Translations under genes and position numbers: made by a program
Notes under the pieces: generated by a model
The model's database searches: none
Seen by the model: only the letters and a program-made list of their open reading frames with translations
Told to the model about the DNA's origin: nothing
Shown: piece after piece, positions 1 through 64,000 of the stretch
Numbering within the stretch: position 1 is the first letter of the stretch
Layout of the letters: every line of letters starts with the position of its first letter
Assembly (NCBI GenBank): GCA_000934665.2
Contig: JYFJ02000741.1
Span: 1-64,000, forward strand
Origin: Catajapyx aquilonaris
Lineage: Eukaryota
Direction of reading: 5' to 3'
DNA length: 64,000 bases

Positions 1-94
1 TGCCTAGACATGATGACCCCTCTACATAAAATGATGCTCTGGTGCCCCTTATGCCATTGGTACATGGCTTATGGTAGAGTTTTGATACACCCTG
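1..94. mobile_element. Right end of a putative Tc1/mariner-type DNA transposon or MITE running off the window
   Basis: Ends ...TTTGATACACCCTG followed by TA (95-96). The reverse complement TA|CAGGGTGTATC is a typical Tc1/mariner terminus. The partner TIR is not in the window. Confidence 0.4.
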
Positions 95-1580
95 TATAAT
101 TCTATTTTTGGTTATTGGTAATTCAAGTGCAAACGTAATTTACCAAAATTAACTTCATAATTGGATTGAATTAATCACTTAATAATCATGCATGCTCCCG
201 TAATTTTTCCACAATATGACACTGTATAATTTATTATTTTCTGGTTAGATACTCATATACAGTACTTAAATATTGTAGGTTCGTAGAGTTTCAAAGTGCT
301 TCAGGTATATTTTAGAAGTAGGATATGTAAATAATATTTTTTCTGATTTGTATTTCGTAACAAGCAGTTATTATAAAGTGCCGGAGACTTTTCTATGAGA
401 TCTATTACGAATCACATAGCTATTTCTCTTTTGCTAACCTTCACAGTCATGACAGCGTCTTTATTGAAATACAAAATAAATTATAAATTTTTTTTGACAT
501 CAGGTAGCTTCTTTACATGTATGCCCTGGTTGGCCAAACATTATTAGTTAATACTGTTGAAGGCAATTCAAAGGTAGCTGCTTACAATAAGCAGATTAGT
601 GGCAACCACTTCGTACATTTTAGTTGGAACACCTTGTTCATGTGAGATCAAATAGATATGGAACGTTTCTTCAAAACAATGAGTTGCCTCGGTTAGCAAA
701 GGGTATATTTTTGACCCAAAAATAATTCAGTGGGTTTTTATCTGACCTGTTCAAAAGTTAAGAAAACTGCTGATAAAATAATATAGCGTAACAAGCGATG
801 AATGCAAAATGGTATACGGGTATGTTCGATTTCGCATTATCTGGTTCGCATTACAGAGTCTGCGTTTTGCATACCAGCAGCGTAAAGTACTTTGTATCTC
901 GTATATCCAGACCTGATCCAGACTAACAAAATCGAAGAAGAAAAAACATCGATACCACAAATCCTTACAAAGGCGTAAAACCCCTCCAGATCAACTTTGC
1001 TCGACTGAACACCGTTTCCGCAACTTGCCCGTTCCAAAAGGTATTTTTGTCCCACCCACACAACCGGTACCGTATGTCCTGAAAATGCAGGTATCCATGT
1101 AGAAACCCCTTATAATTAGGAAGCGTCGCCAGTCAGGTGACAGACCAATTTAGGACCCCCTTCCTTGTTTACGTGGCGAGAAGGTGAGGATAAACCCCTC
1201 ACGAGACTGACTTGTCTCCTGTGACTGCTCGCATCTCATTTCCCACCAGTCTCTTGCTCTTTGCTGCTGCTTCTGCCTCTGGGAAAAGGGTCCTTTTCCT
1301 TGCACTCCCCCCCCCCCCCCCNCCCCAAAATCTGGTGCTCCGCATATCGATTTTCCTTTTCCGACGCCGACGACGCCATCCGACGAATGAGGCTCAGGTA
1401 AGTGCTGTACATAGAGCTGGGGGCATTTACTGATTTACAGTCAGGGTCAATTATGGGGTCGCAGTTGGTCGAAATTATGGCCGGTTGCGGGGGCAAACCA
1501 CTCGCCATTTCTCCCCCCTCAAAATTTATTGTAGTAACTGTTTCGTAATAATCTGATTGTTGTGGAAAGATGTGACTTCC

Positions 1581-2045
1581 ATGTTTGACCCCAGGCCAGT
1601 GACCCGGCTGACCCCGGCCATTATCTTATCGCTGGCATTCCTGTGCTCGGCCGAGTGCGCCGACTGGTGGGAACTTCTGGCTGCACCGACGGTTCCGACA
1701 GATGGCGGGGGCTGTCCTGGCAACCACTCCGACGACGCCATCTTCGCCGCATTTTACGAACACCAAGAGTCCGGTTCTGAGAACCAGAGGTCATTGGACT
1801 GGACTCTTCCAGGTCTCATGTTGTATCTCCTGGAAGCCAAACGACACGTCGACACCATGTCCAGACAAGCTGGAACTGACGACGATGACTTTGAAGACGA
1901 CGATGACGATTCCGATCCAAATCTGTTTTCATACTACGGCTCAGATGTGGAGTATTTGTTCCCGTTAATCTCCTTCAACATCCCATTCGACGGAGAGATA
2001 GTATTCCTGGGCTTCCGGGGATTCCGTGGTCTTATGCGGCGTTGA
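1581..2045 (+). CDS. Putative secreted acidic prepropeptide-like protein (154 aa), family unrecognised
   Basis: ATG 1581 to TGA 2045. Signal-peptide-like N-terminus (RLTPAIILSLAFLCSAECA), internal KR, Asp-rich tract and C-terminal RR. Codons are C/G-ending like the PDE8 exons. Candidate 5'UTR intron 1398-1534 (CAG|GTAAGT...TTGTAG). Confidence 0.6.
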   Translation: MFDPRPVTRLTPAIILSLAFLCSAECADWWELLAAPTVPTDGGGCPGNHSDDAIFAAFYEHQESGSENQRSLDWTLPGLMLYLLEAKRHVDTMSRQAGTDDDDFEDDDDDSDPNLFSYYGSDVEYLFPLISFNIPFDGEIVFLGFRGFRGLMRR

Positions 2046-2564
2046 CTCGCGTTAATTATGCAACGCCATGTTGATTGATTAATTATTTCGGCCCCCGCCT
2101 TGTCGATAAAACCGAACAAGGCTGGGCTTGGAATTTAACACTGCAGATACACACCAAAGTGGGTCAATCAGGACGCCTCTTATATCACGACTTGTATGTT
2201 TTTTTTTCGGTGTGGGAGTGTAATTAGACTTTTAAAAAGTCATGAAGACGGATGACTTGAGATATATTATGAGGGGGAGGTTAAAGGACATTTTTGCGGG
2301 ACTTGAAGTTTCAAGGACGATTACTCAACCTGTGACGTCTGGTCGTTCACGTGTTATGTACCTTTTGAGGGCGTTTTATCGCCCGCTTAACAATTGAAAT
2401 TGCCGATAAAAATCGGGAGTGAAGAATTGCTTTTTAACCCTGATTGAGAGGGGTAGCACAGTGGCCTAGTTGTTGAGGGTTGCACCTTCCCACATAACTT
2501 ATCCCCATTTTAATCCCCAGATTTTTGACAATTACAAGATGTGCAACAACCTGACGAATTAAAA

Positions 2565-2567
<3 letters not shown>

Positions 2568-2639
<72 letters not shown>
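2568..2639. repeat. (ATT)24 microsatellite
   Basis: 72 nt of perfect ATT units. Confidence 0.97.
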
Positions 2640-2640
<1 letters not shown>

Positions 2641-5600
2641 GGTCGACATGAACTTTCGTGTCAATCGTGCGGAACATGAAATCCCGTTGTCATGCAAAGC
2701 CCACCACTTCTAACCTTTATTAAAACGAGGTAAAAAAAAAATGTGTGCACCATTACGTCACCTTGCAGAAAAAAAACAACCTTGCAGTTTTGCAGACGTG
2801 ACCTTGTAAAACATCTCTGCCATTCCTCCCGGCTTCATTTCCTTACCTCGCCAACGCCACGTGCTAGCCAGTGACTTACGTTCTCATCTGGTATGTGTAT
2901 GTGTTGCATGTGTGTATAGCACACCGACTCATGACAGCTATCCCGACCTACCGGTTGCCAGGATATCAGCTGGTCGAGAGGCTCACTTGGAGGTTGGAAA
3001 GCAACGAGAGGACAACGCTTTTTCAATGTAGGTGAGTTACACCCTGTACTTTTTTTCGGCATTAATATTGTGCGTCTGTGCGTGGGTTCCCGGTCTCTTG
3101 TATCGGGAAAGATAAACCCGGCTTCTCTCCTAGTTGTTACCATGGATACCTCCCCGTCATTATTATCGACATACTCATTTGCAAAAAAAAAAAAACTACA
3201 AAAAAAACGCAAAATATATTAAAGCTATGAAAATTCGCATGAGTTGAGTCAGATTAATTGGCGGAATGCTGATTGCGGTCTGGATTAAATTAACCGCGGA
3301 GTTGAGTAATTTTCGCCCCCCCCCCCTTTTTTTTTGAAGGTCTCATTAGAGCTGCGAAACAGCTTACACGCTTTTTGAACCCTTGCAAAAAATAATTAGT
3401 ACAAAAATCGGACAAGAGCAAGTCCGGTAATATTAGTGATTGAAGTGACACAATTACCCGGCCACTTTTTAATTGGGTCATGCCATGCCTTTTGGCCACA
3501 AGCAAGTTGACAGTTTTTCGCAGTATTTACGTGCACCCGGCAGGGGGCGAAATATCAGTCACGATATAACGTTTTTTTTGGTCCACTTGAAACAACTTCT
3601 CAACGTTCAGACCCCCCCTATTCCCCCCCTCTCGTGTCCCTGTAACCGCCTTCAAGTCTTCCTTTCCTTTTCAACTCGGCGCCAAAGGACAGCTTTTTGT
3701 GCCGGTGGGTTGCTCTACATTTTTGGGGCCTCCCAGTTTCCAAAGTGGTGGCACAACTACTGTGTTGCGCGGCTTCGTCCACCAAAAAAATATATGGTGT
3801 TCATGCTGCTCTCTAAAAAAATTCTGATATTTTCGCAATTTCTACTTAAGTAACACCCATTTCCTTGTAAATGAATGAATAATAAAATAATAAAACTAAA
3901 TAATAAGTAACGTAAATTTCACTAACAGTAAGTCACATGTAATATTCGTATACAAAAAAGCGAAAAATAATATGTAAAAGAATGTTTTATTTCGACGAAG
4001 TGGAACATATTATTCTTTGTGGCTCAGTTAGCATTTTTATGTAACTTTGAGCATGATTAGTTCCGTTTATTGTAATATTATCCTAATAATAGTCTATCAA
4101 GCCAGTTCAAAATATAAATTAAAAACAAATTGTAAGCCGTTGCGGTATAAACTGAGAAGTAATAGTTGAAATTCTCTGAAATAATTTTTAGCATTTACAC
4201 TATTTAATTATTTGGTAATTTGTGGCTTAATTTTAGTATGTTTTCACTCAAAGATTCTCCTTAAAATAAACCATTTTTTGCCTTTTTAAGTGACTTTTCT
4301 TCCATTTTTGAGTCATCGGAATCGTAGCATGATATCCGTTCGTTTTATTTCTGAAATCACATTAAGTGTGCACTGCAAATCTGGGCTAATTCCCCCCCCC
4401 CCTCCCTTTAAAATGTCATGCGGCTAAAGTAGCTGGTTCTCCCAAGTCCTCCCAAGATTATCGCACCTGTATGCAGATAATTACAGGCAATTTCTACACG
4501 AACAACTCGTATCAGATTTTATCAGCCTGGCCCTCTGTGTGTGTGTGTCAATCATTTCAAAACAATACAGAAACCTGATAGAACGCACTACTGGTGGTCA
4601 CGTTATTCTTCGCTAACTGATCAAAGGAGACGTCGTGGCTGCTCAGGCCCATTTTACCCCCCCCCCCCCTTTTACACCCGGGTCCTCCTTGCGTGAGCTG
4701 AATTAGAAGCTTCCGTGAGTTGTTGTGAGGCGAGAGAAGAAACGCAGCTTGTGCACACAAAAGGAGGCTCTTGGAGAGTCTCATCTGAGCTGTCAGGTAC
4801 ACCTTATACCCCGGCAGGTTTGCCAAATCTCAGGAGTGGCAGCACTTGGCGGCCACTTGGCCAGAAGACAGAGCCATCTGGAGTGATGTACGACCACTCA
4901 TTATTCATTGTATGCGTGTGTGGGTGGGATGACCCGTCAGAGGATGGGAAGGTTTTGATTAATATGGATGATGCGAGGGCAATTGCGGGGCCAAATAAGC
5001 GATTAGTTGGCGCTTATTCTTCGCGCAAAACCTGTTGTTTATGGGAGGGTCGGCTCGACCTCGTTTTATTACACGGAATAATCAGGCTCGGCAACAATGC
5101 TGGGGGTTTTACACCTAAAAATGGGGAGACTAGTGGGTAGAATGGAAAGAAGGACTTTGACTCGGAGCCCGATTTGTGATGTATATTAGATGCCGGGCAA
5201 ATCCTGTTGGCATTGAATTTCAATCGAGTTGACGGAACTTCCAGCGGAACATCTTGCTGGTCAGGATTTGCTGCCAGGATTCGCATTTTGCCAGCTATGT
5301 GGGTCTTGGAAGGCGGGGGAGCAGGAGATATGATCTTTTAAAATGTGGATTGAGTAAATATTTGCTAGCAAAAGAGTTATCGGGCGAAGTATTGTCGGGT
5401 TAAGAATTCAGTGCGATTAAAGCGAAATTGAGGTGTGTGCATCAACCGGCTGAAGCCAGATTTAGAGAATCATGCTATGTCTGGTTGTATTTTTATATTT
5501 CGTCCTGATGTTATCTGTTCAGGGTTTTTTTTTCCTTTTCAAATCGCATTTGGTATCAAAGTTCACGCAGGGCACCTCCTTTTGAGGGTCAAGTGAAACA

Positions 5601-7202
5601 ATCATATCAAGATGTCAGGCGACTGAGGATATTTTAGTTGTCATAATCTTGTTGAGGTGTATGTTTGTTGGTCTGGCGCCAACGTACACAACAGTACAAA
5701 ATCAAAATAGAGAAATGAGATGGACTTATGCAACTGCTAGAATAGTGTATGTATCTGGGTTGCTGTATAATATCAGAATAGTTATGCACGAACTTATGCA
5801 ATTCAGCAAATTTGCAATTTGCATGTAGCGCAGTTCCTGCAGCTGGAAACCTCCGGTATATCATAAGGTAACTTACAGGAAAAAGTCAGCATCTATAGCA
5901 GCGTTCAACTACAACTTTCTTGACGTGAATAGTGTAATATATTATAGTTATATGCATCACATTCACCAACCACCTGGAGATCTGCTCGTTAAAACCGCTC
6001 ATGAAACGTATGCGAAAAATGGACTAATTCGTAATTCAGCTGTATCATTGGATATAAGCAAATTAAACCCCAGGCCGCCGGTCATGCACAGGAAAAATCA
6101 TGTCCACACTCTTTGAATGATGTCCTGATTCGTATCTGGAAAGGCAGCAATTTGCTTCAGATTCAACACAGCTGGTTTATTGAAGGACAAACATCGCGCA
6201 GATTGGGGGTTGGCAAATATATATTTTTTTCACACAGTTCAAGTACTGGTTGTCAACATTTCCAACTTACCTTGCATGCAATTACCCTTTGCTGTGGAGG
6301 CATATTCACGACCCACACGTCCATCAAACGACATTATGTTAATATCTAAGGCAGCTCTCTATATTTATTTGCCGCCCACCCCTTTTTTCATGCTCCGGTA
6401 GGCAGGCAAATTACGCCTGTTATTCGCGCGAGGAATAAATTGGCGCCCGGGTAGGGCTAACTTGTCACCTGACAACCTAGGAGTTGATATGAATATTGAT
6501 GAAGATGCTCGTAAACATCTCCCGTTATTATTTGATGGCAATAATGCCGCGGCTACAGGTGAGCGGGTGAAGGATTGGTAGGCTCTTTATTCATGCTAAT
6601 TAGGACGTTCATAATAGACGTACGCCCGCCGTCTATAAACGCTGGGTCGAGCTCATAGTACTTTTTTAAAGTAGCTGCTCTCCAGCTGCGATTATGTACA
6701 CAGTGGGCAGTGATCGATTATTAATAAACTAGCTATTGTTATGCCGCACGTAGGTGTGGCTGAAATCTCAGATGTCAGATCGATGCTTGTAGAGATTTTT
6801 GGCACCTGTCATTCATTTGTGTTTCGCATAAATTGTGAAATATTTAATGCAGTAGTTTTGGAATCGAAGTACACATCATACCAGCATAATTTTGTAATTT
6901 TTACGAATTTTTAGTTAATTTTTGTAATTTTCAGCTCGGGTTGATTTCAGTTCCAGGTATAATTTACTAACTGGAGCATACCTTGAAGCCATAATTTCCA
7001 TGAAATAGACTTGCGAAGTAGAGTAAGTTGCACCCAAGTAACTTCATAAAGACAAACTCCGAGTCGCATACATATAAATCATTCAATTCTCGCCCACTCC
7101 CAGGATGTCACTTCTTATATCTCGTCTCTCTCCCAGCCAACCTCCCATGCAGAAGTTTCATCCCCAAGTAGGTCCAAAGTACCCCACTTTATACCGCCAA
7201 CC

Positions 7203-7210
7203 TGACGTCA
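7203..7210. promoter_or_regulatory. Full palindromic cAMP response element (CRE) upstream of PDE8 coding exon 1
   Basis: TGACGTCA about 470 nt upstream of ATG 7674, in a CpG-containing region. Confidence 0.5.
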
Positions 7211-7673
7211 CGAGTGTTTGATAACATTAGGAGCGACCTCGATGGAATGAGGATAAGGGACCGAAACCCATGCCAACTGTGCCACTCTTTTTCCTTTCCT
7301 GCCGCTGCCAGCAACCTCTTGTCCTCAAGTGACACTGATACGTCGGGGTTGCAGCCTATTGATGCTGCCGATGACCTCCTGTATATGCATCGCGCACACA
7401 GACCCACCCGATGCAGTCTTATCTGGCGAGCAGGCCAGTGCGCAGACTGTGCAATTATTTCGCAGGTCTGGAAGCGTACACCCGTCCCCAAAAAGCGCAA
7501 TTTGAGCGAGCTGGCATGATCCTGTGAGAGAGAGAAGCGGCGCAGTCTCCGTCGCGACGCCGACATGCAACAGGCCGCCGCCTTCCTTCTTCATCTTGCC
7601 TGCTGCGTCTCCTGGTCGGTATGCTGGACCGTGTGGTGAAAAGTGCACGCGAGTGACCAGTGAAAGTGACCCG

Positions 7674-7806
7674 ATGGGGTGCACTCCTAGCATACACGTC
7701 TCCGACACCGGAGTCATCTACTGCAGGGACAATCACGAGAGTCCATCCACATACTCGGCTGCCAATCATCAGGATGCACCCGGCTCACCTGAACAACCCA
7801 AGGAAG
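7674..7806 (+). CDS. PDE8: PDE8 coding exon 1 ([23 protein letters not shown]...PKE)
   Basis: Closely resembles the vertebrate PDE8B N-terminus as I recall it (MGCAPSIHVSQSGVIYCRD). Strong phase-1 donor G|GTGAGT. Confidence 0.9.
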
Positions 7807-10800
7807 GTGAGTACACAGTACTGGGAATATTATCACCTGATCGATTGGCACTATATCGATTGGACCTGGTGTCAAACTTTAGGAAAGATAAACAGCCGGG
7901 AGTTCTCACTAACATATGTGTGTACGAGCCGTGTGTAGTACATGCAGCGAGGATACTGCAAATAAATCCATAGAGACCCGCTGGCGTATGTCGATACTGT
8001 GACATATTTACTATCAGCGGCGGGGAAGTTGACATTGGGCGTGGGAGTTCCGGTCCCGAAGGATCAGTCCTAACTGGACAATGACTCAGACGGACCAGGC
8101 TCATTTTCACGTCGTGCTGGATATATATTAACACTGTACAATAAATCCTGTACACAAGTGTAAAGAACGTTTAAATGGCGCGACCTTTTCACCCAAATTG
8201 TTGATCAACACCGTTTAAAATTAATTGTCGATTCGGTCTCGAGGGCAGTCCTATCCACTGTAACGTGAACAACAAAATGCGCCTGGCATTTACACCCATC
8301 CGTTGGTAATAATTCACGAAGGTCGTTCGTTTATAAGGTCAAGCCCCTCATATTTTCGTTTTCGGTTGATGATGAACCGCTCCCTCCTGCGGGGGAAATT
8401 GATATTAGAAATTGGCAAGGGGGAGGGGGGGGGGCACTGCTCATTTCTGCGTCTGGAAATGAGGTCAGTTTGTGCGAAACCCGAAGCACCGATCGGGTTT
8501 CGGGTTATCGAAGCACTGGGGAAAAACGTGGGAAGGTCGGGGGATATGGTCTGGATTTTAAAAGGCTCCAGAGTTCCTTGTTGATCCTCTTTTCCCAACG
8601 TAAATTTAGAACATGCTTGGGGAAGATATATACTTACACTGGGAGCTGGGGTTTGTTCTTGTTATTTGCAGCTGTCAGAAACCTTCGTATTGACTCTATC
8701 TGGCTCCGAGAGAGGCGGCCCATTGTTGTGAAATTACAGGAGGTTTTGCCGGTTCATTAATGGAATTAAAGTTAACTGAACGAAGGCGGTCGGTCTTGTT
8801 CGGTTAAAGGGGCGAGTAGGTGTACCCTACATATTCAAAAGTGTGTGTCAAATATTCAGCGAGGCTTTTAACCTTTTGTTTTAACCTCGCTCTAAAATTA
8901 TGCCTTGTTAATCACCACTTAACAAGCGTTCAGGCCCCCTTGTCGACAACCTCTTATGGAAAAACCCAGTCAGCCTTAACTCGATTATGAACTTTAGGAT
9001 GCGCCTTTGTGCGGTTTTTTTTTTACTTCCATAGAGTTCTCTGGAGCCTCGTTTTTTTCATCCAAAATGGCGGCAATTGGATCGGAGGCTTGTCATTTTC
9101 CCTAATCAGCCCATCACGTCCCTCCTTGTTGCTAATTAAGCCTCAGAAGCTCCAGACCTAGAAGCCGGGCATCTAATCTTCTCACTTTTGGAGGCGAAGC
9201 AGTAATTGGGCGAAGGAAGAGAAGCCAGGATTCGACCTGACACGGTTGAATTAGCAGCTACATTCAGCAGGTTACAGGCCGCAGCCATCTTGGATCGGAA
9301 AACCTATCGATTGACGATGATTGGAAGGGCGATGCATAAATTACTCTGACGTCAATTATTGTGCGTGCTATCGTGCCTGCGTTTGGCCACTAATGATTTG
9401 ATTAGGGCCAGTTATGTTGAGAAACTAATATTGTCGCCGTTTTTGTTTGGAGGGAGGGTAATGAATGTGTCTTTTTGCTGGGGGGAAAAAAGGTCGCTGG
9501 CTTTTTGCGAATGAGGCACAAACACTCAGCTAATGGAGAATTAGCGCAAAGATATTAAGCAAAGTGATTCGTACAATGTGCCCTGGGCCAATTATTAAAA
9601 CTTCTGTTGTAGACTTGCAAATGGTAATAGATGAGGCGATGTACTGTTTAGATACTTCTTTGTTGCTTTCACTTCCGGAGGGAACAAAAATTTGCCATTA
9701 TAACGTCTCGTTAGCGAGAACAATACTCGAAGTTGGGAGCGAAATAGATGCGACTTGGATAGATGTTATGACTTTGAAAAATCACTTATAAAACAGAGTG
9801 CTTTTTGAGCAACGTGGCCTGTCCTACAAAATGTAGAAATGGCTCTGGAGTTGTTTTTAAGATTATTTTGCTTGGAAGCTATTCTCTTGAGCAGCGAATC
9901 GCCTTGTGTAGTTACCATCCTGCTGTTTTGCGTCACTGCACAAAATTGTTAAAAATGCACCCAGCACTTTCCTTACTCCTTCGCCATTCTTTTACTCTCA
10001 AGTATATTTTATGCATTCAAGGAAGTCGCCCCAAAAAATTATATAGCCAGCAAAGGACGCATCCAGCTGGCGAGCATTTCCAGTTCTCATTCTGGCCGTC
10101 AACGAGACGTCCTATGGGAAAAGAAACAGGTCGCTCCCCGAAATTTATGAAGCTCCTAACGGCTCTGTTAGTATGTTACTCTTACCACTCGCGACTACTC
10201 AGGTAGCAGTCCCCCTAATAAAAATGTGCCGCCTAGAAAAGGACCAAGATGATGATTGAGTATACACTCCGCACGCTCTAAAAGAATTCTGTTTGTTATT
10301 CTAACAGTGTGATGACATTAAGCCTGTTTTCCAGCTGTGATCTTTGGCAACGGCGCGAAATAGATCGATGGTTGAGGTGGACAGAACTGGAAGATCCTTG
10401 GGGATTCAGGCGATGGAGTTGCGGTGGCGGAGGAATTTCAGGGCTGGTGATGAACCATTTTTTTCTGGTATAACTTCATCCCTAGGGATCATGATATATT
10501 CCACCAGCAATCTTCTCAATATAGCATGACATGCATAGACTCCCGTTTCTGAGGGGGGGATACGGTTCAGGATCTTTTCTGAATTTGAGCTAAATCGAGC
10601 TCAAATCCCCCTGTGGTATCAACGCGTGGGATTCAGGGCATTGGAGCTTTACTGGAAAAGCTGTTGGGCTACTGCTTTCTGCATAATCAGGCTTCAGTTT
10701 TGCCTCGAAGATGCTTGCTAAGGATCAGACTCGAGTGTTCATATACGGCCACTCGAGACAGTGGGAAAAAAAACACAGGAAATGAATCAATCTTGGTTGT

Positions 10801-13800
10801 CAACTTAGATATTGTGCTTCCTTTGTGCTCTTAAAAATAGAGCAAAAGGTATCATCCTTCACTGCATGACATCCATCAAATTCGAATTACGTATTTCCAC
10901 CTAAGCAATGAAAAAAATTTCATTATTTTCCTGCGATTTCCGACGTACAGTTCATTTTACAGGATCGTGTTCTTGGTATATCTGCTCTCTGTTATTGAGA
11001 TTCTGCACAATACAGGTCCGCTTCCATTTCATAAACCGGTAATGGATTTTTCCTGTACCATCCTCGTGCGTCATTTTATAAACCTACACGTATATACGCA
11101 CACAAAGGAGCTTTACTGTCCGAAGAATATTTCATTCCGTCAGTCATCGCACGTTGTTAGCGCAAAGCCCTAATTATACCAAAGCGGACAGGGAGTCTCA
11201 TTACCAGCTGAAAAGGGAGAAGACCCTCTCATCCATCCTGGATCGCTGATAAACTGCTTAAAACCAGCTTTTGATTTACGTCAGCCTCATATTTTGAAGC
11301 CGAAATAGGCCATCCTAGAATATAATTCTCCGGCAGGCTGCCATGGCCCAATACGTGTTTTATTTTTGAAATGATGGCATAGAAGGAAAAAAAATCGCTG
11401 CCGTTTTATTGCCGATTCGCGGGCCAGAAAGGAGGCCGTGCACCTGGACCGATGGTGTTTGACCTTTTCCTGCACGCACTTGGCAGTAGCCGGTTTTTCC
11501 AGAAGCACACTTCCTTTCTATTTTTACACCACACGTGGGGTACATGCACTCGCCCACACGTACGCGACTCAAAAATGTGCGGAACAGCGACAACCGGCCA
11601 GTGACACACTCAACCAGTGCCCTTGACACAAGCCCGCTATTTTTATATACCGTTAGCACAATTTTAGATCACCTTCTAACACTGTATACCCAAGAAAATC
11701 GAACCCTTCAAGAGCAACAAGTGACATTGGGCACTTGTTGAATGTGCCTTAAATATTAGAGAGTTGATGTGAAGTGGCCTTATTAGTGCTGCGTACTAGT
11801 TACCACGCTATCCATTATTTTTAAAGCATTATTATTGATGTTGTAATGAATGTGTGCCTGGGACATTGCTTGTTCTGGAAGGAGAAGAATTTGCATTCGT
11901 GGTGTGGAATATGAATTTTTTTCCCCCCTGCAGGAAGCGAAGCTGTCGGGGTGGGGCTGAATGTTGACGCAGCAGTGTTAATGCGATTCCAAATTAGGGC
12001 GGAAATTAATCCTATATGCAGGAGTTGGCCGGAATATTTCCCCCAGATTTTTTACAGAGGAATTTCAAATGTAGAGCAGGTTGCTTGGAATCTCTGAATT
12101 TTGTGCCACAAATAAAATCCAAATAGCCAAAAAGGAGTTAGAATAACATTTTTCCTGCACTATTACGTGGAACTACTTTCATCGTAGTTTATACCATAGG
12201 CCTAGTTCTAACGGTTTGAAATATATGGAAAAAAAATAATGATTTACTATCATTTTTTTTCTTAGATTCTTCCCACGTAGCACATTTGATATTGTGAAAG
12301 GCACAGGATCTTGATTGATTTATTAACAGCCGATGGCGTCAAGTGTAAGGAATTGAGGGCAAGGAAACCAATTAGCGATGGTGAGTGACCTTGCAAATGG
12401 AATTATATTTTTTGCCGTACCAATCGAGTATAATTCCAACCGACGAGCCTGGCAGGCTCGAATTTTCAAAAAGAAAATGCTGGTGTGTGTAAAATCTGCG
12501 GTTAGTTGGCAAGACTTGAGGGTTTATCTCCTGGAGCGTAATGACCACTATACGGAAATGATGGGAAGCTCTCCATTCCGCTATCTGTACTCTCTCGTGG
12601 GGTTTGAACCACTCGAAACCTGGTATGGCTATACCGAGTCATGAAAGAGAATCGTTTGTGTCTGATGGGTAACCCCCAACGGTGTCGTTTTTATGCGGCC
12701 TCATCCAACCATTATGAATGCAAGTGGCGGCAGTGAAAAACCTGTGACGCATTTTTCGAATGGTTGTCAATAAATACACAGTTTGTCAATGATTGAATGG
12801 GGACATTGGAGCAGTGTTCTTTATAATTGAGTTTGTCAATGCTGCACTTTAATCGGGGTGTCAAATTGCTGATTTCAGACAGGAAAATGTTCGTTAACCT
12901 CATTTCCTTTTACATACCTGATAAAGCGTGAAACCGTAGTCGAAATGTGACATTTTGGGATTGGAATACTGTTGAGCTGCCGTTGCACACACAGCACTAT
13001 CGGATATGTGAGCGACACTCGCTGTGGAGGTCATCATTTATGCAGAGCCTGTACTCAAATCATTCGGAAACATCCGCCGGCTCTCTCTTTTTTTATCAGA
13101 GCCAGCCCACAAAATCCTCCACAACTGTTGAATATTGCAGGTAAAGCTGGTGCTGTACAGTGCCCATCTGGTTTAATTACAGTTCCCAATGCCGAAATTG
13201 TAGCCGAATACTTTTGAATGATGAAACTGTTCTTTAAAAATGTGGGACGATGAAAATCCACGTCTGTATAGAAGTAACTGCTACTTCATAATAATCGACA
13301 CTTTCCTGCGACAATGTGTCAGTTCTGAAGCAGGTCGTCAATTTCCAGGGCAGGCATTTCTGGAGGGGGGTCGCCATGTACGCCTCCGGTTACAAGTACA
13401 CTTTATTAGATCCCAGTTCATCATGCAATTTAGGCCAACAAAGGCACTTGTCTTTTGAATGGAGCCCGGTCTGCAGTCAGCGGATGTTGCATGTATAGAA
13501 GGGCGCCCCGGGGTCGTCATGTCCTCTCTCCCTTTGAAAAGCCAATGGCTGTCTTGGGACTACTTGAAGTGAGTACTGGCGCATTTGCCTTTTCCTCGTG
13601 GACAAGAAAATAGCCCGAGCCTGTCACTGACCCCAGGAGTAATTGCCACTTTGGTCTGGAGTGATTTTACACGACCGCGGAGGAATTAGATCCGCTTTTC
13701 TCGTATTCCGAAACCTTGGGTCTGGTTAGTCTTTTGAGGAATTGCATTATTCTCATCAACCTAATACCAGGAAAACAGCATTTAAAGTCAGACAGACTAC

Positions 13801-16800
13801 ATGAAAATTGTCATTCTGCATTTTTTGCGAGCTAGATCATAAAGCAGGATTTTTAAAGAGTAGTCTGCCAAGATAAACGTCCCTCAGTTTATGAAAACAG
13901 AATAATGGCCCTGTAAATGCGGCAAACCAGGCCACGAATAATATTGATACTATTAATCGCATTAATTCCATTGCACACCCAGGTTTTGCACATACCTCTA
14001 ATGACTTGGCATTAACCGCATACGGTCCATTGCACCCGAGTACTTTTAATGCACTATATTATTTTCAAACTGCAGCTGTTATTACGGGGCTTCATATATG
14101 GAATGATTTGTAACATAACAGTGCAGTGGTAAGAGTATTAGTAATCTGGTGCACCTTAAGCTGCTTTTGTCTGCAGAGAGCAACATTTTTTTGCACTGTA
14201 TTATTTAGTCTCCATAATTTAAGTACACAAGTCAGTCCCTTAACCCCGCAGTTCTTATGTCATGTTGTCCTGCCTACTGCTCCTTGTTTACAGCTTCCCA
14301 TCTGCTATAAAAACCTACGACAACATTCCAGTCAGCCGACACACCTCAGCCTTCATCCAAATGCAAGTGACCCCCGCCGTTGCCCATACGTAATAAATCT
14401 GGCCGTGCAGTACCCGGCATCCTCTCCCAAGTCCCAACATCATGAAATTCAAAGTGCTCTAAAGATGACGTCGAACATTATTCAGTCTGTGACGTAATCC
14501 TGACCTCGGTTCTTTAGAAATTTCTGACTGCCGCTGTGGGGTCACACGATACCTGATATTCAGAGTTGTTTTGTCTGGCAACCGCGTTTTGTTTGGTTAC
14601 TTGGCGCGTCACAAGCTGGTTTCAGCCCAGCCCTATAGGGTTTATTCTCCTTATGTAGACTCATTTGCATGCAGACCAGGAGTTGACTTGGCTCATGAAT
14701 TGGCGGGGAGGACCAGAAATGGTGTAACCTCATCCATCTTCCTAATAGGCGTATATAGTGCGCCGGGACCAGTACTTTTTTTCGGATTAGATGATTCAAT
14801 ATTTTGGGGCCGTGTGGGATGGAAAACGGGGGATGAATAAAACGGTTTTCACTTTTGTGCTGCAAATGGATCAGTCGTGTCCTGAATCGATTTGAACAGC
14901 GGACTGCCCACTTGTGGGTTTTAGATTGATACTGTCCAGCGGGATAGTTTAATGAAGCACGAAATTTGAGATGAAGTGGTGGAAAGGGTAAAAAATTGTT
15001 TCCATTATGAACACACTTCCACGAGGAAAATGTGTAGCTTTACAGTGTTAAGTCTTCGAATACATGATTGAGACACACTTTTACATAATGGAGTTAAATA
15101 TTACGTATGCGCAGACGATCAGATGAGGAGGTCAAGACCTGCGCATAACATTTGCACAAATAACTCCGTCTCTTCTGTTATCCAATCCTTTTGAGTCCGC
15201 TTCTGAGCATTATTTTACAGACGGATAAAACCGTGTTAAGAGCATGGCCACAGCTCTCGCAAAAGCCAAATCAGTTGTCAGCATTGGCTTGTGTCCAGAA
15301 AAAGTGTTGGCTCCCGACCTATGAATGAGAAGGATGCACACACTACTTAAGTGTAATAGATAACTTGCTCTGACGATAAGGCTTAAACGCGGCACCTAAT
15401 AGAAACGTCTGGCTTTGAAGGTTCCGACTACAAGAGCCAATAAAATTCACCTGAACACAACACTCGCGTAACATCTTGTTTCGATGAAATAATAATAAAA
15501 AATCGCAGCAGGCGTCTACTGGAACAATAGTGTGACCTCGAGACTATTTATTATACAGCGTATGTATATTTTCTTCATACATCTGTCATTCACAGCATGT
15601 AGCATACTTCCAATACTGCGCGTCGTATTTTGCGCACCGCTTTTTTATATATATTTGTTATGACCAGACGAATAATTCTTAAAGGTCACGTTTAGTGTGC
15701 GTAGTTCTTCCCAGAGGAGGTGTGGACAGTTTGGTTAATGGATGACGGTCGTGGATTGGCCGGTCGAAGGACATGCTCCCGATGCATATATTAAGCCGGC
15801 AGCGCCGTCATGAATATTGCAATTGTTCGAGTGTACTTGTGCATAGTGTACCGAGAGGTGTCTGTATACGGACAGTGCGCGTGTATGTAGCCGGAGACAT
15901 GGTGGACGTTACAGGTGGGTTCAGTGCACGAAACATTGACTAAACAATGGATTTGTGATTAATACGGAAGCAAAACAGCGTCAAAAATAACATGATGTGA
16001 TACATGTCCTCTGGAATGGACGTATCTAATGGCCTTGACGTAACAGTTGGTGCATTCATTGCGAAAATTACGTGTCAAACCGTAGCATCGAGGCATGAAA
16101 CTCGAGGAATTGATTATGTCTTCCAAAGACGTTAGCACCTTAATTCAACCGTGGAACCCCAAAAAAGAGGACAGGCAGTTCGATTGGCTTGTGGTCTCTT
16201 CCTGTTTGGTGTGTAAATCCCTAAGGACTTGGCCTTTTCTTCAGACTGACACGAAATTCGATTTTCCGGAGGTCTTGTCAGTGCGCGGCGGAGTTTGTAT
16301 TGGTCCAGGTCCTGTGTCTTGATTTCCTGAACCGGGTGTTATAAAAACATCTTAAGGCCTTTTCCTTCCAACACTCACAGTGAGTACAGTACAGCATTTC
16401 AAAGGGCTTGGATTTAGAGTAGGTCATGCAAAAGCTGCGATTTGGCATAGATATGTTATTCACACTAAAGTGTGGAAATCGCGACTGGTGGAAAAAAGAA
16501 GCTGTTGCCTCGAGGATATGGATTTAATTAGAAGTTGGAGGCCGTAATTAATATAGGCCTACGGGATATATCCGGTTGAAGGCAGATTAATCCTAAATGA
16601 TCGTACCTTTTTTGCAAGGCTGCAATTTTGGTGAGAAAGTCTTAGTCTCTTTTTTTGGCTCTTTTAGTTGGGACCTGAGACACTCTTGGCCCAGTTCGTG
16701 ACTAACAAGCTACAGCACCTCTTCCATTTTAAGCTGCCTCGTTATGCATGCTCAGAAGCTTACATGGAATAAGGAACTAATCCAATTCATGTCAAATAGA

Positions 16801-19800
16801 TTTTGGAAGTGAAGAGGCGTGATTGTCGAGTTTTTAATTTCAAGGGAGCTTTGTCGAGGTGATTATAGTGGTGTAATTTTTTGGCCGATTGTGTTGTAAG
16901 CTTGTAAGTACTAAACTTACGACATGAGCCAGTGTTTATGACTCGTTATGGATTGCATGCTTTGGGAAGTCATGCGACGCAACTCAGTTTTGTCGAATGT
17001 CTACTGCGCAGCATGGTGTATACAGTTTCCGAGCCAATGATATGCCAGAAAATATGATATGCACTGTAGTATACGATCAATGTACTCCTTAAACTATATG
17101 CGAATATATTCCACGTGTTTATATTTTAAAGTCTGATATCAAGAGGCATTTCGGCCCCCCTAATTGCATGTTGTTATAAACTCGCAGTTGCTGACAGAAC
17201 TGTTTGGCACCGAAATCATGATGTTCTGTCGAAATAATTGTTGTAGACTTTACAAACATCAGCTTAATTTTTACGGTTACTGTATACATGATGCAAACAT
17301 ATTTTTTGGTATAATTTAGCTATAAATGTAGTGTACACTTGCGAGACTGGAATGCGTGTTTTTATAGAGAGCCAAATTGAAGTACTATACCCATGCAATG
17401 CCATTTTTCAATGATTCATTCATTGAGGAGCCAATATGCACTGTAATACCTATCTCAAAGCTAACATTGCAGGAAAAGGCAAACATACTGTAAGATGTTT
17501 ACTGATGTATTCTTTATCACAGGGAAGTTGATGTTGACTGAGAATTGCACAGTAGGCTTAAAGATTGTACTGTACACTATATGTTAACATGCCAGTAGAC
17601 AGTACTGCGGTTCCAAGCCGAGTTTAGTTAAATTAATTGTCCGATATGTATGATTAAATGTTACATTCCTGTCTTATGGCGTAGAGATTTTTTTGTAAAG
17701 TCCTATTAGATTATGTTATCTGTATGTCACGGATAACAAGTGAGTGTTAGCGCCTTCCGTTACATTTTTCGAGTGTATATAATATTTTTCGCAGCTAAAT
17801 AATCACTAAAATTATTCTGACAGCGGAAAGTGCCACACATATGATAACAACTCCAGTGCTCTAGATATGACACCTTTTTGCATGATTATGTCACGGATTG
17901 ATTGATTGATTACTTTTTATGGCGCAATATCAGCACTAGCTGTAATGCGTCAAAAACAAAGTTATGCTGTGCCAGCTATGTTATGAGCTTACATTATCAT
18001 CGATGAGCGAAAGGTTAACATTGATGCAATGAGAGGAGGTAAATAAAATAAAATAAGTGGATATTTATAAAATGAAACATATGTAGAACAAAGTTTCTAG
18101 TGATTATGCCACTGATCACGTCAAACGTGACGTATAAAATGATACGGGAAGATAAATTTAATCCCCTACTTGAATTGCTCTACCCTGACTTTTGCAATAA
18201 AAATTGCACAGTCTTCTTGCCGTAACTCATAAAACCTCAGCCAAACTTCTCCACCTTGCCAAAACCCGAAATGCAAATACTGCATGCATGGCCAAAACTT
18301 TCTCCAGGCTCTTTACAGCAAAGTAAGGCTATATACACTGCTTGAAATTTGCCAAAATCCTGCTTGCTGGCCCCATAAATATGTAATAAGTGCCCTCGAA
18401 AACCGATGTCTTTTCCCCGAGCAAATATCTTATGTATTCATAGCATTAATCTCATCCATATTTTGCATTTCAGGAGCCGGGTCGTCCAGGCAAGAACCCT
18501 TGGCTCCTCAACAACTTCTGGGAAAAGGAACCTCTCGACTGCTTCCTCCAGTGAGATTTTCTGTCACTCTTCTTATTTTTGGATGCATCTTCCGGGTACA
18601 TGCGCATACTAGATCTGACGAAAATATAGAGCATGTTTCTAGCCTTGTTAGGAGTCTTACCTCTCGAGACTTCGTTAGCGCTTTTCTCTGTTGTCCAATC
18701 GTAGAACCGGAGAAGTTGCACCAGGAATAGCTCCCAGATTGGCAATTCCGCGGTCCCGACGTGAACCTTGACTAATGGTGCAGTTAACCTGTTCTTAAAG
18801 GTTTTTGGTCTAAATTTAAACGCAGCCTGGCCTGGGATTAGTCTTGGTTTTTGGAGACGCCTCGATTCATATGGCTTTAATGACAAGTGTTTAGAACTTG
18901 CCTAGCTAATTACATCCCTTGTGCTGCAGGCAACTCACTCCTAATGGTGTCTCGCATTTCATATCTGTAGTTGCTGTGAAATTATCGGTATTTTTTGGGA
19001 CTCTCAACATTTGCATATATAAAGGGTACTAAATTCTTATCTGGTGCGCTGATGGCAAGGGAAATAAAATGCAGAGTTTGTATACCGCCTCGACAAAATG
19101 TAAGCTGCCAGCCGTGGCTTTTCAGACAATCCTTATTGATGTCCGATATTGATGGGGCTGGAGAAGATTCAGGCCCGTTTCTGCTCTCATTTTGTGTGCT
19201 TAAAATGTTCGTAGCTTTAAGAGGAGGCTGTCAGAAACTTTCTGAGCGGTTCTCTCCATGATGAAAGGTAATCAAAGAAGGGCTTTTCCTTTGCCATCGA
19301 AGGTGTTCAAACACTGTGCTTTGTTTCAGCAGCCGACAGCGGAAGTGCGATTTGGTTCCATGCGTCTATCAAGACCACCTCTTAAGGTAAATTAGCATTA
19401 AAGACCCCTTCCCTTTTTATGCAACCCAGTCTATAGTTTGAACTGTGTGTAACCGCAATATTGACCTCCACTGAGAACACCCTTTGCTGCGGGTTGATGA
19501 CAGTTGGGTACAGTAAACGTCATTTTGGCAGTACCCATACCTGTGAAATAAGGGAAGACCTGTTGCTTGGCAACTATACGTTCCTTTTATAGGCTGCAGA
19601 GTTCTGTATTGACCGACGAAGAAAACTTTCTGGCCGTGATTGTATTTCAAGCCTGCTAGGAATAACAAACCATATTTTCATATGATATGCGGATGGCAGA
19701 AGTTGGAATTGGAGGGAGAAACTAAAACCGGAAGAGAGGGGGGGGGGAAGCATGCTATTTTCCAGGATGAATAATAGATAGTCTGATCCACTTTTATTGT

Positions 19801-22800
19801 TCATTGGGCAGATATAGCACAGGAAGTGCAGGCCTTCCAGGCTTTTAGCGTAATGAGGTGTACCTTACGGTTGGAGGACACTGAACAGTGTTTTGTTAGG
19901 TCCTGGGGAAATTTGCAGTTAGGTTTTTTAAACACTGTTGCGATCAAAAAGCACCGAAATGTTTGAGCAAGTTTACTGTAACGTAAATTAAACCAAACAA
20001 TAACATTGTACCACTGTTATAAGCTTATTTATAAGCTCCCACTGTACGGATTAGTGCCATGGACTTGATTTCGTGATTTTAGCATGGTTTTGTGCATGTC
20101 AATATAGAGCTAGGATTACAGGATACTTCATGTAAGCACATAAGCAGGTCAGAGCCACAATAGGAGGAACTCGCTTCATGCACGGAGTTTTAATAAAAAT
20201 ACAAATAACTGAAAACCATACTCAGTCGTTAGGCTACATTATTGGCATTTTCAGATTACTGTAGAGCAGTTGGTACTAGTACAGCCTGTGTTTACCCTCA
20301 AGCCGTGCATTCATGTGCGATGCTGTGAAATGATGCGTGACTTTAAATCGCACACGTTTAAACTCTTTACTGTGATGTCATCAAGGCTTCCCATCTGTTA
20401 TTTAATATGCCATATGTATAGAAGCCAATTCCCGGATGTCATGGTCTGTTACGCTTTGTTTACTAAAGCAACTGCAAAGCGAGTGCCACAGAAGCCCGCT
20501 AATAGCAGGTTACATTAATGCATTAATGACAGTTGCATTTGCGTCTGTGTATTATGCAACTCCAGCACACGTGAAAAAGGCCACCGAGGTAATGCCTCGT
20601 GTTTCGGTCGAGCTATAAAATAACAGATAACACTTGCCATTTAGTGTGACGATAGAAAGTCAACTTACAATGATGCGCCGTAGTTACTTTATTATACGAA
20701 TCCTCAAAACAAAAATGTGTAATATTATACACGTTGTTATAAAAATTGAATCACCTATATCAACTAACAATATTATTTCAAGTCATATCACGTGCGAAAC
20801 TGGAAACTAATGCTAGACGCGAAATACTGCTGAAACTCGCACACTGTCATAAATGCATAGCATCGCAGCCTGTAGGCTATTTCTAGACCTCCTGCTGCTA
20901 TCTCCGAGCTTTCAATAATGACGGGGGCCGCCCTTGGTCTGAGTTGATATCCACTCCAGTTAATAGCCTGCTCTGTCCCTTATCAAACTCTAACACTTTC
21001 CAATATTCTGCCCCCGACCTTCATTCATATTGAAAAACATGTTCACAGATACTCCTCGTGTTCGCCAAAGATGATGCTCAAAGCGAAGCTTTCCTGTCGG
21101 CAGCAGACAAGCTCCGATACGAATGCACCCAAGTCCGCAGCTCCGAATGCGCCCTAGAATCCTTCCAGGACAAACATCAGGATGTAATCCTCATAGACTG
21201 CAGACATTCCAAACACTTTGACGGGGAAGCCCTCTGCAGGTATATATACACAGTCAGAAGTAAGGTAGCAGACCAGAAGTTGAAATTAGCCTCCAATCTT
21301 TTTTATGGGAGGCTATATAACTTCAGCTTCAGGTCTGTTACTTGTCCAAATCCAAACTCTTAGTATTTTCCCTGTGTGTAACCGGATATTTCTGCAGGTC
21401 CATCAGGAACCTCAAGATGAGCCAACTCACCGTGATAGTAGCCGTGGTGAAAAAGAGGTGAGGCGGATGACCTCCCGGACCTTTTCCGATAATTTAAATC
21501 CTCGTCCTCTTTTGTGTACCCACAGCTTTGCAGAAAGAGAAGACGCGCCCATATTACCTCTCCTGAACGCTGGATTCGACAGGGTAAATATGAGCAAGAT
21601 TAGTTAGATGCTCTCTCCGGCACTCTCCAATGGCTTGATCCTAAGCGTATATCTCCGACATCCGGCGCTCTCTTCACGCTGAGGCCAGTGTCGCATGATT
21701 GGGCACGGGATCTAATTTTCAATCACGGGAAGGGTGATTGGAAGGGAACTTGTGTGCTGCAGTTGTAATGAACGGAACAGACAGCTGCGGCTGAAAGCGA
21801 TTGATGGTATAGGATTGTGCTGCTCAATGTCTTTCCAGATATTTTAAAACCCCAAAAACTTTCTTAGCATCTACATGGCGACATAATATATTACATGTAC
21901 CTTAAAAATATCGAGCTGTAATGCATTTTTAATTCCGTGCAGTCTGGCTGGGCTTAAGAGTTGACGAGGAATATATGGTTCTGGGCTTTCTGGGATCCAA
22001 TTATTTTTACCATCAAAGTCGGTCTGAAGGCCCCCGTGGCAAGACCTCTCCAAACCTCAATCAATTCGTAAAACCCGGCTGAATAAATAAAACGGAGCTC
22101 CCCGGAACAACGGTTGAGGAACATTAGTTCCATTTCGTCGCATGGCTTTCCGGATGAAGGGTAACGGGGCCTGAGCAGGAGAGATAAGCAGAGATGAGCA
22201 CACAATCGGAATCGAAGGATGAGGTACATCCCATGATGATGGGAGGGACAAAAAAGAAGAAGATTACACGGAAGGTCGTCAACCTGACAAATGCTTATAT
22301 AGTAACGGAGCAAACAGTATGTTCCAAGACACAACGCGTGCCAAAATTTTTGTTGCTTCTTATATCAGGCGGATATGAGGTTATGTCCGTAGGAAAGCAA
22401 TTTCCTGGAAGCATTATTACAGAAAGTATGGGATGGCAAATTGGCCGAGAGAGATGTCAAGAGAAAAGCTGTTTTTGGGGCTGAGGCCTGGAGGGCGCTT
22501 TAGCGGCGAACCCTCGTCGCCCTCGCAAATTGCATTTTGCGACCTAAAAGCAAACCGAGATGTATTTTAGTTGACACTTATTCCTCCCTCTCAGATGGAA
22601 CAATGGGTTTTTTGGTTCCTTCTGATGATTATATCTGTCTGATTCCTTCCTCCGGACAGTGCTTTGTGGAGACCGGAAACGCCAGCGTTTGTGTGAACGA
22701 ACTTCTGCAGCTGGAGCAGGGAGAAGTGCAGCTTAGATTTAAGTTAGAGGCAGCCAGTTCGCTATTCACAGCTCTAGACAACTGTCGAGATTTGGTCCAA

Positions 22801-25800
22801 ATCACCGACAGCTCACATAACATACAGGTGAGTCTCTGGTTGTTACGTTCTTATCTCTCTCTGGTCCACACTATTAAAACACTATAATGTAAAGGGTACA
22901 TGGCATGTGATGCACCATCACCTTTTGAATTGTTTTGATTTAAGATTGATTTTTAATTACATTTCAGTACGTAAATCGGTCTTGGGAGAAGCTACTTGGC
23001 TACTCTAGAGACGAAGTGATAGGCAAGAACGTCCAGGAGCTTCACCATATGAAGACAGAAGGCCTGGATACAGTAGTCCAGCAGCTGAACAAAGGCAAAG
23101 AGTGGGAAGGCATCTTCACCTGTCGGCGTCGACCCGGAGACCTTTTGCCACTTTTCTGCTGGATCGTTCCATCATTCACCACAACCAGGTTGGAAAACCC
23201 CCCCAATTTTTTCCCTCTATGTCTCTAGCTTGTCTAGATAGAAGAAAAAAAGGTGGTGGAAGGAGGGAGCTTTTAGAGAAGCTGAAACCACTTTCATTTC
23301 CTACAAAGCTCCAGCTCGAGTCGCGGGATCGCAAATCAATTCGTGTACATCAAAGAGCCGCCGCCTTTTGTGGTGGAGAAATCAACGTTGGCTGAAATGG
23401 GACAGAACGACCTGTATCCTTTGCCTCGAGGAAGTCTCCGGTCGCTAAGGAAACCGTCCTACGACATCAAGTCATTAAGCAGCGATGGTAAATCAAATTA
23501 CTTTGCTTTTTTTTGTTCACATCCTAATAAAATGAAACAGCAGAATTTATTATTCGGACTTGCAAAACTGTAATTATTTTAAGCATATTTTAATTAGTAC
23601 AGTCGTGAGTCATATAATTATCACAGAGTGCTATTGGCTGCTGTGAGGAATTCCGGCCTGCCATTGGCTTCGGTGCGTAATCCCAGCCTGCCATTGGCTG
23701 CTGTGAGGACCACAGCTATAATATGCAAGTCCGAAAGCCGCTTGTCCAACTCTTGGCGTTGAAAATACGGATAGTTATACCCCTAGGTTCGTTTTCGATC
23801 ATCCGGAGACAAAGCCTGGCCAAGATCCACTCGCTGACCATCGAGGCTCCGATCACCAAAGTGATCAACATAATATCAGCGGCCCAGGAGAACTCGCCCA
23901 TATACGTAGCCCAGGCCCTGGACAAAGTAAGACAATTTGGCGCTCACTTTTTCAGAATTTTGCGAAAGGACCGATCAGGTGGAGTTGTCATTGGCAGGTG
24001 TTGGAAATACTCCGGACGACAGAGCTCTACTCTCCGCAGTTATTCGAAGGCAAGGGCAAGTCTGAGGACCCCATGACCACAGACCTTCTTGGAGCCTTGC
24101 TCTCGGTGCGGAAAACACATTCTTCGACTAAATGTGCTCAAAGTGATGTATAATATTTTATTTATTTTTTTAAACAGCAAGGGCCTAAGCCGATCACCAC
24201 CAACAGGCGGAGCTCGAACGAGAACGCGATAAAGTCCCACCAGCCTGTGGCCCGTCCTTCCCTGCCAAACATCAACAATGCACCTATCCAGATCAGACAA
24301 TTGTTGGAGAGCGAGGCCAGCTGGGACTTTGACATCATGCAGCTGGAGGAGCTCACCGGAAAGAGGTCTCTCATCTGTTTACATCCTTTAAGAGCCAAGG
24401 GGGCAATTATATTGCCCCGTAATGAATTAGCCCAGTGTTTTCCTCCAACGTTGCGTTTATTGCTTCAGGCTCTGCTTGTAATTTAAAATGAAAAGGGTGC
24501 CCATTACACATTATTGCGCCCCAGAACACTTTTGTTGCTAATTAAAATTGACGGTGTCCGCGACACATGAGGGTGCGATACGGTAGCTTCCAAGATGGCG
24601 GCGCCCATTGAAACCGAGCACGTTTGCAGCTCCAGCAAAAATGTCCCGTTTTCTGGTAATTTTGATGGTAAATCGAGGTTTAAATGTGTCTAGAAGACAC
24701 AGAGAGGCTAGGTTCGTACATGTGGGCACAGTTTGATATGAACATCTACTTGCATGTAAAGCCCTGCTTAGACATTATTACATGGATATGCTGTTGTACT
24801 GACATTATGTGCATATTTTAGGACTTTGGTGTGGTTGGGGATGGCTACGATGGTGCGGTGTGGGGTCCCACGGGTGCTGGGATGCGACGAGACAACGCTG
24901 CAGAACTGGCTGACGTTGATCGAGGCCAACTACCACTCGTCCAACACTTACCACAACTCGACGCATGCGGCGGATGTGATGCAGGCCACGGCGTACTTCC
25001 TGGAAAAGGAGAGGCTCAAGCAAATATTGGATCCACTGGACGAGGCCTGCTGTCTCATCGCTGCTGCCGTGCACGACGTGGATCATCCGGGGAAGACCAG
25101 CGCATTCCTGGTGAATTCTGGGAACGAGCTGGCCATCCTCTACAATGACCTTAGTGTGTTGGAGTCGCATCACTCGGCCCTAAGCTTCAAGCTGACCTCC
25201 TCCGATGAGCGAGTCAACATTTTCAAAGGTGTGGCCATCTTCTTAGATCACGCAAGGCACAATTGCAAAGTACAGATTGCTAAATTGGGATCACCTGCAA
25301 GTACCACACAGCTCGTTTGCTGCACATTTGCATCGCAGAGTCTGCAGACCACGAGGTTGATTAATAGCCAGTATTTCTTGCTTCCGCAGGGTTGGATCGT
25401 GAGACACACAAGGTGGTTCGGCAAAGTATTGTGGACATGGTGCTGGCCACTGAGATGACCAAGCATTTTGAGCACTTGTCCAAGTTTGTGAATATTTGCA
25501 CCAAGACGGCACTGAGGGAAGAGGATGAAGGGGCAGGAGAAGTGAGCCACTTTGCATCGTTGAAGGTGGTGGAGGGTGCAACTAACATTCCCCATTTCCC
25601 AGGCCTTTGATCTGCTAAATCAAATTGGGTCTAGTTTTAGTATTAGTCTAGTATTAGTAAGGTTTTTAATGATAGCAAGTTATTTTGCGTATGTTTAGAA
25701 AGTTTTACTTTTTTGTTCGTTGGGTGACGTCATTAAAGTATGTGGCCCAATTTGATTTTGTAAGTTAAGGGTATCCTTGGTGTGCTTATATTTTAGAAGC

Positions 25801-28800
25801 AATTTAAAAATTTACCTGCAATGTAGTGGTGATGGATTGAATGAAATTTTGCAACTTTTCATAGTTGCATAGTGATGCACAGTGATGAAGCCAGTCACTG
25901 GTTTAAATATTTGGAGTAACAGTTAACAAGAGAAAACTTTCTGAAAAAGTTCACTCACCACTTCATTATGGGCAAATTTTTCTATTCCCTCTTCTACTTA
26001 CAATGGAGCTGTCCATCAGACCTAAAAGGAAAAGGCATCTTATACCTGAGAATTTCTTAAAGCATTTCTGGATTTTCTCAGGAGCACTCAGAACTCATTT
26101 GCAACTTTGCGAAATTAAACATGGAAATTTCAAAAGTTTGAAATTACAGTCTACTTGGCTTATATTAACTTGCTGCTTTTTTGTACTCCATTATAACTAT
26201 GACAAGTGCTTGGAACGGAACTGAATTCCCTGTGCTTTTCAGCTTTCCTAATTGTTTCTTGTATTTTGTTAACGCTTAGTGGAGTGCTGTCTAATGATTG
26301 TAAATGCATGTTGTCATATTACAATAACAGTGTCCCAAGTTGTTTTTTAAAGTCTGGTCCTTGTCCGTAAAAGATATGTGTTTATAACGTGATGGAGCAA
26401 AGTCATTGCTCTTGTGAAAGTGAATTGGCACTAAGGCTCATTACCACATTTTAATGAGTGCCTGTGGGACACTTGTATCCAGCTGTGATACGTAACAGCT
26501 TGGTTCTTTGAACATCACAGTATGGCACAACTGTATTCAGTCTCAAAACTTCATAACTTTGTAAATTAGAGGGCCAATGTTCTGTCCATTTTTATGAATC
26601 TAATTTTTTTCCTTCCATAGAGCACCAAGGACATGGTGGATGTAACACTTTTGGCAACTCCTGAAAACATCGTGCTTGTGAAACGCATGCTGATCAAGTG
26701 TGCCGATGTATCCAACCCAACCAGGCCTCTGGAGCTGTGCACAGAGTGGGCACATCGCATTGCAGAAGAGTACTGCTCTCAAGTAATTTTAGTGAAATTT
26801 TCAGAGATTTCACAATCTAACTGACCGCCTCTTGCAGACGGACGAGGAGAAGACAAAAGGGCTTCCGATAGTGATGCCAATGTTTGACAAGGCCACTTAC
26901 TCCATTGCTAAGTCGCAGATTGGTTTCGTTGACTACTTCATCAGTGATATGTTTGACGCTTGGGATGGTAAGAATGAAATGATCAAATGTTTATATTGCA
27001 GATTTGGGGCCTTTTTGTTACAACTTGTAACAATTATGGTGGTTTTGAATAGTTACCTGATAGGGGAGAGTCATTGAGTGAAAGTAAATTGATTCAAGTT
27101 CCCACAAAGAAATCATTATTAATGTTATTTCAGACCATGGGTTATGCCACTACTTGGAACACATTGTATAAGTGCATTGTTCAATACCAATGGAATTTCC
27201 CTGAGATTTAGGAAAAAATATATTCGTATGCAGGGCAACCAATATTAAGTGAAATAACTTCTTATTGGAAAATAACATTCTTCCGAAGCAAATTTATATT
27301 TAGCTACATGCTCTGGGTTTTTTTCTGGATGTATTGCATGTGGCTGCCTCCTTTTACATGGTAGGTGTACCAACGCTACGCAATCTCAAACCATACACTC
27401 TGTGGAGGATCTCATTCCATGCTTTATCCTGCATAAATGACTTCCACTTTCCCTAATATGCAACATTTCAATTATATTCATTTTTATTTCGTTGTTGCCT
27501 CACCGTAAGCAAATAATAAAGATGTTTTACGGGTAGCAGTACATACAGTGGTAGCATTTTAAAATGTTTACGTGTACTTTTTCGTTGAATTTTTTGGCCT
27601 AGCGCTACGGTACTGTTCACTACATATCTCAGGTTTTTGTTGAAATGTCCTATCAAGGGGATGGTGTCTACTCAGGGGAATCAGTAACGCTTGCGAGGCT
27701 GGAACATGGAACTAAATACTACAGCAGAGTGGCCCACACAACCTGACAGATGCGGAACAATGTTACATTTTATTGAATTGATGTCAGGTTTTTCTTTATG
27801 CAAAGTTGTGGAATTAGAAAATCCAGCATGCTGAGGTACCTGTCAGGGAGGGTTCAGATTTTAAAAAATAAGACATGAAACGATATGTTTGACAGGAAAT
27901 TTGGTACAGTTGGCATAACTCCTGAATGAGATGTGCTGGCCACATGCAACACCTTCACATAAAAACCTGGAGTATGTACAGTGCTGGACATTAATTCCGT
28001 TGTGTGGCTAGCGACATTTCCCGATGCGGCAGAAATGCCAATGGAAGTGATAGAGTGTGAGCCGTGCATGTAAGAAGTAGGGCTTGGGTGACTCAGTGAC
28101 TGGGAACAAGCTCCATTGCCCCCCAGCCATTGACGTTATCCAAGGCCTGCCATTTCTTACTCGCATGGGTCGCACTCTTATCACTTCGACTTGCACTTCT
28201 GCCGCATCGGAAAATGTCACTAGCAGTATGACGGAATTAATGTGTAGCACTGAACTGTACATAGCTGTAATAATTGTTTCAGGTGAACGTCAGTTTCTAA
28301 TCAAATGTTATTTCATTTCGTAATTGGATACTAATTTTTGCAGAAACCACAGCTTGGGATCACTGAAATAATCATACTAATCCAAAACTATCCTACAAGG
28401 TTGGAAGCCAATAGTTCACTATTGTCTGAACTAACTGTGTATTATGTCACACCATATTATCCTGGTTCTTACTTTTTAAAAACCTGTGGCATAAATGAGT
28501 TATGTAGAAAAAAAAATGCATGTGCAATGTTGGAAGTGAAAACTCGAAGCCATTGGCATCACACATTGAAGAATGACAAACTAGGATTAATGGACCATAT
28601 GTGTCGGGTGCACTTGGGATCAGTAGTACCAACATGATGTGGGAATATCAGTGGCATTTCAACTTTCACTGACTTATACAACACATAGTATATTTCAGTT
28701 GACAAGATGTCAATGGGTTCCTGTTGTACTGGATATGTTAGAATTCAGAATAATACTGTCTAATCTCTTCCATCTACTGCTGCTTGACCACTCCAGTACT

Positions 28801-30575
28801 GTAGTAAGGCAGCTATTTGTAAACTGGGGAGAGTTGGGAACATTTCCTTTGCTTTTGATGCATTCTGGTCAATTGGTAATTGCTGCCGTAAGAGTCTGTA
28901 TGCTACAGTCATTTAAGCCAAAGAATGACCCCAGCCATGTTTTCTGATCATGCACAGTAGTGTGCTTGCAGACTGATTTGGGGACATGAGAGGAGGAAAG
29001 AGCTGGGTGGAGGCAGGCTGAACGTGACGTCATGTCACTATTCTTTGGCTTATAGGACTGTATCTGCAACAGTCACCTAAATTTAAAAGTAATAAAATTT
29101 CTGTTTTGGCACTTGTGTAGTGTCAGGCTACCTGCTAGTCCTCCACACAATGATGCCAAGGTCTTAATGAAAGGTTACACTTTACAATGTCATATTATGT
29201 ATGGCCAGAAAGTCAGTGTATATTCAATATTATGGGGATTATTTTTTCACAGTGTTACTGTTTTTAAAATATTGCAGACTGACCTTGCAAACATATCATT
29301 TCAGGTAAACAGTATACCATGCAAAAGATATAGCTAACATCAGGAATTACCATGCTAATATTATATGCAAGAATGTTTGCCCAAGCTTTTGTGAATGAAA
29401 TTTTTAAGGACCATAGTGATGATGATGCTCCTTGTCATGATGGCAATGCATTACATACCTTCATAATCATAGTGATATAGAGAGTCACATTGACCTGCCC
29501 CTAGATGCAGTTAATAGCACATGACACCTTTTTGTAGGCAGATTGCCTAAAAGATGGACCTGCATTCCCACATTGATTGTGTTTGGAGCAGCATATGAGT
29601 GATAATGGTTAACTGCAAATGAGGCAACATTACAAAACGTCATGTTCTAGTCAAAATGATGCTCTTATCCTAATAATATATAGGAACCACTGCAGGTGTG
29701 TGAGTCCATCTGTCAAGCGATATTCCTACGAAGCGGTTATGTTTTGACAACTATGTCTAAGGGTAGACAAATGCGTCATGGAATTACCAGTTGGTCTTTT
29801 GACATTTTTCCCTGTACATATTTTTGTACGTTTAAGACAAATGATTACAATTCTGGCTGGATGACCCCCTGTAAGGCACACCTTGTAGAGTGGCATCAAT
29901 CTATTCTGTAAAAATTTTCTGGCATGAACCAGCTTCTGGCTTGTAGAACTATGATAATTATAAACTAGGAAAAAGGTATGTACAGGAAATGTGGCTAAAT
30001 TGTGTTATTACCAATTAGTCACTAACTTGTACATTGGATTCATGGGCAGATTTTGAGGAATATGAGTACATGTGAGCATACTTGGCAAGTGATTCCTTGA
30101 GAGTTGTTGCAACTGACACTGTTAATAGAGAATTAATTCCACAACACCTGTGTTTTAACTAACAGATGTAAATGTGCTGCCCATTTCTAATTTAAACAGG
30201 TATTGTCATATTCAACAAAAACACACAGAAAATTATATCTTCCTTCTATACAATGCAACTTTTTTTGCAATAGGCAACTTTCTTCTAGAGTGTGGTGGGT
30301 CTGCTCTGAGCACATTTCACTGCAGACTTAAATGGCAAGTGACTGTCACAGAAAGATCCGAGAAACCTGAATAAATAGTTTTGCAACTTATAGTCAGAGG
30401 TCATCCATAACATTCATGCCACTCCCACTGACTTGAGTTATTATTTGACAGCAGTGTTTCTAATTTGCTGTTCATTCCTGTAGTGTTTGCAGACATTCCC
30501 GAGCTGTTGGACCACATGAAGTGCAATTACCAGTACTGGAAGGAACTGGATCTGCAAAAGTCCGAAGCAAAATAA
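7674..30575 (+). CDS. PDE8: cAMP-specific phosphodiesterase 8 (REC-PAS-PDEase), 17 coding exons, about 838 aa
   Basis: Exons 7674-7806, 18474-18550, 19330-19386, 21049-21239, 21398-21457, 21526-21583, 22660-22827, 22968-23188, 23315-23487, 23787-23926, 23998-24105, 24178-24365, 24822-25228, 25390-25541, 26621-26782, 26838-26967, 30484-30575. All introns are GT-AG, phases are consistent, total 2517 nt. PDE8 motifs: [63 protein letters not shown]. Confidence 0.95.
15899..15914 (+). CDS. PDE8: Candidate alternative first coding exon of PDE8 (MVDVT)
   Basis: GAC ATG G context. The phase-1 donor CAG|GTGGGT is compatible with exon 2. Upstream ATTGG at 15755 and TATATTAA at 15787. Confidence 0.45.
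17896..17955 (-). mobile_element. Probable 3' terminal remnant of a non-LTR retrotransposon (stem-loop plus microsatellite tail)
   Basis: The minus strand reads GACGCA...TGCGCC (stem), then ATAAAAAGT and an (AATC)4 tail. This resembles the 3' ends of I-group LINEs. Confidence 0.45.
18474..18550 (+). CDS. PDE8: PDE8 coding exon 2 ([26 protein letters not shown])
   Basis: Acceptor TTTTGCATTTCAG and donor GTGAGA. It is phase 1 in and phase 0 out, exactly bridging exons 1 and 3. No recognisable homology. Confidence 0.7.
19330..19386 (+). CDS. PDE8: PDE8 coding exon 3 ([19 protein letters not shown])
   Basis: Similar to PDE8 AEVRIGPMRL preceding the REC domain. Acceptor TTTCAG, donor AAG|GTAAAT. 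Confidence 0.88.
21049..21239 (+). CDS. PDE8: PDE8 exon 4, REC domain ([12 protein letters not shown]...VILIDCRH...ALCR)
   Basis: Matches the PDE8 REC pattern LLIFAKEDSQS...IIVIDHR. CACAG acceptor, phase-2 donor. Confidence 0.93.
21398..21457 (+). CDS. PDE8: PDE8 exon 5, REC domain ([19 protein letters not shown])
   Basis: Matches PDE8 SIR...TVILAVV. CTGCAG acceptor, GTGAGG donor. Confidence 0.9.
21526..21583 (+). CDS. PDE8: PDE8 exon 6, REC domain ([19 protein letters not shown])
   Basis: Matches PDE8 LPLLHAGFNR. CACAG acceptor, GTAAAT donor. Confidence 0.92.
22194..22316 (+). CDS. PDE8: Candidate alternative first coding exon of PDE8 in intron 6 ([41 protein letters not shown])
   Basis: 41 codons ending at a phase-0 GTATGT donor, compatible with the phase-0 exon 7 acceptor. 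Confidence 0.5.
22660..22827 (+). CDS. PDE8: PDE8 exon 7, REC end and PAS start (CFVETGN...[21 protein letters not shown])
   Basis: Matches PDE8 NELIQIEHGEV...FTALDHC...ITSDDHVIQ. CAG|GTGAGT donor. Confidence 0.93.
22968..23188 (+). CDS. PDE8: PDE8 exon 8, PAS domain ([20 protein letters not shown]...KGKEWEG)
   Basis: Canonical PAS motif YVN..E...GY...E..G. TTTCAG acceptor. The donor AG|GTTGGA is weak. Confidence 0.9.
23315..23487 (+). CDS. PDE8: PDE8 exon 9, PAS end and linker (..[10 protein letters not shown]...[13 protein letters not shown])
   Basis: In frame with flanking exons; donor G|GTAAAT. The 5' boundary is ambiguous among 23309, 23315 and 23321. Confidence 0.82.
23631..23709. repeat. 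30-bp-period tandem repeat, each unit carrying an inverted CCAAT box
   Basis: ATTGG at 23633, 23663 and 23693. Units share (GCCTGC)CATTGGCT and CTGTGAGGA. Confidence 0.8.
23787..23926 (+). CDS. PDE8: PDE8 exon 10 ([32 protein letters not shown]...ALDK)
   Basis: Hallmark PDE8 linker [19 protein letters not shown] donor. Confidence 0.95.
23998..24105 (+). CDS. PDE8: PDE8 exon 11 ([15 protein letters not shown]...DLLGALLS)
   Basis: [14 protein letters not shown] is a conserved PDE8 motif. 108 nt, phase 0 at both ends. Confidence 0.94.
24178..24365 (+). CDS. PDE8: PDE8 exon 12 ([15 protein letters not shown]...[15 protein letters not shown])
   Basis: WDFDI..LE marks the start of the catalytic domain. 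Strong T-rich acceptor; atypical donor AG|GTCTCT. Confidence 0.9.
24822..25228 (+). CDS. PDE8: PDE8 exon 13, catalytic core ([29 protein letters not shown])
   Basis: Class I PDE metal-binding motifs. Confidence 0.97.
25390..25541 (+). CDS. PDE8: PDE8 exon 14 ([32 protein letters not shown]...)
   Basis: [14 protein letters not shown] is PDE8-typical. GTGAGC donor. Confidence 0.95.
26621..26782 (+). CDS. PDE8: PDE8 exon 15 (..[16 protein letters not shown]...IAEEYCSQ)
   Basis: KCADVSNP catalytic motif. Confidence 0.95.
26838..26967 (+). CDS. PDE8: PDE8 exon 16 ([17 protein letters not shown]...[18 protein letters not shown])
   Basis: Contains the invariant purine-binding Gln. Preceded by a 55-nt intron. 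Confidence 0.95.
27979..28252. mobile_element. Foldback/palindromic MITE-like element (about 274 bp) in the last PDE8 intron
   Basis: Left arm CAGTGCTGGACATTAATTCCGT...GACATTTCCCGATGCGGCAGAA... matches the reverse complement of the right arm (CAGTGCTACACATTAATTCCGT...GACATTTTCCGATGCGGCAGAA...) over about 130 nt. TA precedes the left CAGT end. Confidence 0.8.
30484..30575 (+). CDS. PDE8: PDE8 terminal coding exon 17 ([30 protein letters not shown])
   Basis: Matches the PDE8 C-terminal helix pattern P.L..H...NY.YWK. Phase-1 acceptor CCTGTAG; TAA at 30573-30575. Confidence 0.93.
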
Positions 30576-30870
30576 GTGAACCAGTGAGAAAGAGAAGAAA
30601 AAAAAGAGAAGGACCTGTGTTTTTGTTACCATCTTCCTACAGTGGTGTGTAATGTTTTCTGTGACACAAGATATTGTTTGTCCCGTTTGTTCATAGGCTA
30701 CAGACTTCCATAGAAAAAGGACAAAAAATGGATGAGTGTGTAAGTGTGAATGCTCTATTTCGTAGCTAGAAACACTTTTTCACAAACACTCTTTTCAAGC
30801 CATAGTCAACTCACTTTGAGTCAAATCCTTTCTGTAAAAAAAAGTACAAAGTGAAATTATTCTTACAGGA

Positions 30871-30871
<1 letters not shown>

Positions 30872-30943
<72 letters not shown>
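30872..30943. repeat. (ATT)24 microsatellite in the probable PDE8 3'UTR
   Basis: 72 nt of perfect ATT units. Confidence 0.97.
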
Positions 30944-33900
30944 GACTTTCTTAATTATTATGATTTGTGTACTTTAGAGTTATTGTGTATGCAGCTGGTT
31001 CTGTACTTAAACTGTGGATAGAGATATTTTAGAAGAAAAAGAGTTTTTAATGATGTTATTGCTTTCCGGCTTCAAAGTGAAGTGATGGTTATAAGAGTGT
31101 GAAATATAATTGGGTCACTTGTGCCAAAAAAAAAGTGGCAATGGACTAGTCTAAGGTGCACAAAGTTAAGTTTGTATCATGCCATTAAGCATATGTAAAA
31201 AGGTTATAGTATTGAGCGTAGGGTACTGTACTTTTAAGACATTGTTAGATCAGATAGGGTTACGAGTCCACCACATGGAAAGACTTGCAGAGTAATATTT
31301 TGTGCGAGAGTAAAAGTATGGTATATTTTACTGAGATTAAGTCTCTTGGATGTCTGACTAAACAAAGACTGATGCAGCTTCACTGCAATGCAACATCATG
31401 AAACAGAGTCAACGTGCTGAATTCAAGGGGTGTGCTTAAAGTGTGGACCACTTACGTACGTGACAGACAATCTTGGAAGTAGTGAGATATGCGTAAGGTT
31501 GAAGTCACTTCCATGAATTACAAGACTTTTCTTTGTGCACCTGTATGAATTACTGCCAAATGTCTGGCAATTGTTTTTTTTTTTCTTTGTGGTTCCTATT
31601 CACACTTCTACTAATCAAAAGAGGGTCTGCTGTACTTTGATATTGTCAGTTGATCAATAACAAGAATAATTAATGTTTACAAGTTTTTTCAAAAACCCCG
31701 TTGCCACCGCCAACAATTTTCGCCCTGGATTAACTCCAGGGATTGCAGTGTAAAGTTTCGCTTTGCCAATCTCACGAAATGTTTTTCCTGACAGGGAAGA
31801 AACTTTGCTCTTAAAGGTAAGCTTTAAACAAAAATTCTACTTTGCCTTTCACCAACATCGTCCAGTTTCCCCTCTTCCAAGCCAGGTCTGCCTCCTACCA
31901 ACTTTTTTTTCTTCCTTTGAAATGGTGGAACGTTTTTGCTAAAAAAAAAAAAGGATGGGGGTGAAACTTGTTTTATTAGAAGGTCTCATTACTAGGGGAA
32001 AAATGTCAGAGAGAGAGAGGTGGGTAACAGGCAATGGGATTTTAATGGAAGTCTTGTCTCGAGGGTGGCTTCAAAGGGATGCTCCCAGAAACTTCCTTTG
32101 TGCTCCCTAATTCTCATCTGTATTAAGGCCAACCCCCCTCTGCCCCTCCAAAAAAAGATGGAAGAAGGAAAAAAAATCGCTTTCCTATCATTTAATTCAG
32201 TCACATTCTTTGTCAAGTTGTGACATCTTGGGGACAAGTGAATGAGAATTTGGTGTAGGGCCTACCTCATTATGTCTTAGGAAATTGTTTCATTTTTGAA
32301 GTCCAAGGTACTAGTGATGAAGTGAGGGATTGTTTACCCAGCAAGTAATGAGGGGTACATTCGAATGTGACTGTCAACTGAAGGAGTCAAATGCGACAGT
32401 TGTATTTACATCCCGCTGCACTTGTTGAGTGGAGCATGTATGGTCTTATCTAGTGCAATATGTGTGCTCCAACAGGAAGGACTGTCGAAGCTGTCGAAGC
32501 TGTCGATGCAGGTAAAGTGGCTTTGTCACATTCCAGTTGAACTAATTATTGCCTATATAAGTGTAATTACCCTTGTTTGGTAGGTTGCTAAATAAGGCAG
32601 TTTTGTTGTTTAGGCTGCAGGTCTCCCCCATGGGACCCTGTAGAACTGGTTGATACTTTTCAAAGGAAGTGTTTGCAGGGGTGGCCAATGGCAACTTAGG
32701 GGAACACAAAAAAGAGACCCCTGCTGCAAACTAATGCGCCCCAATTGGCCCATATAATGCTTTTAGCAGGGATTTTATGCTCGCAAGGGCAACCACTGTG
32801 GTGTGGTTACAATGTGACAACCCAGGTTCCTTTTTTTTTGCCATCCTGTCTTCAACATACTGATGATGCAGGGCTACTACGCTGTAGTGTAGCATGGGCT
32901 ACTCATGACATACACTTTATCATAATATGTGATTTGCACAACAAGTGAGCCATAAACATTGAGCAATAAGAAATGCCTGTTGTACAGTAATTCGAAATGA
33001 AATTGTCTCCCTCATCAGTTTCAATTAGCACTGGTAAAATATGAGGATGCAATGGCAACAATTTTGCATTGATGTGTGAGAGCGTATCGTGACAGTAAAT
33101 TATAAACTATGATGGATTGCACGGGATAGGCCGCCAAACGGGTCCGTATGGAGTTAGGTTAACATTATTGTTTGATGGGTGCTGTGGTTCCTGTGCTTTT
33201 AAACAACATGTTGGTTTTTAGTGAATCTGCTTGTGACATGCACAGTTTGTGCATGGTACTCAATAAAACCCTCGCTCGTTGGTACTGCTGTCCGAAAACT
33301 GGTATGCCAATGTACCATAGTCGGTGTATAGAGAACTGATGTATGGAATGTGTGCATGAGCACCAGCATGTTATTTATGTACACGTGCCACTTATTTATA
33401 ATTAGTTTTTAGTGTTGATTAGATGCGACAATGAATTTGCCAGGCGCATTTTAGCGTTTGTTATCTCTCACAAACCAGGTCATGAAGGCACTATCGCAAA
33501 CTATTTTCCATATTAATGATTACTTTTGTACACTTCATTAGACGTTCTGATTTTAAGGTGAATTTAAGCAGTTCGTACAATAAGGATACAGTTTGATCAA
33601 ATCGAAAATACGAATGAAAAACTTCATTCAAAATCATACGATTTGTTGAAAATGTCAAATACAAACTGCAGCTCTTCATAATATGTAATCCACTTGTATT
33701 AATGTGATATTAATGACATTATTTCAGGCCTCTTTGTTGCAAGCTAATTTTCATGACAGCCTCGGCACTGTTTTGCATACCAGTACATGCCTGTACGTGC
33801 TTTGCCACCAAAAAAACATCATCAATTCCATGCTTCAAGTACATGCTACCACGTTGAGGGTACAAAATTGTTATGATCAGTGATACATAGGTACGGAGTG

Positions 33901-35295
33901 CCTGTGAACTTCAAAGGGACAAAAAATGTTTGCTATCCCTGCAATACAATTTTGCCTCATAAAAACATAATTACATTTATTAGCGCTTTAAAAGTGATGC
34001 TTACTTGCCATATCCCTGCGTGGCCGACTGTCACAGACCCTCCATTAATTAATAATTATGAGCGCATATTTTATTTTATTTTTAATGGTCTAAATGAAAT
34101 TACTGGACTATATACAGAGTGGCGGTAAGGTCATCATAGGCTAGAATTAAGGTGTGTTACAACTGTAGGTCTGTCTTCATCATAATTACCGCCGACTATG
34201 TTTCACACTGTTGGCGTAAATAATTAGCCGTTTTTTCGTATAACTCCACATTGTTAAACACATACGCTCAACAAATGTCAAATCCTGTATATTACTCCAT
34301 ATCGACAAAAAAAAATCACACACTGTTAAAACGTGTGGTTTTACCACCTGACGGGAGGGCTGTCATGTGCTGCAAGCAGTTGTTTAATTGCGTCATGGCA
34401 TGCGCGCTAATTCCTCAATATTAGTGTCAATTATTTTAAAATTGCACGACCGCTTCCGGAATGTGTTTGATGAGAATTCGCTTGTTCAGGTGCACTCATA
34501 GTCCAATCAGGTCCTGATGCATTCGTACATAACTATTTTAGAAGAATTCTAAGTAATTAAAATATTTTACTAGTAGCTAACGGCTGATATTTTTCCACGG
34601 TCAATATTTCACGGTTGGACGTTAACTAGAACGAAATGTAAAATGTGGCGCCCCCTTGGTTAATGAAGGTAATTAATTGTTTGCACCGGGCATGCCTAAT
34701 GGAGACTAATTACATTCATGGGTGTTCGGATTAAATAAAAAGAGGTTCCACTGCTTGACTTAATATCCCAACCCAGCTTTCCTCCTTGCAACCTTATTTC
34801 CTCAGCCTCCCTCCCTCCTCATCCTACCACATTTCCGTCTAATTATCCCAACTTGCTTCAAGTAAGAAGGTTCCCGGAAAGCCCGAAGTTCGTTCCCTCC
34901 TAACCCATGATGCTGGAGAAACAGCACAGTTGCCTTGATTTATTGTTGGGCGAGATGGGTCTCCCGCAATGCCTCCGGACCCTGGACCTGTGTTTTTGTC
35001 TATAGGGTTTCTCTGCACGAATATTATTGGGAGAAGCGGAGGTTTCCGGAGGCGGTAGGCTCTTCTCTCTCTGGCGTCATGTCCGGTGGCAGTGGCAAAT
35101 CAAATGGGCTGTCTCTGCTGTTTAGCCGCATTCGCTCGAAAGATGTCCCCGCCGGACCAGATGCCAACCCTCACGATGTTTCAAGTCAACATGTGGTCTC
35201 AAAACCGGAGGATTGGTTTTCTCTATACTGTATACAGTACAGTACGATAATGGTTAGCAAATATTTGGCACGAATCTGCTTGTTATTAAGCAGTA

Positions 35296-36045
35296 CAGTG
35301 AAACCTGTCTATGTTGGACAAGGATGGTTCCAAGGAAAATGTCCAACATACTATAGGATTTCATTATCTCGGATTTCACAATGCAGTACAGTAATCAATT
35401 TCCAAGCATGTTTTCTTATTTTCAGTATACATGAGAGCACAGTGTACATGCAATTTCTGAAACTGGCCTACTTTTTGTTTCATAAATCGCTAACAAGTGC
35501 TTTAAATAAGAAAAATGTTAATTTCCTTTCGGGCAGCAAAAATGTTGTCAATAAGAGTGGCATGCCAAAGCATAAAGTTCTAATTTTTAACGCACTAAAG
35601 GGCATACCGAGGAGAGGGTTTTTTTATCGTAATGACTAGGTTTTACAACATCTTCATCTTCTGATGATTTACTTGTGTATCCTGCAACACCTGCTTCAGC
35701 ATCTCCTCTGCATTGCGACCATATTCATCCTCCGTTGTCAGGATGTTGTCATGCAGTTGACAAAATAATGACAATGTCACTTGAACCCATGAAGGCATGT
35801 TTTACAAAAATGTACTGTATGTAGAGCTCAGTATGGCTCAAGTTTTTATTTGGAGGGGAAACGAGAATACATGTAGATTAAATGTGAAAATTGTGCTTCA
35901 CTTGTCCTACTTAATAGGGAAAAAAGTGTCCAACTTCCGAGTTAGACAGGTGTCCAACTTAGCAACATTGCAAGGGATAGGCGTTTTGACTGTTCCAAAA
36001 GTAATGTCCAACATAGGGAGGTATCCAACTTGACAGGTTTCACTG
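35296..36045. mobile_element. pogo/Tigger-like non-autonomous DNA transposon (MITE), 750 bp
   Basis: 14-bp perfect TIR CAGTGAAACCTGTC / GACAGGTTTCACTG, extending imperfectly through GTTGGA. TA on the left, TT on the right. Subterminal TGTCCAAC repeats. Confidence 0.85.
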
Positions 36046-39000
36046 TTGTTATTGAACATATTAGCTGCTATTGTGTCCAAGACTATTTCGCAGGTGGAAT
36101 ATGTTACTAAGAGCCTACAACACTACATTTTCTCGTGCCGATATATAAATGTCAAGTCAGTTTTCTGTTAAATAAATTTTTAAGAAAAGTATTCCAATAG
36201 GAATCTATTCTGGGAACCAAACCTTCATTTTAGTAGGATTATTATTTTACATGCTGGTCGCGCAAAAAATATATCCTTGATCCACTTTATACAGGATGCA
36301 TTTACAGCAGAGGCTTATATCATGAACTGTTAGGCATGGTTAGGCAAGTAATTTAATTACCTGGTCTCAGCTGCTGCAGAAAGTGTAATCCCATGAAATA
36401 CTGTAATCACCGTAACTTTGTAAGTAGTATAAGCAGGATATATGATCGACTTTAACCGGCTTAAGTTTACATGGTACCATTTCACCCTGCATGAGCAATA
36501 TGTTAATCAGCAGCTGCGAGCACAATGTATTTTAAATATATTTCGCTCATATTTTTAAAGCATTTACCTCTTCTTATCTAACTATGATGATTAACATTTT
36601 TGCAAAATTATTATCAATTCATATTAATGTTAATTAGCGATTCTGAAATGAATTAGTCTGTCATCTCCACAGCCTCGTTACTGAGACAATATACAGTATT
36701 CGCATTATGAATAAAAAAACTCTTCGAGATTTCACCTTTAAAGATTTTCTAGTTGCATTATGACACACCCTACTGTATCCTCTATAGTAGCCATGTCACA
36801 ATGGAATCATCTACTTGTCTAGGAAATTTAATAACAAGATGAAAAGGACCACAGAATTGCAGGGCATGTCGAACATTGATAGGCTTTATTGTGCAGCGGT
36901 TTTGTTCAACGAGCCCAATACGGACAACACTATGTCGCCATCTACAGTTCTATTTATTGCATGGATTTTTTCATAACAATCATGTGGAGATATCTGGCAG
37001 ATCCATACGCCCATTATTCGCATACTGTAGTAACCACTGGAGGAAATCTATTCTGACATGAGTGCTTCTCTGGGTAATCAGTGTATTGTTTCCCCGCAGC
37101 CATGACGTTGATAGGTGGGTCTGGAGCAATATGCGCTCATTCGTGCAGTTCCCAAATTAACTGCGGGCCTGATGCACGCATGAGTGAATTGTCCGCAGAT
37201 AATTCATCTATGCAACTTCTCTATATATCCTAGCAAAAGGCACCGGATTCACTAAATATTTCTGACTCGACCCATCATGAATCGAAGCAGTCCCATTTGA
37301 GCTCTGTTTAAACCCAACCCGAAACCGAAACAGCTCTCCCTCAAATGGGTTATAAACCCGCAAGCACCCCACTCAGGTAATCGAATTGTTAATTACCCAA
37401 TGCCATGAATATCTCCAGTTCTTATTAGTGTGCCTGTAATCTCGCAATGACTGAAGGCGTTAATATCACGCCCAAAATTTGCAACCCAGCAGGTTACGAG
37501 TATAGATTCAATATAGTCCCCCCTGCCATTGTAAATAATCCTGTATGCTGCTGTAGTGTCCACAGGTCGATACCAGGATCCGATACCAGGATTGGTCTTG
37601 AGACCAGTCCAAAATCCCATATCTATATTCTCCCGGGCCTCGACTCTATCGCTCGAAACTAATTTTCCGGCGATTAGGACGCATTCGTCATTAGAAAATT
37701 GATTTCGAGGAAGGAGGCCTTTGCAGCAGCAGCAGCATCAAATAATCCTGGTCTCCGGCCATTAAGAAGACGTCTTGTTCCTATTGCTGCGAAGGGGCAG
37801 TGTACTATACGAATCAAGCCGTCTTCTTGAGAGGACCTGGAATCGATTCTAGGGAGGATTTATCGCGCCAATTTGCCGGAATAAAGCTTCACGAGGCAAG
37901 TAGGGGCAGTAGTAATATTGCGATGGAAGTACATCGTCCGACTTGAAAGGCCACTTTGCTCAGTATTAAGTCATTCGAGTCATAAGACACACTTAAAACC
38001 GGATAAAAAATTCCATTACTCTCGATATCAAATCATACTGAAAATTTTGATTGCTTCTTAAAACTGGCTCGTTAATACCGGATTTTGGGAAGTAAACAAT
38101 TTATTGTCAGCTCAGAATTTTGCTGTCGAAATGTCGCGAATTTTTTGGGGGGTCGCCACACCCTCCCTTTTTGATTTCACCGCAATTTCAGTCAAGTTCT
38201 GGTTCTGTTTACGATCATGGACGGTCGGAATCAGGTCTTTTATCTGCACATTTGCAACCTGTAAAAGGGGGGTTTGAACGCGTGTGCCATAAATGCTAGA
38301 TGTGTGTAACCATTTGCTAGATTTTAGGCCGGTAATTATGAACTGAGACCACCGAACAAATTCGATTGTGCAGTTAGATTACCAGCAAGTCTCATGCTGT
38401 GGAAACTTACAAACGTGAGCGTGATTATTTCCAACTTGCAGGCATAAACGTGTCGTATTTCCCACCGGCAGACATGAAACCTGACGTATTTCCAACTTCC
38501 CAGCTTATTTCAAGTGGCAGACTCGAAAATTAGCGCGTTTGAATCAAGTTACATGGTGATGCAATGCTGACTGGATATACGACCCGATTCGATCTCGGTG
38601 CGGATAATGAGACGCACATGTACTTTTTCTTCTTCTTCTTAACTCTGTAGAGAAGACGCAAGCCCTAAGGGCCACGTGAAACCCTGCGCCGTCTTAAATT
38701 CCAAGGCATACAAAAGAAAATCGGAGGGGATTTCCCTGCTCTAAGCCCTTCCTGTCTAGGAGGAAACTAACGGCAGCTTTACTTAATTCTGAAGCGAACA
38801 ATGCGAGCATGGAACTCATCTTCTTGGGAGTTTGGAAGCTTTCTGTATCTCTCCCTCAGGCAAGTGCGTATATCTCATATACGCCAGATATTGTAGGAGT
38901 GTTGGGTGACTCTAATGGAGTAAGTGAAACTCCCCTTAATTTCATTTAAGAAACTTTTTCAGGCTTAGTGATATCCGGTCGAATATGCGCAACTTTAATG

Positions 39001-41901
39001 GTTTACATCGTATATAACTCTGCATAGCAATGCAAGTAGAAATGTATGGCTCTTGCTGAGTTGTTTTCCAGGAAGGCAAGCAGGTGAGTCGAATCAGGTA
39101 GAAATCTGCAGGCTCGGAAACTCTATTAATGAGAGGAGAGAGTGGGTGAAAAATACTGCACTTTGATCGGGAACATCCAGAAAATGCACTCTGATGGGGC
39201 TTGGCTACACGTTATTTCCAACTCACGGCTCAGTTTGAAAAAAGCGAAAATTTACCTGTATTTGCATTTCTGTTGGACGTATTTAGTGAATCGGGCTGGC
39301 CTATACTCTAATGGCATGTTGCATAAATAATATTGAGCTTGAAACATATTTTTTTGCTTAGACTCAGGCGCGTGCGTATATCATTCGAATATTTTTTTTA
39401 AAAATGTAGAGTCTACAGAATGGAAAATCAACATAGGTGACCGGGTGTTTGGATGTTGGGGAGTGAAATTTAGCAATGTGCAGAGAACGGGGGGCTCTGC
39501 AGGAATTTGGAATGAGGCCCTGCTAATGAGACTGCATTGCATTAACGAAAGCATGGTGGTGGGATCGGCAGCGGAACAATATTATGCCATATTTGGAAAC
39601 AGTGAATACGTAATTGCGGTTGCATTCTGTTCTTTCAAAGAGAACTATTTTTTTAGTAATGTGATGTGGAAAAAAAGAGCGAGAGATATGACACTCTCTA
39701 AAAGCGACTATTCAGGTATTTGGAAATTAAGCGAAACAGTTCAAGTCAATTTCTAGCTAAATAAATGGAAAAGGAATTTAAAGTGGAACTGCTATTCACA
39801 TAAATAAGTCAGTCTTCAGGTGCAAATTAAATAAATAAATAAATGGTGAAATAAACGTACGATTATTTTCATTACTTTAAATTAGTTACAATGTTTGCAT
39901 AACTTACTATCTGTTTTATTTCATTTTTTTACTTTTCAAAGAATCGAGGTAGACACAATGCGATGTATCATAATATGTGGAGAGTGTACTGCAGTTTCCA
40001 GGTTAATTTACAAGCCGAGTTAATCTCCTCGCGAAACATTTCCTGGCTGGGGGCTAACTTCCCGAACAACCGCGTCCTAATTGCTACTGTGCGGCACATA
40101 TTTCAAGTTTTAATAAAACTCCCAGCCTTCACTTCTTATTGGAATTTCCCAGCCTGCATTCCGAAAATTCTCGCGTCTTTTTTAAGCTGCCTTGCCAGTT
40201 GACTTACACACTGCGGGGAAAAGAATTTCCTCATTTTTTTCATCCCCCCTTTCATCCCTTAGAGTGACGATTTGTTATCTGTCTTAATTTCGGACCGGTT
40301 TGATGACGAACGTATGCTGCGAAATGAAAAGTTACTGCTCCTAGTTTGGGTTGATATTACCCCTGTAACCGCACGGTTTGAAAGCCCTGCACGCAGCCCT
40401 AGCCTTTTATTTATTGCTTTTGTGTACCCGCACATAATGGCCAATTATTCACGCAAAAACCAACAGTCTGCCGGCATTTTTTCCAACTTGAGAGTAATCT
40501 GCTCTGGCATTGTCGTGACAAAAAAATATCGTCGCCATACATCGCGACCACCAAATGAGTACCAGTCTGTTGTCACTATTTTAACTCCCTCGCACTAAAA
40601 AGTAGCAATGTACACTTACGGCTTTAGACTATTATAGTAATCGATTAATTGAGTGTTGCTCGGTGTTTGCTTTAACTCCACGACAATAACCGAGCCCTTT
40701 TTTGTTGTAAGCAAAAAACAAACCGCATTTGAGAAGCTCCTTTGGGCTCGACTCCTTTGATGTTTCCATTTGTTTCACCGTTGGTGTTAGGAGGTGAGAA
40801 GAAGCGGAAGGAAGATCTTCCGCTCGGTTTCAAAAGGTATGAATACACCACCACGCTATTAAACCTCACCGTAATATGCATTTAAACGTGCGGTTGCAAT
40901 TACCATGCACTTTGTCGGTTCTTATTTATGGATAACCCGCAATATGACCCCCATTATAAAGTCATATCCCTGCCCCTTTAAGGGGCAATCCATTGCAGTT
41001 GCTTGAGTGAGGCTTACCTTATGAGTGCATCCTCCGCACTTACCATGTCCTCGTAAAGCGCCTGGGCCGTTGCTGCTATTTATTTATGCCATGTAGCTAG
41101 GCCTTGCCTGCAGTTGGGTTAGTTTTGGTGTGGGGGGAAAAGGATACTTTGATGGCGTTGGGGCGGGTAGAGTCGGCGGGGGTTAGTGGGAATGACTTCG
41201 TGGATAATTAACCGGGCCTGCCCCACGAGTTTGGGCCAATAAAGCTTCCACAGGATTCTGTTTGTGGCGAGGAATCCCTTTCGGAATCAGACCATGGACA
41301 TGTGATTGTGGGCTGATTCCTGCCAAGGCCTACGAAGTCCCCGTTGCAATCCGATTCTACCAGGTTTTTCCCCCGGAAATGGCGACATTTTGTGAAGGGT
41401 GTGTACCAGCCATCTTGTTTTATAGCGGTTAGTGACGGGATCTTCTGGCGTGGCAAGGCCCATCATACTCACCCTCCGATCATCCATGGAATCCGTTAAA
41501 GTGGATCATAAACCGTAGTGTCTCCCTTCCGATCCATCAGCACCTGAGGTGAGAGGCATAACCGAGGGTAGTGATCCTTTACTGGGGGTCTGTCGGTGGT
41601 CTCCAGCAGGATGTCTCGCTGGGGGGATGTGGGGTTCTGGGCGATGGCTGCCAGAGGACCCATTTCCATGGGCATTGGGCCTAGGAAGGATCGCTTATGT
41701 CGACGGAACCCCACCACCGCTTGCCCAGTTGTTAGCACGTTTTATTAGGGGAGCCATAGAGAAGCATCAGAATGGTCCTGATCTGTGGCTCAATCGAATT
41801 TATATTCATTACCAGTAATGTGTCGGCTGTCCACGTGTCTGTGATGATTTTATGATTTCGCTGATGTAACAGCACAGGCTGCTCTGCATGGGGATATACT
41901 C

Positions 41902-42017
41902 TAGTAAAACCTGGGAAGTTGGACACCCTCATACGTTAGGCACTTCCCTATATGTTGGACATTTCTTTTGGAACCGTTAGTATCCAACCTTGTGTCCAAC
42001 GTAAACAGGTTTCACTG
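41902..42017. mobile_element. Mini-copy (about 116 bp) of the same pogo/Tigger-like MITE family
   Basis: Ends TAGTAAAACCTGGGAAGTTGGACA and TGTCCAACGTAAACAGGTTTCACTG|TA. Internal TATGTTGGACATTTCTTTTGGAAC matches the subterminal sequence of 35296-36045 in reverse orientation. Confidence 0.75.
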
Positions 42018-45000
42018 TACTTTGAACATTGGAGAAGGTGGAATGCACTGTGTCATGGCAGCTAGTCATCACATTATTGAAAAATGTAGCCTAAGTGTAC
42101 CATTTTGTGCAAACTAAAGATGGTGCAAAATTATTTTCGGCAGTTCCAGGGCACATTGAGCAAACCGGTGAGTCAAGCCTGTCATGTAATAAAAACGAGA
42201 GAATATGGAATGTCATTAGTCTTATTACAGTACATAAAGACATTCCTTGAGTGAAGGCAGCAGAAGTTCTGCTCCGGTGTCGTTTGTACGCTTGTGAGTG
42301 GAGAGGTGCGGCGAACGTGTCTTTTTACTCTGCGTGATGTGTACTCTGGAGGAAGTCGACTTAAGACCGAGAAGAATGTTTGCATTATTAAGGGGACCCA
42401 TGGCAACGCTCCCTGTGTACGTCGTGAAATGGATGGGGTTATCATGCTCCCGATTTCCGGAGTCTTTCACTAACTTGAATCCCGTGATTCAGCAAATTAC
42501 TGTATGTACAACGTTTGTTGATGTGATACGGTGAGTGTATTAAGAGAAAATAGTAATTGCTTCATGGAGCGAGGAACTCTGCCAGGCTGGCAACCATGAG
42601 CCGAATTTAATTTAATGGATAAGGTTATGTTTTGGTCCTTTACCAAAAGAGCCGCGAGCAATTTTCCGCAATACGGCAGTGTCGGTTGATGCAAAATCAC
42701 AAACGAGTACACGGAATGTTATTGTACGACATTGCTACAATACCATCATGCTATTGATTCTTTGATGAGAGCCCGCTTCTTCCAAGTCTTGGTGATCTTA
42801 AGTGTGCAGCTGAATCGGCTATTATACATACTCCGCTTAACTTTTTTCCTGCATTTTTTTCCACCTCAGAGGCTTACAAAAGTACTGGACCGAATTTACA
42901 TAATGCCTTGAATCTAGAAAGTATACTGTGTTAATAACTTTTGTGTAACTTTTTCTTAATTAAAAAACTACTCCCACATAATACCTAACTCTTGTGGAAG
43001 CAAAGATAATATTTTTGTTCGCTTGTATGGAGAAAGACGTGTCCATGCATGAGTAAATTTGCAATGAACTTGTAGGCAGGTACTATCAATGTGAATGTTT
43101 GAAGACGACGTACTACAGTAAAAGCGTGGTATTGACAGGTCAGTTTTTTTGCTCTTCGCTTCTCGCTTTCCATACGCTGAATTGTCCCGACGCCAGAAGT
43201 GTCCAGCTGACAAAAATGTCCCGAATTTTTTTCTAGTTTGCGCTGAAGTGTCCCCCTCTAACTACAAGCCGAGGGAATATTTAGCGCATCCTACTGGACA
43301 CCCCGATCGAACCAGTTTTGCAGCCCAGACCAAAATGTCAGGCCCGTGTCAACCATTGTGTTTTTCAGGCCTGGGCTACACATTACACATGAAGAGCCGC
43401 CTCAAAAGCGCAAAACAACGGGGGTTAATTCTGTCGCCAATGTTTGTCCAAAAAAGTAAGACGCCCTGTATTAAAATAGGCGCATAAACAAACAGGCCGG
43501 CCATTTGTAAAAGGGCTGTAATGAAACAGTGGCCCCCGTTTGTTGCATATCTGTGATGTATACTGTACGCAGCAAAAGTTGAGGCATGAAGTTTCCTGGC
43601 TTCACACAGCGTGTGCCCAAAACATTCACCGCTGTAAAACAGGGAAATGGATGCTTTAAAACTCTTGTCATATTGCGGGCAATCTGTTTATAAACACCAT
43701 TATCGCTAATCTCCATTTGCTGGACTGGAAAACCGGGTTTGATAGAGCCCTGACATTAATCGACTCTGATAAATACAAATAGGTGCAATAAACAGGCCTT
43801 CTTTTTTTACTTGCGATTCAGGGCAATGACCACGGGGTCGCAGCATATTTTAGCGTTGCGGTAACGCGGTTTGTTGTACAGTACTGCGTCTTTCTCCCCC
43901 ATCTTTGAGGCCTTTGAAAAGCCGGACGCGTCCTATTCCATTAGGCCGACGGCAAATGGCGCAACTTGCAGACTAATCGCATTAGAACTAACTTCTTGCC
44001 TTGGAACCGGGGATATCTTGTGACCTCGTGAGCTCCATAGTTAATTTGGCGAGGAATCTTTCACCACTTGAACAATGCAGGCGCTCTAAGCCTCCGCGGT
44101 TTTCTTTCACATTTCGGCAACATTTGGCACAAATGTTGCGAAAACCCTGATCTGTACAGTAATTAAGCTGGGGGTATGACTTGTCCAGCTTGTTGGGAAA
44201 TTTTCGTGCACGGTTGTTGCAGACTAATTTTTATAAAACAGTTGGTGCTCCAATAGTCCGCAGTTTTTATGCGGTACATTTCGGAATAATTGAACCGTTG
44301 GTGTACCGTGTATGTGTCCAGAATGCATGTGTTGAGTTGAACAAAAAATGTCAGAGTTGTCAGAACTTGCCAACCATAAAAACTTCTGAAATTATTTTGA
44401 GTGAGTTTCGCCACATCTGAAGACCTGAAATGCACGATAATTTTGAGATGGGAGAGTTTGGAGATTGCAAGCACCGTGAAGCTTTAAATCCAGTGCAATG
44501 CACCAAGTTGCTGTACTATATCAAGTGGTCATACCCTTCCACCCACAGTCTGCATGCAAATTTCGGGATGCAATGCGACCCACGTGGCGCAAGCAAGCGA
44601 CCAGAAACTCTGGCAACAAACAGTTCATCAGGAGGGGAACAGTATTGAGGCAATTGTATGTCATTTCCCAGCACTGAAAAGCAGGCGCCAATTGTGAAGT
44701 TTCTGTACTTGAGGGGAGGGGTGGGGGATCGGGGAGAAAATTACATAAAGCGTTCTCCAGCTTTAATCATGGCAGTCTGCACTGATCCCCGGAAGCCTTA
44801 TTACGTTGTACGCCAGCCAAGTTAATTAGACAGCGCAGAATTACGCTGCTAATTATCTTGAAGTATTTACTCCTTGGGCTTGGACGTTTTATTTACGCTG
44901 GGAAGTGTCCTTGAGACAAATGTTACGTGTTGGGTGGGTTTCTCCTAGGGCTCATATTCTAGGCGGGGGTCCTAAGCTACTCGCACTCTGCCAGTACTAG

Positions 45001-48000
45001 TCTATTTTTTTTTTCTAGGACGACCTCAGTCATCATTTAGGGCCCTGCGCAACCCTTTCCCAATTACTCATTCTGTTTGTGAGGTGGAATAAAGGGAGAG
45101 AAAATTACCTTTAACGAGAACGGTTGGTTAATTGGTCTCGACTATAGTTCAGTAACCTCGAAGATTCTGGTTAGCTAGATAGATACCTAGCAGTTAACCT
45201 TGACTCTGATGCAGGAAATGGACACAAAGTGATGAACTGAGGTCGCAAAGTGTGTCCCATGTCGCGTGGGCCTAACAAATGAGGTTACTATAACTTGCTG
45301 AGGAAGTTGTCTAACACAATTAAGTTAACAAGCACGTGACAGATGCTGAGTAGTTAAAACTTTCAAGCGTCAACGGTGTACCGACCCTGAAGGATATAAT
45401 TGATCTGTAGCTTGGCGTGGGGTGAATTTTCATTGCGAAATATGTGACACTGCAGGCTCAGTACTTTAGTATATAAAACGAATGCGCTTTGTAAGTATGG
45501 GACGAATCCCTCAAGATGAAAGGGTTACAAATTTGATTGAAGATGTGAACCCACACTGCGTTAAATTAAACTTCTGCGCTGAAAGCACATTCGGAATTCC
45601 TTATTATGACTAATAAGTAGCCTCTTAAAAATCGGCCTGCAAAAATAACAGGCGTAGTACAACACAAGTTCTACTAATTTATAACTGGAAAGGTTTTCAG
45701 CTACGAATGTCGACCAGAAAATCCACAAACTTCCAGCTTGTGTAAACAAGTAGCCTACTGTACAGTCTGTACTTGCGAGTACAATATTATTGCTGCAATT
45801 TACTCCAGCCTGGAAGCAGGGTTATTTACGGATTCCCTTTGCAGGAGCCACAGTCCCACTTGTAAAAGCACTGCCTGACCTTTGGCTCTTACCACCGACA
45901 TCTGTGTCCGGCACCGCTTTGCATCTGCACCGACCACAGCTTTGTCGGAACCGCTGAACACAGGTAAGCTGATATTGCACCTATTGCAGTATTTAAAATT
46001 GCGCATAATGTCTTGAGAGCGATTAGGAGAAACGAAACCTGCGATTATTATTTCGTCAAAGTACAAATCCAAACCGGCGCACTTAGGAGTCCGATCCCAT
46101 TTGCTGGAAGGAGGTTTTGCTGTAAATGTCTGCCAGCCGCGTGACTGAGGACTGGTAACATCATTCCTGGGGTATTCCCTCGTTCATTTTATAGCACGGC
46201 TGGGACACACGGAGGGAGAGAGAGAGAGAGGGAGAGATGAATTTTCGGGAGCCGGCATAAAAGCCGTGCGGAATAAAAGGCGGGCGTAAAAGCCGCGGCT
46301 CCTAGATGCTTTTCTCGCGGAATTATTGCAATGCACAGTACGTACAGTGTAATGCTGCACTGCAATGGTCCATAACAATACGACATTCAGGTGAACTTCT
46401 CGACACATTCTTGTTTTAATTTAATTTAATATTATTTAATTCCCCGTCTAGTCGAACGCATATAATTATTACTCGATGTTTTCACATTATTGGGGCAAAT
46501 ATTCGGAACTTGGTTAGTATGGCGTAAGTTGCAGGTTCTTGGCCTGTCTGACCTCGCTTCCCTTATTATTATTTTCTTCCGGGCCAAAAGTAAAAGCAGG
46601 CAATCCGGAAAATTAGTTTCAAGACGGTCGAGCGGTATTACGAGTGGAATTTAACGCTGGCTGGATGTTGATATCGGAGACTCTCTTTTTGTGGGCAGCG
46701 ATTAAAAACTTTTAATGCGGCAGAATTATTCTGGTTTTTTATTAGTAGGGGGTTTGTCAATGTAATAACTTTTTTAATGAAGTTAATACTGTCGGTTTCC
46801 AGTAAAGTGCAAATGTAGAGGATTCGGAAAAAAAAGTTCGGTGATTAGCACTAACCAGAATGTATTGACTCTGCACTGCCGTACGTTGTACAGTACTTTT
46901 AATTGCTAACCGTAAGCTTTTTCAGTGCCCCGTGCAGATCCATTATATTGGTTGTAACATGCCGGGCAGTGCATAGAGCCACAGAATTTGTAAAGCATGA
47001 CATGAGTATAACCTCATGTGAAAAGTTAATCAAGTACTACTGTAAGACATTGACCGAATGACGTAAATATTACAGTGAACATGCGGATGCAGTAACTAGC
47101 TGCTTTTCTGTCACATAGGCCTACAGCGTGTTCTAACATTATTTAGAAGTGTCCTTAGTACTCGGATTTGTATCAAAAAGCTGATTATTATTAAAAACTT
47201 ATTTACGATCCTGAGTCGTGCCACCTGGGTGATACCATTATTCTAGCTCCACAACCAGTGTCAAATGGTCCTGCTATCAGAAACAGGTCAGGTCACGTCT
47301 GGCGCTAAGATGTGCCTGTACCTTCCACTAGACATGCCGGAATAAACCGGAACACTACCTAAACCCCTTTGAGCAATATCACAGGGGCCACACCCCCCAA
47401 GGTGCGCCTCTGTTGGAATTGTCCCAGCCAATTGACCCCACGCGTCCCGATGCCCCCGAAATGGACAGTCGGCCCAAATAGATACCATTCGAAGTGAAGG
47501 AAGAGAGAGGCTTGAGACCATATCCAGCGTCGTTTCCCCCGAGGGAATTAGGGGCATCCAACTTCATTTGAAAGGAAGGCAAAGTGGAAGCCTGGTCCGT
47601 GCGGTCTGGAGACGTGAACGTCAAAGTGGATTGGTGTGGCCAATACAAAGTGGAGGACGTTCCATGGAGTAATCTTCCATTTCTCAAAGTCTGGCTATGG
47701 GGCGGCCATAAGCTAGCCAATTAAAAGGTGGGTCCAGACGCGTCCCAGCCGATCCGTCAGAGCCATGGCGTCCAGGTGGAACAGACTCCTTCAGATAAGC
47801 CAACTCTTCCCTTTTCCTCGGCCATGAAAGATAAGGCGCTCAGTGTTACGGCTGCCACGACCTAGGACCAGTAAGCTGGGATCAAGCTGGTTTTCAGGTG
47901 GACATCTTAGATGCAACGGATTTTGGAAAAGTCTGGCAGACGCTCATTTCAGGTAGTTCAGTATGAAATATTTGATCAAAACAACACAACCTACAAAAGT

Positions 48001-48856
48001 AGTAAAATAGCAATAATTTACAGTTAGCTGGCGATAATAATTAAACTCTTCAACACAATAGCAAGTTTACACATGGTTCAATCAGCGTAAGAGTAAATAT
48101 TTTAACACAATTTTGATAATGAATTAATAATTAATATAACTACAGTAAAATAACGTTGTATCAATATCAAGCAAGTTTCCACTTCACTTGCTCTAATTGT
48201 TAGCGCATAATTACAGTCGCAATACCTCATGGGGCCTGGTCCCCGTGGCGTGGGAGCGACGAACCTTTATAAATTACGTGACCTGGTCAACATGCATTGC
48301 CAGTTAGATTGGCACAACAACCTGTGTTGTCATATTCAGCATAACCACTCAAATCTGTCGCAATTCAGCCCGACCATCATGAAACAACACTTAAAATTGA
48401 GTCACTTAATTTCTACCAGGCTCCCCAAGTATCGAGCTTATAGCAAAAATATTCGCAGTCTCGCGGGAGACCGAACGAACGCTTTTGGCGAAAACGAACG
48501 TGTTTGCATAGCGCGTGTTGTGACTTGCTCCCTTATTTGGATTGGCACCCATCCCGTGATGTTTTGCAATCCGTGAAGCTTTAAATGCAAAAAAAAATCC
48601 CCACGTTTCGAATATCAATTTGGCACGAAAATGACTATCTCCCAGATGCAGCGTGAGCAGCGTGTGTGTAGTGAACAGTAGATAATGAGCACCATCGATG
48701 TGATTATTTTTGCAACGAGTTTGTGTGCCGGGGAGTATGTGGGGGTAAAATCAAACTAAACATGTCCCACGTACTACAGAATGATGTACTACGCTTGTTG
48801 TATACGTTGCTAGTGGAAAAATGGAAATTTTGTGCAAAATGTTTATATTTTTGCAA

Positions 48857-49040
48857 AATATCGATATTATACAGAATATTATCATCCATATTTGAGAGCA
48901 TATCAATAATTTCACACCATATCGAAAATATGTTCCAAAATATCGATAATTTTTACATAATACCAACAGTATTTACAGCATATAGATAGTGTTTTGCAGA
49001 ATATTGATAATACTTTACGTTTACAGAATATCGATAATTT
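48857..49040. repeat. Degenerate array of ATATCGATA(AT) motifs
   Basis: About 7 copies (aatatcgatatt, catatcaataat, catatcgaaaat, aatatcgataat, catatagatagt, aatattgataat, aatatcgataat) at roughly 20-40 nt spacing. Confidence 0.65.
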
Positions 49041-52000
49041 TTTGAATAAATTTTTTGTTGTTTTGTGACTGGATTTTCGGGAGAGATTAGGTGAGAGAGA
49101 AATGTGTCAGTTGCGATATAGGAAAAGGACTTTGGGCGAGAAAGATATATACTGTGCAGGCCTATAGGGGAGTTTGTTTCGATGGGGGTGGGGGAGGATT
49201 TTGAAGTGGGGGATGGCGGGGGCGGGTAGCGCAGCTGCATCTCGTCATTTTCACGCCTCATTCAGATCAATATCGAAGCCCACTTAGCAGGCTGGGAGGG
49301 ATATAGGAAACAAGTGACCTAATTATGAAACGGACCGTTCTTGCCTCAGTGTTGGGCGCTGATTAATATTTTATGGAAAAAGTGGTGGTGGGGGAGACAT
49401 TTTCTGAAAATGGTGGGAGGGTTGGATTATTGCGTCTAACTTTTTTTTTTTTGAATTGTTGAAGGGAGTTTTTCCGGTTGGCCTCATTGCGTAGTTAATG
49501 CGTAGTTAAGCCAGTGTGGGGAGCCGCAAATGCTGTCGGTAAGTTATAATTAAGTGCCTGTGGGGCCGGGCCGATTAATTTCACATGTATTACGAGAGAT
49601 GTACGGGTCTCGTAAAAGTGTGTTTGTGAGTTGAACTTTGGAACGATTCATATTTCAGAACGGCGTATAGTAAATAAATGATGCTTATAAATCATGAAAA
49701 TTTGATTTCAAAATGTGGATCTAAAAGTTGAATTCAAAACATGGCGATATATCCTATGGAAGTAGAAGAAATAGTAAAACAAACAAAAAAATACGATCAG
49801 TAGTTGATGATGATTGCAAATGTCACAAATTTCAGTTTAAATTATGGTTGATGACTTGTGATGTTTTTATGAACATGTTCTGAAACCAGACCAATTATTT
49901 ACATGTAGTGTGAATACGTTCACACCTGAAAAATGAATTATGGACGAACCGCTGAACAGATATGGAACGAGATGAAAACGCGTTCATATGTGCTTTTATT
50001 TTGCTTTCAACAGCTGGTCATTCCATAATGACTCTCATAAATACAAAGTTTGGAATGGGATTAATGGTTTTACGCCTTTTAGGAAAACTCATCTATTATG
50101 TGGTGACATTTTTGAAGTTTGTAGTTTTATGGTGAATATTTATGCACCTTTTTCAGTCTGGCGGAATAACTAGAACTATTCATTTTACACGTCAAAAGGT
50201 TCACACTTGTAAAAATTCATTATTGGCGAAACACACCACGGAAATGAACCGAGATGAAAACCTATTCACATTCTTTTATTCTGCTTCCACAACTGATAAT
50301 TTCAGTAAACACAGCTACAGGTGCCAGGTTTAGAAAGAAAGTTATAGCTCGGCCTACGCACCAAGCGATGTATAGTTCAAACGAGTTTGAATTCAGGCAT
50401 GAAACCAAGGTGCTGGTATTACTCTGCATTATCAACAGCATTTTTCAAATGTCAGTATGAAATTTAGGGCCCTTTGCATGTGTCTAACAGAGCCCATATA
50501 CTGTAGTACCGTATTGGGTTTGGAAAATGTTTGCCTTTGGCCTTTGACAGATGTACTGTACATGCCTACAAATATAACATATGAACGCATAATATGTCAT
50601 TCAGCTTATTAAATATTATTTTCCGTGCTCCGCTTTTTAATATAATGGTGCGCGATTTCTCATTTCTCTCATTATTGTAGTCGGAATGCTTTGTGATGTT
50701 GACCTAATAATCGTCAGGGGCTTTATACAGGCCTTGACATGAAAAATATAACTAAAAATAACATTTTCTGGGAAAATCCAAAAATAATGAGCATAGTCCC
50801 CATGCCACGCACAATTCTCTTCTGAAAAAAGCGCCCGTTCAGAACGAGTCTCATTTGCCCAGCCGCACGACTATCCTCCAAGCCTCGTCTTGAGTAACTC
50901 TAATGGGTCTCTAAAAATGAGGCTTACGTGGTCTAAACCTTACAAGTGATGTAGCAACAGGAACCTGGCTCGGTTTGTTCAGCCAATCCCAACAAACGAT
51001 CAGTTTCTTGCTTCCACAGCAAGGAAAGGGCCAGAGACTGTACGTTCTGACTCACTCTGTATGAACTTTTCCATATATTATATGTTTCCACGTTCTCTCT
51101 CTCCATACAACCCGTCAGTCCAGCCCGTGGTCCAGCCTTATATGGAAAGCGTCGGATTTCTCTCTGAACTAAATCCATCAGAGTCGTGTCCTGGATCTGC
51201 CGGTACTTTGCACCGGAAATCGGGTTGAGCGGAAAAGGTGAAGTGACTTGTAATGGCTTTGAACCATATTGTATTCAATGCGTTTCTACATTCCATGCAA
51301 CATTTTGGGCTAATCAAGCGTTGCCAGCATGCGCCATAAATGTTTGTGTAATTTTGCGAGTGTGTGACGCTGATGGCAATTCACTCGGCCGTATGCGATG
51401 GTACGGGTATTACTTACAATCAGTATGCAGGTTACATTCACGGTGTTAGTCAACCGGAAAAATGATGTAAAATGATTCCCACCAGGGTTTTTTTTGCGGT
51501 GGTTTATTCAGTAACTTGGGTCATATTTTGGACTTGGAACATTTATTTACATTTTCTTGTTCCAACTTTGAAATCTGCAGATTTTGTTCCTTCTGGTAAT
51601 TCCCTGCGTAAGTCACTACTTAATGGACACCGTTAGTACAACATTAGCATTGATTATAGGTACTTCCCCAAGGGTACTGACCCCATCAGTTCTCCCCAAA
51701 CTTTCCAGTTTGATATATAAAACGGGGTGTTTCACCCAGCACTTTGGCTCCGAATCATCTGCAGACAAGTCCCAGCCCGGATTTCTGATGTAAATAATTC
51801 CGGTGTCATTCCACGGGGGGGTCGACCCGATAATGCGGTTACAGCCCTCCGTCACATCCGACTGCACATCGCATTATGGATCATCAGTGACGTACCGAGG
51901 GTATACCGATTTTGGGTGGAGGACAAAATTTGTGTTATTTTCTTCGGTCTTTCTGTATAGTTCGCATGTGTGCTGTTGGAAGGACTTTAAATGAGGCTAA

Positions 52001-55000
52001 TTATTTAGGCGGCATCTGGCGTTCAGTGGCCCCTGGCGCGTCGTTACGGGCTGGGTTGCGGGGCTCATCTTTTCCAATCTGCCTCTCGCCAGGTTCCGCT
52101 ATCGCCCCTTGGCTTCCGTTTTACCCAGGACCAACCCCCCACAAAAGCCAGAGAGATCTCAGTCTCGCACTTGCTGGCTTGGAGGTAGACGACTCTGAAT
52201 ATGCGACCTAGGCCTGCAGGGGCAAAAGCCGCCAAATTATACCAGTTCTGAGTTCAACTTGTGCGTTTTATGGACTATTGCGAAAGTTTTTAGAGGACAA
52301 GCACGGGCTAAAATCAGTAGGAGCAAATTGATATTTTTTTGACAATGATCACCGTCCTATAAGTGCATTTATTTTCTTGTCAGAGCGAATTTTGGAGTGA
52401 CGCACATCAGTTTAAGTTGGCTTAGCGAAACAATCCGGGGGCAGAGTTGCGGAACGAAATGTCTCCATTGTGTTGCGCGTACTGTACAATAATCGTATTT
52501 CGCACTCGAGAGAATGCACAGCAAGGGATGAAATCTCCCTAGGGGCGCTCATGCACTTGTATTTGTATGATTTGGCTATGCGAGCTGTGTGCTGCCTCAT
52601 TTCTTACATGTTACGTTGGGATTAGTCTACTTGACTCGCCTGGGTAAATAGCCCGAGAGCATTATTTCAGTCCCATGTTGTGTTTTAATGAGATAAGAGT
52701 GAAGCTTGGCAGCTGATAGCAGTCACATGCATTATTTCCACAGTCGGACAAAATTCCAGTCCCGTTGTGTTATCGCAGGCCAATGGCAATGTAGCCTACG
52801 TGTATGAGTACGCGTCACATATGAAGGCTAGTGGGCGTCGGATGAAAAATTATTGCGTGAACAATATATTTTTAAATAATGCATTTCAGTAACACCAGGA
52901 AAGCATGTGCAACTTTAAGTATATATGGGATGGACGAACCATGGTTTTAAGAGGTCGCTCGTTGCGTTAGTGTAATTGTTTCGAACGTGTGAGGCCATCA
53001 GCTATTGTGATGAGCAATTACAGAATGTTGGAAATGTATTGTTTACCATTGCTTTAAAACATGCTGGTGGTACACAAACACCCGCGGGTTACATAAGTTA
53101 AAATAATTGATACATCACTGTGCTGGCAGGTTGTACATTTTTAAACAGCACTCATCTCCATTATTTTGATCTAACAAGTTTTATAAAATTGCATAACACA
53201 TACATCTGTTACTTGTTACGAAAATAACTGACATAACTAAAATAATAGCTTCACACATTAATAGAGTGCGGCGCGTTTTCTATCAATGTCGGTGGTGTAT
53301 GTTCGTTCCATGAATAATGATTTGTGCAGTCACGCTGAAATTAATTTGATCGATTTTCCACCATTAGACAATACGTGTTTGCCAAACTGAGTAAATTTGG
53401 GTCGATAACTCAATTTTAGTGAAATGCGGAATAGCCTACTAATCTACCTCTTGCATGAAACGTGTTTCGCTTCAACCCCTGTGAAATTGCAATAGTTGTA
53501 TTCTCCCCTTTCAAAAGCACCAAAACTCAAGACGCCCCAGGAGATGGAGTGCTAATGATACAGCCCATTTTTTGTCTTCTGTCCTGGTGGCTTGATTACC
53601 ACCATTCAGAATTCATATATTATCCGGTTTATCAGGTCGTGGAAAACGAGGCCTTAACGACAATGGATTTGAAAGGTCCGCGGAGGAATCTCACTTCAGC
53701 AATAGTGCTGGCAAAACTTTTTTTTCCCGTCCAGTCTCGTGAATTACGAGGCGACAAATATTCGTTGCGTAAAAATCTTGACGATGCTGGCGAGATGCCA
53801 AGCATCCCAAGGAAGATACGAGAAGATGCTTTTCCCAGGGCAGGAGAGGAATATTGCGCATGATGAATGGGCCTTTGCAAGGAACATAAATCACCACTAA
53901 GTCGTCCTCACGTGATGTCGAGGAATTACCTAATGGCGTCTCTACCAGAGTTTCGATTTTGCATTTTTTGTGTGTACATGCGGCTCGTTATTCCATTGCA
54001 CTCACAGTATGCAGCGGTTACTGGTTCAACAGTATTTAAATCGCTGCTTGGGGGTCAATTCGTGCCAATTGACAAATCGGGAACTGTTTGTTGTTGACCG
54101 AAAAATCACTCGGTGTCTCCTTCGTCACGGCAACAGGTCCTCCGGGCTTGATGTTGTGTCGGGGGAAACTCCGGTGGTAGAAAATCCGGGAAAGATGCCA
54201 GATAATTCCCGATGTTGGAACCGAGTTCGCCTTGGAATTTCCTAATGTTTTCTCATGAATCAATCCCGTTTGGAAGGAAAACTTTTTTTTTTAAGATAAG
54301 TGTGAGCGGAATAGTGGGAAAAGAAATGTGGCAAAAGTTTGGCAAGCCCTCGGGAACCGGTCCAATTATGTGTCACTCCTTCACCTGTTTGCTGGGAAAA
54401 CCTCCCCCCCCCCATTTTTGAATCCCCCATGAGAGCCCAAATCTTTCAAAAACCCGTTGGCAACATTATATGAGAAGTTTCTAGAGGCTTCAGCCCTGTC
54501 CCTCCGCCTTTTATTCCGCTGTTACAGCCTCGACTCCTGCTAATTAACCAAATTTAGTTTTAACAAGCTTTTCCAAAGAGGATGCTTCGGTTTGACAGTA
54601 ACTGAGCGCATTACCAGAGGCGGAGGATCTCTTTTGCAACATCCGCCAACTTTAGACGAAAAAAACTCCGCCGCATAATTATTTCGTATTCGACTCCACC
54701 CTACTATATATTATTTTGCGAGAATGTGAGTGTGTATGAGTGCAGTGGGTGCGAGAAATGAGACCAGAACTGTGCCCGGTTTGAAATAGAAAGGACCATT
54801 AATGAGGCCATTTGGCTGCTCGATAAATTCTCCTTATGGGAATGGTGGAAAGTGCCAGTAAGTTGCCCGGATCTGAAGCCATGTCAGAGGTAAATCTGCA
54901 CGTACTGTACATACGAACAGAGAGAAAATATGATACAAGGCTCTTTAGGAGCAATCTGTCCATCAGTTGGTGGTAGGAAGGCCTTTGGCATTCAAAAGTG

Positions 55001-55754
55001 GTAGGAAAGCAGGCAGTGGAGGGCATCAATCCTAAGCGCAGGATGCATCCATCAAGTGCAGGTGACGGCTAACCGCGGCCTCAATTTCCCCTCCTGGAAA
55101 GGTCCGAGTTGGCAATTGGCCGGACCTAGGACGGTTTTTGCTTGGATGACACGGGTATATCCGTATTTTCGTCTCGGGTCCTAGGCGGCCTTCTTAGGGC
55201 CTGACAGCCAACGTATATTTCAACATGACGGAGGTCGGATTGAGTGTAATTGCATTGCGATGTAGTACTGGGGACTGTGGATGACATAAAAGAAGTATTC
55301 AGATTGAGTGTGGTGTGACTCCCTTGATGCAACTCTGATTTAAGCACAAAAAGAGAATATTATAGGAGTGAATTTTTGCTGATGCGAACTTCAATAAAGG
55401 TGAAGCCTTTACGAAGCTCGTAATTACACGAATTTCTATTGTGCGTCAAACTTTATAAGGCCGTAGGGGCTGAACACGGAATATGCAGTCTGTACTAAGC
55501 TGTCCCTTTGATGATTTTGGGTAGGCTTACAGAAAAATTTCCACATTATTTTATAAAATTACAAGTTGCCAGTGTTGTTGACCCTTCACTGCTCCGCTCA
55601 CCTCTCGTTCAAGTTTCCCCTACTTGTTTTAAATGGGAAATAATTATCACTTTTTCACTTAACGAGTACTTGTACTTCAAATGGAAGAGGCTTCCACTAA
55701 TTATTCTTATTGCACATATTTAAGTGGAAGAAAGTGAACAGTATTTCTACTTAC

Positions 55755-56438
55755 CAAAGGTGGGCACAGCTAACCGAAAAATCAGCTTCTCTAACAGCTG
55801 ATCAGCTAACCACAAAAAATTGGATTTGCTAAATAGCTAATGCTAAATGGCTAGAAAATTAGTTAAAGCTAATGCTAACAGCTAACAGCTAACTTCCTTT
55901 TTTTTGCTCCATGACCCTTAAAAAACAGACCTAAGCTGATAGAGCCTAGAGAGCATTGCTACACATACGCCTTATTTAGTTATTTAGGCTACTGTTCCGT
56001 ACAAAAAGTAATAAACAAATCCAGAGAGAAAAAAAGTTTATTTGTCTCAGAAGAACGCTACAAAGACAGGCAAGGCAAAATTTATATTTTAAAAACTGGT
56101 AGCTATAATATAATCCGCACACCGAAGTGATCGGAAAATAAGTTTTGGCCAGGTAGACAGAGAGTTTACAATCCAGCACCTAGCCCTGTAAAACTGGAGT
56201 ATTTTAATCCCTGCCTGGAGTGGAAACAATGCAACTTTAAAAAGGAACAGACAGCGAGACAGGAACATGAATGAAGTTTGTTAGCTGAGTTTATTTAGCT
56301 GCATTGTGGCACTAATTTAGTGGGAGCTAATTAGTCAGCTAGTGACCTGAAAAGTTATAGGAAACAGCTAATCAGCTAACGAAAAATTAGTTCAGCTATT
56401 AGCTGTTAGCTGCTTCGAGGAGCTAATGCCCACCTTTG
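55755..56438. mobile_element. hAT-superfamily MITE, 684 bp, with perfect 8-bp target-site duplication
   Basis: TIR CAAAGGTGGGCA / TGCCCACCTTTG. TSD CTACTTAC at 55747-55754 and 56439-56446. Many AGCTAA/TTAGCT subterminal repeats at both ends. Confidence 0.92.
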
Positions 56439-59400
56439 CTACTTACTTCAAGTGGCATTCATTATCCTGATTTCCACGCTTTTTAGTGCGGAAAACTCTC
56501 GATATTTTCCACTTCATATATAATGACATTTTATAATGTTGCAAGTTTGCAGAGGTTTCAAATTTCATTACACTCACATTGTAGCAAAAGCACATGCAAT
56601 ATTATACTCACTTGTAAGTGGATGCGATCGTATACTTAGCAGTAATTTATATGAATTTACCACACCCTTAGTTATACTGTATACCAAGTATTGCACATTC
56701 CTGCAAACATGATAAAAAGCAGACGCCCAAATGCCTATAAAATTATCTTGAAAATCCACATATTTGTTTTCAAACTGTGTTGATGAATTTACTCCTCTGC
56801 TTTTGAAGAAGGTGCCATCATGTGACCACCTCTCCTGCAGTGTTTTTAACACACTCTCACCGCTTCACATACCATAAAACCGGTGTAACAGTTTACCAAT
56901 TTTTATGCTAAGCCTCCCTCAGCAAAGACTCCCACAATTTTTATAACTCAGCTTTTAGGAGATGTCGTGAGTCAGAAATGCGAGGATAGGGAGGGAAAAT
57001 GATGGTTGAAAATGTGGAGTGTGCCAAGATTTACGACAACGAGGGTGGAGAAAAACCAGGCATTTTTTATCCTTCCAGTTCCAGGGGCACCCTACGCCAT
57101 ATCTGAAGAACCGCATATGCATTCGTTGTGCCCAGAATCCGCTCGTAAATGCCGGGATACCCCCTCCTGGCAGCTGAATATGGCGTGGAGATTGGCCTAA
57201 AAAAGCGGCCGTTTTCACCTAGAGAGGATTGACACTGACCGTCGAGGCCAGGTTTCAATGGCTGACGGTTGTGATTTTTATGGGAACGACGATTTAGACA
57301 TGAGTGCCACTGAAGCGGTGGGGGGGTATTACCGGACTTGAGCATCGAATGTGCCAAATGCACCGGGGATGTTATTTGGGCAAATAAATGCAAATTTCAG
57401 GCTATCCGTGAAGTGTCGTCACCACCCTCATTTTTAAAAGTCTAGGACTGCGATTCATCATTTGTTCCACCGCTCATTAGAGTCAGACAAAAGTTATTCG
57501 AACCGACTTTGAGACTCCTTTGAAATTTCCAACCAAACCTTTCAACACTACCTTTTCATTTTCTCCTAGAAAGCTCGTCTATATTAAGTCAGAAGATGGA
57601 GAAAAAAAAACTGTATGTCTTCCGATCTATTGTTCTTCCATGCTTTATGACAAGAGATTTCTCATCGGCAGTCAATTCCAGCCGATGGTACAGTTCCACC
57701 AAAACAATGTGGTGGAGTTGGGTCTTCAGACTCCGAGTGAATTAACATGAGAGCAAAAAAAGTGCGCGTCACTCAACCCTGGATTTTTGTATATATACGC
57801 ATCAAGTATTGATTCTTTCATATTCCAGACCCCCCCAAGATATCATCACTTCCACCTGGAACATTGCGACGAAAATTGGAATTCAATATTTCCCCATCCG
57901 TCTGTTTTGTGTCGAGTAGAAACGCCCGGTCCGTGCAATAATTGGACTGATTTCCATGACTTGTAACCAGTCGAATAGCTACGTACCGGAACTGTCTGGA
58001 AGATTGAATCCAGTCGACAGCGACATGCCGTAGTTCCTCAAAAAAAGTTCCATTTGTATAGAATCGAGTTTTCAGAAAATGGGACATGCTTGACACGTTA
58101 AATGGAACAATACGTCTGATTTTTTTTCCCAAGAATTTCAGACAATCTTTGTTTGTCATTCAGAGGATGCTGTGCATTGGATAAAGGCATTGACCACGAT
58201 CATCACGCTTTGGGTGGGCGGTTGGGTTGGGTATAGATCGATGACTTCAGCCTGACGTCCCGGAGAAGAGAAACCGCCATCTGCGCCCGTCGTTGTGGGC
58301 AATTTGGGACGTATACAGGCGAAATGCCCCTGGGGGAAATAAATCCTGCCTTGGGAGATTTTTTTTTTCTTCTTTCTTCTTCTTGGGTGATGGAATCAGT
58401 GGGTGGAGGGTGGGGATGTGGGCATTACGCGCATGGCTTCAGCTCCAATATAGGTGTATGCTTCAGTTTCGCATTAGTATTAGTAAACTCGGCAGTAAAT
58501 CAAGTTTTTGTGAGCCTCGATGAGGGCGTGCTGTCGTAAAGTTTTTTTAGAAGCAGTATTAATGCTAGTAGAATTTGTGATGAAAAATAGAGCAGGTGGT
58601 GAAGTTACATTAAATAAATCTACATCTAGAGGCGTATAGGTGGTACGCAATTTTAGTCAAAAAACGTTTCAGGCACTTACCTGATGTGCGGGCGTAATGT
58701 GTAGTTAGTTAAGTGACGGAGACGAGGACTGATGACTCTTGCCATTTTAAAATGCAGGCTTCGCGGGCATATAAAAGCTAAGCGAATGCCGTAATTGTAC
58801 TGATGATTACATATGTGAAGAGCGTTTTTCAAAGCCCAATAAGTCAACTTCCAGAGTTTCCTGAAAATACGGTTAGTACAGAGTGCCTGACGTGAATGGA
58901 GGTCATGTCAGGCCTCATTGCACTAATAGCATACATTCAAAGCGAGGGTTCAGCACTGTAAGAAAACTAACTCTATTTTGTGCTCGCGATAAAATGACGT
59001 TGATTATATTTCGCAGTACAATATAAGAAATGAAATAAATTATTTAGCAACTTAAAGTTGTGCAGAATATTTTCTAGGAGTTTACCCACTACGTAGTCCT
59101 ATGCTACGTACATGAGGTAGTCGCAAAATTAAGTTTTAAAAATCAGCTCACTCCAGTTATTGCTTGAAGTGTGCTTCAATATACAAATGTGCATTGTACT
59201 GGACAAGGTACTGAATACTTTACACCACACACATTGTTCTTGATGATATCCGGAATAACTACTGCAAACGAAAAATATTCTAACAAAAGTTACAATTTCC
59301 AACAAACCTATTCTGACAAAATTATTATTATGGACATATTTCGCCAAAAGGTCAATTTCCAAAGCTCATGTTATACAGTGTAATTCTTAAGAGCAAATGA

Positions 59401-62192
59401 AATTTCGGCCAGGGCAAGCACTACATGTAATTAATTGTAGTGAAAGTATATCTTCTGTATAATAGTCACAGCTTTCCAGGTATGGCGTGGGAAGTTGTGG
59501 AGAAGCATGACCAGAATAATTACACTGTACAACGCTGTACACTATTCACTACTTCTAAACCCAGAAAAAGAAAGTGTACAATCTCAACTTCGAAAATAAT
59601 GTTTTTCGGCGTTAAACCAATGGTGTTTTGAAAGTATTTCGTTTGTCATCGTCACGAATTCATCCACTCATATCCAAAGTTACGAAACTTGAACTTGAGA
59701 CCTGGAGTTACTTTCCAGAAAGAAAACTAGCTTTCTTTTTAAACCTAAAAGTTATCCCAAACTTCCAGAAAGTTGGCTGTAATATTCTCCCTCTCCTTCG
59801 GATTTGATGGCGAACATTCAAGGCAAGAACCACCCCCCACCAAAATGACCTCATCTGGAATGCCCCCCTTTTCGATATAATTTTTTTTCTCCTTCAAATA
59901 CGAACTGAACTCGCTGTAATTATTTCCACAGTTAATTAGCGCAAAGTAAAGCAGGATGACATAGGTGTCTTTCCAAAGGCGTTCCTGGTGGAAAACAAAA
60001 GCATCGGGTGGTTTTCACCCCCCCCCCTTCACCCACCTCACCTCGCCTCCTATTGATCCCCACCCTCTTTTAGGGAAAGCGCGGGACTCATTTGAGCTAC
60101 ACTAAATTAGCAGAGGGTACAGCCGGCCTCATGACTCAGTGACCACTTTTACACATTTTCCGTCCAGAAACGCTTCCTCTTTTTTTTATTTCAAAGTCCT
60201 TTTTTTGAACTCCCTATGGGTGGTTACACATCAGATTAAGACTGCTTTGCAATTAAGCAAGGTGGGCTCAGCATGAGGGGGCGAGAGCATTTTCTTGTGT
60301 GCCTACCTCTAACTAGTTTTGAGATGCATTACTTCCATGAATTTTAACTGGCACTAGGAAGCTGCTCAAATTAGGTTCGAAATTAAATTAGTGCAAGCAA
60401 AGGTACGGGGAGTCGACGTTGAAGGTGATGACTGTATATTAATATTAAATGATGATGTTTTGATGTACTGTACGTTATGCACTCTGTGAACTAAAGCCTT
60501 AGTAGGCTTAATAATTAGCACCGTTCTTTGTGACACTGGAATTTGTCACGTTTCTGTGGGATTGGTTGTACTGTACAGTACATGAATATTACATATTAAA
60601 TAATATGGAATATTCTTATATAAATTAAGGGAAAATGTCCCATTACGTTCACAAAAGTGATCGGATATGTTCCTTTAATATTTGTGTTCATACACAATTA
60701 TTGCGTGGACATATAGGCTACTTGTAAAATATTGTGAAAAGCAATACCTTACTTTTCTCATTATTTCACAATGCATGGTTTTCATAGAAATTTTTTTTTA
60801 GCTCAATTACGGCAAAGTGTAATGTACAGCGTCATTTACTACGCCTTGAGCGAAGAGTGTCACGAGCAAAATTAATGGGGTGTGTCGCACAAAAATATTC
60901 ATGCGCATTAACATGAACAACATGTCATTTATGTACAGTTTCATACACAAATTGAAGGAAGTTTTTCCTCCCTCTGACCGCGCTAAAATATTGTGCAAGT
61001 CACTGACATTATGCCTGTAAGGCGCGGTTATTAAATTCCAGCTACCCTACATTTTATTGTTATTGGGAGTCCTTAAATCAGCGTAAGATTATTAAATGCT
61101 GCGGTATGGAATTTATGACCCAGTTAATTTCAATGTCAATCGACATTTTTCATTATCGCACTAAATGGCGATACACGCAATCCTTCTTAATCCCAGGCAA
61201 TCCATTTGGCTTATACGATGCATTGGAAACCTCCGCATTCAACAGGCCAGACTTGATCGAAATGGACAGACAGTTGCGGACAAGTTGCTCCCCCAAGCAA
61301 CGCAATCCGATGCTGTACCACGTTCATTCCCCCTGAATTGAATCTGACAACTCCCGACAAGATTTCGCGAAAAGCCTGACCAGGTGTTCATGTACTTGTC
61401 AATGTGACAACGGACCACAACTATCCATCATTCAGCTGTTTGGGTACTATTTGTACTACCTGTACTGTAGAAAACAATACGATCTCTGTGATACCCATTG
61501 TAGCCAACAGAATTTCCGAATAAACCCAAGAAATAAACCTGTTAATTTGAATATAATTTATATTGTGGTTATTGTGAGACTTAATGGTTTTCTAAGTGAA
61601 TGACTGAGACATTCAGGTGTCGGGGGGTGCTGAAGTCAGCGAATCCAAGTCCCCTTTTGTTTATAATTTTTCAACGAATCAAATTGGGTTTGGAAGCGGA
61701 GGAGCCATTGGGCCAGGGAAGGCCCGGATTGGGTGTGGGACACCTGACCCGGCGCAGACTCAGTCCGGGGATCGATCCGGAGAGATGCTGGGGAGAGAAT
61801 TCGCCAAGTCCGATCCGCCCCAACATTTGCCCGCGCGAACCAATTGCTGCCAAAAGGACGCCTAGGCTTTTCCCTTACCTTAAAACCCGTTTTTGGTCTT
61901 TCACCTGCTGTCAGGAAAAGAAAAGTTTTTTTCCCCCCTAACCTGTGACACCCTGTATCCAACCTCAGTGTCTTTTCAATCTGACCGCTTCTACACATCA
62001 ACTGCTCCTAGTTATTACCTGTTTAATGCAAAATGACGGCGCAATCTGGAGGAGGGAGGAGGTCAGCGTGACCCGGAGGTGTGTGACGTGACCCTTCCCA
62101 AAAAAATCAGCTGCTTTTTTTGGGGAGGGTTTGGGGGGTTGTTGGTGGACACCGGAAGGCAGCAGGTTCTTTGGTGGGCCTCTGCTGCCAAG

Positions 62193-62259
62193 ATGTGTGG
62201 ACGCCGATGTGAGGTCAGCTGCCTGCTGCTCCTTGCCATGGCACTCGCGATGCCAAAAG
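62193..62259 (+). CDS. Probable signal-peptide first coding exon of a downstream gene (MCGRRCEVSCLLLLAMALAMPK)
   Basis: GCCAAGATG start context, basic n-region and hydrophobic h-region, phase-1 donor AAG|GTAAAA. GC-rich sequence lies upstream (61.6-62.2 kb). Confidence 0.55.
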
Positions 62260-64000
62260 GTAAAAATTTGTAACCAATTTGCTACCTTTCATACTTTCAA
62301 AAAAATTTGTGTTGAGAGTGGGGTCGAGGAGGGGACGACTAGAGCATTTTTCATCGGGTTGAAGTGTTCGATAAGGTGAGGACAAAATGCATCATGGGTA
62401 GAAAATCTGAAGCCGTGTTTAACGTCAGAAAATTGGAAAGGTAATCAATCAGTGATCTGAAAATGATCGATTTCATGCTGGAACGTGGGTACAGCAATAT
62501 GAAAATAATGACACGAGTTAGATGGGAGGTTTGCTTTTAAAAGGCGTGAAATGATGTTTTGAAATTCACGTGTGATTAAAATAAATTGATGTTTTAATGA
62601 GCAGTTGGGCTTAGGGCATTTGTGGAGTGTTCTTGCCCGATGTTGATCCAGAGGAGTTCAATGTTTGGCCTGCCGTTCATTAAACCGCCTTATTAGGAGT
62701 AAGTGTTTTCGCACCGAGTTCTGACCACTTAGGAATGAAGAGACACCCCAAAAATGTTATGCACTTTAAAATGTCAGAGCACAAAAATAATATTTACATA
62801 ACTGCAGTGTTAATGAACATACCTGCACACGAAGGAATTATTTACTGCATGCGATTATGGTTTGCCTTGGTGAGAGTCGTGTCATTAATTTGCAGAGCGT
62901 TGGCACTATTTCTGCTAAACATTGTTAGTGTAATGTGATTTTGTGTCGTTGGCATAACAAAATTAAAGTCTGATTAACAGAATTAGTGATGCGGATTTTT
63001 TCCATGAATATTACCGGAACTGGTTGGAGTCAGGGCTACATTTCCATTGCAAAACTTAGTTTTCTTTTTTTTCCCATCGAACCGTAAAAAACATCTCATT
63101 TACACATTCTCACGTTGTCAGTTCATATTTAAGTGACCAAGTTCATCAATATTCACAATTTTAGGCCATGCAAAACCGTATTTTGTAGTGTGTTTTACCT
63201 ATACGCTTAAAAATGCCAGCCTTGAATTTTTTTTGCAGATGACTATTCATGAGGCATTAGAGTGACTGAAACCCTCGTAAAATTCTGCGTAGGTTAACTT
63301 TTTGACTTGATAATGAGATTTCCTTCCCTGTTCCATTTATTAAACCTGACGCAAATTTTTTTTACTCCCTATGTGGCATAACGTGTGATGCCATTTAACT
63401 CGAATCTCTGAGGCCTTGTTGGATCTGCTAATTCAGCAAATCCTCTTGAAGCAGGCAACCCGCACTATTTCACTGTCAGGAAGTGGCACAACCCTCACAC
63501 TTCATTGCAAGTATGCCGATATGTCAAAGTTTTTTTGACAACAAACTCATACTCGGGCTGTCTGCCGATTCTGAAGAATCGTCTTGGGATGGTCGTCACT
63601 CGAATGATTTCCTCTGGGATTGAATATGACCAGAACTTTTTTTTTCTCCTTCTCCTTTTTCCCTGTATCCCCTTGTCAGTGGCTGTCTCTCCAGTAGTTC
63701 CTATTTCACTATGTCCCGTCGGCATCCACATTTTTTCGCCTTGATAACAAAACTGCCTGAGAGGTGAAGAAGAAAAAAAAGTCGACTACGAAACACAGGG
63801 GCAAATGTTGACTCTAGAAGATCCGAAAAGAGGTCCTCTGGGGGGGAGGAAAATGTGAATGCTTTCTAAAAAGAGTCTCGGGGTGAGAATCTAGTATAGA
63901 AGAAGAGTAGGAAGTGCCTGCACCTCTTCCCCATGTAAACATTGGGTTTGGCCCATTTCCAAACTCAGAAGCCTTTCCAGCCAGTGTGTCGCAAATCCTA

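What the first reader, a model, noticed from the sequence alone, without database searches (positions are those of the whole stretch)
1581..2045. Unrecognised secreted prohormone-like ORF upstream of PDE8
Seen: a 154-aa uninterrupted ORF with a signal-peptide-like N-terminus, an NHS sequon, a dibasic KR (EAKR|HVD), an acidic spacer (TDDDDFEDDDDDSD) and a terminal RR. There is also a plausible 5'UTR intron (1398-1534) and TATAAT at 1111. Established: signal peptide, acidic propiece and basic cleavage sites form the architecture of neuropeptide, venom and antimicrobial peptide precursors. Inference: a lineage-specific secreted peptide gene that annotation pipelines could miss. I do not recognise the family.
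Basis: partly seen in the sequence, partly recalled or inferred. Interest (0 to 1): 0.75.

Follow-up and report, generated by a model that had tools for sequence, protein, structure and literature searches.

The report
Secreted protein with unnamed conserved tail
This is a real arthropod gene for a small, probably secreted protein whose last 40 residues are shared with uncharacterised springtail proteins and match no named family, so it is an undescribed family whose job is still open, more likely structural than a classical hormone precursor.

Summary
The ORF is real and coding. Its C-terminal ~40 residues (aa 113-152) match 18 proteins in an exhaustive search (E 3e-12 to 3e-5), always at their C-terminus. 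A profile added 7 more. All 5 hits with a named organism are springtail uncharacterised proteins (Folsomia, Allacma x3, Orchesella); 20 of 25 carry no organism. The window protein keeps 19 of the 21 positions invariant in 24 homologues. No Pfam, NCBIfam, PDB or paper match was found.

The neighbouring PDE8 places the host outside insects and outside the sampled springtails (a dipluran is my guess).

The KR, the acidic spacer and the terminal RR are not conserved, and no conserved cleavage site precedes the conserved block. The intron probably ends at 1594, not 1534, and splits the signal peptide.

Best reading (0.45): a secreted, convertase-trimmed structural or secretion protein, with a variable linker and a conserved aromatic/glycine-rich assembly or anchoring tail. 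Main rival (0.3): a precursor of an unknown peptide ligand. Function is not shown. Interest 0.45.

The parts
1387..1397 (+). Probable first coding exon segment: ATG at 1387, three codons plus two bases, ending at a phase-2 donor
   Evidence: Donor at 1398 at the 99.9th percentile of window GT sites with a matrix from 14 PDE8 donors; inferred, no transcript
1398..1594 (+). Probable 197-nt intron inside the signal-peptide coding region
   Evidence: Acceptor CAG|G at 1594/1595 at the 96.5th percentile and in frame; branch-like GTGAC at 1572 with no AG between it and the acceptor. Acceptors 1445 (94.9th percentile) and 1535 (43rd) are also in frame but run into TGA 1554-1556
1581..2045 (+).
1581..1658 (+). 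Signal-peptide-like N-terminus, aa 1-26; cleavage after aa 24 or 26 by the small-residue rule (recalled)
   Evidence: Best 11-mer hydropathy 2.52 at aa 13-23; comparable stretches in the two full-length homologues tested, P0009 (2.27) and P0141 (2.85)
1659..1874 (+). N-terminal mature or pro region, aa 27-98, with the sequon (aa 48), one Cys (aa 45), a predicted helix (aa 76-95), KR (1839-1844) and a single R|Q site (aa 95/96)
   Evidence: Homology to the family's N-terminal parts was tested and not shown
1875..1916 (+). Acidic low-complexity linker, aa 99-112
   Evidence: the linker is variable in length and composition across homologues
1917..2036 (+). Conserved C-terminal block, aa 113-152, aromatic- and glycine-rich, no Cys; defines the family
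   Evidence: 19 positions invariant in 25 of 25 sequences; window 57-76% identical to the others over 37 columns
2037..2042 (+). Terminal RR, not preceded by Gly
   Evidence: 12 of 24 homologues end in 1-3 basic residues, 12 of 24 in none
1111..1249 (+). Possible TATA element (1111) and possible upstream 5'UTR intron 1184-1249; weak
   Evidence: Donor 1184 at the 99.8th percentile, acceptor 1250 at the 80th; TATAAT is common in the window
7674..30566 (+). Neighbouring PDE8 gene; context, host placement and possible conserved linkage

Best explanation
The gene encodes a small secreted pro-protein of an undescribed family of wingless hexapods. Shown: it is coding, and its C-terminal ~40 residues are under strong constraint. 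Inferred: a signal peptide takes it into the secretory pathway; convertases may trim it at basic sites in the variable N-terminal half; and the remaining piece, a low-complexity linker carrying the conserved aromatic/glycine-rich tail, is deposited in an extracellular material (cuticle, egg envelope or a glandular secretion such as the spermatophore). There the tail would act as a self-assembly or anchoring module and the linker would set charge, length and glycosylation.
For: Homology is confined to aa ~105-152 and lies at the C-terminus of all 18 hits. At least three paralogues exist in Allacma fusca. Linkers differ widely: D/E 3-35% and S/T/P 23-65% in the 40 residues before the block of the 24 homologues. 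No shared cleavage site borders the block: nearest KR/RR 45-97 residues away or absent. No amidation signal is present except possibly in 1 of 24. The block has 10 aromatic residues and 5 Gly in 38 residues and no Cys. Furin-type RxKR sites lie in the N-terminal half of 3 of the 4 long homologues checked. The layout of signal peptide, variable low-complexity region, short conserved block and paralogue expansion is that of arthropod cuticular protein families (own knowledge).
Against: There are no expression, localisation or biochemical data at all. 21 of 37 columns invariant across 24 homologues is as typical of a receptor ligand as of a structural motif. 12 of 24 homologues and the window protein end in basic residues that a carboxypeptidase could trim, and 9 of 24 have KK or RK within 7 residues of the block. 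No known chitin-binding or cuticle domain was found. Only 2 of 24 homologues were examined for a signal peptide; most others look like N-terminal fragments.
Confidence: 0.45

Rival explanations
1. Precursor of an unknown peptide hormone or neuropeptide-like ligand: signal peptide, fast-evolving propeptide and a conserved C-terminal mature peptide, released by an atypical cleavage and trimmed of its basic tail.
For: Extreme conservation limited to the C-terminal block. Optional K/R/RR/KR tails in 12 of 24 homologues and in the window protein. KK or RK within 7 residues of the block in 9 of 24. An RQ pair upstream of the block in 7 of 24 against 2.7 in shuffles (p 0.007, post hoc, sequences not independent), and also in the window protein with Arg at P8.
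Against: No site is shared at the N-terminal border of the block: 15 of 24 homologues and the window protein lack a nearby dibasic pair. No amidation and no Cys; the block is very hydrophobic. By name and recalled motifs it resembles none of the precursor families listed in PMC4770511; that paper's sequence supplements could not be read.
Confidence: 0.3
2. Membrane-active defence, antimicrobial or venom peptide precursor, with the acidic tract masking a cationic amphipathic C-terminus.
For: In the window protein aa 144-154 has a helical hydrophobic moment of 0.84 and four Arg, and an acidic tract lies upstream.
Against: The whole block is net 0 in the window protein and -3 to 0 in the 24 homologues. 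R146 is His in 23 of 24. The acidic tract is not conserved. Strong conservation over deep time is unlike such peptides (own knowledge).
Confidence: 0.1
3. The conserved block is a membrane- or lipid-binding tail (re-entrant or peripheral) that keeps the protein at the cell surface or carries surface lipids.
For: aa 126-144 is the most hydrophobic 19-mer after the signal peptide (1.32); a low-confidence model shows three short helices.
Against: 1.32 is below a typical transmembrane value, and the stretch holds two Pro, an Asp and a Glu. GPI signals are not sequence-conserved (own knowledge). The model's pLDDT is only 59.
Confidence: 0.1
4. Not a functional gene: a chance ORF or a decaying pseudogene in the PDE8 upstream region.
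For: The window copy is the most divergent member (57-76% identity against 68-100% among the others) and changes two otherwise invariant residues (G121, T141). No transcript was seen.
Against: The frame is open, 19 of 21 invariant positions are kept, codon usage is PDE8-like, and signal peptide and splice signals look intact.
Confidence: 0.05

Closest known systems
Springtail uncharacterised proteins: Folsomia candida LOC110845759 (P0009), three Allacma fusca proteins (P0016, P0019, P0145), one Orchesella dallaii protein (P0008)
   Same: Same C-terminal ~40-residue block at the very end, after a low-complexity linker; P0009 has a signal-peptide-like start.
   Different: The long springtail members have an N-terminal module with RxKR sites and two Cys; no significant similarity of that module to the window protein was found. 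The window protein is shorter and the most divergent in the block.
Arthropod single-copy neuropeptide or peptide-hormone precursors (for example PDF, NPF, AST-CC, NPLP1 type)
   Same: Signal peptide, variable pro-region, conserved C-terminal segment, optional basic tail.
   Different: No conserved convertase site at the start of the conserved segment, no amidation or Cys motif, and no match to any Pfam peptide family.
Low-complexity cuticular and eggshell protein families with a short conserved block (CPF/CPFL, CPLCG, Tweedle, chorion and vitelline-membrane proteins; recalled)
   Same: Secreted, multi-paralogue, variable low-complexity body with one short conserved aromatic/Gly-rich block.
   Different: No Pfam match to any of these; the resemblance is architectural only.
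Antimicrobial or venom peptide precursors with an acidic propiece
   Same: In this one protein, an acidic tract precedes an Arg-rich amphipathic end.
   Different: The family's block is neutral to acidic, highly conserved, and has no cleavage site after the acidic tract.

Membership tests
Unnamed springtail family (LOC110845759-like) | Conserved C-terminal block with the motifs GGDIEY, IPFDGEI and GFHGFKG | tested here: met
   E 2.7e-12 best; 19 of 21 invariant positions kept
Unnamed springtail family (LOC110845759-like) | N-terminal module with RxKR sites and two Cys, as in P0009, P0141 and P0019 | tested here: not met
   No significant score against shuffles; profile and hhalign negative
Neuropeptide / prohormone precursor | N-terminal signal peptide | tested here: met
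   By hydropathy only; SignalP was not available
Neuropeptide / prohormone precursor | Conserved mono- or dibasic cleavage site bordering the conserved peptide | tested here: not met
   KR/RR 45-97 residues away in 13 of 24, none in 11 of 24; KK or RK within 7 residues in only 9 of 24 and not in the window protein
Neuropeptide / prohormone precursor | Amidation signal or conserved Cys pattern | tested here: not met
   A Gly-Lys end in 1 of 24; no Cys in the block. Not all neuropeptides need either.
Neuropeptide / prohormone precursor | Sequence match to a described hexapod precursor | tested here: inconclusive
   No Pfam match; the precursor sequences in the .doc supplements of PMC4770511 could not be read
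Neuropeptide / prohormone precursor | Neuronal or endocrine expression, processed peptide, receptor | not testable with these tools
   Needs RNA-seq, peptidomics and receptor assays
Antimicrobial / venom peptide precursor | Cationic mature peptide after a conserved acidic propiece | tested here: not met
   Net charge of the block -3 to 0; acidity of the linker not conserved
Named cuticular / eggshell protein families | Family domain (Rebers-Riddiford, Tweedle, chorion, VM and similar) | tested here: not met
   No Pfam family for the window protein or the block; only composition-driven hits to linkers
Named cuticular / eggshell protein families | Presence in cuticle or egg proteome; moult- or oogenesis-timed expression | not testable with these tools
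   No expression data available
Any solved fold | Structural match of the conserved block | tested here: inconclusive
   Model pLDDT 59; searches with it are uninformative

The most novel reading that the evidence does not exclude
The conserved 40-residue tail is an ancient secreted peptide ligand, or a dedicated assembly module, of wingless hexapods. It is kept almost unchanged between springtails and a second non-insect lineage, still linked to PDE8, and lost or unrecognisably changed in insects. It would be a molecular marker of a trait given up on the way to insects, such as stalked spermatophores or moulting as adults.
Probability: 0.25. Interest if true: 0.75.

Novelty: new variant of a known kind. 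Interest (0 to 1): 0.45.

Why it matters
Short, nearly invariant domains with no Pfam model are uncommon in animals. This one is seen by name only in springtails plus the window's host, which the PDE8 trees place outside both insects and the sampled springtails. If the absence from insects holds up, it is a gene family lost near the origin of insects. It can be tested directly in Folsomia candida (LOC110845759), a standard laboratory animal. A ligand would add a signalling system missed by homology-based neuropeptide surveys; a structural protein would add a component of cuticle or reproductive secretions. It also corrects the gene model, since the start codon is probably in a tiny upstream exon.

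Tried and rejected
Searches that found nothing:
- Word-indexed protein search with the whole ORF: 0 of 21 candidates at E<=1.
- Pfam: 0 families for the ORF; only composition hits among 19 members; RecR_C at E 0.2 in 7 of 12 block sequences, judged chance. NCBIfam 0 of 12.
- PDB by sequence: nothing below E 0.6.
- ESM Atlas: no usable hit for the ORF; only sub-0.8 leads to unnamed clusters for P0009.
- Rfam on 1-9000: 0. Phage tblastn: 0. No second copy of the block in the window.
- Prokaryotic genomes: 1 of 116 pattern matches passed, but it scores E 5.6 at database scale and covers only half the block. Rejected as chance, so there is no sign of horizontal transfer.

Structure:
- AlphaFold2 gave low confidence for the whole protein (pLDDT 53.5) and for the block (59.3). 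My guess of a beta-meander was not supported; the model is helical but unreliable.
- Foldseek found 0 matches; VIA best Z 4.1.
- The homotrimer prediction gave no answer, score 0.00, alignment not used; it is not evidence either way.

Ideas dropped:
- Collinear N-terminal motifs that I thought I saw between the window protein and P0019/P0009/P0016 failed shuffle tests, a profile search and hhalign. One local hit to P0017 (5 of 500 and 3 of 400 shuffles) does not survive testing about 20 sequences.
- The bacterial promoter scan is irrelevant to this host.

Literature: 0 papers hold three block motifs or the LOC id. Topic searches gave nothing on this family (listings only, except the three papers named in the full report). 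Cluster membership and accessions of the unnamed homologues could not be obtained.

Full report
Observation. The ORF 1581-2045(+) is as described: 154 aa with a hydrophobic stretch at aa 13-23, a sequon at aa 48, KR at aa 87-88, an acidic tract at aa 99-112 and a terminal RR. Length alone is modest evidence: 3 such ATG-ORFs in the window against 0.25 in shuffles. With synonymous codon usage trained on 13 PDE8 exons it ranks 2 of 103 long stop-free frames, behind a PDE8 exon, and its GC3 is 0.61 against 0.65 for PDE8. It holds the best-scoring segment outside PDE8. TATAAT at 1111 is present but common (129 TATAAW against 107 expected).

Gene model. An ATG at 1387 lies 11 bases before the strong donor at 1398 (99.9th percentile). 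Of the 13 AG sites scored between 1398 and 1720, the best is 1594/1595 (96.5th percentile). It joins ATG 1387 in frame to the ORF, giving 153 aa with a more basic signal-peptide n-region (+3 against +1). Another in-frame site, 1445 (94.9th), also ends at that stop. True PDE8 acceptors score from -0.3 to 9.1 in leave-one-out, and 1535 scores -1.0, so the matrix cannot exclude it. The case for 1595 is the combination of score, frame, a branch-like site at 1572 and an intact product. This is inference; no transcript was seen.

Family. Word-indexed search, Pfam and the Atlas found nothing. Exhaustive phmmer against 1.84 billion representatives found 18 proteins (E 2.7e-12 to 2.5e-5). All match within query aa 94-152 and all match at their own C-terminus. 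A profile of the block returned 24 proteins, 7 of them new, for 25 homologues in all. One (P0146) has only half the block and was left out of the counts. Five of 25 carry an organism, all springtails: Folsomia candida LOC110845759, Allacma fusca (three) and Orchesella dallaii. Among 24 homologues, 21 of 37 columns are invariant, and the window protein keeps 19 of them. It is the most divergent member, 57-76% identical against 68-100% among the others. Its N-terminal half shows no demonstrable homology to theirs. No named insect or crustacean protein appeared. However, 20 of 25 hits have no organism, one search scored only 8000 candidates of 84 aa or more, and the exhaustive search used one sequence, so absence from insects is likely but not proven.

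Host and context. The downstream gene is PDE8. In three trees it falls outside insects, decapods, cladocerans, myriapods and chelicerates, and outside the long-stemmed clade of Orchesella and P0086. It is either weakly sister to that clade (FastTree 0.86-0.88) or unresolved next to it (IQ-TREE). CpG depletion deepens along the PDE8 gene to 0.31 at 28-32 kb while GpC stays near 1. That pattern suggests gene-body methylation; PMC5915941 (passages seen) reports springtails lacking DNMT1 and DNMT3, and methylation signs in one of two diplurans. A dipluran or similar non-insect lineage is my guess, not a result. The ORF itself is not CpG-depleted (1.04). The Folsomia member lies on a 28.5-Mb contig, while P0086 (species name cut off, grouping with Orchesella) lies on a 6.5-Mb one, which would speak against universal linkage if P0086 is from Folsomia.

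The nearest KR/RR upstream of the block is 45-97 residues away in 13 of 24 homologues and absent in 11, many of which are fragments. KK or RK lies within 7 residues in 9 of 24, but not in the window protein. The preceding 40 residues are 3-35% acidic and 23-65% S/T/P. Twelve of 24 end in one to three basic residues and 12 in none; one ends Gly-Lys. The block's net charge is -3 to 0. RxKR sites occur in the N-terminal half of 3 of 4 long homologues checked. An RQ pair occurs upstream in 7 of 24 against 2.7 expected, a post hoc count on related sequences. So processing in the secretory pathway is plausible, but precise release of the conserved block is not supported.

Mechanism. Shown: coding status, a constrained C-terminal block, variable linkers and paralogues. 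Inferred: secretion, trimming and function. I favour (0.45) an extracellular structural or secretion protein whose aromatic/glycine-rich tail (10 aromatic residues and 5 Gly of 38) drives assembly or anchoring. The basis is that a paralogue family with freely varying low-complexity linkers and no fixed cleavage site looks like cuticular and eggshell protein families (own knowledge). The rival (0.3) is a precursor of an unknown ligand, favoured by the extreme conservation, the terminal position and the optional basic tails. A defence or venom peptide (0.1), a membrane or lipid anchor (0.1) and a pseudogene (0.05) are less likely. Structure prediction did not help: both models are low-confidence.

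Literature. No paper in the library holds three motifs of the block or the LOC id. For PMC4770511 I saw the abstract, outline, the first half of Results and one readable supplement with no motif hit. Its two .doc supplements, which hold the precursor sequences, could not be read, so an overlap with that data set is not excluded; the survey searched only for known families. For PMC6938034 I saw passages only, used for background on dipluran genomes. Other papers were seen as search listings only. Most subscription journals are outside the library.

Verdict. A real gene, a corrected gene model and an undescribed conserved domain, so far named only in springtails and now seen in a probably different lineage. 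The classical prohormone reading is not supported by the family, though a peptide-ligand role stays open. Novelty: new variant of a known kind (a secreted pro-protein with an unnamed domain). Interest 0.45.

Noticed in passing
window 7674-30566 (+): PDE8 gene: first coding exon begins with an MGC-type N-terminus most like Strigamia (65% over 37 aa); 13 exons joined without a stop from 21049 to 26967; last exon near 30483-30566. A phase mismatch implies at least one unlocated exon between 7806 and 21049.
   Followed up: partly
window 24000-36000: CpG observed/expected falls to 0.31 at 28-32 kb while GpC stays about 1.1, suggesting gene-body methylation rising toward the 3' end of PDE8.
   Followed up: partly
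window 35292-35350, 35989-36015, 41951-42021: Related inverted repeats, 79-93% complementary, starting TACAGTGAAACC; they look like ends of a small DNA transposon or MITE (label recalled).
   Followed up: no
window 27976-28052 and 28179-28255: 77-nt inverted repeat, 82% complementary, 126 nt apart, in the last PDE8 intron.
   Followed up: no
window 2566-2639 and 30872-30943: Perfect (TTA)n microsatellites of about 24 units, one about 520 nt after the ORF's stop and one just after PDE8.
   Followed up: no
window 23629-23709: 30-nt tandem repeat, 2.7 copies, in a PDE8 intron.
   Followed up: no
window 1322: The window's only N lies in a poly-C run in the putative 5'UTR of the gene.
   Followed up: no
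protein P0146: The conserved block breaks off half-way into unrelated sequence, as expected if that species has an intron inside the block; the window's block is uninterrupted.
   Followed up: no
proteins P0009, P0141, P0019, P0016: These long members share a second, Trp-rich N-terminal module with furin-type sites and conserved Cys (E down to 7e-38 between them), also without a Pfam name.
   Followed up: partly
window 31000-64000: No convincing coding segment by codon score; the best is 41520-41741 on the minus strand, score 18, not examined.
   Followed up: no

Follow-up and report, generated by a model that had tools for sequence, protein, structure and literature searches.

Is the open reading frame at 1581..2045 on the forward strand, upstream of PDE8, a gene, and what would its product do? 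The question was addressed within the 64,000-nucleotide stretch of DNA that was analyzed as a whole (the window). Translation of 1581-2045 (+) confirmed the uninterrupted frame described by the initial annotation (P0001, 154 amino acids followed by TGA), and the hydrophobic signal-like N-terminus, NHS sequon, KR, acidic run and terminal RR listed with it are all present in P0001. The length of the frame by itself is no significant departure from chance, as ATG-initiated frames of at least 154 amino acids arose at a mean of 0.73 per simulated 64-kb window (30 simulations, same composition). Elsewhere in the window, a 186-amino acid ATG frame at 35079-35639 (+) ranked outside the top 15 of 68 frames by codon usage and is probably a chance frame.

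Composition and comparison gave a clearer signal. The base pattern of P0001 is coding-like (GC1/2/3 of 0.58/0.43/0.63), and its synonymous codon usage, scored against the PDE8 exons of the same window, ranked second among the 68 stop-to-stop frames of at least 100 amino acids, with only a PDE8 training exon ahead. The 38 codons of a conserved C-terminal module were then compared with five homologous loci, the comparison being restricted to loci in which the module is unbroken. Identity was 63–79% at codon position 1, 82–87% at position 2 and 21–29% at position 3, with a pN/pS of 0.21–0.24 between P0001 and the five loci (family-wide range 0.03–0.24). This codon-position pattern indicates selection acting on the protein, purifying in its C-terminal module. 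P0001 is almost certainly a real protein-coding gene, and the suggestion that annotation had overlooked one here is borne out by the homologs described below, the codon-position pattern and the codon usage. A tblastn search found no paralog of P0001 elsewhere in the 64-kb window.

The start of the gene was initially drawn with a TATAAT at 1111 and a 5′UTR intron at 1398-1534. The letters are as reported: the TATA-like hexamer at 1111..1116 (+), which is a possible but weak core promoter given the 59 copies of TATAAT on the two strands of the window, the GT at 1398 and the AG at 1533-1534. The donor of that intron stood up well, with CAG/GTAAGT at 1397 ranking fourth of 3840 GT sites and being the sole AGGTAAGT on the + strand, but its acceptor did not. 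On a matrix built from 14 PDE8 acceptors, for which left-out true acceptors score 1.0–9.5, the acceptor at 1534 reached a mediocre 2.9 (76th percentile), as against 6.0 (93rd percentile) for the acceptor at 1594, which outscores the other 11 AG sites from 1400 to 1720. Splicing from 1397 to 1535 would also create a 10-amino acid upstream frame and leave two upstream ATGs (1387 and 1570) before the weak-context ATG at 1581. Alone among the 12 AG sites, acceptor 1594 links the ATG at 1387 in frame to P0001, yielding a protein of 153 amino acids. The intron end thus more likely lies at 1594, so that the upstream exon becomes coding rather than 5′UTR. On acceptor score and reading frame, the model we prefer, with reasonable confidence, replaces 1398-1534 with a 197-nucleotide intron at 1398..1594 (+) and has a likely first coding exon at 1387..1397 (+), comprising the first ATG after the TATA-like site and 11 coding bases, followed by the strong donor. 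Exon 2 would then begin at 1595, three codons from exon 1 would take the place of the first four codons of the 154-amino acid frame, and the start of the signal peptide would be shorter and more basic. An ATG followed directly by TGA at 1570-1575 (+) would be a start-stop upstream frame in the 1534 model and is intronic in the 1594 model.

The predicted precursor can be divided into successive segments. Residues 1-24 (1581..1652, +) resemble a signal peptide by hydropathy and by an AlphaFold helix at 12-25. The Kyte–Doolittle 9-residue maximum of this core is 2.97, from residue 14, similar on this heuristic to the maxima of 2.82–3.38 in the complete homologs P0009, P0020 and P0021. By the (−3,−1) rule, which is used to place signal-peptide cleavage sites, a cut after Ala24 is probable. 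The pro-region (residues 25-86; 1653..1838, +) carries the NHS sequon (residue 48; 1722-1730) and leads to Lys-Arg at residues 87-88 (1839..1844, +), a candidate convertase site that is without the P4 Arg found in the RxKR/RxRR sites of P0009, P0020 and P0021. An Arg-Gln motif at 95-96, found as RQ in 10 of 24 family proteins, precedes an acidic and, by composition, probably disordered spacer (residues 99-112; 1875..1916, +). The aromatic and glycine-rich module that is the hallmark of the family follows at residues 115-152 (1923..2036, +), as delimited by homolog alignment, and the frame closes with Arg-Arg (153-154) and the stop codon (2037..2045, +).

The reading of P0001 as a probable secreted proprotein gained support from the three homologs with complete N-termini (P0009, P0020 and P0021), each of which pairs a signal-like core with two furin-type RxKR/RxRR sites, and secretion of the product is highly likely. 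The features on which weight had been placed fared less well. No homolog aligns significantly across the NHS region, the 45 residues before the module range across the family from 4 to 33% Asp/Glu and from 18 to 65% Ser/Thr/Pro and are equally free in length, and the C-termini differ, ending in K or R in 14 of 24 proteins and in Tyr in the other ten (FPY, FPYK and FPYRR among the endings). The conserved part is residues 115-152, which had gone unmentioned.

The module was defined by homology searches. HMMER with P0001 against 1.84 billion representatives returned 18 proteins at E ≤ 0.001 (best 2.7e-12), the matches being nearly all confined to residues ~105-152. A second search, made with the matching stretch of P0003, recovered 15 of 16 candidates, and a word-indexed search with P0001 scored none of 21. 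All 19 invariant columns in an alignment of 19 sequences lie in residues 116-150, and the P0001 module is 55–74% identical to 23 homolog entries over 38 columns. IPFDGEI and GFxGF[KR]G are invariant in the modules of all 24 family proteins, P0001 included, and every one of the 24 also has FDGEIxxxGFxGF and, near the end, FxGx[KR]G. Throughout the 24, the module spans 40–43 amino acids with 9–15 aromatic residues, 5–9 Gly, no Cys and a net charge of −3 to 0. No conserved cleavage site bounds it in these proteins: the nearest Lys or Arg upstream of the invariant PFDGEI is 21–34 residues off, with none within 20 residues in any of the 24 and none within 35 in four (P0001, P0002, P0004 and P0006). 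A Gly-basic amidation signal is missing in 23 of the 24, and no significant internal repeat was detected in the module (p 0.59–0.84).

Organism names are attached to four of the 18 matches, each an uncharacterized springtail protein (Folsomia, Orchesella and Allacma); the other 14 are assembly products, some labeled 'hypothetical'. The named springtail homologs are LOC110845742 and LOC110845759 of Folsomia candida (XP_021947925.1 and XP_021947949.1), CAL8088260.1 of Orchesella dallaii, and CAG7826272.1 and CAG7729700.1 of Allacma fusca. Among the proteins of these three genera, 31–34 of the 38 module residues are conserved. The family has several members per species, and a tree of the module (44 columns) is mostly without resolution, one of its 17 inner branches being starred. 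A metagenome scan yielded six homologous loci from 388 pattern matches, whereas none of 116 pattern matches in prokaryote genomes and none of 78 in viral contigs was a relative. No named insect or crustacean protein appeared among the matches; because the large search was made with a single sequence and no profile, the status of these groups is 'not detected' rather than 'absent'. At L006 3536-4912, two introns divide the 40-amino acid module of a family member among three exons; the N-terminal domain described below lies upstream, and the preceding gene has a ribosomal protein S17 domain at its end. Intron-split members such as this one would escape bacterial-style gene callers.

Structure prediction was less informative for the module than for the N-terminal part of the springtail proteins. 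Two low-confidence AlphaFold models have pLDDT of 53.5 and 60.7, and in both the module is without secondary structure at pLDDT 50–58, which may reflect shallow alignments (19–25 rows) rather than disorder. The N-terminal domain of the springtail forms is predicted, with moderate confidence, to be helical (block means of pLDDT 74–83 at residues 31-50 and 101-120). An HMM of that domain scored 0.4 bits against P0001, a value reached by 141 of 2000 shuffles, so that the likeness is suggestive at most; a post hoc local match between P0001 and P0019 gave p 0.004 on trimmed segments only and 0.155 untrimmed. Residues 35-125 of P0009, with counterparts in P0019, P0020, P0021, L004 and L006, make up a second undescribed conserved springtail domain, in which a furin site and YLYP separate two helices, both of which carry Trp and terminate close to a Cys. 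After cleavage it would possibly form two disulfide-held chains; it gave no Pfam match and no fold match.

The neighboring gene provides an anchor for comparing gene order. PDE8 occupies 7674..30575 (+) in 17 exons encoding 835 amino acids, with AG at all acceptors, GT at all donors, one terminal stop and homology to PDE8. Its best matches are a top record at 82%, Daphnia at 78–79% and decapods, with springtails at 74–76%. In a tree of 27 of 61 PDE8 rows, in which no dipluran, proturan or remipede is named and springtails are entomobryomorph rows only, the window sequence groups with pancrustaceans (support 99/98) but belongs to none of the clades formed by springtails (100/100, three entomobryomorph rows), insects (100/100), malacostracans and water fleas. 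This placement argues against a springtail as host, within the springtails sampled; a dipluran-like hexapod is the most likely one. The window PDE8 has a short branch of 0.24, as against 0.65 for the springtail stem.

In O. dallaii, the homolog CAL8088260.1 and the PDE8 protein CAL8088263.1 are three accession numbers apart and are both listed on a contig of 2,790,724 bases. A congener has about 20,000 genes (PMC4987106), and the chance of falling within three accessions of PDE8 is ~3 in 10,000 per family member. The position of the homolog near PDE8 in O. dallaii is an apparent case of conserved synteny, with adjacency and orientation inferred from accession numbers. P0001 and P0008 share Arg-Gln-(Ala)-Gly-Thr before the acidic spacer and the Arg in GF[KR]G, but the 44-column module tree does not join them, which speaks against orthology to CAL8088260. 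So does the Folsomia arrangement, in which the named copies are carried by a contig of 28.5 Mb and PDE8 by another of 6.5 Mb. Comparison of PDE8 proteins with the six metagenome loci gave no match, and five of the six loci are shorter than 2 kb.

By its module, P0001 belongs to a family of secreted proproteins that is undescribed and has to date appeared only in springtails and in the present, wingless-hexapod-like genome. Rather than the narrow lineage-specific orphan that had been proposed, the family is common to two springtail orders and apparently sits in the same place beside PDE8; judged from these sequences, it probably predates the split of springtails from the lineage of the window. 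Its homologs were already in databases as uncharacterized proteins, and the general precursor layout was already known. A literature search at topic level found no description of a family like springtail LOC110845742, and a full-text search, with subscription journals and the precursor files of PMC4770511 outside its scope, found no paper with the family accessions or the two motifs.

Searches for known domains and folds named no family. Pfam had no match for P0001, only low-complexity matches for 19 A1 members and a sub-threshold RecR_C hit for the isolated module. Sequence searches of the PDB gave best E values of 0.65 and 0.89. Fold searches with the low-confidence models gave a best Foldseek E of 8 and a best VIA Z of 5.3, with the module barely covered. 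The Atlas gave no usable match for P0001; for P0009 it offered leads at 0.76–0.78 (clusters, two of them mostly arthropod) with TM below 0.3. A neuropeptide, venom or antimicrobial identity, as first suggested, is not supported by the family features, namely no amidation signal, no Cys in the module, a charge of −3 to 0 and no conserved bounding cleavage site.

As a tentative first choice, we propose that P0001 supplies a self-associating extracellular module of the cuticle type. The signal peptide would be removed on secretion, and a convertase would cut at the basic site or sites, after which trailing Lys or Arg may be trimmed. The product would consist of a disordered, polar spacer and, attached to it, a neutral to acidic module with a high content of Phe, Tyr, Gly and Pro. 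Having no confident fold alone, the module would associate outside the cell with its own copies or a matrix partner; candidate sites of action are the cuticle or epicuticle, the eggshell or a glandular secretion. The pro-region and spacer would keep the module soluble until processing. This structural role is ranked first because the module has no conserved cleavage site at its borders, the sites present are of furin type, the spacers are often mucin-like and the make-up of the module suits self-association. Furin RxKR/RxRR sites are typical of constitutively secreted matrix proteins. Glycine-rich structural proteins are noted in the cuticle of Orchesella cincta in a review passage that names none of them (PMC9861782). 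Counting against a structural role are the missing cuticular Pfam match, the non-significant internal repeat and the 31–34 of 38 conserved residues, a degree of conservation that would exceed the need of many structural low-complexity domains and fit a receptor ligand equally well.

That conservation bears on a possible, if doubtful, alternative, in which P0001 is a peptide hormone or neuropeptide precursor. The module, or part of it, would then bind a receptor in a signaling system that wingless hexapods retain and that insects have lost or greatly altered. Single-copy peptide hormones have a signal peptide, a variable pro-region and one conserved C-terminal peptide, and P0001 shares this layout, its one C-terminal peptide being highly conserved. 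Basic residues end 14 of the 24 family proteins, and the motifs FDGEIxxxGFxGF and FxGx[KR]G, present in all 24, resemble orcokinin A and tachykinin-related peptides (TRPs) as printed in PMC5831470 and PMC4696782, respectively. Shuffling gave p values of 0.002–0.029 for the orcokinin A likeness and 0.007–0.057 for the TRP likeness, but both fail multiple-testing correction, as the motifs were chosen after inspection from more than 30 families; 30-plus neuropeptide families are listed for basal hexapods in PMC4770511. The same paper reports ordinary orcokinin and TKRP precursors in basal hexapods, which also argues against a hormone. So do the absence of DEIDR from all 24 proteins, the absence of a basic site behind the tachykinin-like Gly, and hence of an amide, and the lack of a conserved cleavage site ahead of the module. 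A more specific version, in which the module would be the ligand of an undescribed peptide-signaling system that arose in the common ancestor of springtails and the non-springtail lineage of the window, has kept its place next to PDE8 ever since, disappeared from insects and maybe shares a distant origin with orcokinin or tachykinin, is rather unlikely.

A secreted binding protein is unlikely as well. Here the module would fold on a specific extracellular or membrane partner (an enzyme, a transporter, a lipid or chitin) and act as an inhibitor, carrier or adaptor. A near-invariant hydrophobic module with no predicted fold of its own would suit such a function, as would the helical N-terminal domain kept by the springtail forms, with its two Cys flanking a furin site. 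Against this, that domain is not significantly detectable in P0001, no partner candidate emerged, no PDB sequence match fell below E 0.65 and no fold match exceeded Z 5.3.

The acidic spacer of P0001, followed by a hydrophobic tail with four Arg, recalls the acidic propiece of antimicrobial or venom peptide precursors, an identity that we regard as very improbable: the module has a charge of 0 in P0001 and −3 to 0 family-wide, it contains no Cys, the spacer is non-acidic in many members, and strong purifying selection, not rapid divergence, acts on the module (pN/pS 0.03–0.24). The motifs were not found in those parts of the supplements that were available for a Collembola AMP survey (PMC10051947) and a remipede venom study (PMC5577568). 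Least probable by far is that no secreted stand-alone gene exists, the frame being a chance ORF or pseudogene, or 1387-1397 a distant first exon of PDE8: frames this long do arise 0.73 times per simulated window, and the 1387 exon (phase 2) is formally in frame with PDE8 exons 5, 6, 9 and 13, but P0001 has 18 homologs, saturated third and conserved first and second codon positions, PDE8-like codon usage, an unbroken frame and, in O. dallaii, apparent synteny with PDE8. The 1387 exon does not join PDE8 exons 2-4 in frame, and its use by PDE8 is unlikely because PDE8 has its own first exon at 7674.

The preferred structural role, if correct, would make P0001 a specific candidate for one of the glycine-rich proteins, as yet without names, at the body surface of soil hexapods; a hormone would represent a signaling system lost by insects. 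As Folsomia candida is a laboratory species, the choice between the two is directly testable. Peptide surveys of basal hexapods sought families known from insects and crustaceans and would therefore pass over one that exists only in wingless hexapods. The present one combines a short, strongly constrained module, several copies in springtails and apparent PDE8 synteny across a deep split, and annotation gains a revised gene model together with a new domain that can be defined. Two further features of the window were recorded. At 62193-62259 (+), an ATG and 22 signal-peptide-like codons with a basic start and a Leu/Ala core are followed by a phase-1 GT donor, which is probably the first exon of another secreted-protein gene running off the window. 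Two perfect (ATT)n microsatellites of ~72 bases lie at 2566-2637, downstream of the P0001 stop, and at 30872-30943, downstream of the PDE8 stop.

Among known systems, orcokinins come close in motif. Against wasp orcokinin A, FD-EI plus three residues and GFxGF gives 8 identities in 13 positions with one gap. Orcokinin precursors carry multiple copies of their peptides flanked by basic cleavage sites, unlike the module, which is a single copy inside 40 amino acids with no flanking basic sites. Orcokinin A is an NFDEIDR-type peptide (PMC5831470), the core of the group being of the NFDEIDR or NIDEIDR type; several isoforms per species are given there and in PMC4696782, and most orcokinins listed in the latter are also non-amidated. 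An orcokinin or pedal peptide identity fails on the missing DEIDR, the single copy and the lack of flanking basic sites. Among tachykinin-like peptides, the FxGxRamide type is matched by FxGxRG in seven of 24 proteins (P0001 and six others, with a shuffle chance of 0.9% in P0001) and by FxGxKG in 17, and the FxGLMamide type by FxGLM in P0001 only, the other 23 proteins being without it. A tachykinin identity is likewise not supported, since the module Gly, which has 4–7 residues after it, is followed by hydrophobic residues rather than a basic site in all 24 proteins, so that no amide can form, and since the motif is present in a single copy.

The CPF/CPFL, vitelline membrane, chorion, Tweedle and Osiris families are small cuticle or eggshell proteins with one conserved hydrophobic motif. 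They share with the P0001 family a signal peptide, a low-complexity linker, basic sites and a short Gly/aromatic-rich motif, but neither P0001, the 19 A1 members nor the isolated module matched a cuticle or eggshell Pfam family, and no cuticular family (chitin-binding, CPF, chorion, vitelline or other) appeared at E up to 1 or 10. The springtail homologs differ from P0001 in length (231–264 amino acids in three complete forms, as against 153–154), in the helical two-Cys N-terminal domain of the complete forms, to which the match of P0001 is not significant, and in having RxKR sites and a Phe-Pro-Tyr end where P0001 has KR and Met-Arg-Arg. They have the same module, in which P0001 shares 21–26 of 38 residues, together with a polar spacer before it and, in the complete forms, a signal-like N-terminus and basic sites.
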